Positions 1 to 64,000 of a DNA stretch of 64,000 nt are shown here, piece after piece (positions within the stretch are counted from its first letter, which is position 1; each line of letters starts with the position of its first letter). This DNA comes from Obrimoposthia wandeli (taxonomy: Eukaryota): contig CDROCS010004457.1 of assembly GCA_977020255.1 (NCBI GenBank), positions 1 to 64,000 of the forward strand. Reading direction: 5' to 3'. The translations under genes and the position numbers were made by a program. Under the pieces are notes generated by a model, which saw only the letters and a program-made list of their open reading frames with translations, did not search any database and had not been told where the DNA came from.

Positions 1-1410
1 AATGCTTTTCACGTATTGCTTAAAGCGCATCGCCCTGGCGGCTCAGGGAAAAAACGCAAACAAAAGCAAACTTTCTTATCGATTTATTTTATGCACTGGT
101 CAGTTATCCCATTTCCGGTCGCAACTTATTGGCGAACAACAGCACAATGGCTGAGCGCGAGCGTTTTCCCCCGGTGACACAGCCATTGGCGTATTCGGCA
201 AAGGCGAATATTCTTTTAAAGGTAATGGCTATGTGCGTGGCGGAATTTTTGATCGCACCCAGTTACAACAAGATGGCAAGGCGATCAGTTTTCACGATAG
301 CGACATATCGCTTACGATGCTACATTGAAGGTTTTCTCCAGGCTTCCCCTTCGAATGGCCATTTTCATCGCATGCACAGTACGGAAGTTTGATTTTGGGC
401 TCTCCTTTGGCAGTTAGAGTTACTGGTGTGCCGCCAAATAGGCGCCGGTGATAGTATTTTCACTAGCTTTACGGTGATTACTTACCCACCGAACAGTACA
501 TCGATAGAATCTTGATCCAGCACAGAAAGCCTGAGCCAACGCTCTTTGTGGGTAACCGTTTGGGAGCAAAAGAGTTTTCAAATTGTGCTGTGCTTAGCGT
601 GAAGCCCTTGCTTCTATTCACTCATTATTTTTTTATTCAAGACGTGTTAGTGCGCTATCCTAAATTGATGCATGGTTTACGCCAAGGCTACCTTAGTATT
701 TACCGTGGTTTTATTGGTTGGTATTCTCTAGGGCAGCTATCAGTGGTCAATGTCTTACCTTTGTGCACGCTTTCTTTCCAAGGTAACTTTCAGGATTTAT
801 TTTTACTGATCCAGTGTTATTTATCCTTTGGGGGCTTTGTTGGTGATGACAATGCTGCTTTGGGGAAGAGGTATTTTCTGTGTGGCTGGTTAGTTCTTCT
901 TGGTGTACATAAGAGCTAATCAATGAACTGGCAAGGCGCCCTAAAAATTAAACAGTATGAGATTCCTTTCGCTGTTCACGAACGCCTTTGGGCAATCATA
1001 GACGAGCACTATTTGCGATCTCTAGAGTCACTTTCAGTTGAACGCTGTCCAGACAACTTTAAACCACTTTTCTATTAAAATTTCAGCGCGCGAATGGGGC
1101 TATGTGTTCTACGCGGCCATACTACTTGTGATCAATATTTTCACGCGAAAGTGTACTGCCGTTATATTTGCCTTACCTAAGCGGCACTGCACTCCTGCTC
1201 GCTTACGCTTGTTTGATTGGCTCAAGCGTCGCAAAGAGTGCGGTCACCCAAAGTGTGCGAACGAATGTGAACAAGGATTCATCTGACGGCACTATCAATG
1301 CGAACGAATGCCATCAGTGCCTAGATTGCCAGTTACCTATTATCGACAAGACAAGTGCCCACCTTTAGTGGTGGCAAAACGCAAACGAGATAAACAAGCG
1401 ACTGCTTAAA
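1..1410 (+). pseudogene. nosR: NosR-type flavoprotein/Fe-S membrane protein, 3' part, multiply frameshifted (5' part outside window; end approximate)
   Basis: NosR peptides recovered across several frames: GKGEYSFKGNGYVRGGIFDR (~195-260), SPWQLELLV..SIFTSF (~400-470), QDVLVRYP..GWYSLGQLSVVNVL, REWGYVFYAAILLV, RLFDWLKRRKECG, NECHQCLDC, CPPLV. Lies directly upstream of nosZ. Confidence 0.9.
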
Positions 1411-1487
1411 AACAAAGAAATAGACATTCTAGATGTCACTAATGAGGCACCAAAAGCGCGCTTGCCAATGCAAATTGGAGAACCAAG

Positions 1488-3379
1488 ATGATTGACCCTA
1501 ATGATAAAGATTTACCAAAAATAAGACCAACATGCGAGTGAGCATGTTAAAGTAAGCCGCCGCTTATTCTTAGGGGGATCGGCATGAATGGCGCTGCACC
1601 TACCGGTGGAGGCAACTTTTAGGTGGAGCGTTAACACCAAGTGTTGCTCAGGCTTCGTCCTGCAGCTGCTATAGCTCCTGGTGAGCTTGATGAGTACTAC
1701 GGTTTTTGGAGTGGCGGCCACTCAGGTGAAGTACGTATTCTTGGCTTGCCTTCAATGCGCGAACTTTCGCGTATACCGGTATTTAATGTCGACAGTGCAA
1801 CAGGCTGGGGCATTACTAATGAAAGTAAAGCGATACTGGGCGAAAATGCCTACTTAAATGGCGATTGTCACCATCCGCATATGTCGATGAAAGATGGTCA
1901 TTACGACGGAAAATATGTTTTTATCAACGATAAAGCTAATGCCGACTCGCGTACGTGCATGCGAAGCAGGATATCATGAAAACCGATAAAATCACCACAA
2001 TCCCAAATTGCCAAGCTATTCACGGTTTAAGAGTACAAAAAGTACCTTACACTAAGTATGTCTTTGCTAACGCAGAGTTCCGTATCCCTCATCCGAATAA
2101 TGGCTTGAACATGGATGATATCGCGGGCTACTACACTCTATTTAATGCCATTGATGCTGAATCTATGGATGTTTCGTGGCAGGTTATTGTCGATGGTAAC
2201 TTAGATAACACTGATGCTGATTATACAGGTAAGTACGCATTCTCTACTGCCTATAACTCAGAAGGTGCGGTTGATCTTGCCGGTACTATGCGCGCAGAGC
2301 GTGATCACTTAGTCGTGTTTAATATTGCTTTAATAGAGGCTGCGGTTAAAGCTGGTGATTTCATTAAACTACCAGGTTCTGATGTGCCAGTGCTTAATGG
2401 TCGTAAAGGCTCTAAGTTAACGCGCTATATCCCAGTACCTAAAAACCCGCATGGGATCAACACTGCGCCAGGTGGTAAATATGCAGTCGCTAATGGTAAG
2501 TTATCACCAACGGTTACAGTGTTTGAACTTGCCAAATTTGACGACCTATTTGCCGACACAATCAAGCCTAGAGATACTTAGTGCTGAAGGGAGCTAGATT
2601 AGGCCTGTTTTACACACCGCCTTTGACGGCAAAGGCAATGCCTTTACAACGCTGTTTATCGATAGCCAAGTATGTAAGTGGAATATCGAAAAAGCCATTC
2701 AAGCTTATCAAGGCAAGGAAGTGGATTACATCTTACAAAAATTGGATGTTCACTACCAACCAGGTCACAACCATACTACTATGGGCGAGACTCGTGATGC
2801 AGACGGCAATGTCTCTTTGCAAAAATTTTCAAAGATAGATTCTTACAGTGTGGTCCATTACATCCAGAAAACGATCAGCTAATTGACATTTCAGGTGATC
2901 AAATGAAGCTGATCCACGATGGCCCAGCTTACGCCGAACCCCATGATTGCATGATGGTGCATCGCTCTATGGTGAAAACACGCAAAATATACGATCGTAA
3001 AGATCCTACCTTTGCTGCCACTATTGCGATGGCAAAAGCGGATGGTGTTACCGTGCACACTGATAACAAAGTAATCCGTGACGGCAATAAAGTGCGTGTA
3101 TATATGACGTCTATTGCCCCTGTTTATGGCATTACTGAGTTCAATGTTAAATTAGGCGATGAAGTAACTGTTGTTGTTACTAACTTAGATCAAATTGAAG
3201 ATGTAACACACGGTTTCTGTATGGTTAACCATGGTGTGCAGATGGAAATCAGCCCACAGCAGACCGCTTCTGTTACTTTCAAAGCCGATAAGTTAGGCGT
3301 TCAATGGTATTACTGCAATTGGTTCTGTCATGCACTACACATGGAAATGCGTGGACGTATGTTGGTTGAGCCCGCTTAA
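1488..3379 (+). pseudogene. nosZ: Nitrous-oxide reductase, clade I (Tat signal); frameshifted in this sequence
   Basis: GGAG RBS then ATG at 1488. Tat motif SRRLFL at 1555-1572. Fragments: [46 protein letters not shown] and CuA motif [12 protein letters not shown]. Split over ORFs 1641-1979, 1955-2581, ~2581-2900 and 2903-3379. Confidence 0.95.
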
Positions 3380-3413
3380 AACTGCTGGCATTTTCAGGTA
3401 GAAATAGGTAGCT

Positions 3414-3450
3414 GGCGCCGCGAATTTTATTTGCGGCGCCTTTTTCTTTT
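3414..3450 (+). terminator. Rho-independent terminator/attenuator between nosZ and nosD
   Basis: GGCGCCGC-gaattttattt-GCGGCGCC followed by TTTTTCTTTT. Confidence 0.75.
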
Positions 3451-3465
3451 AAACAGAGGTAAGTT

Positions 3466-4836
3466 ATGAAGACTTTTCATCTTTACGGCAATGTCTTTAC
3501 ACGCTTATTGCGCTCGCCTATCACTTTTTTTTCAATACTACTGTTCAGTGCGTTTACGCAGGCAGCAAGTATTCAAGTTTCGCCCGCTGACAACCTGCAA
3601 GCGGTATTAGACGCAAGCAAAGCAGGTGATGAGATCATTTTGCAAAAAGGCCTTTATCAAGGTAACTTTAGCTTGGCAAAAAGCGTGCACTTACGTCCCG
3701 AAAAAGATGCACTAAAACAAGTAGTAATCGATGCACAAGGCAGTGGCCACGCTCTACAGGTGCTCGCCGAGAATACAATAGTAGAAGGCTTGCGCATTAT
3801 TAACTGGGGAGATGATTTAACCGATCAAGATGCGGGAATCTACATCGCAAAAAAAGCCACTGGCGCTGTCGTACAAAACAACAGCTTGCAAGGCGGTGGG
3901 TTTGGCATCTGGGTTGATGCAACTAAAGATATACAAATATCAAACAACAAAGTACAAGGTGATACTGCAATACGCTCCACCGATAGAGGTAATGGCATCC
4001 ACTTATTTAATGTCACTGGCGCCAAAGTACAAGGCAATGAAATTTGGCACACCCGAGATGGTATTTATATAGATACAAGTAACAATAATTCCCTTTTAGA
4101 TAATAGAATTCACGATCTGCGCTACGGTATACATTACATGTACTCGTACAATAATTTGCTGCAGGGCAACCACACCGAAAATACCCGTACTGGTTATGCA
4201 CTCATGCAATCTAAGTTTCTTACGGTGCTTGACAACCATTCAAAAAACGATGCTAACTATGGCATTTTGATGAACTACATCACCAACTCTAAATTGCGTA
4301 ATAATCATATTAGCGGTATTCAAAATAAGCGTAATCCACATATGCAAAAATTAAGCAGCACCATGAGCCGCCGAAAAGGGCTGGAAGGCAAGGCGCTGTT
4401 CATCTACAACTCGCTATTCAATGAATTCATTGATAACAATTTCCAAAGTAGCGATATTGGCATTCATTTAACAGCGGGATCTGAAAACAATCAGCTTAGT
4501 GGCAATAATTTTATCAATAACAAAACCCAAGTTAAGTACGTGTCGACAAGAGCGCAAGATTGGACAGGGAATTATTGGAGTGACTATTTAGGCTGGGATA
4601 TGAATGCAGATGGCATCGGCGACATCAAATACGAACCTAACGATAGTGTCGATCGCTTACTTTGGAAATTCCCAAGCGCAAAATTATTACTGAATAGTCC
4701 CGCAATCGAAACGCTGCGCTGGGTACAACGTCAGTTTCCGGTATTGAAAGGCTCTGGCGTTATCGATAGCCAACCTTTGATCAAGCCACGAACAGACTTG
4801 AGTGCAGCGCAAAAAATAGCCCTGAGTAATCCTTAG
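3466..4836 (+). CDS. nosD: NosD periplasmic maturation protein
   Basis: Beta-helix repeats, DRGNGIHLFN, RDGIYI, LRYGIHYMYS, GNYWSDYLGWD; follows nosZ. Confidence 0.95.
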   Translation: MKTFHLYGNVFTRLLRSPITFFSILLFSAFTQAASIQVSPADNLQAVLDASKAGDEIILQKGLYQGNFSLAKSVHLRPEKDALKQVVIDAQGSGHALQVLAENTIVEGLRIINWGDDLTDQDAGIYIAKKATGAVVQNNSLQGGGFGIWVDATKDIQISNNKVQGDTAIRSTDRGNGIHLFNVTGAKVQGNEIWHTRDGIYIDTSNNNSLLDNRIHDLRYGIHYMYSYNNLLQGNHTENTRTGYALMQSKFLTVLDNHSKNDANYGILMNYITNSKLRNNHISGIQNKRNPHMQKLSSTMSRRKGLEGKALFIYNSLFNEFIDNNFQSSDIGIHLTAGSENNQLSGNNFINNKTQVKYVSTRAQDWTGNYWSDYLGWDMNADGIGDIKYEPNDSVDRLLWKFPSAKLLLNSPAIETLRWVQRQFPVLKGSGVIDSQPLIKPRTDLSAAQKIALSNP

Positions 4837-4966
4837 GACGCAGTTTTGAGCAAAGTGATAAAAGATAGCTTCAGAAAATGACAGATGAGCGCAAAGAATA
4901 ATTAACTGCTCAGTACCTACCTAAGAAGTTAACTACTAAGCAAAAGCCCGGCAGCAAGGAACCGCC

Positions 4967-5926
4967 ATGAGTATTGTAGAATTAAAGCAAGTTGAAAAAA
5001 AGTATCAAAATGTACATGCCCTACAAGCATTAGACTTGAGCTTGCAACCTGGGCAAGTGTTTGGTTTGTTTGGCCACAATGGCGCCGGTAAAACTACCGT
5101 GATTAAGCTTATCCTTGGCTTAATCGAAGCTAGCAGTGGTCAAGTAACTGTCTTTGGTGAAAGCCCTACCCAAGCTAAAGCACAACACATCCGTGAAAAA
5201 TTAGGATTTTTACAAGAAAATGTCAGCTTTTATGACCAGTTAAGTGGCTTAGAAGTATTAGAGTATTTCGCGCAATTAAAAGGTATTCCCAAAAAGCAGT
5301 GCACAGCGCTACTTGAGCAAGTGGGTTTAATCCATGTATGTAAACGCCGAGTACACACTTACTCAAAAGGGATGCGCCAGCGCTTAGGCCTTGCACAAGC
5401 ATTATTAGGCAAGCCAAAACTACTCTTGTTAGATGAGCCAACCGTGGGGTTAGACCCTATTGCCACACGCGAGTTTTACCAATCTATTGACCAGCTTAAA
5501 AAAGATGGCTGCAGTATCGTACTTTGCTCTCATGTATTACCAGGCGTTGAAAGATATATTGATCGCGCGCTTATTTTAGGCAAAGGCAAACAGCTGGCAA
5601 CCGGCAGTATTAAAGAACTCAGAGAGCAAGCTCATTTACCTGCCACGATGCAACTGCACGGCATTGATGAACAAAGCTTACGCGCGCAGTTACAGCTAGC
5701 TATGCCTCAACTATTAGTGCAACTGCAACAAAATTTGCATCAACACAGTGATGGTAGTTTGAGCTTACAGGTACCCATGAGTGATAGAATGCAAGCGATT
5801 CGTCAGATCTCACAAATAGCAGATTTACAAAATCTAGATATCCACCTGCCTTCGTTAGAAGATTTATACGGTCACTTTATTTCAACGCATCTATCAAACA
5901 TTGGTAAACCTGAGGTAGCACTATGA
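4967..5926 (+). CDS. nosF: NosF ABC ATPase
   Basis: Walker A GHNGAGKT, signature YSKGMRQR, LLLDEPT; between nosD and nosY. Confidence 0.92.
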   Translation: MSIVELKQVEKKYQNVHALQALDLSLQPGQVFGLFGHNGAGKTTVIKLILGLIEASSGQVTVFGESPTQAKAQHIREKLGFLQENVSFYDQLSGLEVLEYFAQLKGIPKKQCTALLEQVGLIHVCKRRVHTYSKGMRQRLGLAQALLGKPKLLLLDEPTVGLDPIATREFYQSIDQLKKDGCSIVLCSHVLPGVERYIDRALILGKGKQLATGSIKELREQAHLPATMQLHGIDEQSLRAQLQLAMPQLLVQLQQNLHQHSDGSLSLQVPMSDRMQAIRQISQIADLQNLDIHLPSLEDLYGHFISTHLSNIGKPEVAL

Positions 5927-6750
5927 AAGCGATTATAACGGTTGCCAAAAAAGAGTTTCGCGATGGTTTACGCAACCGATGGGTACTCTCTATTTGTGTC
6001 ATCTTTGCCGTGCTGGCAATGGGCATCGCATACTTTGGCGCAGCGGCGGCAGGTAAAGTAGGTTTTACTTCTCTATCGACTACAATTGTCAGCTTAGCTA
6101 GTTTAGCGGTGTTTATCATCCCTTTAATTGCGCTGATGCTAGCGTATGACGGTATTGTTGGCGAAGACGAGAGCGGTACTTTGCTATTGTTGATGACTTA
6201 CCCTTTAACTCGCTGGCAGCTTTTATTAGGCAAAATGTTAGGCCAAGGCGCGGTGATGGCGTTTTCTACTACAATAGGTTTTGGCTCCTCTGCCATCATG
6301 ATTGGCTTATTTTCAGCGGATATCAGCTGGCAAGATTTGTTAGCACCCTACGCTATTTTTATTCTCTCATCGGTTTTATTAGGCTGGGTTTTCATCGCAA
6401 TCGCTTACGTTATTAGCGCAAGTGTTAATGAAAAATCCAAGGCGGCAGGGATCGCATTAATAGTGTGGTTCATCTTTGTCTTAGTTTTTGATTTAGGCCT
6501 ATTGGCAGTACTCGTGACTACTCAAGGGGATGTTAATGCCACGTTGTTTCCGTATTTACTGCTACTAAACCCCACTGATATTTTTCGCTTAGTCAATATT
6601 AGCTACTTTGCAGAACAGAACTTAAGCGGTTTAATGGCGATCGCCCAACAAACACAATTTAACCTATACAGCTTAATGTTAGGGCTAGTTGTTTGGCTAT
6701 TGGTACCAATGGGGCTGGCAATGCACATTTTTAATCGCCGAGGTTTATAA
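5923..6750 (+). CDS. nosY: NosY ABC permease
   Basis: Multi-TM; KKEFRDGLRNRW, GEDESGTLLLLMTYP, LLLNPTDIFR; overlaps nosF stop (ATGA). Confidence 0.92.
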   Translation: MKAIITVAKKEFRDGLRNRWVLSICVIFAVLAMGIAYFGAAAAGKVGFTSLSTTIVSLASLAVFIIPLIALMLAYDGIVGEDESGTLLLLMTYPLTRWQLLLGKMLGQGAVMAFSTTIGFGSSAIMIGLFSADISWQDLLAPYAIFILSSVLLGWVFIAIAYVISASVNEKSKAAGIALIVWFIFVLVFDLGLLAVLVTTQGDVNATLFPYLLLLNPTDIFRLVNISYFAEQNLSGLMAIAQQTQFNLYSLMLGLVVWLLVPMGLAMHIFNRRGL

Positions 6751-6751
6751 G

Positions 6752-7288
6752 ATGATTTTTAAAGTCAGTATGAATATAAAACTATGCTTGGCTATAATAC
6801 TGCTACCTTTGCTGATGGCTTGCAATGACAACGAGCAAACAGCAATGGTGCAGCGTGTTGTGGCGATTGAAAATAGTGATGAATGCCATTTATGTGGCAT
6901 GATAATCACCAATTTCCCCGGCCCTAAAGGCCAACTATATACAAAAGGCATCGAGGGGAACCTCAAATTTTGTTCTACCCGCGATATGTTCGCTTTTATT
7001 GTCGACCCTGAAAACCAGCACAACATTCAACAAGTGTTTGTGCACGATATGGCCATCACTCCTTGGGATCACCCTGATAACGAAACCTATGTTGACGCCA
7101 AAGAAGCTTTCTATGTCATCGGGCATAACAAGCAAGGTGCGATGGGCCCCACTTTAGCCAGTTTTGCCAAACGCTCAGATGCACAAGCCTTTACAGCGTT
7201 AGAAGGCGGCAAAGTATTCACCTTTGCTGAGATTGATTTAGCGACCTTAGTTGATATGACAGCACCCTCGCCTTCTAAGAAAGGCTGA
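6752..7288 (+). CDS. nosL: NosL copper chaperone lipoprotein
   Basis: Lipobox LLMAC, CHLCGMII..PGPKGQ, FCSTRDMFAF, GAMGPTL; start at ATG 6752 or 6770. Confidence 0.92.
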   Translation: MIFKVSMNIKLCLAIILLPLLMACNDNEQTAMVQRVVAIENSDECHLCGMIITNFPGPKGQLYTKGIEGNLKFCSTRDMFAFIVDPENQHNIQQVFVHDMAITPWDHPDNETYVDAKEAFYVIGHNKQGAMGPTLASFAKRSDAQAFTALEGGKVFTFAEIDLATLVDMTAPSPSKKG

Positions 7289-7389
7289 GGTTGCGCAAAA
7301 AAAAGGAGGGTTTGCTACTAAAAGCGGAAAACAGTTAAATTGTGTCTTATAACACGATAATGGGTAATACCTTGTTAAATACACTGCCA

Positions 7390-8127
7390 ATGTTTGATAG
7401 CCATTTTCATTTGATCGATCCACAATTTCCAATTGTCGCTAATAACGGTTACCTGCCAGAACCTTTTACTTATAGCGACTATTTACATAAAACGGCCGCT
7501 TATGACATTTGCGGAGGGGCTATTGTTTCTGGCTCTTTTCAAGGTTTCGACCAAAGCTACCTGCTGGATGCATTGGCAAAATTAGGACCTTCTTTTGTCG
7601 GTGTTACCCAACTTCCAGCCTCCGTGACAGACGACGACATCGTGCTGTTGAATAAAGCAGGTGTGCGCGCTATTCGCTTTAACCTAAAGCGAGGCGGCTC
7701 TGCAGATATTACTCATTTATCGACAATGGCTATGCGCGTACACGAAATTGCAGGCTGGCATATCGAGTTATATATTGATTCAACGGCCCTTTCGAGCTTA
7801 TACGAGACTCTTACCAAACTTCCTTCGGTGAGCATTGATCATCTAGGATTAAGCAAAGTAGGTTTCAAGCTGTTAACCAAATTAGCCGAAAAAGGCGTAC
7901 GCATTAAAGCAACAGGGTTTAGCAGAGTTGATTTTGCACTTAAAGAAGCGCTCAAAACGTTGTATTCAGCAAACCCAAAATCACTGATGTTCGGCACTGA
8001 TTTACCCTCCACTCGCGCACCTTCCCCTTATAGTGATGATGACTTTACCTTAGTGATAGATGCTTTAGGTTTAGATGCTGCTAAGGCCGTATTCAGTGAG
8101 AATGCCATTGAATTTTATTGTGTATAA
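7390..8127 (+). CDS. Amidohydrolase family (amidohydro_2-like) protein
   Basis: MFDSHFH metal motif, GVRAIRFN, IDHLG, MFGTDLP. Confidence 0.85.
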   Translation: MFDSHFHLIDPQFPIVANNGYLPEPFTYSDYLHKTAAYDICGGAIVSGSFQGFDQSYLLDALAKLGPSFVGVTQLPASVTDDDIVLLNKAGVRAIRFNLKRGGSADITHLSTMAMRVHEIAGWHIELYIDSTALSSLYETLTKLPSVSIDHLGLSKVGFKLLTKLAEKGVRIKATGFSRVDFALKEALKTLYSANPKSLMFGTDLPSTRAPSPYSDDDFTLVIDALGLDAAKAVFSENAIEFYCV

Positions 8128-8491
8128 TAGGTGGGACACAACTAGTAAGCCCTCAAAAAATAGTGTGTTGAACATTGCCTGCTCGCTAAATACTAACAAT
8201 CATTAAAATTGGCTGTTGTTTATTTCAGTAGGAACGCTATCGAGCTTTATACAAAGACCTTACCCACTATCTGTGTAGCTATTCCCTGCTATCTTTTTTT
8301 GTTTAAGCTTCCTTCATTACCGCTTACTATAATAGTTTACGGAAAATTTTCGCTACTACTGAGGGCTCTTCCATATAGCTCGTTTACTCTCTGAACATAC
8401 ATTTTTATTGCATCATTGAGTATTCGAAATAAACGCTGAGTATTTAACCTCCATCGTTATATAATTACTCTTAGTAACCTACCGCACACTA

Positions 8492-9538
8492 TTGGATTTT
8501 ACTTTGATTTTACGAGAGCGCATATTGAATAAACCAACCCGATCTCTTTGGTTAATCCAATTTGGTATTAGCCTCGCTGGCTTATTATTTGCGTTTAATG
8601 TTAGCGCCCAACAGCTCGAAAAACCACTCGATATTTTAGTGATTGAAAGCTATCACGCGCAATATGCATGGGATGCAAGCTATACGCGAGGCCTAAATAA
8701 AATACTGGGCGATAAGTACAGTCTCAAGTATTTTCAAATGGATACCAAGAGGTTGCCTAAAGCCCAGCATATGAAAAAGGCGCAGCAAGCCTGGCAAACT
8801 TATCTAGAGAACAAACCAAGGTTAGTTATTTTGGGAGATGACAACGCGCTTAAATATATGGGTCCAATGTTCGCAAACACAGACACTCCAGTAGTTTATC
8901 TCGGTATTAACGATAACCCTCGCCATTACATAAAGAAAAATAATAATACTACAGGCGTGCTAGAAAGACCTTTATTCAACCGTTCTATTGTAGAGTTGAA
9001 TAAAATAACACCCCTTAAAAACGTACTCATATTATTTGATAACAGCCCATCTGCACAAGCCGTACTCGAACGCAGCTTAAATTCCCAGCATTTGTTAAAG
9101 CGGCTAGGCATAACTATAAACATTAAACTTATACCTCATTATGCTAAGTGGCAACAAGCGGTTCTAAATGCCAAAATAGAGTGTTACGACGCTATTATAA
9201 TTGGTTTATACCATACTCTAGTCGATAACAATTCAGAACATGTCAGTGAGAATACCGTTATTCAATGGGCTTCTAAGCAAACACCTCTGCCCCTCTTTTC
9301 TTTTTGGGAGTTTTCCGTTGCTGCAGATAAAGCTATTGGTGGTTATGTCATCTTCGGCGAAGACCAGGGCGAGGAAGCCGCAAGGATTGTGCTAGAGATT
9401 TTCAACGGCACTACTCCGGTCAATATTTTTCCAAGAACAGCATTAAATGGACATTTGCTATTTAGCCGATCGCAATTAAAAAAGTGGTCTTTAAAATTGC
9501 CGGAAAGTATGAGTAAGTCAGCCACTTTGATTGATTAA
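8492..9538 (+). CDS. Orphan periplasmic substrate-binding protein (ABC_sub_bind-like)
   Basis: ILVIESYH, YFQMDTKR, VILGDDNAL, PVVYLGIN, QGEEAARIV; no transporter genes adjacent. Confidence 0.7.
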   Translation: MDFTLILRERILNKPTRSLWLIQFGISLAGLLFAFNVSAQQLEKPLDILVIESYHAQYAWDASYTRGLNKILGDKYSLKYFQMDTKRLPKAQHMKKAQQAWQTYLENKPRLVILGDDNALKYMGPMFANTDTPVVYLGINDNPRHYIKKNNNTTGVLERPLFNRSIVELNKITPLKNVLILFDNSPSAQAVLERSLNSQHLLKRLGITINIKLIPHYAKWQQAVLNAKIECYDAIIIGLYHTLVDNNSEHVSENTVIQWASKQTPLPLFSFWEFSVAADKAIGGYVIFGEDQGEEAARIVLEIFNGTTPVNIFPRTALNGHLLFSRSQLKKWSLKLPESMSKSATLID

Positions 9539-9692
9539 AATAATCGTTGTCCGGTTTAGCTTTTGTAACTCTGTTGAGTATAAACTTGTACTTACGGCGC
9601 TATCACCGCATTGCTTACTACCCAGCCTTACACAGGAATAATTGCGCTGGGTTTGTAGTTTTGTGTGGTGGGTATCTAAATGTTTGAGTTGT

Positions 9693-10391
9693 TTAAAGTG
9701 CCATTAAATAACCAATACTGCGTACTGTTTTGATGTAGCGATAAGGGGGCTGATCGTCTTTTAACTTTTTACGCAGTGTTGATATGCGCAAATCGATAGA
9801 CCGGTCAAGGCCATCAAACTCAAATCCACGAATTTCTAGATACAACTCATCACGCGTAATGATTTCCCCAGCACGACTAACCAGATATGCCAAAAGTTCA
9901 AATTCGCCGCTGGTCAAATTTAAAGCCTGCCCTTTTAAACTAGCACTGTAGCTATCTGGATCGATTTTAATATCTTGTATCGGTACATTAGGTGAGTAAC
10001 TACGCCGCAGTAGTGCCTCTATATGTGCAAGCAGCAAATGCGGGCGCACCGGTTTTTGTAAATAGTTATCAACGCCTAATTGCAAAGAGGCGGTGGCAAC
10101 CATGTCGTCATCTTTGGCTGTGAGCATCAATACGGGTATATCACTGGTTTTGCGCAAATAACGGCAAACATCTAAGCCATCTCGCCCAGGTAGCATAAGA
10201 TCTAACACGGCTAAATCAAAATGATGCTGGTCGAGCGCATCGCAAGCAATATTGCCATCATGGCACAAGTAAACTTGATAGCCCTCTTGCTGTAGAAACT
10301 CCTCTATCAATTTTGCTAAAGGTACGTCGTCTTCCACCAAGAGAATTCGTTTCACATTCATGGTTATTTCCACGCTTACAATTGCTGACAT
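9693..10391 (-). CDS. OmpR-family response regulator (RstA-like); start may be 10361
   Basis: ILLVEDD, LDLMLPGRDG, LMLTAK, winged helix DRSIDLRISTLRKKL..IKTVR. Confidence 0.92.
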   Translation of the reverse strand: MSAIVSVEITMNVKRILLVEDDVPLAKLIEEFLQQEGYQVYLCHDGNIACDALDQHHFDLAVLDLMLPGRDGLDVCRYLRKTSDIPVLMLTAKDDDMVATASLQLGVDNYLQKPVRPHLLLAHIEALLRRSYSPNVPIQDIKIDPDSYSASLKGQALNLTSGEFELLAYLVSRAGEIITRDELYLEIRGFEFDGLDRSIDLRISTLRKKLKDDQPPYRYIKTVRSIGYLMAL

Positions 10392-10493
10392 TTACTGACT
10401 ATCTTGCCACTGAAGTTTATTCAATCGACGCTTATCATGCTACGTATTCAAGGCATACGGATAAACCGTAGCGTCACTGGTTCAGGATAGAAA

Positions 10494-10871
10494 ATGTATA
10501 CTAAAACACAATTAGCATTAGCTACAAGCCTCTCTATGATAATTTTTGTGAGCGGCTGCGCCAACACCGCATCAGATTACACTCCTATAGTCGATGGCCC
10601 CAAAAATGCAGTTTTCAATAGTGATCTAGCCGCTTGTAAACAACTAGCCGAACAGCGTGAATATTTAAACGGTGATACTAAAACAGAAGCATTACTAGGA
10701 GCGGGCTTAGGTGCTTTAGCAGGCGCTAGCGGAAACGGTGGTGACATCCTTGCAGGAGCTCTTGTAGGAGGTACTATAGGCGCTGCTGGTAAAGCTTGGG
10801 ATGCGCGTGGCGATCGCAAGAACATTGTTATTAAATGCATGTCAGGACGCGGTCACCGAATCGTCGGTTGA
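10494..10871 (+). CDS. Glycine-zipper lipoprotein
   Basis: Lipobox FVSGC; GAGLGALAGA..GALVGGTIGAAG. Confidence 0.8.
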   Translation: MYTKTQLALATSLSMIIFVSGCANTASDYTPIVDGPKNAVFNSDLAACKQLAEQREYLNGDTKTEALLGAGLGALAGASGNGGDILAGALVGGTIGAAGKAWDARGDRKNIVIKCMSGRGHRIVG

Positions 10872-11006
10872 TCCTTTCCTATCAGTAGAGCATGTACAGT
10901 GCATAATTGGCCCTATCATCTTGGCGGATGTGTTATAAGATATGTTTTAGCCATTCATTTTAGCTTTAAAGCTAAAGATAACTCATTCAGATACTGGTGC
11001 TAAATT

Positions 11007-12302
11007 ATGCGCGTATTTTTTATCAAAACCGTGCTCAGTATTTTCGCTATTATAATATTGGGACTTTTCAGCTTAGTCTATTGGGTGATTGAGCCGGCAT
11101 TTGATGAATTCTCTCAACAAGATTTTCAAGAGGAATCGTCCCTAGAACACATGCAATTATCTTCTATATTGGCCGTTCATTCACCTGTAGATTGGTCATC
11201 ACATGTCACAGATTACAAGAGTCATTTCGAACTAACCAGCCACCTTCTACCCAGTAATGAAGTACCCGAAAAAGCAGTTGTATTCAAAACACTATCGGGG
11301 AAAAACGGTTTCTTTTGGGAAGCCGATGAAGATCTTTTTTACGTATCTTTTAAAACTTCTAATCCAGCTTGGTCTATTCGCTACACTGAAGGGGATAGCG
11401 AATTACTGTATCGAAACCGCCTCGATGATGCTGTTATGTTACTCTTAATTGGCCCACTAACAGTCATCTTGTTAACGATGCTTACTGGCATCGGTTACTT
11501 ACTTTATAACTTTAGCAAACCCATGCACGCTTTAGAGCAAGCCATGGAAACCTTCAATGATGATGTGCAAATAAGATTAAAGCCTGAACAAGTTAAAGCA
11601 ATTCCAAAAATAGCGGTGGCATTTAATGCCATGGCTGAAAAGCTAAGCCGCACTCTCACAGAGCAGCAAGTGATGATAGCTGCCATCCCCCATGAATTGA
11701 GAACACCGATTGCACGGATTCGATTTGCACTAGATATGCTGCGCGGCAAACAAGGCGAACGTCTAAGACAAGGGCTTGAAGATATTGATACTTATGTTGA
11801 TGAGCTACATCAAGTAACTGAAGATATTTTACAATTATCACGGTTGCAACAGGCAAAACTGCAGATGCAGAGCGTTAACTTAACCCAGCTTTTACAATTA
11901 AAAGCAGCTCCTTTGATTGACAACGAAAGCTTTGAACTGATATTAGCTAACACGCCAATTACTATCCAAGGTCATGCTGGTTTATTACGTCAAGTAATCG
12001 CTAACTTGTTGAATAATGCACTGCAATATTACAATCATTACATCAAAGTCAGACTATACACTGAAGATAATTACTGTTTTTTGGAAGTAGAAAACGACGG
12101 GGCACAGCTGTCACATCAGGATATAGAACAGTTATTTCAAGCGTTTTTTCGAGCAGACGATAGCCGTAGCCGCCATACCGGAGGCGCTGGAATTGGCTTG
12201 ACACTCGTGGCGCAAATTATGGAAAAGCACCGTGCTAGTGTTAGTGCACAACTACTTGAGAGTGGAGTGCTCATGATGAGGCTGAAATTCCCCTTGGCGT
12301 AA
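11007..12302 (+). CDS. Sensor histidine kinase (HAMP-HisKA-HATPase)
   Basis: Two TM segments, HELRTP H-box, NLLNNALQY, GGAGIGL. Confidence 0.93.
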   Translation: MRVFFIKTVLSIFAIIILGLFSLVYWVIEPAFDEFSQQDFQEESSLEHMQLSSILAVHSPVDWSSHVTDYKSHFELTSHLLPSNEVPEKAVVFKTLSGKNGFFWEADEDLFYVSFKTSNPAWSIRYTEGDSELLYRNRLDDAVMLLLIGPLTVILLTMLTGIGYLLYNFSKPMHALEQAMETFNDDVQIRLKPEQVKAIPKIAVAFNAMAEKLSRTLTEQQVMIAAIPHELRTPIARIRFALDMLRGKQGERLRQGLEDIDTYVDELHQVTEDILQLSRLQQAKLQMQSVNLTQLLQLKAAPLIDNESFELILANTPITIQGHAGLLRQVIANLLNNALQYYNHYIKVRLYTEDNYCFLEVENDGAQLSHQDIEQLFQAFFRADDSRSRHTGGAGIGLTLVAQIMEKHRASVSAQLLESGVLMMRLKFPLA

Positions 12303-12416
12303 CAAAATATTTTATACAATTAAATTAATTATTTACGCAATTTAAGATATCATCAAAACACTATTTACCTTTATGAATCTACTGGTAGTTTTTATCAGTA
12401 CTTAGCACACAGGAAA

Positions 12417-13025
12417 ATGATGTACATTGAATCAGAGGAACAGCTCAGAGAAATTTATGGCCATGCCAAAGGACGCTCTAAAGCAAAGCAACTAGCGGCT
12501 TTAGAGCGCCATTCAATCAATTTTATTGCCAAGTCACCTTTTGCAACCATCGCTACTGCTGCTAAATCAGGCATGCTTGATTGCTCACCACGCGGCGGTA
12601 AGCCCGGGTTTGTGCAGGTGCTCAATGAGCAATGTATTATTATCCCCGATGGCAAAGGCAATAACCGCCTCGATAGCTTAGTCAATATAATCGAGACAGG
12701 GAAAATTGCTTGCCTCTTCTTAATTCCGGGCATTGATGAAACGTTGAGGGTGAATGGCACAGCACGTATCTCTACTGCTGAGGCGCACTTAAGTTTATTT
12801 ACAGATGAGCGCATCCCACTTAAATCTTGTATTGTAATTGATGTTCAAGAAGTGTTTTTACACTGTGCTAAAGCATTAATGCGCTCCGACCTTTGGTCGC
12901 AAGACATACAAATTGAGCGAAATAGTTTTCCCAACATGGGCACTATGATCAACGATCAGCTCTCAATAAAAGAACAGCCAGAGAGCCAAGAAGATATGCT
13001 GGTACGTTACAAGCAGGATATATAA
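12417..13025 (+). CDS. Pyridoxamine 5'-phosphate oxidase-like FMN-binding protein
   Basis: DCSPRGG.PGFV, GNNRLDSL.NI, ETLRVNG, FLHCAKA. Confidence 0.88.
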   Translation: MMYIESEEQLREIYGHAKGRSKAKQLAALERHSINFIAKSPFATIATAAKSGMLDCSPRGGKPGFVQVLNEQCIIIPDGKGNNRLDSLVNIIETGKIACLFLIPGIDETLRVNGTARISTAEAHLSLFTDERIPLKSCIVIDVQEVFLHCAKALMRSDLWSQDIQIERNSFPNMGTMINDQLSIKEQPESQEDMLVRYKQDI

Positions 13026-13088
13026 ACCTAGCGGCGCTCATTAGCTAGTCGTGAAGCTAACAAGCGCTATTAGCGATCGATATAATTG

Positions 13089-14225
13089 TTACGAGTTGCG
13101 CTTTTTAAGCATACGCCACACTGATTTGAATGGGAATTTTTGCTGCTTATACATTCCCTCCGGCACGTAATCCCCCACTACACCATAAGCCTCTGGCCAT
13201 TCTTTTTGCCCTTTTACCGAACTGCCAAACAAGTAATCTAAAAAGGAAAAATGCGCGGCATAGTTGCGATCAATCGCGGCATCATCTGATGAGTGATGCC
13301 AGTGATGAAACTGTGGAGTAACGATAATATACTTTAACCAGCCAAAGTTAATGCGCACATTGGCGTGATTAAATACCGCTTGTACACCCACAATAATCAC
13401 ATAAATATCGATCACTTGCTTAGAAAATCCCAGTAAGAATATCGGCGTTAAAACTAATGAACGGGTAACGATTAACTCTAAAATATGCTGGCGAGACCCC
13501 GCTAGCCAATCCATATATTTTGCACTGTGGTGTACTGCGTGAAAACGCCACAGCACAGGTACTTCATGATAAAACTTATGTGTTATATACTGAGCTAAAT
13601 CAGCAATTAAAACGATGCTAAAAATTTGTAGCCACAGTGGCATTTGGTTTATAAAACCTTGCACTGATGCAAACACTGCCCAGCCAAACGCATTGTGCAC
13701 AAATAAGTTGGTGATTAACAAAATGATGCCGACCAGTAAATGATTCACAAAAAAGTGATTCAAATCGCCTTGCCAATGTGGGCGCAGCACTGATTGCTGT
13801 TTACGATGTGGGATCAGCTTTTCGATAAACACGAAAATCAAGGTTGAGCCCAACATATCGAGAATGAACCAATCCATTCCTAAATAGATCATGCTACTTT
13901 GATATTCACCTACCTCCACTTCATGGCCGCCAAATGCAATTGATAGCAGCACAAAAAACCATGCGAAAATCCCAAGCCGTTTGTTTTTGTTACGCACAAA
14001 ATTGAGCAGACCTAAAGAGCCTGACAATATTAAACAGACGAATAGCAGCTGGCGTAAAAACTCAGTATTGTAATTAACACGTAACTCAGGCGTGGTTAAA
14101 TACTGAGGATAGTGAAACGAAAGTACGCCTAAAAAGCAAAGCACTGCGAGCATCGCGGCAATGTAGCCACTAATAGACCCCTCACCAAACTGAAAACGAT
14201 CATTGCGAAATATTTTCTTTAACAT
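13089..14225 (-). CDS. Sterol desaturase / fatty-acid hydroxylase family
   Basis: His boxes HKFYH, HAVHH, FNHAN, HHWHH; multi-TM. Confidence 0.9.
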   Translation of the reverse strand: MLKKIFRNDRFQFGEGSISGYIAAMLAVLCFLGVLSFHYPQYLTTPELRVNYNTEFLRQLLFVCLILSGSLGLLNFVRNKNKRLGIFAWFFVLLSIAFGGHEVEVGEYQSSMIYLGMDWFILDMLGSTLIFVFIEKLIPHRKQQSVLRPHWQGDLNHFFVNHLLVGIILLITNLFVHNAFGWAVFASVQGFINQMPLWLQIFSIVLIADLAQYITHKFYHEVPVLWRFHAVHHSAKYMDWLAGSRQHILELIVTRSLVLTPIFLLGFSKQVIDIYVIIVGVQAVFNHANVRINFGWLKYIIVTPQFHHWHHSSDDAAIDRNYAAHFSFLDYLFGSSVKGQKEWPEAYGVVGDYVPEGMYKQQKFPFKSVWRMLKKRNS

Positions 14226-14425
14226 GTCATTCCTTATGACTTAATTTTGCGACTAGTTTACTGTAATTTAAAGCAAAATTAAAAGCGCAAATTTCCGCTG
14301 AAGATTTTGGCGAATTCATTATGTTTTGCAATAATATCGCGTAGTATAATTAAATTGGAATATTTATAACAAGCAATTGTTTTTGCTTGATTTATCCTTA
14401 ATATTAACTGATTAAGAGGCTGTAA

Positions 14426-15052
14426 ATGCTATTGCTAATCATTGCTCTTTTTTTCATGTGGCTAGCACTGCGTGAATTGAACAACTCGCGTAGCAGTATC
14501 GATGGCTTCAACACACCCAGTAAAATTTATTTTGGGATCTGCTTTAGTATTGCCTTAATGACCGCTTGGACACCATTAAAAAAAATGTATTTTGAATCAT
14601 TCTTATCTGAAAAAGCATCTGTTTTGGCTGATGGAAAACCAGCACAAGTGCATTGCAACACTGCCTTTGATGCAATGTTTGATAGTAGTATCAATGTTAT
14701 AGGCCATGCTAACCCGCGCACAGGTGATATCGTTTTCCAGCTAAGCTGGTGTGATAAGTTGATGGACTACCTAGCGAACCCCCACCAAGTGAATACCACT
14801 AAACGCTATAGCTTAATGCTCTTCACTCACGAAGTGATGCATATTCGCGGTGAGCTTAACGAGCAGAAAACTGAGTGCCAAGCCATTCAGCGTAACCATA
14901 TTGCCGGTGAACTACTCGGTGTCTCTAAAGCTATCGCACTGGAGCATACACGTGAGTACTTTGAGCGCGAATATCCGCGTCATCCTTACTTTAGTGACGA
15001 GTGCGGCCCTGGAAAAGCATACGATGAAGGGTTAACTAGCGCTATTTGGTAA
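14426..15052 (+). CDS. Membrane-anchored hypothetical protein with HExxH motif
   Basis: Two N-terminal hydrophobic segments; FTHEVMH..E.KTECQA. Confidence 0.65.
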   Translation: MLLLIIALFFMWLALRELNNSRSSIDGFNTPSKIYFGICFSIALMTAWTPLKKMYFESFLSEKASVLADGKPAQVHCNTAFDAMFDSSINVIGHANPRTGDIVFQLSWCDKLMDYLANPHQVNTTKRYSLMLFTHEVMHIRGELNEQKTECQAIQRNHIAGELLGVSKAIALEHTREYFEREYPRHPYFSDECGPGKAYDEGLTSAIW

Positions 15053-15367
15053 TTGAGTGTTAGTTGTTAGAATAGAACCTAAAAATCAAATCGATACCTT
15101 GGATTAGTAACTATTGTTAATACGCCGAAACTTATTTCGGCTTGATAAGGTTTTACCGCTTTAATTCTATTAAACAGCAGTTTAGAACGCATTCCCAGCA
15201 ATCCTAAAGATTGCTTACAGCTACCCATTCTAAAAGCCCTTAATATTTAACGCTAGCTTTTCACCTTGGTACAACCTATGCAGCAATTAAAATCACAGTT
15301 GACGAAGTTTTGATTTACAAGTAAATTATCATATTTGATAATTTATATTGTTTTGGGGAGATAATAA

Positions 15368-15946
15368 ATGGGCCGACCCAGTAAAAAAGCGGAACGAGTG
15401 GAGCAAGTATTACAAGCTTTTCAACGCTGCATTGCGCGCTTTGGCCTTGAAGGCAGCACACTTGAACGCATTGCTGAAGAGTCTGGTTTACAGCGCTCTT
15501 TAGTGCGCCATTTTGTTGGCAACAGAGACGAGCTAGTACAGCAGTTGGCAACTCGCGTGATTACACAATCTGATAGTGAATGGGCGCTATTTATTGAAGA
15601 GTTGCCAGAAGAAAACACTATTGAAGTATTGTTAGATACGTTATTTGATGCGCGCTACAGTGATCCAAAATTCGTGTTAGTGATTGAATCTTTGATCTTT
15701 GCAGCGGCTAGCAATGTAGCTTTACAGCAATTAATGCTGCAGTGGCTAGAGCGTTTTACCCACGATGTTGAAGCAGTGCTTCACTTTTGTTTTCCAGCGG
15801 TCGCCGATAAAGAAATAAGCGCGGTATCACTAGGGATAATTTCACTTTACTTTAACCTAGATTCACTGGCTCCACTTAAGGTGCCTGCGCACTATCGAGC
15901 ATCCGCTCGGTACGCGGCTCAAATATTAGTTAAAGCACTTAAATAA
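15368..15946 (+). CDS. TetR/AcrR family regulator
   Basis: N-terminal HTH GLEGSTLERIAEESGLQRSLVRHF. Confidence 0.9.
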   Translation: MGRPSKKAERVEQVLQAFQRCIARFGLEGSTLERIAEESGLQRSLVRHFVGNRDELVQQLATRVITQSDSEWALFIEELPEENTIEVLLDTLFDARYSDPKFVLVIESLIFAAASNVALQQLMLQWLERFTHDVEAVLHFCFPAVADKEISAVSLGIISLYFNLDSLAPLKVPAHYRASARYAAQILVKALK

Positions 15947-15955
15947 GGAAAATTT

Positions 15956-16126
15956 ATGACTTGGTCTTTTTACTTAGGTATCGCACTACTGGTTTGGGTC
16001 ATGTGGGATATTTATTCTGGCTCGGTTTGGCTGCATAGAGAATATCATCGTGACAGCGAGCCCGTTGGCTACTGGCTACTCATAATGGTTTGGGCACTCG
16101 TCGCTGTTTCTTGCTTCTATTGGTGA
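15956..16126 (+). CDS. Small 56-aa two-TM membrane protein (below ORF-track cutoff)
   Basis: AAGGAA RBS overlapping the TetR stop; MTWSFYLGIALLVWVMWDIYSGSVWLHREYHRDSEPVGYWLLIMVWALVAVSCFYW*. Confidence 0.7.
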   Translation: MTWSFYLGIALLVWVMWDIYSGSVWLHREYHRDSEPVGYWLLIMVWALVAVSCFYW

Positions 16127-16153
16127 TGACAACTCCTCTATAGCATTTTCCAA

Positions 16154-18070
16154 TTATAGTGCTTCCCAATGCACCCCTGCCGCGGGTAATTCACGCCCTT
16201 TGTATTCAACTGCGCTAGGATTATAATTAAAAATAAAGCGCTGCGTGCCACTCTCTCTTATACGTACACCGGAGGGTAGAGTTTGCACCGCTATCCCCTC
16301 TTTCACACAGAGTTCTTTAAGCACTCTTTGCAGCGCTTGCTGATTTAACCAAGCACATAAGTACTGGCGCTTTGGATAACCTATATGGATGGGTGCTCCG
16401 GATACTGTTTGCTCTATAACAGGATCATCACCGGCGGTTGTTTCAAGCCAATTAATTACACAGCCTGAAGCTTGCAGCGGTATTTCAAAACCGGCTCTTA
16501 AAGACTGCACATGTTTAACCTTATTACTTAAACCTGGCATAATCGCCCCTATGTTTATCGCAAAATCAACCGTTTTAGAGCCACTGCGAGGCCCTGCCAA
16601 TACGCTACCACTAAATTCTTCTAAGTTTTTAGTGAGCCCCGAATTAAAGTGCATTAGCCCAGGTATTAGCACTAACTTGTAAGCGTTTAAATGATCACCC
16701 TGCTCAGTTTTTGCATCGACAATATCAATAGATAAACCCAGTGAGCGCAGCGCTGTGTAATAAGAGAATACCAAAGCGAAGTAATCAAAGCTGGCCCCTT
16801 GTGGCTGGGTTTCCCATGCCCAAGCTGATTCGTAATCGAACACTAAAGCAACTTTTGCAGCTCCTATACTTACTCCAGAACTTACCTCAGGCATAGCCTT
16901 CAATTCAGCCGCCACTGCAGCGACTTCACTTAATCCTAGCGCCGCGCTGTTATCTGGGTAATAAAGCCCTGCGTGCATTTGCTCTTGTGCGAATGGCGCT
17001 TGGCGCCAGCGAAAATAACACACGGTTTGCGCACCGTGTGCAAAAGCTTCCCAACTCCATAAACGAACCATACCGGGTAGAGGTGCAGGGTTGTATGGCG
17101 CCCAGTTAACAGGACCTGGTTGTTGCTCCATTACCCACCAGCCATTACGCCCTACGCTGCGATATAAGTCATGATGAAATGCTTGAAAATCAGGATCACC
17201 CTGCTGAGAAAAGTGTAGTTTATGCGCATCATTAGCATCAGACCTATCTTCCAGAAAGCCTAGCGGGTAGCTATCCCAGCTGGCAATATCGAGATCGTTG
17301 CCTACTTCGAAGTGATCAAAATCGGTAATGCGGCCCATGTAATTGTGAATTAAAGGTGCATCAGTATATTTGCGTAACACATCAACTTGAATACGATTAA
17401 ACGCTATTACTTGTTCTGAACTAAACCGCTTAAAGTCGAGCTCATGGACAGGGTTTGGCTGTGTTACGCAAAGGTTAGGTAGGTCAATTTGCGTAAAGCA
17501 GTTGTATTGCATTGACCAAAAGACATTACCCCAGCGCGTGTTTAAATTTGCAATCGTTTGATATTTTTGTGCCAACCAATAGCGAAAGCCTTGCAGTGCA
17601 GCGTCACTATAGGAAAGCGTCGTATCGTGGCAGCTGTATTCGTTATCAATTTGCCAAGCTTGTACATGTGGGTTATCAGCGTAACGTTGCGCCATTAATT
17701 GGCAAATACGCGCGCACTCTTGCAGGTACTGCACATGGCTAAAGCAATAATGACGGCGCGAGCCAAACTTGCGCGCATCCCCTCGCTGATCAACTGCCAG
17801 CATTTGTGGATACTTATCTAACATCCAACGCGGTGGTGTAGCGGTAGGCGTACCCATCACCACTTTTAAACCGGCATCACCTAAGGTGGACACCGCTTTA
17901 TCTAACCATTGCCAATCTAGCTGATAAGGCTCTGGCTCTATGCAACTCCAAGCGAACTCTCCTATACGCACCCAAGTTAAGCCCGCTTCAATCATACGCT
18001 TTGCATCCTGTGCCCACATATCTTGCGGCCATTGCTCAGGGTAGTAACAAGTACCTAAAGTACGTTGCAT
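16154..18070 (-). CDS. Beta-galactosidase, glycoside hydrolase family 42
   Basis: LGTCYYPEQWP, VRIGEFAW, WQIDNEY, WVMEQQPGPVNW, FRWRQAPFAQEQMH; likely start MQRTLG at 18070. Confidence 0.93.
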   Translation of the reverse strand: MQRTLGTCYYPEQWPQDMWAQDAKRMIEAGLTWVRIGEFAWSCIEPEPYQLDWQWLDKAVSTLGDAGLKVVMGTPTATPPRWMLDKYPQMLAVDQRGDARKFGSRRHYCFSHVQYLQECARICQLMAQRYADNPHVQAWQIDNEYSCHDTTLSYSDAALQGFRYWLAQKYQTIANLNTRWGNVFWSMQYNCFTQIDLPNLCVTQPNPVHELDFKRFSSEQVIAFNRIQVDVLRKYTDAPLIHNYMGRITDFDHFEVGNDLDIASWDSYPLGFLEDRSDANDAHKLHFSQQGDPDFQAFHHDLYRSVGRNGWWVMEQQPGPVNWAPYNPAPLPGMVRLWSWEAFAHGAQTVCYFRWRQAPFAQEQMHAGLYYPDNSAALGLSEVAAVAAELKAMPEVSSGVSIGAAKVALVFDYESAWAWETQPQGASFDYFALVFSYYTALRSLGLSIDIVDAKTEQGDHLNAYKLVLIPGLMHFNSGLTKNLEEFSGSVLAGPRSGSKTVDFAINIGAIMPGLSNKVKHVQSLRAGFEIPLQASGCVINWLETTAGDDPVIEQTVSGAPIHIGYPKRQYLCAWLNQQALQRVLKELCVKEGIAVQTLPSGVRIRESGTQRFIFNYNPSAVEYKGRELPAAGVHWEAL

Positions 18071-18434
18071 AAGAGTCCTTTGTTTTAATGTGCGAGTCTT
18101 GCCTTGAAATTTAGATGCATCAAAGAAATTTAAAGCTACGCGCACATGTTCTTATTTGTATTACTGTGCAGTTAAAAAAGACAGTTATCTAGCTCGCTTA
18201 TTTGTGGTTTTCTATCGTCGTTAAAGAGATATTCTACAGCGAAAGAACATCTGGGGACTTCTTTGCTACTTCCTTATTTTTTTAACCAATGTACCGATTG
18301 CACTGTACTTCACACAAGCACTGAACACTAATATTAGATATGCTCACAGTGCCTCGATGTGTAGGGTAACTTAGGTATTGGCTTAATGCTGTTTTACTTG
18401 CGGGTATTAGTTAGCTTAAATTAGTAATAGAAAC

Positions 18435-18459
18435 AAAAAACCGCCTTACGGCGGTTTTT
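18435..18459 (-). terminator. Bidirectional intrinsic terminator downstream of the porin gene
   Basis: AAAAAACCGCC-TTAC-GGCGGTTTTT. Confidence 0.8.
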
Positions 18460-18561
18460 CCCTAAAGTTGCTAACAATTGCAGCTCTCTGTTATCTTAAT
18501 CGATGATATTCAATTACGATACTACTAGAGCATCCACTAAGTCATATAGAGAATGTGTGCC

Positions 18562-19809
18562 CTACAAAGGTATATTGTAATCAAGAATCAAACGATTTTC
18601 ATCAAGATCTGTCGTTTCAGTTGAGCGCACACTGGCATTACGTAAACGGACAGAAAGCCCTTTTACGTTTGCAAAAGCATACTTAACTTCTATATCGCGT
18701 TCCCACTCTTTTCCTTCTTTTCCGTCACTACGCTTAATATTATCGCCGCGTATGTAGCGTGTCATCAGCGAAAGTCCTTTTACAGCGGTGACATCATAAT
18801 CAACTCTGGCTTGGATTGAACGCTCTTCTGCGCGGTCAAAATCCAATACCTGTACTGAGTTACTTGAGTACAAACCCGTATCATCGTTACCAAAGTTATC
18901 CCAAGACTCTTGATACTCATCACCGTTGACTGCTTGGTAAGCTAATGAAAGTTTCTTATTCTCGCGAACCCACTGCGCACTTACGCTATACAAGTTACTG
19001 CTATAATCAGTGCCAACGCCCCCTTGAGCACCATCACCATCGGCTTCACCATGATAATAAGTACCGGTTAAGTTTAATTGATCACGCGGCGATAAAGTAA
19101 TAGGATAACTGGCACTTGTGTATGTTTGACTAAGGACATTATCTGCTTCACCGTAAGCTAAGCTTAGATTTAAACCTGAATCAAAGCCATAGCTACCACC
19201 GACAATACCTACTGAGTATTCATCCCCTGTGGAATCCGTATATTTCTCAAATTGCTCGTCAGTTTTAGCAGAGCCTCTATCGGTCCAGATGGCGTATAAG
19301 TCCAAGTTTTGATACTTGGTGAAAGCATAAACACCTTGGGTAGAGCTAGGCGTGGTACGTGAATCAGAATCATCTAACAACGGGGTATTGATTGTCATAC
19401 GACCAACCTTTAGACCAGAGTTCTCACCCAATTTAACTTTAACGTAAGCCTGGCCGAACTTAGCGTAGCCTTTTTGTTCTCCACTACTAGTAGTACGTAA
19501 GGTGCCTGTTCCACCTTCGTTGTCTTTAGCACTAAGGGCACCTACAGCAAAAACAGATGCATCAAAGCCAATAATATTATTGAAGTAACCTGATTGAAAA
19601 TCTAAGCGAAGACCTTGAGAAAGCGCAATGGAATCGGCTGATCCACTAGGTATGCGATCACGATTAAAATAAAAGGTACGTAAATTTAAATCTAATTTAC
19701 TACCCGCGATAAAGCCAGCATTCTCTTGAGCTACTCCCATTTGTGAATAGCTAGTTGCTAGGATTGCAGTAACAAGTAATGTGCGTTTGATTAACATATC
19801 AAACTCCAT
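18562..19809 (-). CDS. OprD-family outer membrane porin
   Basis: Signal peptide; LNLRTFYFNRD, FQSGYF, DFDRAEERSIQARVDYD, EWERDIE, DENRLILDY. Confidence 0.85.
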   Translation of the reverse strand: MEFDMLIKRTLLVTAILATSYSQMGVAQENAGFIAGSKLDLNLRTFYFNRDRIPSGSADSIALSQGLRLDFQSGYFNNIIGFDASVFAVGALSAKDNEGGTGTLRTTSSGEQKGYAKFGQAYVKVKLGENSGLKVGRMTINTPLLDDSDSRTTPSSTQGVYAFTKYQNLDLYAIWTDRGSAKTDEQFEKYTDSTGDEYSVGIVGGSYGFDSGLNLSLAYGEADNVLSQTYTSASYPITLSPRDQLNLTGTYYHGEADGDGAQGGVGTDYSSNLYSVSAQWVRENKKLSLAYQAVNGDEYQESWDNFGNDDTGLYSSNSVQVLDFDRAEERSIQARVDYDVTAVKGLSLMTRYIRGDNIKRSDGKEGKEWERDIEVKYAFANVKGLSVRLRNASVRSTETTDLDENRLILDYNIPL

Positions 19810-20236
19810 AAGTGATTAGCAGTTAATTTATTAACTACCAACGTTAAAGTGAACCTTGTCCCTAAAAAGCTTGTAATACCACACTGTAATATTGAAAGAA
19901 GCACTAGGAGAAAATTGAATTAATTTTGGACGTTATCTATTTTATTTGTCTATAAGACTACTTAACTAAATGGTTGTTCAGTATTTTTAACTAAAATAGT
20001 GCGAAAGCACATAGGATGGGATATAGCACAATACAATGAAAATAAAAGCAGTCGTGTTACCCTATTTTTATAGTTTTTTATGAGGTTATATAAAGGTAGG
20101 TTTTGTATGCAACTGTCCATTTAAGATCTGTTAACTCAAACTAAGTAACATTTTAGTTCTTTACTATCAAAACTGATGTACCTAGGCGATCTATTGATCG
20201 CTTCCTTACACGCTGAATAACGAAAGGTATTTTGCA

Positions 20237-20267
20237 CAGAAACCGCAGCTATTATTGCAGTTTCTGG
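20237..20267 (-). terminator. Hairpin downstream of ompW
   Basis: CAGAAACCGCA-gcttattat-TGCAGTTTCTG inverted repeat. Confidence 0.55.
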
Positions 20268-20296
20268 GCCGATTCTTTATATACTGATAAATTAGG

Positions 20297-20980
20297 CTAG
20301 AATTTATAACCAATCATAATGCTGTATACCCATGGATCAATATCGACATTCACATTAGCTACGCTACCTGAATCAAAATCAATCGTTCCTTCAGTGTCGA
20401 TATCCATATAGCGTACAGAGCTATTTAACAGCCACTTATCATTTATTTGATAATCAAAACCTGCTTGCACAGCCACTCCCCAAGAATCATCTAATTTCAA
20501 ACTTCCGGGAGACACTGCATTCGCTGTCCCTGACGCTAAATCTTCACTAAAAAATGCAGTGTAGTTGATACCAGCGCCTAAATAAGGATCAAAATCACCC
20601 TCTGTTGGAAAGTGATACATCATACTTAGCGTAGGCGGCAGCTGCTTTACACTACCGATATTAGTGTTAGCTAAGACCCCGCCTTGACCTTTAAGGTCAT
20701 GCCTAAACGGTGAAGCTGCAAGTACTTCAATACCCCACTGCGGAGTAAGCATATATTCAAAGGTTAATCCCAGCTGTGTGTTGCTACTAACACTTGCTTT
20801 AGTACCTAAATTTGTGGTCCCATTTAGCATTACATTACTACTGCTTTCATTAGGTGCTACTGTCGTGGCTCCTGCGCGAACGATAAAATCACCCGCCTCA
20901 TATGCTAGAGCTTGGGTAGATAAAGCTGAAATAGTCATCATCAATGCTAAGGGAGTAGTTAATCGTTTTATAGCCTTCAT
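20297..20980 (-). CDS. ompW: OmpW/OprG outer membrane protein
   Basis: YEAGDFIVRAG, QLGLTFEYM, LPPTL, PYLGAGINYT, IDPWVYSIMIGYKF. Confidence 0.92.
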   Translation of the reverse strand: MKAIKRLTTPLALMMTISALSTQALAYEAGDFIVRAGATTVAPNESSSNVMLNGTTNLGTKASVSSNTQLGLTFEYMLTPQWGIEVLAASPFRHDLKGQGGVLANTNIGSVKQLPPTLSMMYHFPTEGDFDPYLGAGINYTAFFSEDLASGTANAVSPGSLKLDDSWGVAVQAGFDYQINDKWLLNSSVRYMDIDTEGTIDFDSGSVANVNVDIDPWVYSIMIGYKF

Positions 20981-21052
20981 GGTATACGCTCATTAGTTAA
21001 AATATATTTGCTTTTAATAGCCTTATTTAATACCAAAACTAGTGGAGTAGTA

Positions 21053-21066
21053 TTGATCTAGATTAA
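21053..21066. promoter_or_regulatory. FNR/ANR-like box upstream of ompW
   Basis: TTGAT-CTAG-ATTAA versus consensus TTGAT-N4-ATCAA, 73-86 bp upstream of the ompW start. Confidence 0.6.
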
Positions 21067-21454
21067 TTTTATACAACATTACCTATAGTAATTATTGGTG
21101 CGAGGTTTTTGGTAAATATTACTAGCAAGGTTTGGCTTTTATACGGTCTATCGATTCAATCAAAAGGGGTCGTGGTGCCTTATTACCTATTGCTGATAAA
21201 TTCTTAAACAGCCTCGGCGCGCACTCAATCTATTCGCAAAATCTAAAGCTTTCATCGGGAATATCTGGCCTGTATTGTTTGGGTACAGCACTGTGTATTG
21301 GTAAGCTAGAACGTGGTAATGGCTATGTTCTCATAGGAATTATATTTAGCATTCCTAAAGAACTAGATATGGAGTATAAGAACAGACTATGGTTACTCCA
21401 TGATTTATTTTGGAGCTATTTGCGGCATTATGCGCCACATAACTTCATCGGTAA

Positions 21455-22591
21455 TTACGGATTACTGGCAACCTGAACCTGATTACGACCCTCTTTTTTC
21501 GCTTTATAAAGCGCCGTATCAGCTGCCCCTAGTAACTCATCTACATTGTGATAGGTGTTTTTATCCAATACAGCAACGCCAGCACTGATAGTGACGAAGT
21601 GGAAGGGAGATTGTTCATGCGCAATTTTAAGCGCGAGGATGGAAGTACACACTGTTTCGGCCACATGCTGTGCTGCGACTACGTCAGTATCAGGTAAAAT
21701 TAGCAAAAACTCCTCCCCACCATAGCGAGCCGCCAGATCTTCGGCACGAAGCGCATTCCCCTTTATAACATCAGCGATGTTTTTCAGACATTGATCACCT
21801 GCCTGATGGCCATAGTGGTCATTATATTTCTTGAAAAGATCGAGATCTAACATGACCAACGCCAATGGCCTGTCATGGCGACATGCGCGCGCCCATTCAT
21901 TACCTAGAGTAACGTCCATACTACGTCGATTGGCTAGAGTGGTTAGTCTATCGGTATTTGATTCTTCTTTTAACTTTAACTGAGCTTCTTCAGTAAAGCT
22001 AAGTAAAGAAAACACGCCGCTTACCACACTAAAAGCAGGCCATATTACCTGCGATGACACAGCCGTTCTGCTAAAGATCTCAGGGGCTAGCTCTAGTAAT
22101 AATGAACGAGCAACAACGACTATTGCCATAAAAAAGCATGCGTAAGATAAAATCACATCAGATGGATTTCTATTTTTTTTGATATTCATAAATAGATAGC
22201 CGATAATGATGAATGCTAGAGGCACAAATAAAGCACTAACATGCAAAGCACTAGTGAATTCGCCTTGATATGTAAAGTATCCAAGAAAGAGGCTATTGAT
22301 CGAAAAAATTACCGATAACGATATTAACGGTAAATCCAACTCACATCGTTTATAGCTAAAAACAACCATACCCCAAATAAATGCTGCGGAGAGGATCACC
22401 GAGACAATTTTTAAAGGCACATTTATATCAAATACGTATAAAAACCAACTAATGAAATTTACAAAGAAAGCAATGATAAAAAACTTAATAGATTTCTGCT
22501 TTCCTTCAGGATCACTAACTCTTGTACCTGAGAACGCTAAAACTAAATTGATTAATGCCACTGTTAAAAAGTAAGCTTGTGCTGTCGTCAT
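21455..22591 (-). CDS. Membrane diguanylate cyclase
   Basis: About 7 TM segments plus GGDEF domain (RAED I-site, RYGGEEF, KKEGRN). Confidence 0.92.
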   Translation of the reverse strand: MTTAQAYFLTVALINLVLAFSGTRVSDPEGKQKSIKFFIIAFFVNFISWFLYVFDINVPLKIVSVILSAAFIWGMVVFSYKRCELDLPLISLSVIFSINSLFLGYFTYQGEFTSALHVSALFVPLAFIIIGYLFMNIKKNRNPSDVILSYACFFMAIVVVARSLLLELAPEIFSRTAVSSQVIWPAFSVVSGVFSLLSFTEEAQLKLKEESNTDRLTTLANRRSMDVTLGNEWARACRHDRPLALVMLDLDLFKKYNDHYGHQAGDQCLKNIADVIKGNALRAEDLAARYGGEEFLLILPDTDVVAAQHVAETVCTSILALKIAHEQSPFHFVTISAGVAVLDKNTYHNVDELLGAADTALYKAKKEGRNQVQVASNP

Positions 22592-23246
22592 TACTTCCTC
22601 TCAAGAAATACAGTATTAAAAGACAATTACTAAAGTATAAAACAGCCAACCATTACTGGCTTCTAATATATAGCAGCTCGCATGGAGGTTACTTTACCTT
22701 GAATGCACTGAACTTCCCAAACTTTCCTAGATAATAGTTGCCATCGATCAATACCAACTGCCGCATATCAGAAGAACTAATCATGCATTGTGGTCTCATT
22801 GTAGCTCTTACGGGAGGTCAAAAAACTAACTCTGCAGTCCAATTGGTAAAGTAGCGCTCTCAAGTGAAGAATAAATAGGTATAAAAGTGAGATAAAGAAC
22901 AAGCGCTGTATTTGAAGTTAATTGAAAGTATTAGCAACTGTTTTGTATTTTATACCTTTGATTTTTACAGTTACAGATCGCATTGTTGGCTTGGTCTTTG
23001 GCGTGTTGGCAGCGGGTAGCAATATCTCAAAAGGTAGTTGGGTAAAACTACCTTTTGTTAAAAGACGGAAAATGTATAAAGGCCAACGAACAAAAAACTT
23101 CGTTTGTGAATTGCCACAATTATGTTGGGGAAATAATCGTATTACTGAAGAATAGCAACTACTACTTGAATCCAGCACTAGCATTCAATGCCTTATAATG
23201 ATTTGATATGCCAATAATAAAAAGAACTTATTTGGAATGAACAAAA

Positions 23247-24299
23247 ATGATAATTATTAAAAAGGTTGATATCTCTATTCTCCAATTTGGTTTTATATTA
23301 ATATTTTTGTCTTTATCCAAAATTGCTACTGCAACCGAACTTGTCTTTTATAACTGGGAAAACTACATATCCCCAAGTATTATCGAACAATTCGAAACAG
23401 AAACTGAGCACACCATTAAAGTACTTATCTTCGATAGTAACAAAAACAGAAATGAACTAATAGCAAGTAAATCCAGTGAAGGCATTGATCTTGCTGTCAT
23501 TGAAACTGTGGCAACTAAGCTCTTTGGAAAGAATAACCTCCTGCAACCTATGGGAAGTATTATCCCTAATCCTTTAAGAAATACAGCTTCAAGATGGTCG
23601 GAAAGTTGTGGTAATTTTGGAGTGCCTTATTTATGGGGGACATTGGGAATAGTCTACAGAAACGATAAAGTCAATCCACCCCCTAAATCCTGGGGTGATT
23701 TAGTCTATCCCAACAAGGAGGTTCAAGGTCATATAAGCATGCAGTTAGACTCTATTGATACGCTTGTTCCCCCGTTAAAGGTTTTAGGCCTTTCTATGAA
23801 TTCAGAAAACACTGCGGATTTGAAAAAAGCTTATAATATTCTATTAGAACAAAAAAAATCTGTCTCTACATATGAATACGTCGTTAGCTATAGTAACAAG
23901 AATCAAGATGAGATCCATATGGCATTAGCTTATAGCGGTGATCAGCTTACTCTAAATGCTAATGAATCACATCAGCCCTGGACTTTTGTGGTGCCTTTAG
24001 AAGGTACTTCTATCTGGGTGGATTGCCTAACTGTTTTGTCATCTTCTAAAAAACAAAAAGCAGCAGCACAGTTCATAGAGTTTATGAGCCGTCCTGAAAT
24101 AGCAGCTAAGAATTCAGAAGATCTTAGGGTTGCGACGCCAAACTACCGAGCTAAACAATACCTAAGTAAGGAATTTTTAGAAGATGGAACCATATTTCCA
24201 TCCAAAGAAACCCAATTTAAAAGCGAGTTTTACAGAATTCTACCCAATAGTTCAATGAGACTACGTAATCGCATTATCAATCAACTTGAGAAAAATTAA
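23247..24299 (+). CDS. PotD/NspS-like polyamine-binding periplasmic protein
   Basis: LVFYNWENYISP, PYLWGTLGIVY, ALAYSGD, PLEGTSIWVDCL, FIEFMSRPEIAA. Confidence 0.85.
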   Translation: MIIIKKVDISILQFGFILIFLSLSKIATATELVFYNWENYISPSIIEQFETETEHTIKVLIFDSNKNRNELIASKSSEGIDLAVIETVATKLFGKNNLLQPMGSIIPNPLRNTASRWSESCGNFGVPYLWGTLGIVYRNDKVNPPPKSWGDLVYPNKEVQGHISMQLDSIDTLVPPLKVLGLSMNSENTADLKKAYNILLEQKKSVSTYEYVVSYSNKNQDEIHMALAYSGDQLTLNANESHQPWTFVVPLEGTSIWVDCLTVLSSSKKQKAAAQFIEFMSRPEIAAKNSEDLRVATPNYRAKQYLSKEFLEDGTIFPSKETQFKSEFYRILPNSSMRLRNRIINQLEKN

Positions 24300-26616
24300 A
24301 ATGAGATTGAATGCTAGAATACGGCTAATAATCATTCCAATAATAATTATTGGTGCTGTATTTATTAGTTCAATTATTTATCAGTTAGAAAAAAAGTCAC
24401 TTATTAGACAAGAAAAAATAAACCTGCAATTACAATCAACTAAAATGTCATTCATGGCTAATGCTTATATTGCTTTTTCAGATGCTTATTTTGCTACATT
24501 AATAAGAAGTACTTCTCTCAAAAGCGTAATGAACCAAAATGATGAGAGTTTGTTAGCTCATTCAGTTGAGAATAACTTATCTACTCTATTATCAGAGTTA
24601 TCAACACTTGAAGTGGGTACTTTTTCACTAGCAGTGCTTAATTATACTGGAAAGAAAACCTACTACTTTGAAGATAGTGATGATCCATTTTCCGAAACGA
24701 ATAGCCAACTTATTAATTATAGTAATATGCTGTATTTTAATGAATTAACGGAATATAAGAAAGTACTGCGAATTGATGGCAGTATAAAAATCATTCAAGG
24801 TAAAATACTAAATCCATTAACAATGAAAGAACCAGTATCAGAACGCCTTTATCATTCTAAGTCTATTGTGATGATGTTCGGGATGCTAGAGTTAGATCAA
24901 TTAATTACATCCTTAACCAGCAATGGATATACGATTCGTTTATCGACTAGTGAAGCTAAGAGTGATGAAGCACCTGATCATTATGGCTTGTTCGTAGCTG
25001 AAGAAATATATCCAAATTTATGGCTGCAAATAAATTATAACAACGACAAAATAAAATCCGCTTTAACCGATATGCTTATGCGGTTAATCATGTACACCTT
25101 ACTGCTAGTAGTCATTATCTCTTCATGCTTACTATTTTTAATTTCTAAAAATATAACCAACCCAATTCTAAATCTAAGAAATAAAATTTGGGAGGTAAAC
25201 AATGGTAAAACATTCGCAAAACCCAAGGAAGCGAATGATGAGATTAGCTTACTCAATGTAGCCTATTATGATTTATATATTAAATTAAAATCTTCATATG
25301 AGAAAAGCCAAGAATTATCAAATATCGATAGCTTAACCAAACTAAATAACCGTAATGTTTTCAACAAACAACTTGAAGGGTTGATGAGTAGAGAGCTTAA
25401 GAACCGGAAACTGTCTTTACTATACATTGACATTGATAACTTCAAATATATTAATGACAATTTTGGTCATGAAGCTGGGGATTTATTCTTAGTGGAATTT
25501 GCAGCATCATTAAGGTCTATTTTACGACCAACAGATTTGGTCGTAGACCGTGTTTGTGAAATATCACGCTTAGCTGGAGATGAATTTGGCGTTATTATCT
25601 ATGATTATGAAGATGACGCTATTATAAAACATATAGCTTTAAGAGTAATATCGATTTTCAAAAATGGATTTGAATCTAGTATAGGTCACTTACCTGTATC
25701 CGCTAGCATTGGTATCTCAGCTTACCCAAGTGATGGATTGACCCCGAACCAACTCATTATTAATGCTGATTCGGCAATGTACCAAGCAAAAAGAAATGGC
25801 AAAAATCAATATGGATTTTTTTCAAAAGCCCTTGCCGACAAAGCCAAAAGAGAATTCAACATAGAACTAGAGTTACAAAATCTTGATTCTTCAGAACTCG
25901 AGCTTTTTTACATGCCAATCATTGATACTACTCATAAAAACGTTATTGGTGTTGAAGCGTTAATTCGATGGTCATCTAAAAGCTTAGGTAACATACCCCC
26001 TGATGAATTTATCCCTATAGCTGAAATGAAAGGGCATTTTAAAAAAATTGACCTTTGGGTTTTTAATAATGTATTGGAAAATTACTCAGAACTTAAGAAT
26101 ATAATCGGTTCTAATAGTAAAATATCTGTCAACATTTCGTCTGCACAATTAGCCACACACGATTTCATCCCTAGCATAGTAGAACCATTAGATAGTGCAG
26201 GTATTAGTGCCGATAATTTTGTACTCGAAATTACTGAAACTTTTTCAACTATCATAACACCGCTGGTAATAAGTAATTTGAACTTATTAAAAGCGAAAGG
26301 CTTTCTATTAGCTTTAGATGATTTTGGATCAGGCTATACTTCTATTGTCCAATTAATAGACTACCCAATTGATATTATTAAAATAGATAAAAGCATGATT
26401 GATCGTATTGAAGTACAAGGTAATTCAATAGTTTCCTCACTAACTTCGGTCTGTCAGTCAAATTGTTACTCTGTAACTGCAGAGGGTGTCGAATCTATTG
26501 AGCAAGTTGCAATATTAGAGAGTATTGGCGTGAATTCAATGCAAGGTTATTATTTCTGCAAACCTTTACCGTTGCTTGAATTATCAAAAAAATACCTAAG
26601 CCACTGTTATAAATAA
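24286..26616 (+). CDS. HAMP-GGDEF-EAL protein (MbaA-like)
   Basis: Two TM with periplasmic loop, HAMP, RLAGDEF, GVEALIRW, ALDDFGSGY; overlaps the upstream SBP gene by 14 bp. Confidence 0.9.
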   Translation: MRKIKMRLNARIRLIIIPIIIIGAVFISSIIYQLEKKSLIRQEKINLQLQSTKMSFMANAYIAFSDAYFATLIRSTSLKSVMNQNDESLLAHSVENNLSTLLSELSTLEVGTFSLAVLNYTGKKTYYFEDSDDPFSETNSQLINYSNMLYFNELTEYKKVLRIDGSIKIIQGKILNPLTMKEPVSERLYHSKSIVMMFGMLELDQLITSLTSNGYTIRLSTSEAKSDEAPDHYGLFVAEEIYPNLWLQINYNNDKIKSALTDMLMRLIMYTLLLVVIISSCLLFLISKNITNPILNLRNKIWEVNNGKTFAKPKEANDEISLLNVAYYDLYIKLKSSYEKSQELSNIDSLTKLNNRNVFNKQLEGLMSRELKNRKLSLLYIDIDNFKYINDNFGHEAGDLFLVEFAASLRSILRPTDLVVDRVCEISRLAGDEFGVIIYDYEDDAIIKHIALRVISIFKNGFESSIGHLPVSASIGISAYPSDGLTPNQLIINADSAMYQAKRNGKNQYGFFSKALADKAKREFNIELELQNLDSSELELFYMPIIDTTHKNVIGVEALIRWSSKSLGNIPPDEFIPIAEMKGHFKKIDLWVFNNVLENYSELKNIIGSNSKISVNISSAQLATHDFIPSIVEPLDSAGISADNFVLEITETFSTIITPLVISNLNLLKAKGFLLALDDFGSGYTSIVQLIDYPIDIIKIDKSMIDRIEVQGNSIVSSLTSVCQSNCYSVTAEGVESIEQVAILESIGVNSMQGYYFCKPLPLLELSKKYLSHCYK

Positions 26617-26741
26617 ATATTGGGGTTCATGCTTTATTACAAGTACTGGCTCCCAAACTCCAAATGCATATTAACCTGAGGTAGTTATTCGTTACTCTCT
26701 GATCATTACAGGGCGCACTGGAGTTACGTTCAATTAGTACG

Positions 26742-26818
26742 TGGCTCTGGAGGGATTATTCGCGTACTCATCTTCCTATATTATTTTATTGAAACCTTTA
26801 CCTGAGCTATACCGCCCC
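26742..26818. repeat. Degenerate tRNA-derived remnant
   Basis: CTGGAGGGATT matches the tRNA-Arg 3' arm; continues ATTCGC like the element at 53977; CCTGAGCTATACCGCCCC resembles a reverse-complemented tRNA 5' end. Confidence 0.35.
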
Positions 26819-26921
26819 TCAACGACAGTTGTAAAAACGCTTGCCAAAGCTAATTTTGATTAGGAGAACTCACTGGAACCCAAAGGAGCTCATTTTACAG
26901 TAAATTGTTTTAAGGCCCCCA

Positions 26922-27407
26922 TTAAATAGTCCAATAAAAGCGTTGTTTCTCTTTATAAACAGCTTTGAGTTTTTGATAAAACTCTATTGCGGGAAAGTTA
27001 TCCCTTGGAGTCTGCCATTGAACCTCTGTTAGCATATTCTCTTTTGCAAAACATTTGAGCTTCTGCATTAGCTTCATACCAATTCCCTGCCCTCTCGTTT
27101 CCTCAGTCAAGTACAAGCAGTCAAGGTACAGGTACCAATCCATATCCCAGGTTGAAAATTGTTTTATTACTGACATATAGCCAAGTAGGTTATTATTAGA
27201 CTCCACAACAAAAATTGTGACGGGGAGTGTTTCTAAACTAGTTAACTGTTTATGCTGCTCACAATACTCTAGTTTATGACCTTCAAATAGAGCATGCTCC
27301 TTCATCAAAGATAGTAGGGATTCATTATCCTTATTATCTGCAGCGCGAATACAATACTTCATCTTTATTCCTATATAGCGACTTAAACAATGAGCGAATA
27401 AATACAC
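26922..27407 (-). CDS. GNAT family N-acetyltransferase
   Basis: LYLDCLYLTEETRGQGIG, NFPAIEFYQKL. Confidence 0.9.
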   Translation of the reverse strand: MYLFAHCLSRYIGIKMKYCIRAADNKDNESLLSLMKEHALFEGHKLEYCEQHKQLTSLETLPVTIFVVESNNNLLGYMSVIKQFSTWDMDWYLYLDCLYLTEETRGQGIGMKLMQKLKCFAKENMLTEVQWQTPRDNFPAIEFYQKLKAVYKEKQRFYWTI

Positions 27408-27570
27408 TTGTAATTTTTAATATCTTAAGTTTGTGTCACATCACTGAGAGGTGCTGTACCTGCTGTATCTTTAATAGACTCATCAGGTATTGTTCATACT
27501 TAGCCAAGCCAGAAAAAGTAAATCACGGCAACCATTTTTATTTATTATGATTACCTTTTGCGCTTGAACA

Positions 27571-27993
27571 TTATTTTTGAACTTCGGTCACTCGACGATT
27601 AACTGGGTAGCGTTCGAAATCTTCCCAGTAGTGAATACCACCAATCATTTCTTTTACAGCAAAACCTAAAGCCGATATTTTTAAACCTGCCCTAGACGCA
27701 CCATTACAACCAGGCCCCCAGCAATAGACCACAAACAAAGTACCCTTAGCGTATTTTGAAAATGACTCACTATCAATTTCACTGTGAGGCATACTTACAG
27801 CAGTTATTGCATGGCTTTTATCAAAGGCTTCTGCAGAACGCACATCTAATAAAATGTAGTCTTTGTTATCTTCTTTTATATCAGCGTAGACATCTGAACA
27901 ATCAGTTTCACAAGCAATTTTTGTTGCAAAAAAGTGGCTTGCTTGTTGAGCGGGTGCTGCAGGGTAAGAAAATGCGTTTGTATTAATGGGCAT
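27571..27993 (-). CDS. Rhodanese-like protein
   Basis: LLDVRS, VVYCWGPGCNGA, EMIGGIHYW. Confidence 0.9.
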   Translation of the reverse strand: MPINTNAFSYPAAPAQQASHFFATKIACETDCSDVYADIKEDNKDYILLDVRSAEAFDKSHAITAVSMPHSEIDSESFSKYAKGTLFVVYCWGPGCNGASRAGLKISALGFAVKEMIGGIHYWEDFERYPVNRRVTEVQK

Positions 27994-28625
27994 AAATATT
28001 CCTTGTATTAAGAGTGACTCTGGACTGAATCAAATCGTTCGTCTTCGATAAAGCTAATTTACCGTAATTTTAAAAAATCCAAAATTCATCAATACTGAAG
28101 GCTGTGTTCAACATAAATGAATGCTGAACAATTAAGCTAGTACTATTATGTTGGTTTGGTACTTACCAGAAAACACTGCTCATCACTCAATAGCCGGTTA
28201 AAACATTTAAGGTTGGAGCTTTATCACTTGCTCTGTTTTGCCGTCGATCCTCATACAGGCAAGTTGCAAAACGCTTATACGCAACCCGTGCAGCGACCAG
28301 CTGCCCACATTAAATAGACCTTTATCTTGGCATTTGTAACCCATAAAATCTTAACGGCGACCGCTTCTTTCATAGTGTCGCTAAACCCATTTTCGACAAT
28401 AAAAATACATGCTTAAAGAGCGCAATGAATATTTATGTGGTGGTGATCTAAAGTATGTGTATATTAGAGCTCTTCATCCGCTGGCTTTTGAACAACCTGA
28501 TGAGACTATGGCAGGATAACTAGTCATGTAAACTAATTGCAGTATGGCTTGAACTGTAGAAATAATGGTCCTATTATTTCTACACAAAACCTTAATAACA
28601 GCGACATTGGTGGAAGTGATTAGCC

Positions 28626-30020
28626 ATGAAATTTTCTTCATCCCTTCGATCTAAGTTCGCATTGGCGTTAACACTCTCTTGTGTAGTCTCAATATTCATT
28701 GTTGGCATTGTCGCCATGATGATAAGCGAAAGGCAGTTTAAAGGCATTGCAGATGAAAGATCCCTTGCTGTATTTAAAGGGCATGTTGTTGAGTATTATA
28801 GTAAATACAGATTCTCCCCTGACGCTGAGATTATGATTCATCAGTGGATGCCTATGAGAGGAAGAGGCGTAGAGCGCAGCCAAATAACCATTGATTCAGC
28901 CTCTCAGTTTGGCCTACCAGGAGGACCGCCTAATAGAGACAGGCCACAACTAAGACCTTCTATTCCACGTGCAGGGCTATCTGATGGAGACGGCTCACGA
29001 GCAAGACCGCCTAGACCGCCCGAAGGGCCATTTGGTAGAATTGCCCCTCCACAAAATAGCCATCCTAATGATCCTTACATCCTAGTTACTGCAAACTACT
29101 CAGTCTTATTAGGGGCTGGTCTTTATCGAGCGGGCTCAGTGCTTACCTTGGATAAGATAAACGAATTCTCACAGATTGAATACCAAGGCGAAATTATTGC
29201 GTACGCTTTTCCTAAATCAGCTATTGCCCTGAGTAAACAAGAGGAAAGTTACTTAAATGCTATAATCACATCTTTGATGTGGGCGGCTGTTCCTGCTATT
29301 GGGTTCGCTTTATTGTTAGCCCTGTTTTTAAGTCGCTATTTTAGTAAAAGAATTACGCGGCTATCCGCCGCGATCAACCAATTAGGCGAAGGTAATTTCC
29401 AAAACAAAGTACAACTAGAGCATGAAGAAGGTAGTGATGAATTGGGCCTATTAGCTATAACCTTTAACAGAATGGCCAATCAGCTTACTTTATCGAACGA
29501 AAAAATCATCGCGCAAGCGCAGACGCTATCTGAACTAAGTAATAGAGACGAATTAACAGGGCTCCATAACCGCCGGTACGCTAACTCCCAAGCCTTAGAT
29601 CACGTTGCGCGCGGCGCACGCTATGGTCGACCTCTTAGCGTTGCTATGTGCGATATTGATAATTTTAAAGCGATTAATGATACATATTTGCATGAAATTG
29701 GCGATGAAGTATTAAAAGCTATCAGCAAAATTTTCATCTCGAGCCTACGTGAAATTGATATTATAGCGCGCTATGGCGGTGAAGAGTTTGTCATCATATT
29801 TCCTGAAACTACGCATGAAAACGCAGCGATATTAGCGGATAAATTGAGAGAATCTATCGCGCAATATGATTGGAGCAGCATTGCTGAAGGGCTTGTAGTG
29901 ACAATTAGTATTGGAATAAGCTCGAATGACTCTCTCGATAAGTTCGAGGAAATTTTGTCAATCGCTGATAAAAATCTTTATAAAGCGAAGAACAGCGGAA
30001 AGAATAAAGTCATCGCATAA
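28626..30020 (+). CDS. HAMP-GGDEF diguanylate cyclase with Pro/Arg-rich periplasmic region
   Basis: Two TM, HAMP (DELGLLAITFNRMA), REID I-site, RYGGEEF. Confidence 0.9.
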   Translation: MKFSSSLRSKFALALTLSCVVSIFIVGIVAMMISERQFKGIADERSLAVFKGHVVEYYSKYRFSPDAEIMIHQWMPMRGRGVERSQITIDSASQFGLPGGPPNRDRPQLRPSIPRAGLSDGDGSRARPPRPPEGPFGRIAPPQNSHPNDPYILVTANYSVLLGAGLYRAGSVLTLDKINEFSQIEYQGEIIAYAFPKSAIALSKQEESYLNAIITSLMWAAVPAIGFALLLALFLSRYFSKRITRLSAAINQLGEGNFQNKVQLEHEEGSDELGLLAITFNRMANQLTLSNEKIIAQAQTLSELSNRDELTGLHNRRYANSQALDHVARGARYGRPLSVAMCDIDNFKAINDTYLHEIGDEVLKAISKIFISSLREIDIIARYGGEEFVIIFPETTHENAAILADKLRESIAQYDWSSIAEGLVVTISIGISSNDSLDKFEEILSIADKNLYKAKNSGKNKVIA

Positions 30021-30434
30021 ACCTTGTATCCAGCTGCTATTGTCAATTTACCCTACGCTGATGATTAAACAGAATAAGCATCAATAACGTGCTATTCATA
30101 GCTAATATATGCTTAAAGAAAACCAAAAAGCTGTTTTTAAGAGCGATCTCACTCTGAAAAGTTTTACTGTATTTGCCGTTAATAAAGGGCAAAAAATAGC
30201 CTTTTTTTTATCTCAAAGTGCTCAAGCGGCAACGTATATCCTCTTACTTTTTTCGTTTATGAGCTTATCTCTAATTTTCTTAAACTGCTTAGTTTTAGAT
30301 TTGTTGGAATACTAGGCATTTAACGCATTAACGCTTCAAATATCATATATTTATAGAGTTGTGTTTATATATAACGTTGGCACAAAAACTGCACTACAGA
30401 TTGCTTTAACATAGCTGCAAGCTCCCTATACTTT

Positions 30435-31112
30435 TTGAGCACATTACGGAAATCTGTCATGCAAATACTATCAAGTTATCCTACAAATACTGCAGTTGCA
30501 GAGAAAGAAACGAATAAAGTAGAAGCTGCAAATAAAACTGAAAACCAAAATACAGAAAATAAAACTTCTGACACTTCTGATACAAAAAAAACATTCAGCA
30601 CAAGAGCGGAAAAATTCTCTCAACTAAACAAAGAGTTTGATATCACAGCAAGTAATTTCAAAATTACCGATCAGTTTATTAATCGCCTAGAAGAGCTGGA
30701 TTTATTAACCCGCGCAGATGCCGAAAAACTGAGTGTAGATTTAAAACCTGAAACTAAAGAAACGGCAAGTTTGAGCCAGCTCGATACAAAAATAAACGCA
30801 TTAGTCAAACGAGTAAAGGATGAACCAGGAGTCGACAGTTTAATCACTATTTTAGAAAAATCTCAGAAAATACTTAATAACTTAGATGGGTCAAAGGACA
30901 AAAGCTTTCCAATAGATCCATCCACAGCAGCCGCTGAGCTTGATCAGTTTTTGAAAAGTGACAAATCAAGTATTCTCACTAGTGAAGAGAAGGATGCCGT
31001 AGGCGATTTACGCATAGCCTTATCTATCGCCGATAAATTGAACCCTGAACAGCGCACTTCTGCTGAAGTAAGTAAATACATGGAAATTTTAAATCAATAC
31101 CGTTATACCTAA
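30435..31112 (+). CDS. Hypothetical protein (start possibly 30459)
   Basis: Long helical/charged ORF with no recognised motif. Confidence 0.6.
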   Translation: MSTLRKSVMQILSSYPTNTAVAEKETNKVEAANKTENQNTENKTSDTSDTKKTFSTRAEKFSQLNKEFDITASNFKITDQFINRLEELDLLTRADAEKLSVDLKPETKETASLSQLDTKINALVKRVKDEPGVDSLITILEKSQKILNNLDGSKDKSFPIDPSTAAAELDQFLKSDKSSILTSEEKDAVGDLRIALSIADKLNPEQRTSAEVSKYMEILNQYRYT

Positions 31113-31792
31113 ACATTTAGTAAACTCTCCGATGTAGCGGTCAAAGCGTGTAGGACCCTTGAAAAAAGGGCTAGTCATCACCTGTAAGGGTAATTGTTTG
31201 TTTTATAAAAACAGTACTAACTACGCTAGCTATTTAATTGATAATGATCGACAAAGCAACTGCGAGTACTGACGAAGCTAACCCAGAAAAACTGTAATAA
31301 AGTGACCGTGGGTTAGTGTATTAATCTCAGATATACAAATAGGATGGTAATCTCTCCAAAAAACGCGCAGCTGCTAGTTGTTCATTAGAATGTATAATGT
31401 TCAACGGCTGCACATTTTCGAAATTTTTCATCTCAACCCTGCTCTCCAAATACCCCTGTAATCCCCTCGCGCCGATCAAGTCACGTTCAAAGCTCAAAAT
31501 GTGAGGTTGGCAAAGGTTATTTTTTGTGATTAATGGAAAAAACTATCGAACCGTCCGCCACCAGCAAAGAAAATACGACTTGTATTAAATTTTTTACAGT
31601 AAAATCGAGCTATCACTCTTTCAATAGATCATCACTGTCAATTAAAATACTTACTAGCAACATCGATTACAGTAACCTCTTTGCCTTCTAAAACTGCAGT
31701 GTAGGTAGCAGCTTTTTGCAGGGGGCTATATTAGAATGTTTTACTCAGTTTTTTTATTTTGCCCATATAAAAAACTAATTAGGAAAGGAAAA

Positions 31793-32692
31793 TTAAGTAC
31801 ACAGCTGAGTTAGTGCGTTATTAATTTTTAGCTTTAGTTCTACAGCTGCCTTCGACAAAGGGCGGTTATTGGAGCTAATTAGTTTAATAGGCTCAAAAAT
31901 ATTAGGCGAAAGAGGTCGATACACTACATTCTCTCTAGGTTCCATTGTCCTTATGTGTTGCAAATTAATAGCATCGATTATAGTGACTCCGCATTTTTGC
32001 TCAACAAAGGCCAATGCGTTTAAGCTGCCATTAACTTCAATTCTAGGATTGAAAGTTTTACCCTGTGCTATATAGCAAGCTTTAAGCGCCTGATATGTTT
32101 CGGAAGCAGGGCTGAAAGTAATCCATTCCTCACTGCTGAGTGAGCTTACGGCTAGTACTTGATTTATTGCGGCTTTATGTTCTTTGTGAATTGCGCAGTA
32201 ACAGGGTAAGCTAAATTCGATCATATCATAGCTGCCTTCATCATAGCTTTTATCGACTAATCCCAGTTCGAATTGGCCAGACGCAACGCCTTCACAAACC
32301 AAACCAGAACTCATTACTTGCAAGCTTAGCTCTAGTTCACTGTAATCGCGCAGGTAAGTGCTGATTAACTTTGGTAAGAGACTGTGCGCCGGAGCAAAAA
32401 TACTCGCTATTTTCAACTTTCCTAAATGACCATCCCTAGCTTTTGTAAAACTGTCTTGTAGACGGGTCATTCCATGCAGCACTTCTATCGTTTCTCGGTG
32501 CAAATAGATGGCTTCAGGAGTTGGGTTAAGGCGACCATTTGAACGAAAGAATAATCGGTACCCAATTAACTGCTCTAGAACATTTAACATCTTACTCGCT
32601 GCAGGTTGGCTAAAATTGAGGCGCTCTGCTGCTTGAGATATTTTCCCAGTAATCATTACCTCATGGAAAAGACGCAATTGTTTAATGTTCAT
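31793..32692 (-). CDS. LysR family regulator
   Basis: MNIKQLRLF..ISQAAERLNFSQPAAS HTH; divergent from the FAD oxidoreductase. Confidence 0.92.
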   Translation of the reverse strand: MNIKQLRLFHEVMITGKISQAAERLNFSQPAASKMLNVLEQLIGYRLFFRSNGRLNPTPEAIYLHRETIEVLHGMTRLQDSFTKARDGHLGKLKIASIFAPAHSLLPKLISTYLRDYSELELSLQVMSSGLVCEGVASGQFELGLVDKSYDEGSYDMIEFSLPCYCAIHKEHKAAINQVLAVSSLSSEEWITFSPASETYQALKACYIAQGKTFNPRIEVNGSLNALAFVEQKCGVTIIDAINLQHIRTMEPRENVVYRPLSPNIFEPIKLISSNNRPLSKAAVELKLKINNALTQLCT

Positions 32693-32848
32693 ATCAGCTC
32701 TGACTCTTATGGATATTGGAATTACACACAGCCATAACCATTGGTTATGAAAACATAATAAATATTCATTATTATAACAACTGAATTCCCCTATAATCAA
32801 TTTAAGCAACTAGTAATCCCATACTTGTCACTTTCAAGGGAAAAACCG

Positions 32849-34144
32849 ATGAAAACAAACCCTAGCTTTTCTAACACACCTTATTGGCATTTTGACGTAG
32901 ACTTGAATGTCAATACAACGCCATTAGATCAACTTCCCGATAGTATTGAAGTACTCATTGTTGGTTCTGGTTTTACCGCGCTATCAGCAGCATTAACTCT
33001 CTCTAGAGCGGGAAAGTCAGTAGCTATTGTCGAAGCTCAGGGGATTGCAAGCGGTGCCAGCTCACGTAATGGTGGCCTATTGGGGCCCAGTTTTCACAAG
33101 TTGGGGCTACAAGGCTTAGTTAAAAAATATGGTCAAGAAACGGCTGATGAGCTATTGAAGGAGAGCTTAAAGGGTTACGACTGGTTATTAGATTTCATTG
33201 AAACAGAAAAAATTGAATGTGATTTAGATTACTGTGGTCGTTTTCGCGGCGCTCTTCGCCCTAGCCACTTTAAAAGTTTAGTTGGACAAGCTCAGTCTCT
33301 AGCAGAAAAACTTGATTACCCTGTGAAAATCATTGAAAAATCTGAACAACATACAGAGGTAGGATCAACTAAATATCATGGTGGAGTCGTCTATACTAAG
33401 GATGCTTCGTTACACCCTGCCAAGTTAGTAAAAGGCCTAGTCAACCTTTGTCAGCAACAAGGAGTCAAACTTTTCGCTCAAGCAACGGTTACTAACATTA
33501 CCCAAAGTTCTAGCGGTTTTATAGTAGAGATCGATAAACAAAAAATTCAAGCGGCAACAGTGCTTATCGCCACCAATGGATACACTGGAAATATTACGCC
33601 GCAATTGAAAAAGCGAATTTTGCCGATCCGTTCATCAATGATAGCGACCGAGCCTCTCACTCCAGAGTTTATGAAAAGCATTTCTCCAAAATTACGTACT
33701 CATGGAGGGACTGATCGGCTAGTATTTTACTATCGACCGACACCTGACGGTAAACGTTTTTTATTCGGAGGAAGGGCACTGTCATACCAAGAAAAACCCC
33801 AAGAGTATTACAACTTTTTGCGCCAGAATATGTGCTCTCTCTTTCCCCAGTTACAGGACACAACCATCACTCATGCTTGGTCTGGTCTGGTTGCTTATAG
33901 TTTTGATCATATACCGCATCTAGGTGTTCAAAACGGAATGTACTATGCTATGGCTTATTGCGGATCAGGGGTAGCACGGGCCAATTATTTAGGCCATCAA
34001 ATAGCTCAGAAAATGCTCGGCAAAGGGGGTGAAACTAGCTTTGATCAATTTGATTTCCCCAATCAAGCTTTATACAACGGAAATCCTTGGTTTATGCCAA
34101 CGCTCTTACGTTGGAATAGCTTTGCAGATCGCTGGGGTTTTTAA
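32849..34144 (+). CDS. FAD-dependent oxidoreductase (DadA/PuuB-like)
   Basis: VLIVGSGFTALSAA, GASSRNGG, LHPAKL, YYRPTPDGKRFLFGG, AWSG. Confidence 0.88.
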   Translation: MKTNPSFSNTPYWHFDVDLNVNTTPLDQLPDSIEVLIVGSGFTALSAALTLSRAGKSVAIVEAQGIASGASSRNGGLLGPSFHKLGLQGLVKKYGQETADELLKESLKGYDWLLDFIETEKIECDLDYCGRFRGALRPSHFKSLVGQAQSLAEKLDYPVKIIEKSEQHTEVGSTKYHGGVVYTKDASLHPAKLVKGLVNLCQQQGVKLFAQATVTNITQSSSGFIVEIDKQKIQAATVLIATNGYTGNITPQLKKRILPIRSSMIATEPLTPEFMKSISPKLRTHGGTDRLVFYYRPTPDGKRFLFGGRALSYQEKPQEYYNFLRQNMCSLFPQLQDTTITHAWSGLVAYSFDHIPHLGVQNGMYYAMAYCGSGVARANYLGHQIAQKMLGKGGETSFDQFDFPNQALYNGNPWFMPTLLRWNSFADRWGF

Positions 34145-34795
34145 ATTGCTAAAATAGGCATTTGTGTCTAGTTTTGAAATAAGAAGAGTGTTCCGAAAGA
34201 AAAGAGTCTTATCTTTTCCAGCAAAGCGAACTTGTGAAACGACAGTATGTAGCCCATAGGTGAAATTGCTAAGCGCTTCAGAGTCATCATTTTTACTATT
34301 CGATGATGAATACACCCAAAAAAGTAAATCGCTCTTTTATGAATTACTCTCTCAGCAGGGAGCGAGCACTATTTAAAATATCGAACATTATATCGATCAA
34401 AGTTTATTTGCAACGAAGCCCTAGTTACTCCTAGCTAAGTAAAATTCCTACAATTTTACAACAACAGCCTATTCCCGTATGCTCAATTAAAAAAGAGCGT
34501 ATCTATGAAACATTTATGCGGTGTAATAGAACTAATCGATCATTGCTCTCTAAGCTTTGATAAGCTTGAATTATTGAAAATAAAACCATCTCGCTGTCAC
34601 CTCCCATTTTGTGTGCAGTTCAAATATTATCAATATTCTACTTTTTCCCTACATAGTTTTCAGACACTTCTATCGTGAACCGATCTAGTTTTCCTAGAAC
34701 TGTGCCATAACAATCGTAGTCGAGAGTTTGAATAAATATTTTAGCAAAGTATATTCCTGGATCTAACCTATTATCTAAAGGGGAAAACCTAAAGA

Positions 34796-36076
34796 GTGAA
34801 TATGAAATCAATTTCCATAAGGTTGGCGATAATATATGCATTGGCAGCCTTCCTTATTGCAGTATCAACAGTTGCCTTAGGTTTACTTGGAGACTTGAGC
34901 AGAACAAAAACCGAAATTCATGCGGATATTGAGAATATCCTCGGTTTAGCATCAAGTTCAGCTAGGCAGTCAATTTATGATGTTAGTAAAGTGAATGGTC
35001 AAAAAGTAGTAGAAGGCTTTCAAACCTTCTCTTATATTACTGATGCTGTTCTTTTTGATGAATTAGGATTAGAGTTTTCAACATTCAATAGAAACAGTGC
35101 ACATTACAGCAATTCAACCTGGTTGACCAAGTTAATTTATGGAACTATAGATAAGAAATTTACTAGAATTATCTACGAAGATAATTATAATTTTCCCATG
35201 GGGAAATTAGAACTAATTGTTAACTATGATATAGCGTTAGCGTCATTTTATAACCGAATGAACTCCTGGATGATAAATTCTTTTGCTAGGACCGTTATTA
35301 TATTTATCATTATATTTTTCGTCACACATTCGTATATTACCAATCCTCTTATAAGCCTAGTTCGAGCCTTACGAAAAAAAACAGATATAAACTCTTTAGA
35401 TGTAAAGCTCGAGACGCCAAGGGGGCACAAGCAATCAGAAATAGGCGTATTGGTGAGAGAAATAAATAAGGCATTTACGCAAAAATTTCAGGCACAAAAT
35501 GAGTTAAGAACCTTAAATGAGAAGTTAGAAGAACTCGTAAAAAGCAGAACAGCTGCTCTTGAAAAAGCAAATGAGCAGTTAGAATTATTGGCAACGAAAG
35601 ATCCATTGACTAATGTAAATAATCGAAGAAGTTTTTTTATTCTAGCCGCCGAAAAATTCAAATTATATAAACGCTATCAGCACCCTTTAACAGTCATCAT
35701 GTTGGACATAGACCATTTCAAGCTAATTAATGATAATCATGGTCATAAAATCGGTGACGATGCTCTCGTAAGCTTTGTAAGCACTTGTCTGTCTTGTTTA
35801 AGAGATACTGATGTTTTTGGTCGTATTGGAGGAGAAGAGTTTGCAATTATCCTACCTGAAAGTGATACAAAAGAATCTTTAAAAGTAGCAGAGCGTATTC
35901 GAACCACTGTTCCCAAAGATGATATTTTACTGGGTTACAACATTTCAATGACAGTGAGCATGGGACTTTTTACTCTCAATGAGGGGACACAGAATATGCA
36001 TGAAGCGATTGAATACGCAGATATAGCATTATATCGTGCAAAAAATAATGGCCGCAATAGAATAGAAACTGGCTAA
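34796..36076 (+). CDS. HAMP-GGDEF diguanylate cyclase
   Basis: Two TM, DPLTNVNNRR, RDTD I-site, RIGGEEF, AKNNGRN. Confidence 0.92.
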   Translation: MNMKSISIRLAIIYALAAFLIAVSTVALGLLGDLSRTKTEIHADIENILGLASSSARQSIYDVSKVNGQKVVEGFQTFSYITDAVLFDELGLEFSTFNRNSAHYSNSTWLTKLIYGTIDKKFTRIIYEDNYNFPMGKLELIVNYDIALASFYNRMNSWMINSFARTVIIFIIIFFVTHSYITNPLISLVRALRKKTDINSLDVKLETPRGHKQSEIGVLVREINKAFTQKFQAQNELRTLNEKLEELVKSRTAALEKANEQLELLATKDPLTNVNNRRSFFILAAEKFKLYKRYQHPLTVIMLDIDHFKLINDNHGHKIGDDALVSFVSTCLSCLRDTDVFGRIGGEEFAIILPESDTKESLKVAERIRTTVPKDDILLGYNISMTVSMGLFTLNEGTQNMHEAIEYADIALYRAKNNGRNRIETG

Positions 36077-36311
36077 TCTTTTTGGTTGTATTAATTATTT
36101 CTCTGGTTTATTGTTTTTCCATTCTTGGTTAATACTAGAGCTTGTTGGCTTTTGCTATGAAAGCCATTTAAAAACACCACCCTAGTTCATTATTCGTTGC
36201 TACCCTCCTCTTTGGGATTCTTTTTCTGTCAAAATAAATGAAGAAAATTATCAATATTAAACTGCGGCATGTTCAAGTAAGGAATAATTCAATATACAGC
36301 AGCCCCAGAAG

Positions 36312-38345
36312 TTAATAATTCGATTTCTTCATTTGAGCATTGACTAGCCGTTGAGCTTTTAACAGCGCTTCTTCAACTGTTATTTTATTTTGGATAACTT
36401 CACTAAAGATAACACCGACATGGCGACCAAAAGAAGGAAATTCTGGAATTCCCACGTATTGTATGCCGATATATGGCTTGGCCTTAAGTGTGGAGTTTAC
36501 TGGGTCAGATGCATTAATCGTTTTTAATACAAAGCTAGCGAAAGGTGCTTCTTTTAGGTAATTTTTCAGGCTATACGTTGATTTTCGTGTTCCTGGCGGA
36601 AGCGATACCCAGCCTTCATTCCTAGCGACCAGTTGAATGTATTCTTTTGACGTCGCCCAAGTGATGAATTTAAGCGCTCCAAGCTGATTTTTCGACGAAC
36701 TTGAGATTGCAAGTGCCCACGTCCACAGCCAACTAGCTCCTCTGTGGGTTTTAGCTATGGGCGCTGCCGCTATTTTTGTACTGGCGTGAACAACAGATTT
36801 TTGTGGGTGAAAAATGCTACCAGCAGCAACAGTAGCATCAATCCAAATTCCGCAGTGGCCTGATAAGAATAAAGACAAATTTTCCTTGTACCCATTCATG
36901 TGCGAGTTGGGAGGAGCATACTGGGTAATGAGTGTTTTGTAAGTTTGTAATGCCCTTTTCCATTCTGCGGTATTAATTTGAGGATTCCAACCTTCATCAA
37001 ACCACCGCCCTCCAAATGTATTGACCATAGTACTTATAAGCCCTATATTTTCTCCCCAACCCGCTTTTCCTCTAAGGCATATACCAAAAACCCCTTTCTC
37101 TGGTTGGTGAATTTTCTTCGCATGTTGTTCTATCTCTATATAAGTAGGCTGCTCGCTCATATTTATTCCAGCAGCATCAAATAAGTCCTTTCGATAATAG
37201 GTGACTGAACTTTCAGAATAGAATGGTAATGAATATAGCTCTCCTTGATAAGTCAGTGACTGTTTGACATTGTTGACAAGATCATTTATATCGTAATCTT
37301 CCGGCAAGTTATCAAGTGGGATGATCCAGTTATTTTTGGCCCAAGTCGTCGCCTCCAATGCACCTATTGTCATAATATCAAATTGACCATTAGCGATAGC
37401 TAAATCGCCTAATAGCCTTTTTCGCAAGGTATTTTCATCTAAAAGTCGCCATTCAATACGGATATCAGGATTAACACGCTCAAATTCTTTCGACAACGAA
37501 CGCATTATTAGCATGTCAGCGTTATTGACGGCCCCTATTGTTAGCAGAGTTTTTCCTTTACTATCATTCTTGGGTTGAAAAAGCCCATGCCTATTGAGGA
37601 TATTTTGAAGCGTTCCATCTTGCTTAATAGCGGCCAACCCTTTATTAAAAGTGTTAACTTTATCTAGATAATTAGCCGATTGTTTTGAAAAAGCTAGGTG
37701 AAAATCTCTATGAGATAATGTGGTAGGTAAAAACTCAAATTGGCCTATCAGATGTGGCCGTTGAGTGGTTAATAGGTCTGCAGCGTTAAACCTATCAATA
37801 ACAGCAAGGTCAATTCTTCCTGCCGCTAATTTATCTAAGTTTTGGATATCAAGAGAGACCAATTCTTTAGTGAGGGCTTTAGCGTTATCAAATTCAGCTG
37901 AAATCGATACTCCGCGAACGATGCCTATGTCATAACCTTGCAATTGCTCGATGAGTTCATCTAGGTTGCTATATGAATTAGCGGAGATTGATAGTTGACG
38001 GGACTTTTTCTTTAACAAACCAAATGTATTTCCAGGAAAAGGATTTGAATATTCAAAGGTCGTATTACTTATTGAATCAGTGGACGGGAAATAGCCATCA
38101 ACAACTCCAAGTTCAGTATCTCGCTGGGCTCTAGCTAATGGTACAAAATCAACCACTGCATTAATACCGACTCGTCTATATGCTTCATTCACCAGCTCAA
38201 CAACGTAGCCGTTTTCAGGCAGAGAGATTCCAGCATAAGGTTCCTGTTCGATAGAACGTAGTTTGACCACAGAAACTTCTGACGATTGAGCGATAGGCAC
38301 AAACGCTAATACAGATATGATTAAGGAGACAATAAAATGGTTCAT
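36312..38345 (-). CDS. Two-domain solute-binding protein (SBP_bac_3-like plus polyol/sugar SBP)
   Basis: N-half: EPYAG..GYVVELV, LAAGRIDLAVID, FNKGLAAIKQDG. C-half: DENTLR, GQFDIMTIG, YSLPFYSESS, CLRGKAGWGEN, YIGIQYVGIPEF. Confidence 0.85.
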   Translation of the reverse strand: MNHFIVSLIISVLAFVPIAQSSEVSVVKLRSIEQEPYAGISLPENGYVVELVNEAYRRVGINAVVDFVPLARAQRDTELGVVDGYFPSTDSISNTTFEYSNPFPGNTFGLLKKKSRQLSISANSYSNLDELIEQLQGYDIGIVRGVSISAEFDNAKALTKELVSLDIQNLDKLAAGRIDLAVIDRFNAADLLTTQRPHLIGQFEFLPTTLSHRDFHLAFSKQSANYLDKVNTFNKGLAAIKQDGTLQNILNRHGLFQPKNDSKGKTLLTIGAVNNADMLIMRSLSKEFERVNPDIRIEWRLLDENTLRKRLLGDLAIANGQFDIMTIGALEATTWAKNNWIIPLDNLPEDYDINDLVNNVKQSLTYQGELYSLPFYSESSVTYYRKDLFDAAGINMSEQPTYIEIEQHAKKIHQPEKGVFGICLRGKAGWGENIGLISTMVNTFGGRWFDEGWNPQINTAEWKRALQTYKTLITQYAPPNSHMNGYKENLSLFLSGHCGIWIDATVAAGSIFHPQKSVVHASTKIAAAPIAKTHRGASWLWTWALAISSSSKNQLGALKFITWATSKEYIQLVARNEGWVSLPPGTRKSTYSLKNYLKEAPFASFVLKTINASDPVNSTLKAKPYIGIQYVGIPEFPSFGRHVGVIFSEVIQNKITVEEALLKAQRLVNAQMKKSNY

Positions 38346-39312
38346 CGCTATTTAACTTCCGTGTGATAATTTATATTCAGTATATCCTAAGTAGACTGCT
38401 GAAGGATTCGAATTATGGCTCCGTTGCAAATAAGCCTTTCTCACTATAATGCTCTACATTTTTAATAGGCTCTCCCTGTGGATATTTTTTTTACTAAAAA
38501 CCTGATGAGATTACTGCTAGATCGCAAGGAAGATCGATCTAAAATGATTATCTGCGAATTAGACTAGCTGCTTCAGTAGCTGGTGTTTTAGCTGAAAAAT
38601 TACATTTTAATCAAGCGGAGTGAATTCACGTGTCATTTGTTAACTACTCCGCTGGAAACGGAAACTAATTAATATTAGTAGAGGCAAAACGAGAACTCCA
38701 TAAAATCAAGCATTACTTATCTTATGATAACTATTCACTATGCATTTAATATGGTTATGCCACAAAGTTTTAAAGTAAGCTTCAAAGGTTAATCTGTAGA
38801 CGTGATTATGCGACGAACTCTAAGAATTTATAATAATCCGAGAGATCTGTATTTTGAACTACTTCTTCCTAATCATGTGAGCCTATTCAATGCCAGCTAA
38901 CGTCGCACTGGCAGAATGAAAGGCTTAAAGTTCATCATAGGGTTCCTTTTTTTCTTGCCAAGCCGTTGATATTATTTAAATAATTAACTCTTAATATATC
39001 TATAAAGTATGTAAAGCAAAAAAAATAACAGAGTATTAATATTCATCAATCCAGCATAATAGGCACCTATTTTATCAATGGCAACCTTCTCAGGCAGCCC
39101 ATTATTATCACTACTGATTACTATTGGCTCCCTATCGTTTGCTGAGTAGTAATAATGAGTCCTTATTGTTATGGATGGCTTTGCGCAATTAAAAATACAT
39201 GGTTTTCCTATGTTAAAGTATTGTTTTAAATTATAAAATTTATAAACATAAAGATTTATCGCCCTCGCATCCAATTTCATGGACGAAAATTTAATTATAC
39301 GAAAGGAAATCT

Positions 39313-41433
39313 ATGTTTAATCCAGATTTTGTAAATGGTGTCAATATCGGTGACGCACCTGGTAAATTTGAAGTTACTTCTAGTACATTCATAAAAGGCT
39401 TGAATAACATTTCTGGCTCTATAGGATCGGATTCTGATTCAGTTGATATCTATCGATTTTCCCCAGACCTTAGTGGCCGAGCAACCTTCGAGCTCTCAGG
39501 CTTATCAAAAGACCTCGACATAATACTGTATGACCAAGACCAAAAAATACTCAAAGCTTCAAGAAATCTAACCACAATTGATGAGTCAATCTCTTACAAC
39601 CTAGACTCTTCTCAATTTTATTACTTCGAAGTTAGCCCTGCGGAACGTTTTTCTTATTACGCTTCAAATTACGAATTATTGGTTAATTTACCAACAGATC
39701 AAGATTATGAAGCGACAATAGCCACCGCCGGTAACATCGGTGTTAATGAACCAGTGACTAGCTCTATTGATACTACTGAGGATAAAGATTGGTATAAAAT
39801 CCATTTGATTGCTGGCACCTATCAAATATCATTGAAAGGGTCTGATACTAATAGCGGCACTTTACTTAACCCCTATTTAGAAGGCGTATTCAATTCACAA
39901 GGAGAGCTAATTAATGACTCTAGCGACGATAATAGCGGCTCAGGACTCAATAGTTTAAAAGAGTTTGTAGCGCCAGAAAGCGGTGATTACTACATTTCAG
40001 CAGGTGCCAAAGAAGATGCTACAGGCACTTATACACTTGAGGTTAGTGGAGATGTACCAACACCTAGTGATGACTTTAGTGCCGACATAAACACCACAGG
40101 TAACATAGTAGCAGGAGTAACCGCTACAGGGGTAATAGAACAAAGCTTTGATCATGATTGGTTTCGTGTTGAGCTAACCCCCGGCATATACTATGTGTAT
40201 GCCGAAGGAGCTCCCCATGGTGGTGGGACCTTAGTTGATCCTCAAGCTTGGGTTTACAATTCTTCAGGGACCTTTGTTTCTGTCAACATAAGATCTGGAT
40301 CAGGGAGTACCCCAGACAAGCTCACTCTTCGCGTATCTGAAACAGCTGAATACTTTATAGAAGTTGGGTCGTATTTTGATCGCAAATATATAGGGTCATA
40401 TACTCTGCGATTAGAAGCTGATTCAAACGATCCTGGAGATAGCGTCACTTCAAATACAGGTAGTATTTCTGTTAATCAGACAATTGAAAATAAAATCGAA
40501 ATTGGTGGCGATGTCGATTGGTTCAAGATAAATTTAAAAGCAGATGAGCCTTACCAATTCGATTTGTTTAATTTACATGGTCCATCCAGGCTTTATGACC
40601 CATTCAATCCCACTATTGATGGCGTGTTTAATTCTGATGGCGTTTTGCAATACGGCACCAAAGAAAAGCCAGGTCCAGAGCTCACAAGAAATGATAATGG
40701 CCACTACGATAGCCGGTTAGTTTATACCCCTAAAAATGATGGAGAGTATTTTGTCTCTGTATCTGGTGGTGGTTACGGGCACTACCGATTGTCAGCAAAA
40801 GACACCTTAGACGCTGGTAACGGCACTCCTATCATTGAGGGTAATTCGAGTATAACCGGCACTATAGGTGATGAAGTACTAACTGGTACTGATGGAGTAG
40901 ACACTGTTATTTATGAGCGGGATTTTTTAGAATTCAGCTATGAAAAAAATAATGCCAATCAAAGCGTTAATGATAACAATGGACAACTAGGGCTAGATTC
41001 TCTAATAAATATTGAGAGGCTCAAATTTACAGATAAAAATATAGCTATAGACCTAGATGGGAATGCTGGCAATGTTGCTAAAGTTCTGGGGGCAGTATTT
41101 GGTGCAGACTCTATTACTAACAAAGCGTTAGTCGGCATAGGTTTGAGCCTGTTAGATAGTGGGATGGGCTACCACACTCTTGTGCAAAAGGCCCTAGGCG
41201 CGAAACTGGGAATCAACGCCAGTAATGAAGCTGTCATAGATTTACTGTTTGAAAATTTGGCTGGGCGAATTCCCACCGATGCTGAGAAAAGTGGATTTCT
41301 TAGCCAGCTGGAGTCTGGTTATTATTCAATGGAGGGCTTAGGTGTACTCGCTTCTGAAGGAGGAGCCAATATTGCAAATATTGACCTTGTTGGTTTGACT
41401 ACAACTGGGCTGGAATACACTCCCTTTATGTGA
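39313..41433 (+). CDS. Secreted protein with four PPC-like domains and DUF4214-type C-terminus
   Basis: Four repeats of D.D(W/I)Y/F...G.YY(I/F)..Y.L; IERLKFTD.NIAIDLDGNAG..AKVLGAVFG tail; no signal peptide. Confidence 0.75.
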   Translation: MFNPDFVNGVNIGDAPGKFEVTSSTFIKGLNNISGSIGSDSDSVDIYRFSPDLSGRATFELSGLSKDLDIILYDQDQKILKASRNLTTIDESISYNLDSSQFYYFEVSPAERFSYYASNYELLVNLPTDQDYEATIATAGNIGVNEPVTSSIDTTEDKDWYKIHLIAGTYQISLKGSDTNSGTLLNPYLEGVFNSQGELINDSSDDNSGSGLNSLKEFVAPESGDYYISAGAKEDATGTYTLEVSGDVPTPSDDFSADINTTGNIVAGVTATGVIEQSFDHDWFRVELTPGIYYVYAEGAPHGGGTLVDPQAWVYNSSGTFVSVNIRSGSGSTPDKLTLRVSETAEYFIEVGSYFDRKYIGSYTLRLEADSNDPGDSVTSNTGSISVNQTIENKIEIGGDVDWFKINLKADEPYQFDLFNLHGPSRLYDPFNPTIDGVFNSDGVLQYGTKEKPGPELTRNDNGHYDSRLVYTPKNDGEYFVSVSGGGYGHYRLSAKDTLDAGNGTPIIEGNSSITGTIGDEVLTGTDGVDTVIYERDFLEFSYEKNNANQSVNDNNGQLGLDSLINIERLKFTDKNIAIDLDGNAGNVAKVLGAVFGADSITNKALVGIGLSLLDSGMGYHTLVQKALGAKLGINASNEAVIDLLFENLAGRIPTDAEKSGFLSQLESGYYSMEGLGVLASEGGANIANIDLVGLTTTGLEYTPFM

Positions 41434-41459
41434 TTTTTCCGTGGCCTATGTTCTTTTGT

Positions 41460-41484
41460 AGAGAGCTTCTCAAGCTCTCTTTTT
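41460..41484 (+). terminator. Intrinsic terminator
   Basis: AGAGAGCTT-CTC-AAGCTCTCT-TTTT, 27 bp after the stop. Confidence 0.8.
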
Positions 41485-42250
41485 ACATATAAAGTTAACT
41501 TTCTTTAAAAATGAGGTGTAATTTTACCTATCTACTTGTTTGGTCACTTTATCCTTGTAACTCTATGAAGCTGGTGGAAATAAATTTCCTAAAAGGCCTG
41601 TGGTTAAAGCTGTTCAGCTAACATTACACCTAACCTAAATAGCTTACCCTTTACCGTAATCTTGCCGTAATTATTCAGGCTTCAATCCTTTAGAAGTTGT
41701 TTTTTCCGACTAGGAACATAGGAAGTTTGTAACACTAATTTAAAATTAAAAGTAGGCCCTAACCAATCACATACTATTTTGCACAAAGTAGCCGCTATTA
41801 CACTAGCTTCTTTATTTAAGGGCTCATGCACAAATCGTAGATCATTATCAAACTGGATAGCAATGGTGGAAGCTAAGCTTTAAGTATTACCGTATTCTTT
41901 ATGTGATATTAGCCAATAAACAACTAGTAATATACTGCGATAGCCAAGTGTTTTACTCATTTACTTATATATGTAATTTAGCCAGATACAAAATTAGAGT
42001 TACTCCTGCAATGAGCCCACATACAGATAAACCGCTCTTATTGGAATGTTTCTAAGAAAACGCAACCCTGCTTATGTTGAACTATTAATAAGTGTTTGAA
42101 AATGTGGTAAATTCTAGCAGTTGAACTTGGCGCCTGCTGAAAACTAGGCTGATTTTCACGATGGTATTTTAAGGGCCTCAATTGATCAATAAAAAGCTGA
42201 CCAGTTCGATATTGTAATATTTTAAATAATATTTTTACAAGGAATAGATA

Positions 42251-43240
42251 GTGAAAATAACAACCGAATCAAACTCAGCAACATTTAAGTTAGATAATGT
42301 AAATAACCTACTGTTCGCTTTAAAGTCAAGCGAGCGAACACTAGCTCTTTCTTTGTTCGATCCAAATATAAAGTCCACGTGGGTATCATTATCAAATACA
42401 AGCTCTAAAGAATATTATACTTTGAATGGTGCTTTTTCTTTTGTAGTTAACAATAAGCTCGAAGGTGTTTCAGGTGAAGTATCTAGCTTACAGTATCTTG
42501 AATATTTAGGTGAGGGACTAGGGTATGATAAAGTTATTTTTTCCGATATAAGCACTGATTTAACAGCATTATTATCTACATCTGAATGGGCCACTTTGCT
42601 TAAGGGCAGCGATGATATATCGGGCGGTAATAATTCTGATTCGATTACAGGCTATTCTGGAAATGATGTTTTAGCTGGACAGGGTGGTAATGATTCCATC
42701 ATAGGTGGAGAAGGTGCTGATACTGCGGTGTTTTCTGGTGCTATTGCTAGCTATAGTTTTACTGAGCAAGAAGGTGTTTTAACAGTTTCTGATCATATTG
42801 GAACAGATGGGATAGATGTCTTAAGTGGTATTGAAACCTTACGCTTTGCTGATGCCGAAATATCTGCTGCCGATATAGGCAAAGGTAGTGGAGGAATAGA
42901 TAGTAACTTAATTTCAATTATTTTAAATAATGGAGTACTTGATCAGAACCCATTATTCTTGAGCGATTTAGTGGAAACAGTTGTTTATAGTGGAGGAAGA
43001 GTTACCGGGCATACAATTAGCTATAACGGAGCTGATTATGCTTTCGATGTAGTTGCTGCTCTTTCTACGACTGTCATAAGAAGTGGAGAGTTCACTGACG
43101 AATTTCGCACAGAGATTACAAATTTTTCATCGTCTTTATCAGCTATCACTTATCAAGAAGCAGTTACCCTAGTAGGAGTTGCAAACTTAAGTGGGATATT
43201 GCTAGAAGTAGCAGGATCTGACGGTAATTACATAGGGTAA
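42251..43240 (+). CDS. RTX-type calcium-binding secreted protein
   Basis: GGNNSDSITGYSGNDVLAGQGGNDSIIGGEGADT nonapeptides; IETLRFAD; no signal peptide. Confidence 0.8.
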   Translation: MKITTESNSATFKLDNVNNLLFALKSSERTLALSLFDPNIKSTWVSLSNTSSKEYYTLNGAFSFVVNNKLEGVSGEVSSLQYLEYLGEGLGYDKVIFSDISTDLTALLSTSEWATLLKGSDDISGGNNSDSITGYSGNDVLAGQGGNDSIIGGEGADTAVFSGAIASYSFTEQEGVLTVSDHIGTDGIDVLSGIETLRFADAEISAADIGKGSGGIDSNLISIILNNGVLDQNPLFLSDLVETVVYSGGRVTGHTISYNGADYAFDVVAALSTTVIRSGEFTDEFRTEITNFSSSLSAITYQEAVTLVGVANLSGILLEVAGSDGNYIG

Positions 43241-43415
43241 TCGTTTCATTTTTTTAAGTTGAATAAGATAGTACTGTCTACAATTCAAATAGCAAAAAAC
43301 GTTAAAGGAAGTGTGAGGCAGAGCTAAGTAATAAGGCCATACAAACCCAGACATTCATCTACTCTGCGTGCTTTGAAAAGCGCCATTAATACTTTCCAAA
43401 GCCATCAGTCAATGC

Positions 43416-46400
43416 TCAACCTAGCAGTAGCCCATCACCCGTGAACAGGCCGTCCTGGTAGCTTGCTACTCCCACAGCAATCACAAAAGTATCGGTCCGA
43501 GACAATTCGCCATTGTCGAGCCGGTCGACCCAGTAGGCTAAATCTTGATCCTGGAGTGCGACGCCCAGAACATCTTCGCTTAATTGGCTGAAGAAGTTAC
43601 TGTTATCCATCGAAGCCCATTGTTGCTGATAATCACTATCGAGCAACAGTGATTCAGCCAGTGCGGACAGCTCGACCGACTGAGCCGATAAACTGTTTAG
43701 TTCTGCCAGTGTCGGTGCATCGAGGGTCATCAATTTATAGAGTGCTGCCACTGAATGTAAGTTGTCTAGTTCTAAGTTGGAGCCGCTAATATCTAAGCTT
43801 TGGTCAGCAAAGTCGATCTGTTCAACATCGATCAGCGTATCAAGATCATCAGTAAACTGATGCAGCAGGATTAAGCCTTCTGCGTTAATCAAAAACTGAT
43901 AATCGGCCTTGTTCTCAACTTGTAAGACAAGGTCGAAACCACTGCCACCATTTAAGATATCACTGCCAGATCCGCCAACCAAGGTATCGTTACCCTCCCC
44001 ACCAAGCAGGGTGTCTTGACCTTTATCAGAAGACCAACCAGTCTCACCAAGCTTATAATCCTGTACAAGTAGCAGCCCGCCGGTATTATCAAGCAATTGA
44101 CTTCGCAGGTTGTCATGCTGCGATAATGCTAGGAAGCCATCAACCCAGGAGCCCCCATTAGTGATGTAGTCCACTCCTATCTGAATGCTTTGTTCGGTAA
44201 CGGCACCTTCTCCCCATATAGAAACCATCAAGCTAGCCACTTTGTCTTCAATAACCTGGGTTTCCACACCAGTGTTTTGATCTAAATAGGCCTGGTAAGC
44301 TAGGGTTGCCAGTTGGGTCTGCGAATAATTCAGCGCCAATATTGCATTCATATCGCCCACCTCAGGAAGTTTATCAACCGCCGCTAGGTAGAGCCGCGAA
44401 ATTGTGTCCAGCATAGGGGTATCGGTAAGCGTAAATGAAAATCGGGCATCACTTGTCCATGGTTTATCGCTGTTCAAAATAAAATCGAGTTGTGCCTGCT
44501 CGGCAGTTGCAGCGTAATCCGCACTAAACACAACACGTAACTGGCCCTGTTGCGTCAGATGAAAAGAAAAGGTGCCGGCATCGCTCTGACCGCCCTGGAG
44601 AATATCATCGCCACTGCCTCCTTCTAGGTGATCATTACCCTCACCACCGGTGACTCTGTCGTTACCGGCGTCCCCGTACAGCAGGTCGTCACCGCCACGT
44701 GAACCGACTATATCATCGCCATCCCCGCCATGCAGTTCGTCATCATCTGCACCCAGTACAATATTTTGGCTGCCAACCCCTGCGTAAACAATATTAGCAC
44801 CCGCGCCACCGCGCAGTGTTGCAGGGCCGATAATCACGGCAAACTCCACATTGCTTAAATCAAGTTGGGTTCCTGGAGGCAGGTTAGACGCATCAATCAC
44901 TAATGCCTCTCTAACACCGCTCCCTTGATCATTAGCTGTGCCCGTAATCACTATAGCTTGAGGTACCTCCACCACATTATCGGCAAGGGTTAACACAATA
45001 CTATTAACCACCAATCCATCAGAACCAGTGGCGATATCATCTAAGAATTTTTGTACACCGTTGAGTATATTCTCCTTACCGTTATCACTTTCAGATACCG
45101 CGTTATTGGTTAAGGCAATTAATTTATTCAGCGCTTCACTTGCACTTGAAGGAGTATTATCTCCTACTGATACTAACCCTACGCCCACGGGCAAGCCCAC
45201 GGTTGTCTGTACCGTTGATTTATCGGTATTACCATACTGCAGAGGTACGTCAGCCAGATCAGTATTTTGTGTATTACCATCTTCTACGCGGGCACCAATC
45301 ACTGGCTCGATGGTGAGGGTTTCAATCACTTCACCATCAGGGGTGGTAGTCGTTTCTGTAATGACAGTTGCGCCATCAACGATGTCCGTGCTACTAGTAC
45401 TAGGTGTTGTTGGTGTTGTTGGTGTTGTTGGTGTTGTAGGTGTTGTTGGTGTTGTAGGTGTTGTAGGTGTTGGCACCGTAACAGTCACACCATTACCTAT
45501 CGTATCGGCTATATCCTGAGATGTCGCAGCTGCAATCATCCAATTATCTGCACCACCCACATTATACGTCGTTACATCCGACGAACTTGTGCCACTTTTG
45601 TTCAACAACCCATCAACCGCGGTTTTATCCGCCCCTATTAATACTAGCGAAAACTCCGTTGCTGATGTCACTTCTATGTCAACCGCACTGGTAATAGTAT
45701 ATGTTGAACCCGCTTCACCCGTTAACGTCAGTGTCGATATATCGACATCGTTCGTTGCACCTGATTTACCAACGAAGTTGGTGCCTGTCACAACTAAACT
45801 TCCGCTAGCGGTGCTATAGGTTGCAGAGGTAATAACTGGCAAAGCATAGTTACTGACAGTGATAACATTTCCCGCTACATCGCTGATATCTGTTGTAGCC
45901 GCCGCATTACCAAGCCAATTATCCGCCGCCGCTAAATTGTAGGTCGTTGCATCATCGGAGGCTGTACCGTCCTTATTTAAGAGACCACTTATTACTAGGG
46001 CATCACTGTCAGATAACGTCACGCTGAATGATGTTGCAGCGGTAATTTCAACACTAGCACCCGTTAAGGTATGTGTGATTCCACCCTCACCCGTGAATGA
46101 TAATTTTGTTAAATCTATATCATTAGCCGCCCCAGGCTTAGCAACAAAATTTGTCCCAGTGACGACTAATACTTTTGTTGCATAATCAAAGGCTGCAGAG
46201 GTAATCGTGGGGGTTGCTAAGTTCGAAACCGTTACTCCATTGGTAATGTCAGAGATATCGATACTCGCAGCCGCGCCAGTTAACCAATTATCTGCCACCG
46301 CTAAGTTGTAGGTGGTATTACCATCTGATGCCGTGCCATTTTTATTTAATAAGCCATTGAGCAATAACTTATCGGTACTACTTAACGTCAAGCTCGCCGC

Positions 46401-49400
46401 GGTGCCCGAGGTTATCTCTACATTGGCAGTATCGGTCAGCGTATAGGTCGCAGCGCCTTCGCCTGTAAAGGTAAACAGGTTGGCAACAATATCGTTTGTC
46501 GCTCCCGCGCCGCTTAAAAACCCTGTCCCCGTTAGAACTAACACACCTGTATTGGCATCATAGGCAGATGATGTTAGCGTTGGCACTGCCACATTACTGA
46601 CGGTTAGAGGGTTGCCCGCCGTATCAGAACTATCCCCTACTGTTAGATTAGTATTCCAATCATCGCCAGCCGCTATATTAAAAGCCGTACCATCGGTTGA
46701 AATCATGCCAACCTTATTCATAATCAGCTGAAGGGCGTTTTTATCAGTGACACTTAAGGTTAAAGTAAAGCTGCTCAAATCGGTGCGCTCTACACCAGCA
46801 GTATCGGTTAGGGTGTACGTGACCCCACCCTCACCGGTTAAGGTGATGGTACTAGCATCGATGTCGAGTCCACTTCCGTTTGCTTGAATAGCGCTCCCCG
46901 TTACCGCTAGCGTACCGGTGTCTGCGTTGTAGGTGGCCGAGGTGATTTTCGGATTAATTGATACTGTAATGGTGTTGCTGGCCAAATCAGCGACATTATC
47001 CGCGGCATCTGCACCAATCATCCAATCTTCTGCAGCGGCGAGATTATAGGTAGCCCCCCCACTGGAAGTCGTACCTATTTTATCAAGCTTGCTATCAACA
47101 TGGTTTTTATCAGCACCGCTTAACGTCGCACTAAACGAAGTTGCTGAGGTGATTTCGACATCGGTAGTCGTCGATAAGGTATAGTTACCGCCTTCTCCTG
47201 TGAAGGTGAACATGGATAGATCGACATCATTTGTCACTCCCACTTTTTTAACAAAATGGGTACCTGTTACCACTAATATCCCCGTGTCAGGATCATATAC
47301 AGCTGATGTGATGGTCGGCGTTGCTACGTTGCTGACGGTAATCCCATTGCCAGTCAAATCTGCCACGTTAGTGGCAGCAGGCGACCCTGCTATCCAATCT
47401 TCGGCGGCAGCTAAATTATAGGAGGTAGCCCCTGATGAGCTTGTCCCATCTTTATTGAGCAAGCCATTAATATTGAGTTGATCGGTGGCAGATAAAGTTA
47501 AAGTCGCGGCAGTTGCCGAGGTGATTTCCACATTGGCGGTATTCGTTAAAGTATAACTGCCGCCCTCGCCTGTGAATGTCAATAGGTTTGCAACGATGTC
47601 GTTACTTGGCCCCGCTTGGTTAATAAAGTTGTTACCCGTTAAGATCAGCTGCCCCGTTGCATGATCGTAACTAACACTCGTCAGCGTAGGTACTGCGAAA
47701 TTCGAAACGGTAATGCCATTACCGGTCGCATCAACTACAATGACAGCTACACTAGCCCCTACGGCCCAGTCTTCTGCAGCACTTAGATTATAAACGCTAG
47801 CATCATTAGCCGTTATGCCATCTTTATTCAGCAAAGACTCGACCTTGGTAATATCTGTGCCTGACAGCGTAATTGTGAAAGCAGTGTCGTTGGTGATTTC
47901 AACATCAGACGTAGTACTCAACGTATAGCTTGCTCCGCCTTCACCGGTGAAGCTGAATTTTGAGATATCTATATCATTGGTGGCGCCGCTTTTTTTAAGA
48001 AAATGGGCTCCCGTTACGCTCAAAACGTTACTGCTGTAATCATAAGCAGCTGACGTAATAGTAGGTACTGCAACATTGCTAACCGTGACACCATTAATAC
48101 CAGTATCAGCGATGCCAGCACTAGCCGCAATAAAGCCTGCTGCACCATCCACGTCATAAGTGGTTGTACCTGTAGAGGTAGTACCATCTTTGTTGAATAT
48201 CTGGTTAAGTGCTGCTTTGTCAGCCGCACTTAAACTTAATGATACGCTTGTGGCTGAGTCGATTTCAACATTGGCGGTATTAGTTAAAGTATAAGTTGTT
48301 CCTCCCTCACCTGTTAGGGTGATCTTATTGGCGATAACATCATTGGTGGCACCGGCAGTTGCAGCGAAGTTAGTCCCCGTTAGTAATAATGCTCCACTGG
48401 ATGCGTCGTAGGTCGCGGAAGAGACAGTGGGATCAGAAGAAACAGCTGAAATATCAATATTATCAATTTCTAACGTCGCTGCACTAGGAAAGTCAAATCG
48501 AAGTTCATCGATATTATCAAAAGCAGCACCAAATGTTAATGTTCCATAAGGTCCAGCCCCTCCTACGCCCGTAACAACGTAGGTAATATTTGCTGTTACA
48601 CCATCAGTCCTTAAATTAACAGTTTCTGGTGATACAACGAGAGCTCCATCTCTATAACCTGCAATATTGACAGTCGTGAAATCAATAATACCGCCATTGC
48701 CAATATCGAACGAGTTTAAGTTGAAATTGGTTCCATCTGTTGATTTCATTGAGAAATTTTGTTCTAGAGCACCATCATGGTTTATGATCGCACTTTTATC
48801 CCCTCCTCCATCTTGGTTCAGATTTAGAAGCATTCGACTAGTATCAAAAACCCCCATGTGTACTAGAGAATTTGCTGTAAATGTCCAATCGCCAGCAGGA
48901 ATTGAATTAACATTAAACCCGTCTATAGAACCTAATCCATCAAAGTTTTCGCTATTAATGGCTAGTACATTATTAAAATGAGCGGTTTCAAAGGCGATCT
49001 TTGTATCAATATGACCTAACTTAAAATCTAACTCCCAGTCACCTCCGAGTTTTGATGACCCAGTTAAATTTTTAGATGCAGCAAGAGAAGCATTAGTGAT
49101 ATCAGCAACTTTTCGTACAAAGCTCTCACCAATTGTACCTTTTGCAACATTACATCCATATATTAAAATATTAGCGGTTTCCACCAAAGCCTCGCCCCAG
49201 CTTTGCAGAGCGCTTTGGTATTTAGCTAAGTTACTTTGGCTTAAAGTACTACTTCCTATAAAAAGCTCTGCTTGATTACCATGTGACAGAATATGAACAT
49301 CTTGAATATTTGAATGCTGACTTAACGTTTGAGTAATTTGTTCAACACCATTCTGAGTGGGGTCAAGGATAACGACTTTAGTTCCAGCTCTAACCCCATC

Positions 49401-49478
49401 AATAAGAACTTTGTAGTCAGCTACTTTAGTATCAACAAATAATATAGATTGTTCTATTTCATGACGCATGCTCATCAT
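43416..49478 (-). CDS. Large repetitive adhesin-like protein: DUF4347 + 8 repeats + PT linker + RTX + DUF4214-like tail
   Basis: N-terminal LFVDTKV..HILSHG..ILIYGCNVA..LTG...GGDWELD; GGxGxD repeats; YWVDRLDNGELSR tail. Confidence 0.85.
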   Translation of the reverse strand: MMSMRHEIEQSILFVDTKVADYKVLIDGVRAGTKVVILDPTQNGVEQITQTLSQHSNIQDVHILSHGNQAELFIGSSTLSQSNLAKYQSALQSWGEALVETANILIYGCNVAKGTIGESFVRKVADITNASLAASKNLTGSSKLGGDWELDFKLGHIDTKIAFETAHFNNVLAINSENFDGLGSIDGFNVNSIPAGDWTFTANSLVHMGVFDTSRMLLNLNQDGGGDKSAIINHDGALEQNFSMKSTDGTNFNLNSFDIGNGGIIDFTTVNIAGYRDGALVVSPETVNLRTDGVTANITYVVTGVGGAGPYGTLTFGAAFDNIDELRFDFPSAATLEIDNIDISAVSSDPTVSSATYDASSGALLLTGTNFAATAGATNDVIANKITLTGEGGTTYTLTNTANVEIDSATSVSLSLSAADKAALNQIFNKDGTTSTGTTTYDVDGAAGFIAASAGIADTGINGVTVSNVAVPTITSAAYDYSSNVLSVTGAHFLKKSGATNDIDISKFSFTGEGGASYTLSTTSDVEITNDTAFTITLSGTDITKVESLLNKDGITANDASVYNLSAAEDWAVGASVAVIVVDATGNGITVSNFAVPTLTSVSYDHATGQLILTGNNFINQAGPSNDIVANLLTFTGEGGSYTLTNTANVEITSATAATLTLSATDQLNINGLLNKDGTSSSGATSYNLAAAEDWIAGSPAATNVADLTGNGITVSNVATPTITSAVYDPDTGILVVTGTHFVKKVGVTNDVDLSMFTFTGEGGNYTLSTTTDVEITSATSFSATLSGADKNHVDSKLDKIGTTSSGGATYNLAAAEDWMIGADAADNVADLASNTITVSINPKITSATYNADTGTLAVTGSAIQANGSGLDIDASTITLTGEGGVTYTLTDTAGVERTDLSSFTLTLSVTDKNALQLIMNKVGMISTDGTAFNIAAGDDWNTNLTVGDSSDTAGNPLTVSNVAVPTLTSSAYDANTGVLVLTGTGFLSGAGATNDIVANLFTFTGEGAATYTLTDTANVEITSGTAASLTLSSTDKLLLNGLLNKNGTASDGNTTYNLAVADNWLTGAAASIDISDITNGVTVSNLATPTITSAAFDYATKVLVVTGTNFVAKPGAANDIDLTKLSFTGEGGITHTLTGASVEITAATSFSVTLSDSDALVISGLLNKDGTASDDATTYNLAAADNWLGNAAATTDISDVAGNVITVSNYALPVITSATYSTASGSLVVTGTNFVGKSGATNDVDISTLTLTGEAGSTYTITSAVDIEVTSATEFSLVLIGADKTAVDGLLNKSGTSSSDVTTYNVGGADNWMIAAATSQDIADTIGNGVTVTVPTPTTPTTPTTPTTPTTPTTPTTPSTSSTDIVDGATVITETTTTPDGEVIETLTIEPVIGARVEDGNTQNTDLADVPLQYGNTDKSTVQTTVGLPVGVGLVSVGDNTPSSASEALNKLIALTNNAVSESDNGKENILNGVQKFLDDIATGSDGLVVNSIVLTLADNVVEVPQAIVITGTANDQGSGVREALVIDASNLPPGTQLDLSNVEFAVIIGPATLRGGAGANIVYAGVGSQNIVLGADDDELHGGDGDDIVGSRGGDDLLYGDAGNDRVTGGEGNDHLEGGSGDDILQGGQSDAGTFSFHLTQQGQLRVVFSADYAATAEQAQLDFILNSDKPWTSDARFSFTLTDTPMLDTISRLYLAAVDKLPEVGDMNAILALNYSQTQLATLAYQAYLDQNTGVETQVIEDKVASLMVSIWGEGAVTEQSIQIGVDYITNGGSWVDGFLALSQHDNLRSQLLDNTGGLLLVQDYKLGETGWSSDKGQDTLLGGEGNDTLVGGSGSDILNGGSGFDLVLQVENKADYQFLINAEGLILLHQFTDDLDTLIDVEQIDFADQSLDISGSNLELDNLHSVAALYKLMTLDAPTLAELNSLSAQSVELSALAESLLLDSDYQQQWASMDNSNFFSQLSEDVLGVALQDQDLAYWVDRLDNGELSRTDTFVIAVGVASYQDGLFTGDGLLLG
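45403..45473 (-). repeat. 9-bp tandem repeat encoding (PTT)n linker
   Basis: GGTGTTGT(T/A) x7 plus a partial eighth copy. Confidence 0.95.
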
Positions 49479-49649
49479 CCCTTAGTGGTTACACTGAACC
49501 AGTATCATATATTTTTTTATTTAGCGAATAAAAATATATGATACCTAATAAAATCTATAAAGTTTAACTGCTTAAATACTGCATAGTCAACTAATCTATA
49601 TCCACTTAAGCAGTGATAATTAGATATAAGATGTAAATCTTACACCTAA

Positions 49650-50216
49650 TTGAAAGCGCCTAAATCCTTTGCGATTACATAGAAAAATGGCGCTTAGACA
49701 ATGATGCTATCCGGCTTGGATACGAAAGCCCTATCCACACTGAATCAATGAGTTGAGAATTGAGAATTGAGAATTGAGAATTGTAAGGAATTTCTGGTTA
49801 GGGGGAAATAAAGGTGCTGCTACTAGACACGTAAACCAAATTCGTGATTTTTACGAACTAACAGAAAATGATCTATGTGGATCTAATTTTTTTAGCTCTG
49901 GCTGGCAAAGAGTTCCTGTTTTAGAAAAAACAGAGAAACATATTGATTTAGATTTATTTTCGCCAGTGATTCGAAAGAAAGCATTTGTGCAAATAAAATC
50001 AAGCTCAAGTGCAAATGAGTTTAAAAATTATATCAATATATTCTCAGGGTATGAGCAATATGAGGAGATGCATTTTGTGGTTCATACAACAGCAGATGAA
50101 TTAACAAACATTGCAGACGACGGATTAATGTTAATTTAGTGAACTTGGATAGAATTGATGATTTAGCAATCAATGCAGGTCTTGTAAATTGGTTAATTAC
50201 AAAAAGAACCAATTAA
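49650..50216 (+). pseudogene. Degraded PD-(D/E)xK restriction-endonuclease-like gene (5' boundary approximate)
   Basis: Remnants IRLGYESPIH (~49715), IDLDLFSP..AFVQIKS, and after a break LAINAGLVNWLI; no intact start. Confidence 0.55.
49753..49783. repeat. Heptamer tandem repeat (TTGAGAA)x4
   Basis: TTGAGAATTGAGAATTGAGAATTGAGAATTG. Confidence 0.95.
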
Positions 50217-50270
50217 AAATACCTTTGATTTGGTGCATCATATGAATTTTTATCAATATAACTATTCAGC

Positions 50271-50437
50271 CACTGTGACCATATTGTGCCTTCTGCGGAT
50301 ACCGCAATATTAAATTTGTAAACCGCGCCTGTAGCTCAGGTGGATAGACAGGCGCGGATCCGAAGGAAAACAGACAGATGGGGTAATACTAAAAAATAAG
50401 AAGTGGTGCGCCCGGAGGGATTCGAACCCCCGACCAA
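50271..50437. repeat. tRNA-Arg junction module, copy C (arm motif + inverted tRNA 5' half + 34-bp tRNA 3' fragment)
   Basis: CACTGTGACCATATTGTGCCTTCTGCGGAT..GCGCCTGTAGCTCAGGTGGATAGA..CCGAAGGAAAACAGACAGAT..; 50404-50437 matches the tRNA 3' end at 33/34. Confidence 0.92.
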
Positions 50438-50559
50438 GACGCGGCCTAATAGGAAGGCTCATGTTGCCACTTCTAATGTAGAGACTTGAATTACTCAAGA
50501 AACTTAACCATACTCAGAGCTTACCCACCTCACTAACGCAACGATAAAATACTGTTATA

Positions 50560-51204
50560 TCATTCAGAAGCGAAACACATAAATAAACCAGCACCACCGG
50601 TTTTGGTTAACGCATCTGGTGAACAACCACGTGTATTATGGGCGGCATTCCAAGAAGTATTGCCTCCGCCGTGCCGGTCGTGATGACCTACTGTTGCGCT
50701 TCCCGTTGTGGAACTTGTCCAATTACTACAAGTATTGTCTGCTTCTTCTCTGGGGAAGTAAGCTGTCCCATCAGACATTGATCCTGTCAGAAGATCATGA
50801 CGATTTGGTTTATCGCCGCGGCCATTCACTAATGCTCCATTTTCATCTAATGCCGTTGTCTTAATGATATTAGGCATTAGATGCAGTTCATCTAAATCAG
50901 CCGCAATCAGTATGCCTTTTGCATTGTGCCATGGGCCACTCCCAATGCGATCACGTGCAGAGATTCCACGTTTACCTTTTTCCTGCGTACTTAAATAGGC
51001 ATGCCAAGTTTTATCTATGACTCCTGCCGCTTTTGCAAGCGTTTTACAATGTGCGTCAGCTCCCTCTAAACCTCCTAAATCACCACCGGCACCTGTCCCT
51101 ACACTAGTAACAAAAAAACTCATGGGATGACCTTCTGCGGCGTAAATAGGTTGCGACAACGAAGCAACAGATAAACCCAGAACAAGTATGTTTGAAAATT
51201 TCAT
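50560..51204 (-). CDS. Secreted lectin-like / DUF1554-endostatin-like protein
   Basis: Signal peptide; FFVTSVG..GDLGGLEGADAHC..WHAYLST; CSNWTS; GLFMCFA. Confidence 0.7.
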   Translation of the reverse strand: MKFSNILVLGLSVASLSQPIYAAEGHPMSFFVTSVGTGAGGDLGGLEGADAHCKTLAKAAGVIDKTWHAYLSTQEKGKRGISARDRIGSGPWHNAKGILIAADLDELHLMPNIIKTTALDENGALVNGRGDKPNRHDLLTGSMSDGTAYFPREEADNTCSNWTSSTTGSATVGHHDRHGGGNTSWNAAHNTRGCSPDALTKTGGAGLFMCFASE

Positions 51205-51405
51205 AAACCTACCTCTTTATTTTTTAAGGAAAATATAATAACTAGTTTCAAGGGCTATTATCATACGTCTAATTTTGTGTATTTAATCCTGCCAGCCAAC
51301 GCTTTTTCATCGGTGCTATTCAAGTGGAAATCAGAATCTAATTACTGTATTATTTTTACACAGTATTCAAGTAGATAGCCGTAATTATACGTTCAAGAAG
51401 CATGA

Positions 51406-52260
51406 GTGTATTACATGAGTAATATCAATTTAAAACTAAATAAGCAGAGATCTGAAGAGATTTTCGTACTGGCTATGTCGCTATTGCTAGCTTGGCTGTT
51501 AGCTGCCCATCAAGGCACTCAATTCCAAGGCTATAATATATTCAGCACTTACTTGTACTGGACATGTCGAGTTCTAATTGAACTGGCAATGTTTATTACT
51601 GTATTTATCGCACTCGAAAAATACTTGACTAAATATCTATCTGTTTGGTTGCGCTTTGGGCTGGCAACATTCTGTAGCTTAATTCCGTTTACACTACTTA
51701 TAACAGCTCTTGATTTAATCATTGGACTACCAGAGTTAGGACTCAACGGCCCATCCTTTACTTCCACTTCCAGGGTTCGAGAATTTGGATTTGAGCTGCT
51801 CTTCTTGCTCGACAATCATATTCTCTTCTGTGTACTGATCTTTCTCCCTCGTATTCTGCTACTGCTATCTGGGCACACTATTGTTAAAGAGCCTCTATAT
51901 GAAGCAACGAAAAACTCTGATCAGGTGGAAGTAAGAGATATTCATTACCCAGACACCTTTTTTGATGCTTTTGAACCTCGTCTAACAGGCAACCTCTGCT
52001 GTATGGAAGCACAAGAGCATTACATTCAAGTTATCAGCTCAGAAGAATCACGTATGGTATTGCATCGATTTTCAGATGCTGTACGTTTAATGCCGATATT
52101 TCTAGGTATGCAAGTGCACCGTTCACATTGGGTCGCACACTCAGCCGTACAAGAAGTAATTGTTGAAGGACAAAGTATGAAACTAAAACTATCCTGCGGA
52201 AAATTGGTTCCAGTAAGTCGTACTTTCCGTGCTACTGTCGAGAAGAGATATGTTACTTAA
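51406..52260 (+). CDS. Membrane-bound LytTR-domain regulator
   Basis: About 4 TM segments then EAQEHYIQV..QVHRSHWVA..VPVSRTF. Confidence 0.88.
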   Translation: MYYMSNINLKLNKQRSEEIFVLAMSLLLAWLLAAHQGTQFQGYNIFSTYLYWTCRVLIELAMFITVFIALEKYLTKYLSVWLRFGLATFCSLIPFTLLITALDLIIGLPELGLNGPSFTSTSRVREFGFELLFLLDNHILFCVLIFLPRILLLLSGHTIVKEPLYEATKNSDQVEVRDIHYPDTFFDAFEPRLTGNLCCMEAQEHYIQVISSEESRMVLHRFSDAVRLMPIFLGMQVHRSHWVAHSAVQEVIVEGQSMKLKLSCGKLVPVSRTFRATVEKRYVT

Positions 52261-52279
52261 TAATGCAGAGAACTCCCAA

Positions 52280-52428
52280 CTGTGGCCAAATTGTGCCTTC
52301 TACAGATTGCTGGAGCCGCTGTGCACAAATTGTCGTGTAGCTCAGGTGGATAGAATAGTGGGGCCCGAAGGAAAACAGACAGATAGGGGTAATAATAAAA
52401 AATAAGAAATGGTGCGCCTGGAGGGATT
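52280..52428. repeat. tRNA-Arg junction module, copy B (19-bp tRNA 3' fragment at 52410-52428)
   Basis: CTGTGGCCAAATTGTGCCTTC..TGTAGCTCAGGTGGATAGAATAGT..CCGAAGGAAAACAGACAGATAGGG..TGGTGCGCCTGGAGGGATT. Confidence 0.9.
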
Positions 52429-52904
52429 TGAAAAGCATTAATAACTTATTGTTTTATAACTTACCACCTCTATTTTTTTATAAAAGGCCCCACTCTGCAT
52501 ATGTCTCAATTATTTCCTCTCGTTTTTAGCTCAACGAGAATTCCCACTCTGGTTAGTTTGGTTAAATAATTTTTTTTGCTCCAAAGATCTAAAGTTAACA
52601 ACATTGATTACCTATTGAAAACAGCACGAATACGGTCTTTGGGCATTTTTAAACGACCGCAAAATCCTTCAGTAGCTATCAATCAATATCAATAATTTGA
52701 GAGCTATCGGCATTACTATTTTTGGTTTACCTGATGCGAGATTGTAGTTGAGTTCACTCAGGCTTCCCTATACGTCTAATGTCACACCGTAAATTGCCAC
52801 TTCTGTTTAGATACTTGCTTTTGAATCCCAAAGCCTCCACTATTGATAAATCATGGATTGATACTCACGCTTTCTAATTAGTGACTCGTTATAAAGGTTG
52901 TTGT

Positions 52905-53606
52905 ATGTTCAAGATATTTAGATCTTCATTGCTTTTATTAATCTATCCATCCTTACTGTTTGGCGGGCAGACCCTCACGTTTGTACAAATTAGCGCTATT
53001 CCTAGTCAAACGGTCGCGGCTGAGATGTTACGGGTTGCTTACAATAAGATAGGGATATCTATTAAAACAATCAAATACCCAGGCAAAAGGGCTTTAAAGG
53101 AATCAAGTCAAGGGAGAGTCGATGGGGAAGTATATAGAATTCATAAAATTGGCGAAATATACCCTTCTCTTATTAGAGTGCCAACGTCTTTTTATACTGA
53201 TAATGCAGTTGCTTTCAGCAACGGTAATAGTTTTAAAATTAATAGCTGTGATGATTTAAATGACTACTCCGTTGGTATAATAAGAGGAGTGAAGTATGCT
53301 GAAATATGTACTAAAGATGTTGAAAAACTAAACATTGCTGATGACAATGAAACGATACTAAAAATGCTAAATCTAGGTCGATTTGATGTGGTACTTACAA
53401 CAAAGGCAAACGGACTAATGATAGCGAAGAAGTTAAATTTAACTTCGATAAAACCAATATCTCCCCCTTTAAGAAGGCTGGTTTTGTATCACTATTTACA
53501 TAAAAAAAACTCGCACTTAGTACCTAAGATTGACAAGGTATTACAGGAAATGAGCAAAAGCGGAGAGTTAGAAAGAATAAAAAAAAGAGTATTGAGCAAA
53601 CAATAA
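52905..53606 (+). CDS. Orphan SBP_bac_3-like periplasmic binding protein
   Basis: PGKRALKE..G.VDGE, VGIIRGVKY, MLNLGRFDVVL, LYHYLHKK. Confidence 0.8.
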   Translation: MFKIFRSSLLLLIYPSLLFGGQTLTFVQISAIPSQTVAAEMLRVAYNKIGISIKTIKYPGKRALKESSQGRVDGEVYRIHKIGEIYPSLIRVPTSFYTDNAVAFSNGNSFKINSCDDLNDYSVGIIRGVKYAEICTKDVEKLNIADDNETILKMLNLGRFDVVLTTKANGLMIAKKLNLTSIKPISPPLRRLVLYHYLHKKNSHLVPKIDKVLQEMSKSGELERIKKRVLSKQ

Positions 53607-53976
53607 AATCAAAGTGCCTAATAGCAAGAGAACTATAAGTATTACCAACTTACACTATGTTGTGTAATAGGTATAAATAGCATCTGATTTAAGTGTAAAA
53701 GATTTAGCTTGAGGCTTATGTCCTTTTAGTCCTACTTGAGCTTGCCCTTTGCAACGTAGCTTGCGGATTGCTGCCATTCATCATCACCGACATCTATAAT
53801 GTTATTTTGTATGATGTTGATGATAGGACACAAAAAGATAGGTGTCGGGTAATAAACGGTAAAGAACATATAGGACAACCTAGATTAATGCCCACTATAT
53901 TTAAAATAACCAGTTACTAATTCTTCATATTGATGATTAACCAGTGAATTATAATAATTGGAGAAGTTAAACATAA

Positions 53977-54076
53977 AGGGATTATTCGCTGCGCTCACCC
54001 CTTCGGGGCTATCGTCGCAGGCTCCGATGTGCGTCGCTTCGCTCGGCTCGAACCCGCGGGACTCCTCACCCTCCAG
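53977..54076. repeat. GC-rich palindromic element inserted into a tRNA T-arm fragment
   Basis: GGGATT|ATTCGCTGCGCTCACCCCTTCGGGG...CGCTTCGCTCGGC|TCGAACCC splits GGGATTCGAACCC; ends CCCTCCAG, complementary to CTGGAGGG at ~54145. Confidence 0.7.
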
Positions 54077-54136
54077 TATGATGCTATCGAATATAATGAG
54101 GAGGTGGAATTGAAGATGATATTGATAAATATAACG

Positions 54137-54181
54137 TGGTGCGCCTGGAGGGATTCGAACCCCCGACCAATAGGATCGGAA
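54137..54181 (-). repeat. 45-bp perfect copy of the tRNA-Arg 3' half (anticodon loop to CCA); attR-like
   Basis: TGGTGCGCCTGGAGGGATTCGAACCCCCGACCAATAGGATCGGAA, identical to 59144-59188. Confidence 0.95.
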
Positions 54182-54294
54182 ACCAAAGCCAAGTATCACT
54201 ATCTATCTCCACAAAAAAGAGACCTATCTCTCATAGTATGCCGGTGATAATTTCGCGACCCGTAGGAAGTCAGGCCACAGCATTTAAATAGAAT

Positions 54295-54314
54295 CACTGT
54301 GACCAGTATGTGCC
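54295..54314. repeat. Solo arm-type motif
   Basis: CACTGTGACCAGTATGTGCC, 17/20 identical to 50271-50290. Confidence 0.7.
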
Positions 54315-54357
54315 AGACCAGTTTATAAATTTCCTCGTTAATCAAAGTAAAATACAT

Positions 54358-55131
54358 TTATGCTTGGAACGATATTAAGTAAGCAAGTATAAATAAAAAC
54401 CACCCTGTAAACTTGAAGAAAGAAGCTATGGAGCGATACATCTGCTCATTATCACGCCTATCATAGTGATCAAATAAAACCGTTAACATGACTATAACAG
54501 CGGACATCATGGCAGCAAACATTAAGTGAACCGCCCCTCCTTCAAGATGAACTCCCTTGCCCATATACATATCACCTATAAACAAGCCATAACATGCATA
54601 AGATGACAGAAAAATCGCGTATGCTAAATTAATTATCCTATCCTGCAATGCTACAACATTCGGTAAGTATTTAGACTTTTGGTGCTCCTTCCTTTCAAAG
54701 TTATCAGAAATAAACGCAATTACCTTTTGAGCATCTTTCTCGCTTACTTTAATTAACTTTATTTTAAATATAGCCCCATCACTAGTGAATATTTTTAATA
54801 GTCGGTTCGAATATTCATAATTCAAAACTTTGGAAAAGATAACATTAGCTGTAACAGTGCCATTTCTAATTATTGTTATGCTATTACTCTTTATTTTAAG
54901 CTCGTATGATGATTTATAGAGAGCTATTAATACAAAAACAGCCAACAAAAAGAAATTATCATTTAAAGAATTCGTCTGGTTTAGTACTGATAGGAATAGG
55001 TTGAATGACGCCCAACTAAGTAGTGCAATAATCAAATTTTTACAGAAATACGCCTTCGACCTTCTAATATTTTTATCTATCAGGAGCATTGCTTTATCCC
55101 CCGACATTTCGGATATTGAGAACACCCCCAA
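54358..55131 (-). CDS. Hypothetical membrane protein (start possibly 55089)
   Basis: Two pairs of TM segments around a PH-like soluble stretch; HYDRRDNE. Confidence 0.65.
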   Translation of the reverse strand: MGVFSISEMSGDKAMLLIDKNIRRSKAYFCKNLIIALLSWASFNLFLSVLNQTNSLNDNFFLLAVFVLIALYKSSYELKIKSNSITIIRNGTVTANVIFSKVLNYEYSNRLLKIFTSDGAIFKIKLIKVSEKDAQKVIAFISDNFERKEHQKSKYLPNVVALQDRIINLAYAIFLSSYACYGLFIGDMYMGKGVHLEGGAVHLMFAAMMSAVIVMLTVLFDHYDRRDNEQMYRSIASFFKFTGWFLFILAYLISFQA

Positions 55132-55973
55132 AACTGCTGCCCCGCACGCGCACCTCTACGTGCTTTTCTCTTTATCATATTAGAGCTGCACTTTGGGCAT
55201 TTAGGTGTCTCAGGTGAGCTTACAGTGGGTTCTACCGTATATTGAACCGGAGCCTGCTCCACTCCCTTTAACATCCGATGTAAACCTTGCTGATCTATGA
55301 GCTCAATTTGCTTGTTGTCTGCAAAAGCCTTCGCATCATTGGTGAAACTTCCAGAAGTCACAACAAAACCACCTTCGACGCCAGCCCCCGCAATCACGCC
55401 ATATAATTCTCTAAGTACAGTGACACCCACCTTATTTGTTTTCCAATGCTTGCACTGGACAAAGTACTTCAGCCCATCTTTCCTTAAATGAACATCGATA
55501 CCACCATCTGCTCCGGTATCACCCCCATCTATGACTGAATATCCTTGTTTGCGAAAAGCTTGACCAACGAGTAATTCAAACTGTTGCCAGTTCATATCAT
55601 CAGTTGGCTTTGTAGCTTTGACTATGCTACTTTGGAAGGATTTATTTGGACCTGACGTGGCATACCTTTTAGCTAGTTTCTGACCCTGAAAGGCCTTCAC
55701 TGCCTTTACCACAGTACCAATTACAAACAATATGGGAATGATGTACTGGAACACTCTTGCTGCAGCTTTAAATACCGTACCAGCTATATCTAGCATCGGA
55801 GGTCTACCTTGCTGAATTACCAGTTGGAGATCGCTGCTGGCGTACGTATGTAATGCAATGTAACTAATAACGGCTATCAATAAACTTAGCCAGTAAGGCA
55901 GCATTGATGAGAGTTCAATGAGCACGCTAAACCCTGAATCTTTCTTCCTTGACATATAATCCCTTAAACTCAA
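55080..55973 (-). CDS. Mrr-like restriction endonuclease with N-terminal TMs and topoisomerase-type C4 zinc ribbon
   Basis: FELLVGQAF..GADGGID..VQCKHW..VVTSGSFT; CPKCSSNM..FWGCSQYPKC. Confidence 0.88.
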   Translation of the reverse strand: MSLRDYMSRKKDSGFSVLIELSSMLPYWLSLLIAVISYIALHTYASSDLQLVIQQGRPPMLDIAGTVFKAAARVFQYIIPILFVIGTVVKAVKAFQGQKLAKRYATSGPNKSFQSSIVKATKPTDDMNWQQFELLVGQAFRKQGYSVIDGGDTGADGGIDVHLRKDGLKYFVQCKHWKTNKVGVTVLRELYGVIAGAGVEGGFVVTSGSFTNDAKAFADNKQIELIDQQGLHRMLKGVEQAPVQYTVEPTVSSPETPKCPKCSSNMIKRKARRGARAGQQFWGCSQYPKCRGIKQCS

Positions 55974-56382
55974 TTTTATAGTGAAAGCCGAATACTATAA
56001 GTACTCACTAAATAAAACTACTCTAACGGGATTTTTTAAAAACTTATCGCTCCACAGTAATGACTCTTATAAATTGTATTCAGAGCCCGAATTAAATCCT
56101 AATAGATTTGCTGACGATAAAATTTTCTGTCAATGTCTTAGGTATATGAGCGAATCTTTGACCCGGGTGCACCCTTTGGCGACAAGAAAAATCTGCACAT
56201 ATCCTTATATTTATCGAAACTGATAGCTCTAACCAAGGCTATACTAATCTAAGTATAGTCAAACATTTTTTGAGTTAATCTAACTGTTATTATCCCAACG
56301 ATAGTTTCAAGAAACTAAAGTATTAATACTAAAATGATAGTAAAATAATTGCTTCTTTTTAACTCAATTTAAGCCGCCAGCG

Positions 56383-57249
56383 ATGAATGCTAACCGTCAC
56401 GAACATTTATCCTCAGTAGATATAAACACATATGATTTAGAGCGAGATGGCCTAATAGCCTTGCCAATTGAACAGGCCTTGGAATTATCAGATAGACTAC
56501 AAAATCAACCAGATGCTTATTTAGAAAAACACTTAACCCAATCAAAACCCCACACTAGTTATTTCGACAGCGAAAACCATGCGGCATTCGAAGTTAGTAA
56601 TAAAAGAATCCTCTTTTTAGGTCTACATTTCGCATTAAATAAACGAGAATTAATTGCTCCTATTTTTCGCCCCCAGCTTCTCGATTTTGTGACAACTAAG
56701 AGCGACGAACCGAAGTCGCTAATAAACGTAATTTACTCACTGGATCAGCAACTGATAGACTTACATTGGGCTTATTGTTGAGCGTTTGATCAAAACCCTG
56801 AAACCCTTTGTTATAGTGACTTAGGTGATGTGTGGGACAAAGACTGCTTTTATGCAGAAGCTGTCGAGCAATTTATACAGCAGCAGTGGACAGCCCCACA
56901 CAAAGCAAACATCCTGGCAATACCAGAGCAAGAGCAAATTTTACTCAATAAGCTCAAGACTAAGAAAATTGCACAAATACAATATAGAGTTAAAAGAACT
57001 AGAGGATCTGACAGAGCTGCAATATCTACTCATTGTATTAGTAATCACCAATTAAAAACTTTTAACCTAGACGATCTGTATGATGATCTACATGCACTTC
57101 GACTCGCGAACAATGATATTACTCAAGCTGTACGCATAAAAGCACTAATTGTTGGTCGTCCTCTAGAAGTCGAAAAAACCGACTCTGCGATGAGACCTAT
57201 ACGACATCGTTTAGTAAAATTTAGAGACGAATTAAAGCTTATCAAATAA
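56383..57249 (+). pseudogene. Single hypothetical ORF interrupted by in-frame TGA at 56779-56781
   Basis: ORFs 56383-56781 and 56830-57249 are in the same frame and read HWAYC*AFDQNPETLCYSDLGDVWDK with no other stop. Confidence 0.65.
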
Positions 57250-57600
57250 CATTCCAAAGGTAGATATGCAGGCAGCTTATGGTAATCATAAAAGACAGCA
57301 TTCGGACAGCTTAACAGCCTTGAATACTCCGTATATTAAGGCCGAATAGAATAGCTTAACAAGCTAGTTATTAATTACTAAAATTTTTTGATTAAGAAGA
57401 AAATTCCGCCTGTCGCTAGGGCTTTATCGCCTTTCCACATTCAAAACCCAAGATACAAACGCTGATAATGCTACAAATAGACAGACTAGAATAAATATTA
57501 GCCACCGAGTAGGCTCTAGCATATGCTCATATGGTCGACGTTCATTCAACACTAATAGCAGAAAAGGATGCTATACTAAAAAAAATAGATTAGGTTCGGT

Positions 57601-58350
57601 ATGACGAAAATATCTTTAAAAATATTAGTTACTTTTATTTTTACTCTTCACACTATCACCAGTAATGCTGAAGTATTTACTGCTCACTGTCGTGATTACC
57701 CTCCTGAGTTATCTTTTGATGGCAATAAGTGTGTAGGTGCTATTCCTGATTTAATAACGGATATTGTAAATGAGCTGGGGCATGAAATTTTTTGGAGGGA
57801 AGTGCCTTGGATAAGGTCGCTTAAAATGGCAAAAGATGGAGAAGTTGATTTATTAATTCGACACTCAATGACTGAAGAGAGAAAGCTATTTTTAAGCGCT
57901 ATACCTTATGGTCATTACACTCGAAAGCTTTCTTTTTATAAGTCGGCTGCATTTAATTCAAAAATCAGCTCATATGAAGATATAAAAAAACATAACATTG
58001 GTGCAATTAGGGGCAACTTTTATTCCTCCGCATTTTCAATGCTTGATACACATATACTCACGTTAGTTGAAAATACCGAACAATTACTAGTTATGTTAGA
58101 GCGAGGAAGAATTGATCTAGTAGTGACTTCAAGCTCTCATAAGGAGAAGTTATTTTCGGAGCGTTTCGAAAAAGTCACATTTGTTGATTCGTTTTATAAC
58201 CCTTTATATTTAAGTATCCCTAAAAACTCCAAAGCTACAAGATATTATAAAGATATTGCTAAATTATTGCTGGACTACCGAAAAAGTAAAAAGGTAGATC
58301 AGTACTTTCAAAAATATGGTTTAGACGCACCAAAGCAAATTTTTGAATAG
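57601..58350 (+). CDS. Orphan SBP_bac_3-like periplasmic binding protein
   Basis: DYPPEL, VPWIRSLKMAKDGEVD, IGAIRG, MLERGRIDLVV. Confidence 0.82.
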   Translation: MTKISLKILVTFIFTLHTITSNAEVFTAHCRDYPPELSFDGNKCVGAIPDLITDIVNELGHEIFWREVPWIRSLKMAKDGEVDLLIRHSMTEERKLFLSAIPYGHYTRKLSFYKSAAFNSKISSYEDIKKHNIGAIRGNFYSSAFSMLDTHILTLVENTEQLLVMLERGRIDLVVTSSSHKEKLFSERFEKVTFVDSFYNPLYLSIPKNSKATRYYKDIAKLLLDYRKSKKVDQYFQKYGLDAPKQIFE

Positions 58351-58501
58351 GACTATTAGTTTGGCCACATAATAGAAGACCTAAAGACAGTCTGTTTTTA
58401 AATTGAATTAAAGCGCTTATCGGAGTAGTCTTTTGTTTGAATTAAATATATATCAGAGTGAATATTCCTGATGAGATGGCTCCTTCAAAAGAGCAGTTTT
58501 A

Positions 58502-58912
58502 ATGAGTGAATTACATCCATGTGAATTTGCAAGCAATATCTATCAAGGAAAACCTCCAATTAACTCAGTGAAAACAGATGAGTTTATAAAGCAATGTCGA
58601 ACATCATTAGAAGAAACAAAAGGAATTAATGGAGTCGTTTACATTCTAAGATTCGAAAATTTAGCCCCAAGATTATAAAGGCTATAGTAATGCTCTATAT
58701 ATTGGTGAAACAAAATATGATGTATGGAACAGACACAACGTAAAAGTGATGTGAATAATTTTTGGCAGGTATACGAGCATACAATTCGAACTTATGGCTC
58801 AATTTTTATAGATGTATATACAACTTCAAAACATAAAGAAATTGAGAAAAAACTTCTTTCTTAATATTTTAAAATCCATAAAGAGCTGCCTCCAATGAAT
58901 AGAAAGGGTTAA
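58502..58912 (+). pseudogene. Degraded GIY-YIG-like nuclease
   Basis: Across frameshifts and stops: GVVYILR..ALYIGETK..EIEKKLL*YFKIHKELPPMNRKG*. Confidence 0.6.
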
Positions 58913-59019
58913 TGGGAGCATTAAGTATTATTCATAACAAGTGTGCCTAATTACAGTACGTGTAGATCACGAAATGGAAGACAGCAATCGTCGTTATATA
59001 AGGTAATTCAAATCAGCTA

Positions 59020-59143
59020 CTGTGACCACATTGTGCCTTCTGCGGATTGACGGAGTCGCAGAGCACAAAACCGCGCCTGTAGCTCAGGTGGATAGAATAG
59101 TAATCTCCGAAGGAAAACATACAGATAGGACAAAAAACAGAAG
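59020..59143. repeat. tRNA-Arg junction module, copy A (abuts the intact tRNA)
   Basis: CTGTGACCACATTGTGCCTTCTGCGGAT at 59020; 59073-59110 is 33/38 identical to the tRNA 5' half but on the opposite strand. Confidence 0.92.
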
Positions 59144-59220
59144 TGGTGCGCCTGGAGGGATTCGAACCCCCGACCAATAGGATCGGAACCTACTACTCTA
59201 TCCAGCTGAGCTACAGGCGC
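59144..59220 (-). tRNA. tRNA-Arg(CCG)
   Basis: GCGCCTG/CAGGCGC acceptor plus ACCA; D-loop AGCTGGATA; stem GTAGG/CCTAT around TTCCGAT; T-loop TTCGAAT; 77 nt. Confidence 0.96.
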
Positions 59221-59251
59221 ATCTTGCGCAGTGATTTTTTTGCGCTGCGGT

Positions 59252-59280
59252 ATATTACCTAGCAACGTATCTTCTGTCTA
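59252..59280 (-). promoter_or_regulatory. Sigma70-type promoter of the tRNA
   Basis: Minus strand TAGACA-17 bp-TAATAT followed by GC-rich discriminator ACCGCAGCGC. Confidence 0.65.
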
Positions 59281-59690
59281 TGTATTGCAGTCGATGATTT
59301 GAATTTGTTTAAATTTCTTCTATTCTGCTACAACCGTATATCCGATATCGCTGAATTGGTAATAAACGCGTTAATAAACAGTCAGGATCTAAATAGTAAT
59401 AAAAACTATTTGCCTTGTTAAGTAATTTTAGCAAGGTTGCCAATGTGTGTTTTGGACCGCGGTAGATATTATTCAATTTTTTCACTAATCTACGAGCAGT
59501 TTTGCATATTCGTTATGCTAATTTACTAGTATACTTGCCTCATTTAAATAATAACCCCACAGCACACGGGGTAATAACTTTGATGATTGCAGGTTTTAAA
59601 TCTGTTCATCGCTATTAAAGAGATTGCTAGATAGCCTTTTTACCGCTGTGATAGACAATCCGTAATACTATGACTTACGAGGCCACTGAC

Positions 59691-60113
59691 GTGAATATAA
59701 CTTTCAAATTAGTATCAACTGCGAGCGCTATCGCTTTAAGCTTACTTTTATCTTTAAACATCAATGCAGCTACTTCAACAGAGCGAATAGCTGAGCGCAT
59801 TAAACCTATCGGCCAAGTTTGTATGGAAGGTGATGACTCTTGCGGTAGCGCAGCTGCGGCAGTTGTTGCAAGTGGACCTGCTAGAACGGGCGAAGAAGTT
59901 TATACAACCAAGTGCGGTTTATGCCATGCAGCAGGCGTATCGGGTGCCCCTAAATTTGGTACTGCTGACTGGGCGGATCGCGGTGATATCGATACGCTAC
60001 TAGCGACAGCTATTTCAGGTATCAATGCCATGCCTCCAAAGGGTTTGTGCACTGATTGTAGCGATGATGAACTAAAAGGCGCTATCGAGCACATGATAAA
60101 CAGCGCTCCTTAG
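59691..60113 (+). CDS. Cytochrome c5
   Basis: ERIKPIGQVC, CGLCH haem motif, GINAMPPKGLCTDC; GTG start after GAGG (or ATG 59670). Confidence 0.92.
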   Translation: MNITFKLVSTASAIALSLLLSLNINAATSTERIAERIKPIGQVCMEGDDSCGSAAAAVVASGPARTGEEVYTTKCGLCHAAGVSGAPKFGTADWADRGDIDTLLATAISGINAMPPKGLCTDCSDDELKGAIEHMINSAP

Positions 60114-60129
60114 GCCGTTTTCTGCTTAC

Positions 60130-60152
60130 AAAGGCAGCTTAGGCTGCCTTTT
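60130..60152 (+). terminator. Intrinsic terminator
   Basis: AAAGGCAGC-TTAG-GCTGCCTTTT. Confidence 0.8.
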
Positions 60153-60418
60153 GTATTTTTGGGAGCTGTAAAAAGCATTTTCTACAGATCTTACACTCCT
60201 GGCTATTTTGGCGTTGATAATCTGTAAACAGCCCTCTTTATTATTTTTCCCCTCTTCTCTTTACCTTATTCCACCCTATTTTTATCCATTCAAAGTAACC
60301 CGCCCTGCTAGCATTGCAAAGCTTTGCATTTATCCTGTATAAATAATATTCACTACTATACTCACTTTCGCTAGCGAGATATTTTAGTGGATAAAACGAT
60401 TTAAAATAATAAGTATAT

Positions 60419-61375
60419 ATGGGTGCTATTATGTTGAAGAAGCCTGCTATACCTGCGCAAATACTGACTCGCTGGCAGCGTTTAGTCGATATTATGGGCA
60501 AAGTCACCGATACTCCCGCAGCTTTGATTACCCAAGTGCATACGCAAAGTATTGAGATGTTAGTGGCGAGCCAAGCCCATTCAAACCCTTATCACGAGCA
60601 CGAACTAAGCCCAAGGTTTTGTGGATTGTATTGCGATAAAGTAGTTGCTCAACAGCAGCCATTATTGGTCAATAATGCCGCAGACGAACCCCAGTGGCGT
60701 AACAATCCAGACATGATTCACAGCTTATCATTTTACTTAGGTTATCCCCTGCGATGGCCCGATGGAGAGCCTTTTGGCACTTTATGCGTATTAGATAACA
60801 AAGATAATTTACGTGCAAAAAAATACCGCGATTTAATAGAAGAGTTTCAATGTATTGCCAATGAAGATCTAGCATTGATTTGGGCGCAACATAATCAACA
60901 ACACGAGCGCTTGGTTTTAGAGCAAGTATTAGATCAGCAGCGCACAAAAATTGCAGAGCGCGCCAATGATTTAGCCGAAATTAATACCGCTATGCGAGTA
61001 TTGTTAAAACATACTGATCAAGACAGAAATAGCGTGAAATACGAAGTACTTGAAGAGGTTAAACATTTACTAAAACCTTGGCTTAATAAGCTAGAGCGCT
61101 CAGGTTTAAACCGTGAACAAAAACTTTACTTATCCAGAGTTAAAGAGCACTTACTGGTTACACGGGATGCCTCACAAAAATTTTACTGCCAATTAACCGC
61201 CATGGAGCAGCAGGTTGCAAACGCAATCGGCAATGGCTTATCAAGTAAGGCGATTGCGAAGAAGATGTATTTAGAGAAAAGTACCATTGATTTTCACCGC
61301 CGCAATATTCGCCAAAAATTGGGCTTAGTTAGCAGCAAAGTGAACTTAAAGCAGTTTTTATTAAACGCAAAGTAA
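60419..61375 (+). CDS. GAF + LuxR-HTH transcriptional regulator
   Basis: WQRLVD..GLYC..YLGYPLRWPDGEPFGTLCVLD; LTAMEQQVA..GLSSKAIA..TIDFHRRNIRQKLG. Confidence 0.88.
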   Translation: MGAIMLKKPAIPAQILTRWQRLVDIMGKVTDTPAALITQVHTQSIEMLVASQAHSNPYHEHELSPRFCGLYCDKVVAQQQPLLVNNAADEPQWRNNPDMIHSLSFYLGYPLRWPDGEPFGTLCVLDNKDNLRAKKYRDLIEEFQCIANEDLALIWAQHNQQHERLVLEQVLDQQRTKIAERANDLAEINTAMRVLLKHTDQDRNSVKYEVLEEVKHLLKPWLNKLERSGLNREQKLYLSRVKEHLLVTRDASQKFYCQLTAMEQQVANAIGNGLSSKAIAKKMYLEKSTIDFHRRNIRQKLGLVSSKVNLKQFLLNAK

Positions 61376-61572
61376 TACCCTCAAGTTAGACCTAACCGTT
61401 AAAAATAGGGGGCAATCCCCTTATTTATCCCCCAATACTCCCCATTTGCATCGTCACTAATTTATTCAATGATAAAGGCTGCTTTAAAGCGCTTCGTTTT
61501 GGCTAAGTGCGTTGAAGCAATAGTCTCAGGTTGACATTTTCCTCTACAGATTTAAATTATCGGGAGTACCGT

Positions 61573-62487
61573 ATGAATAAAAATAAAATAGCAGGTCAGC
61601 TCAGCGTACTGTTACTTAGCTGTGCAATAAGTAGCAGTGTATTTGCAGAGTCACGTTCTTGGAAGTTTAGCGAAAATAATAACAAGGTAATCGCAGCGCA
61701 GATAAAGGGTGGAGACCCGAGCAAAGCTGGCGATGTCACTATCGATTTCTTTGGTCATATGGCTTTTAGAATCACCTCTCCTGATGGGCTGACCATTATG
61801 GTTGATCCTTGGCGCAACGATCCATCCGGCTATTGGGGTGTTTGGTTCCCCAAGCCTTTTCCTGAAGTGCCAGTTGATTTAGTGCTATCCACACATGCTC
61901 ACTTTGATCACGATGCGGTATATCGCCCACATGCAACGCAAGTTTTAGAGCGCTTATCAGGCGAATACAAGTTGGGTGATGTAAAAGTGACCGGACTAGC
62001 TGACAAACACATGTGTGCTGCAAAAGGTTGGTATAAGTGGACAGATGCTGGGGCTGAGTTTGGGCAAGATTTTTGTGCTAAAGAAAACGCCATGCATATG
62101 GATAACTACATACAAGTGATTGAAACAGGTGGCGTAAAGATTGCCCATTGGGGTGATAATAGACCAGTACCTGCAGCGCATGTCGAGGAAATATTAAAAA
62201 CGGTTGATGTGTTGATTATGAACATTGACGATTCACAGCATATCCTAAGCTATGAAGATGTAGATTCCGCACTGACCAAGTATAAGCCTAAGATGGTTAT
62301 CCCAGGACACTACTACACGAAAGGTGCCAGCAGTGTTTTAACCACTTTAAGTACGGCTGATAAGTGGGTGGATGCACAGAAAAACGTAACTAAACTTAAA
62401 ACCTCTAGAATTGTGGTTAACCCTGCCAAGCTCAAAGATATGAATAAAGATGTTTATTACTTTGGTATGAACCATACTAAAGAATAA
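61573..62487 (+). CDS. Secreted metallo-beta-lactamase-fold hydrolase
   Basis: Signal peptide; IDFFGHMAF, MVDPW, THAHFDHD, AHWGD, IPGHY. Confidence 0.85.
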   Translation: MNKNKIAGQLSVLLLSCAISSSVFAESRSWKFSENNNKVIAAQIKGGDPSKAGDVTIDFFGHMAFRITSPDGLTIMVDPWRNDPSGYWGVWFPKPFPEVPVDLVLSTHAHFDHDAVYRPHATQVLERLSGEYKLGDVKVTGLADKHMCAAKGWYKWTDAGAEFGQDFCAKENAMHMDNYIQVIETGGVKIAHWGDNRPVPAAHVEEILKTVDVLIMNIDDSQHILSYEDVDSALTKYKPKMVIPGHYYTKGASSVLTTLSTADKWVDAQKNVTKLKTSRIVVNPAKLKDMNKDVYYFGMNHTKE

Positions 62488-62500
62488 TAACCACCTTTGA

Positions 62501-62531
62501 AACTTGTATGAGCACTGTGTTCATACAAGTT
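62501..62531. terminator. Inverted repeat between convergent genes
   Basis: AACTTGTATGA-gcactgtgt-TCATACAAGTT. Confidence 0.65.
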
Positions 62532-62602
62532 GCGTTAACTGCCTATGTTTAAACATCATTATGCTTCGCTATTGCTGCGACTTGTTTATTCTTGCAACAT
62601 GT

Positions 62603-63211
62603 CTATTCCTGCAACATGGCCATTAACTGCGGCCATACATTGTCTAAAATGATAGGCTGTGCCTGCGCGTTAGGGTGCAATCTATCAGCCTGCATTAAAC
62701 TGGGGCTTAAAGCGACCTTATCCATCAAAAACGGCACTCTAAATGTCTGATATTCAATAGAAAGTTCGCTAAAAGTGTCGAAAAATCGCTTTGTGTAACG
62801 CGGCCCGTAGTTGCTGGGTAAACGTACTCCTACCAGCAGCGCCTTCGCACCGGCATCTTGGCTAAGCACAATCAACTGACTAATGTTTTTCTTGATGATT
62901 TTCAAAGGCGTGCCTCTTAATCCATCATTTGCAGCTAATTGAAGAACTATATAATCTGGTTGGTGTCTATCTATCAGTTTAGGTAGGCGAGTGAGCCCAC
63001 CGCTAGTGGTTTCGCCACTGATACTTGCATTGACTATTTTAAGATCAGGATATGTTGGTAACAATTTTTTCGCCATTAATGCCACCCAACCTTGCTCAGT
63101 TTGCATGTTATAGGCAGCAGATAGGCTATCTCCGAGCACTAATAACGTTTTTGCAGACACGCTCTGAGCAGTCAATAAAATAAACAATACGATCAAGTGG
63201 AATATTTTCAT
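62603..63211 (-). CDS. tesA: Arylesterase / acyl-CoA thioesterase I (SGNH)
   Basis: LGDSLSA, NASISGETTSGGL, ANDGLRG, DRLHPN; divergent from ybbA as in the conserved tesA-ybbAP locus. Confidence 0.92.
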   Translation of the reverse strand: MKIFHLIVLFILLTAQSVSAKTLLVLGDSLSAAYNMQTEQGWVALMAKKLLPTYPDLKIVNASISGETTSGGLTRLPKLIDRHQPDYIVLQLAANDGLRGTPLKIIKKNISQLIVLSQDAGAKALLVGVRLPSNYGPRYTKRFFDTFSELSIEYQTFRVPFLMDKVALSPSLMQADRLHPNAQAQPIILDNVWPQLMAMLQE

Positions 63212-63914
63212 GCAGTTGACAACCCCTTTAGCTATCGATGCCCAGCAACTATCTAAGTCTTTCCCTCACACTAGTGCAACAGGGGCAGAAGACAATATCT
63301 CACTGTTCAAAGATTTAAATTTACAAATTAATAAAGGTGAAAGTGTAGCCATTATTGGCCCATCAGGTACAGGTAAATCTACATTATTATCATTACTAGC
63401 ATGTTTGGATACTCCAAGCAGTGGTTCTGTCACGCTATCTGGGGTCGATTTAAACAGCTTAGCGCCCGAACAAAAAGCTGCTTGGCGCGCAAAAAATATT
63501 AGCTTTGTTTTTCAATCATTTCATTTGCTATCTGAGCTAAGCGCACTGGAAAACACCCAGCTACCTCTAGACATTCAGGGCCATGCCCAAAGTGAGCAAC
63601 AAGCACTACAGTGGTTAGAAGCCGTTGGATTAGGTCCTAGAGTGAAGCATTTTCCAGCACAGCTTTCTGGTGGCGAGCAACAGCGCGTTGCCATCGCTCG
63701 TGCTTTTGTAACTCAACCAAGCTTATTATTTGCCGACGAGCCTACCGGCAATTTAGATACCAATACCGGTGAAACCATCATCAAATTGTTATTTGATTTT
63801 AGTGTCAAAACCGAAGCGACTTTGATTCTCATCACCCATGATGAGCACTTAGCCAGTCGTTGTGATCGTATGTTCAAACTTGCAGATGGACAACTGCTAG
63901 AGGTGGTTAAATGA
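63210..63914 (+). CDS. ybbA: YbbA-like ABC ATPase
   Basis: [30 protein letters not shown]; adjacent to tesA. Confidence 0.85.
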
Positions 63915-64000
63915 GCCCGACGTTACGCCTTGCGGGTAAGCAAGTTCGCAGCCAGTGGCGCAAAGCTGATTGGCTAACCTTAATGTTGTCATTATTTATG
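63911..64000 (+). CDS. ybbP: YbbP-like ABC permease, N-terminus (runs off window)
   Basis: ATGA overlap with ybbA; [30 protein letters not shown]. Confidence 0.65.
   Translation, partial: MSPTLRLAGKQVRSQWRKADWLTLMLSLFM

Follow-up and report, generated by a model that had tools for sequence, protein, structure and literature searches.

Integrase islands at a tRNA-Arg(CCG) gene and their inverted copies of the tRNA half contributed by the host

Mobile DNA lands in tRNA genes more often than anywhere else, and in the textbook picture attP brings along nothing but the fragment needed to repair the interrupted gene. The stretch analysed here (positions 1–64,000 of contig CDROCS010004457.1, GenBank assembly GCA_977020255.1, Obrimoposthia wandeli; hereafter the window) raises the question of why a tRNA gene should be accompanied, just beyond its 3' end, by an inverted copy of its own 5' half. 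An earlier note, made from the letters alone, had described this copy as matching 33 of the first 38 nt of a minus-strand tRNA, had placed it 33 bp beyond the CCA and within one of three similar modules, and had set it apart from ordinary att duplications.

This description was reproduced. The single tRNA found by ARAGORN in the 64-kb window is tRNA-Arg(CCG) at 59144–59220 on the minus strand, and the 38-nt inverted repeat joins 59073–59110 (plus strand) with 59183–59220 at 87% complementarity (33/38 matches), the gap between CCA and copy being 33 nt (59111–59143). With the tRNA and the three modules set aside, the next-best 38-nt match anywhere in the window, on both strands, is 22/38. The sister copies at 52331 and 50325 score 29/38 and 26/38, respectively, against tRNA positions 1–38 (positions are numbered sequentially through the 77-nt gene); the first 23 nt of the third copy match at 22/23, and the mismatch at position 16 is common to all three modules. 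The flipped copy is longer than the 38 nt of the earlier note and reaches through the host leader to the −10 box: 59057–59070 and 59236–59249 match at 12/14, and the linker of the window matches its cognate leader better than 63 other leaders, with 2 of 500 shuffles equally good. Read on the tRNA strand, the module consists of the 3' half, a pyrimidine-rich spacer, the inverted copy, a linker, and tandem repeats, the latter found four times in the window in a single orientation (0.04 expected). The features of the junction and the two sister modules are:

59144–59220, minus strand: intact 77-nt tRNA-Arg(CCG), made up of the host 5' half and a 3' half from the element (attL; ARAGORN)
59188–59182, minus strand: anticodon loop and presumed 7-bp overlap; identity of the attR remnant ends at 59188
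59221–59280, minus strand: leader of the host tRNA and its sigma-70-like promoter, the counterpart to the leader-derived part of the copy
59257–59252, minus strand: −10 box of the host tRNA promoter (9/12 to consensus, at chance level in the scan)
59111–59143, minus strand: pyrimidine-rich 33-nt spacer from CCA to copy, sequence not conserved (0.42)
59073–59110, plus strand: inverted copy of tRNA positions 1–38 (33/38)
59038–59072, plus strand: linker, a degenerate inverted copy of host leader and discriminator (12/14 at 59057–59070), also a local hairpin
59018–59037, plus strand: tandem direct repeats, presumed arm-type sites (P' arm) with putative integrase binding
52279–52432, no strand assigned: second module, with arm repeats 52280–52297, copy 52331–52368 (29/38), and a short 3' remnant 52410–52432
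50272–50448, no strand assigned: third module, with arm repeats 50273–50290, copy 50325–50363, and a damaged 3' remnant 50404–50448

The copy of the third module (50325–50355) has its anticodon part swapped for the complement of its own first 8 nt, likely a product of template switching.

A fourth tRNA 3' remnant, at 54136–54181, ends its identity at the first base of the anticodon loop and has no module attached. Since the fourth set of repeats lies 124 nt from this remnant, the segment 59143–54182 is an islet inserted at the anticodon loop, and two older islets lie behind it. The arm-type repeats, predicted integrase sites, have one orientation at both ends and are specific to the locus. An intact tRNA (59144–59220) and a displaced fragment of the same orientation (54136–54181) thus bracket the islet, whose parts are:

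55080–55973, minus strand: Mrr-type nuclease with a Zn ribbon, cargo common to related elements of both end types
54295–54314, plus strand: far-end arm-type repeats (P arm), 124 nt from the crossover
54136–54181, minus strand: displaced tRNA 3' half (attR), 46 bp identical, without inverted copy
53965–54089, minus strand: RtT-like trailer (Rfam RF00391, 35 bits, below the cut-off of 45)
53679–53777, minus strand: 33-codon N-terminal remnant of a tyrosine integrase, 85% identical to L122:4835–5797

No integrase gene is present in the 64-kb window other than this 33-codon remnant, which belongs to the next islet, and the islets of the window are non-autonomous or dead members of an island family. 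The trailer at 53965–54089 lies away from the module and is at 35 bits, against the 45 required, not a member of RF00391; in the closest relative (G834, stretch L081) an RtT-like trailer is located directly 3' of the tRNA. The module itself gave zero family matches in Rfam at E up to 1. RtT-like trailers (here and at L127:7528–8030) resemble a T-arm with an insert in the T-loop, and L127 has three tandem units.

The neighbouring cytochrome c5 shares 91% identity with its counterpart in an Oceanospirillaceae MAG; named Neptunomonas and Neptuniibacter match at 58–61%. A search with this protein succeeded in locating relatives, where searches with TesA and an ABC protein had not, and gave matches in 101/190 genomes of the G596 family. 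We studied stretches from 79 of the 190 genomes, picked by c5 score or integrase match, i.e., a non-random set in which many genomes are related; the conclusions do not depend on G300, G145, and G043, genomes flagged as unpublished. One stretch (L122) holds a whole element: tRNA, module, cargo, a 320-aa integrase, arm repeats, and attR. The integrase is of the tyrosine type (PF00589, E 4e-30; phrog_1), and its homologs of at least 57% identity occur in 11 genomes of the family, in 10 of them beside tRNA-Arg(CCG) and c5 and in one on a short contig with an att remnant. Nine elements have an unbroken integrase inside and a visible tRNA junction, and all nine carry the copy. The first base of the loop is where identity stops, both in the window and in 10 3' remnants and 8 5' stubs, and the crossover, as read from these identity ends, is at the anticodon loop. 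These whole elements bear out the earlier note in denying an ordinary att duplication and proposing integration at the anticodon loop, and the site is very probably the tRNA-side end of a tyrosine-integrase islet that entered tRNA-Arg(CCG) there.

Integrase homologs of about 40% identity or less lack the inverted half at 15 loci (L141–L146, L236–L244), some of which are cut by contig ends, so that recombination in the wider integrase family can do without it, and an order-wide integrase search at E 1e-55 retrieved 2 of 351 genomes (40–42% identity), both without it. Control of the integrase by CGG codons was considered and dropped, as 3 CGG among 30 Arg codons gave no signal. A terminator-like hairpin with a T-tract is conserved upstream of the integrase gene (L122:2794–2870), followed after approximately 45 nt by internal arm-type repeats; the arrangement often lies about 104 bp before the gene, with the same spacing as that from copy to arm in the module, and is also present in L131–L138, L140, L111, L117, L118, L127, and L128.

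We classed the junctions of 82 stretches into 72 full tRNAs, 8 5' stubs, and 10 3' remnants. An inverted 5' half was found at 19 of the 20 full tRNAs that have arm repeats 135–165 nt to the right. The sole exception (L140) has two stops in its integrase. Among the other 52 full tRNAs, three have an inverted 5' half (two at a stretch end and one with decayed arms), and the remaining 49 score 21 or less within 200 nt; in five of the latter a module is located further on, behind an RtT-like insert.

The survey revealed a second end type. Here the element leaves the host's 5' half behind as a stub at the host promoter and, by bringing a promoter and a 5' half of its own, restores a complete tRNA at its far end. 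This 5'-restoring form occurs in L126, L127, L128, L134, L137, and L139, with the tRNA rebuilt 3–16 kb on; the islet of the window does not have it. All eight full tRNAs with arm repeats 210–230 nt to the left are accompanied by an inverted 3' half, which spans the anticodon loop to CCA and lies upstream of the tRNA promoter (scores 29–56, reached by 0/200 shuffles), the other 64 full tRNAs scoring 22 or less. No inverted 5' half stands behind any of the 8 5' stubs and no inverted 3' half at any of the 10 3' remnants. The 5'- and 3'-restoring elements share one integrase family (69% identity over 100 aa). From these junction sequences the rule is that each element holds, inverted, the tRNA half that is supplied by the host.

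Two end arrangements deserve separate mention. Both end types are combined in one element of G829 (L111), with two full tRNA-Arg(CCG) 7.9 kb apart, each with an inverted half. In L128, the rebuilt tRNA of a 5'-restoring element is directly followed, from position 3942 on, by a P2-like prophage whose integrase, of 399 aa, is a different one.

The copy is conserved unevenly. Pairwise identity among 17 arm-anchored modules is 0.79 for nt 1–24 of the copy and 0.83 for the arm repeats; in the same modules, positions 25–38 reach 0.53, the linker 0.46, and the spacer 0.42. Compared with the cognate host at 21 junctions, identity is 0.82 over tRNA positions 1–24, 0.67 over positions 25–39, 0.67 at the discriminator, 0.66 in the leader, and 0.50 in the −10 box. 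Position 16 is mismatched in 21 of 22 copies, with three different bases; positions 31–32, beside the crossover, are mismatched in more than 80% of the 22, and perfect runs reach 6–18 nt per copy at the longest. This pattern suggests selection that keeps the pairing yet breaks it in the middle of the copy and beside the crossover, which would leave the copy unable to recombine.

The copies also tend to follow their hosts. The linker is not random but similar to the discriminator and leader of its own host as far as the −10 box: against 63 others, the cognate leader comes sixth or better in 16 of 22 cases, three cognate leaders, besides that of L111, rank 42 or worse, and the match beats 495 of 500 shuffles in 9/22 and fails to in 13/22. 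The 3' copies end at CCA and match the host trailer in 0/8. The earlier note had suggested checking covariation with the cognate tRNA allele. Position 29 does agree with the host allele in 19/21, and changes on both sides keep the pairs at leader positions −3 to −1, position 6, and position 29, as well as one pair in the mirror form; but there are exceptions, namely L115 and L118 at position 29, the leader of L150, and the mirror copies of L111, L126, and L127. Such tracking may reflect co-evolution or separate origins in each lineage and fits both alike.

Contigs of four sequencing runs (from two samples at most, one run being possibly the source of the window itself) were compared over 48500–61500, and three had cover. 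A second strain has a module with 26 nt in place of the copy, another has a different anticodon part, and in two runs a LytTR gene is followed by a module like that at 59 kb. The modules are thus shuffled, and distal ones can lose the copy.

What, then, could the copy do? The minus-strand RNA 59220–59010 folds into one long stem that disrupts the cloverleaf (−88.3 kcal/mol, z −6.56, 0/200 shuffles as good); a fold of this RNA was among the checks that the earlier note had proposed. The strand on which the duplex is predicted to be stronger is opposite to the tRNA strand in 16 of 22 5' copies and is the tRNA strand in 8/8 3' copies, and in both forms this is the strand read outward from the element. 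Over positions 1–24, 40 cells favour the opposite strand and 7 the tRNA strand, the junctions being related and the cells not independent; a tally of distinct changes is free of strand bias (14 vs. 11; 12 vs. 8), and RNAalifold gives the two strands equal consensus energies (−37.1 vs. −36.0). Near the module, neither the window nor L122 has an outward promoter that rises above chance level. The first cargo gene is oriented either way in relatives, and a separate intrinsic-terminator-like hairpin is already present upstream of the integrase gene.

Because the partner of the copy is the host-supplied half, the copy of each element can pair only when integrated; the host half being needed, the stem cannot form in the excised circle, on whichever strand. 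The most likely function, to which we give somewhat less than an even chance, is an integration-dependent RNA fold-back crossing the junction. Copy and host partner, once joined by integration, would pair as a long fold-back in a junction-crossing RNA, most likely one read outward from inside the element. The stem might be cut by an RNase III-type activity, or might stall decay or read-through, in the manner of lambda sib except that it would be formed rather than lost upon integration. It could thereby shield the restored tRNA gene and quiet the integrated element, and such an RNA would let the island sense its own insertion.

The best-surviving alternative, possible though rather unlikely, places the role in DNA: the copy would be a protein-binding or pairing handle within the recombination complex, phased to the arm-type repeats. 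With the same modest expectation, such a handle would help the integrase to choose its target or to tell an occupied from an empty site. The distance from copy to arm repeat is 44–47 nt in 17/19 modules, and crossover-to-arm distances cluster at 138–141, 150–154, and 160–163 nt, in helical steps of about 11 bp. The copy is conserved equally to the arms and includes promoter DNA that is not transcribed, and either type of attP would then hold the entire attB sequence. On the other side, the 5' and 3' copies have no common motif except the acceptor stem, so that one protein site would be insufficient; the bases adjacent to the crossover are the least kept; leader tracking favours base pairing over a fixed motif; and the constant distance is partly due to the leader copy filling the gap.

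Should the copy be a functionless scar, which we regard as unlikely, attP would have arisen from a whole inverted tRNA gene beside the core, comparable to that of tRNA-dependent lysogeny, or by capture after reverse integration. The same low weight attaches to the idea that template switching has occasionally refreshed it. The geometry is suggestive, since flipping the piece between the two loop copies would, in both end types, give a whole inverted tRNA gene, and the copy extends to the −10 box, which is what a duplication of DNA should do. Moreover, two unrelated viral attP sites have the same layout (L194, L212), one with a terminator between the parts, and a close strain has a module without the copy (joint 59043–50406). 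A scar, however, should not decay as unevenly as is seen (0.82 for positions 1–24 vs. 0.67 for 25–39) opposite an invariant partner, nor should it match the arm sites in conservation when the spacer has fallen to noise level. Template switching would have repaired position 16, which matches in only 1/22, and the mirror form requires a second such accident.

The first reading of the earlier note, in which the pre-tRNA trailer folds onto its own 5' half and leader or is freed as an antisense RNA, is improbable, and so is the corresponding role in tuning the maturation of tRNA-Arg(CCG) or ending read-through from the host promoter. Trailer pairing is feasible in silico: once 148 nt are transcribed, the predicted hairpin lies about 30 kcal/mol below the cloverleaf, three of the five mismatches in the window are G-U on the tRNA strand, and the leader is covered by the copy. 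Yet this reading fails to cover the data. The discriminator and −10 bases that are copied are absent from the pre-tRNA, widespread A-to-G changes in the copies break pairs on the tRNA strand, no U-tract terminator follows the copy, and in the mirror form, where the copy lies upstream of the promoter, the reading is inapplicable.

A more speculative option, to which we assign little probability, is that the copy encodes a target-finding RNA for the tyrosine integrase. An RNA of the excised circle, having no partner in cis, would pair with the matching half of a transcribed host tRNA gene, i.e., with the opened promoter and template strand in the case of 3'-restoring elements and with the 3' half in the case of 5'-restoring ones; after integration the same RNA would fold on itself and be switched off. 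If true, such a role would account for attP containing precisely the stretch of attB that its core is missing, for the tracking of leader and allele, and for the inability of the copy to recombine.

The second reading of the earlier note, inversion between the two loop copies by the integrase, as an invertible switch or a two-way attP, is largely refuted and has very little probability left. Most copies do reach the anticodon loop, with positions 34–38 kept at 0.73–0.82, and phage homologs of the integrase at 41% identity are annotated as shufflon-type recombinases. Intact inverted sites and both orientations are nevertheless missing: the positions flanking the core are broken in more than 80% of copies, L119, L121, and L122 have lost the loop part, the −10 box of the copy is degenerate (0.50), which would leave a flipped tRNA without a promoter, and the flipped state was observed at 0/8 stubs. 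No strand-changing joint was found in the contigs of the three covering runs, nor was an attP joint, as an excised circle would give, contigs being prone to drop rare forms.

An assembly fold-back artefact can be dismissed, given three diverged copies in the window, X1 contigs that cover the modules without differences, homologs in many genomes, and the different appearance of a true artefact of this kind (L080), as can a split or permuted tRNA, since the halves are on opposite strands and the stems of the copy are broken.

Several known systems resemble these islands in part. The tDNA islands of site A in Islander have, as here, an intact tRNA and a displaced fragment of the same orientation bracketing the island, with anticodon-loop crossover and tandem arrays; to this the present family adds, within the end of the element, the host half copied in inverted orientation. 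According to the Islander paper (PMC4383910), anticodon-centred site A accounts for 2083 of 3919 islands and a 5' fragment for 159 of 3919, and fragments of opposite orientation, 5' fragments downstream, and 3' fragments upstream are rejected as false positives. As opposite-orientation fragments are rejected by design, the layout of the window is filtered out.

Elements that restore the 5' half were reportedly described by Zhao and Williams in 2002; here, unlike in those known elements, both forms are found with one integrase family at one site, each with the other half inverted. In the phages with tRNA-dependent lysogeny, attP is a short core only and a whole phage tRNA gene is located elsewhere, and the link to canonical systems is called unclear (PMC10865867). 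Integration in the anticodon region and an element-borne cognate tRNA sequence outside the core are common to both systems, and such lysogeny is a possible ancestral state; in contrast, the single tRNA of the window is rebuilt at the junction, and the additional piece is an inverted, non-coding half.

Lambda sib is encoded entirely by the phage, and integration separates it from int. It shares with the proposed fold-back, by analogy only, an RNA stem near att whose effect is set by the integration state (PMC6379469); the stem of the islands would differ in needing a host strand and forming only after integration, its cleavage being a proposal. RtT (RF00391) likewise follows the same tRNA at empty sites and the attR in the window, but is a trailer in direct orientation, distinct from the module.

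A literature search over openly available full texts gave no description of inverted host-half copies at att sites. Judging from the loci compared here, tRNA-targeting integrase islands of marine bacteria with mirrored inverted host halves are real, conserved, and more widespread than the earlier note could show, with a mechanism that is proposed. One integrase family seems to mend the same gene from either side while keeping the inverted host half under selection, and the copy might be a sequence-encoded way to tell the integration state or to find the target, a signal that standard island finders discard as noise. Both mirror forms exist with intact integrases, so the question can be addressed with small plasmids. 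The finding is also relevant to the way in which attP sites come by their tRNA fragment, a point called unclear in PMC10865867.

Similar layouts were also sought elsewhere. Three scans of viral sequences for an inverted D-arm behind a T-arm yielded 45 loci, two of which are clear attP-like sites composed of a 3' half, an inverted 5' half, and an adjacent tyrosine recombinase: L194, with a CAT tRNA and a recombinase matching PF00589 only at E 7e-4, and L212, with Thr TGT, a copy that reaches the loop, a terminator-like hairpin between the parts, and a phrog_1 recombinase. Six viral loci have a D-arm match only, which may be chance, and the rest are convergent tRNAs or noise. The first viral pattern gave 11 matches, all ordinary tRNAs, and four further viral scans were empty. 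A GTDB scan yielded 67 loci, including one with an inverted 5' half; this locus (L012, Solirubrobacterales, Arg CCT) has the same layout with no integrase evident in the ORF list. The scan missed every family member found later and is uninformative on rarity. Two loci from a metagenome scan were irrelevant, plasmid BLAST of the module gave no match, and BLAST of the tRNA region returned tRNAs only.

Some further observations concern tRNA genes near such sites. In many tRNA-Arg genes across phyla, the T-arm or 3' end of the gene itself is repeated in inverted orientation within approximately 30 nt downstream (e.g., L013, L015, L017, L018, L022, L034, L046). The native operon of the family is Arg(CCG)-Thr-Asn-Asp (L134, L158, L177, L182). 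tRNA-Thr(TGT) begins right at the end of the arm repeats in L118, L120, L125, L133, L181, L184, L123, and L164; L133 has Thr at both ends, and in L119 a Thr/Asn chimeric tRNA-like sequence follows the module. We gave up the interpretation of the GGTCACAG repeats as a tRNA-Thr leader, since identical repeats occur within elements and at their far ends and are absent from the plain Arg-Thr spacers of L134, L158, L162, L177, and L182.

Elsewhere in the window, frameshifted ORF pieces on the plus strand (58502–58911), which by eye resemble a small nuclease, lie just inside the module. A 2020-aa repeat-rich protein of secreted type (43416–49478), with a 9-nt PTT repeat at 45383–45481, adjoins the end of the islet array. 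Finally, a nitrous oxide reductase cluster is recognized by eye at 1955–7288, its reductase being split into ORFs 1955–2581 and 2903–3379, possibly by a frameshift.
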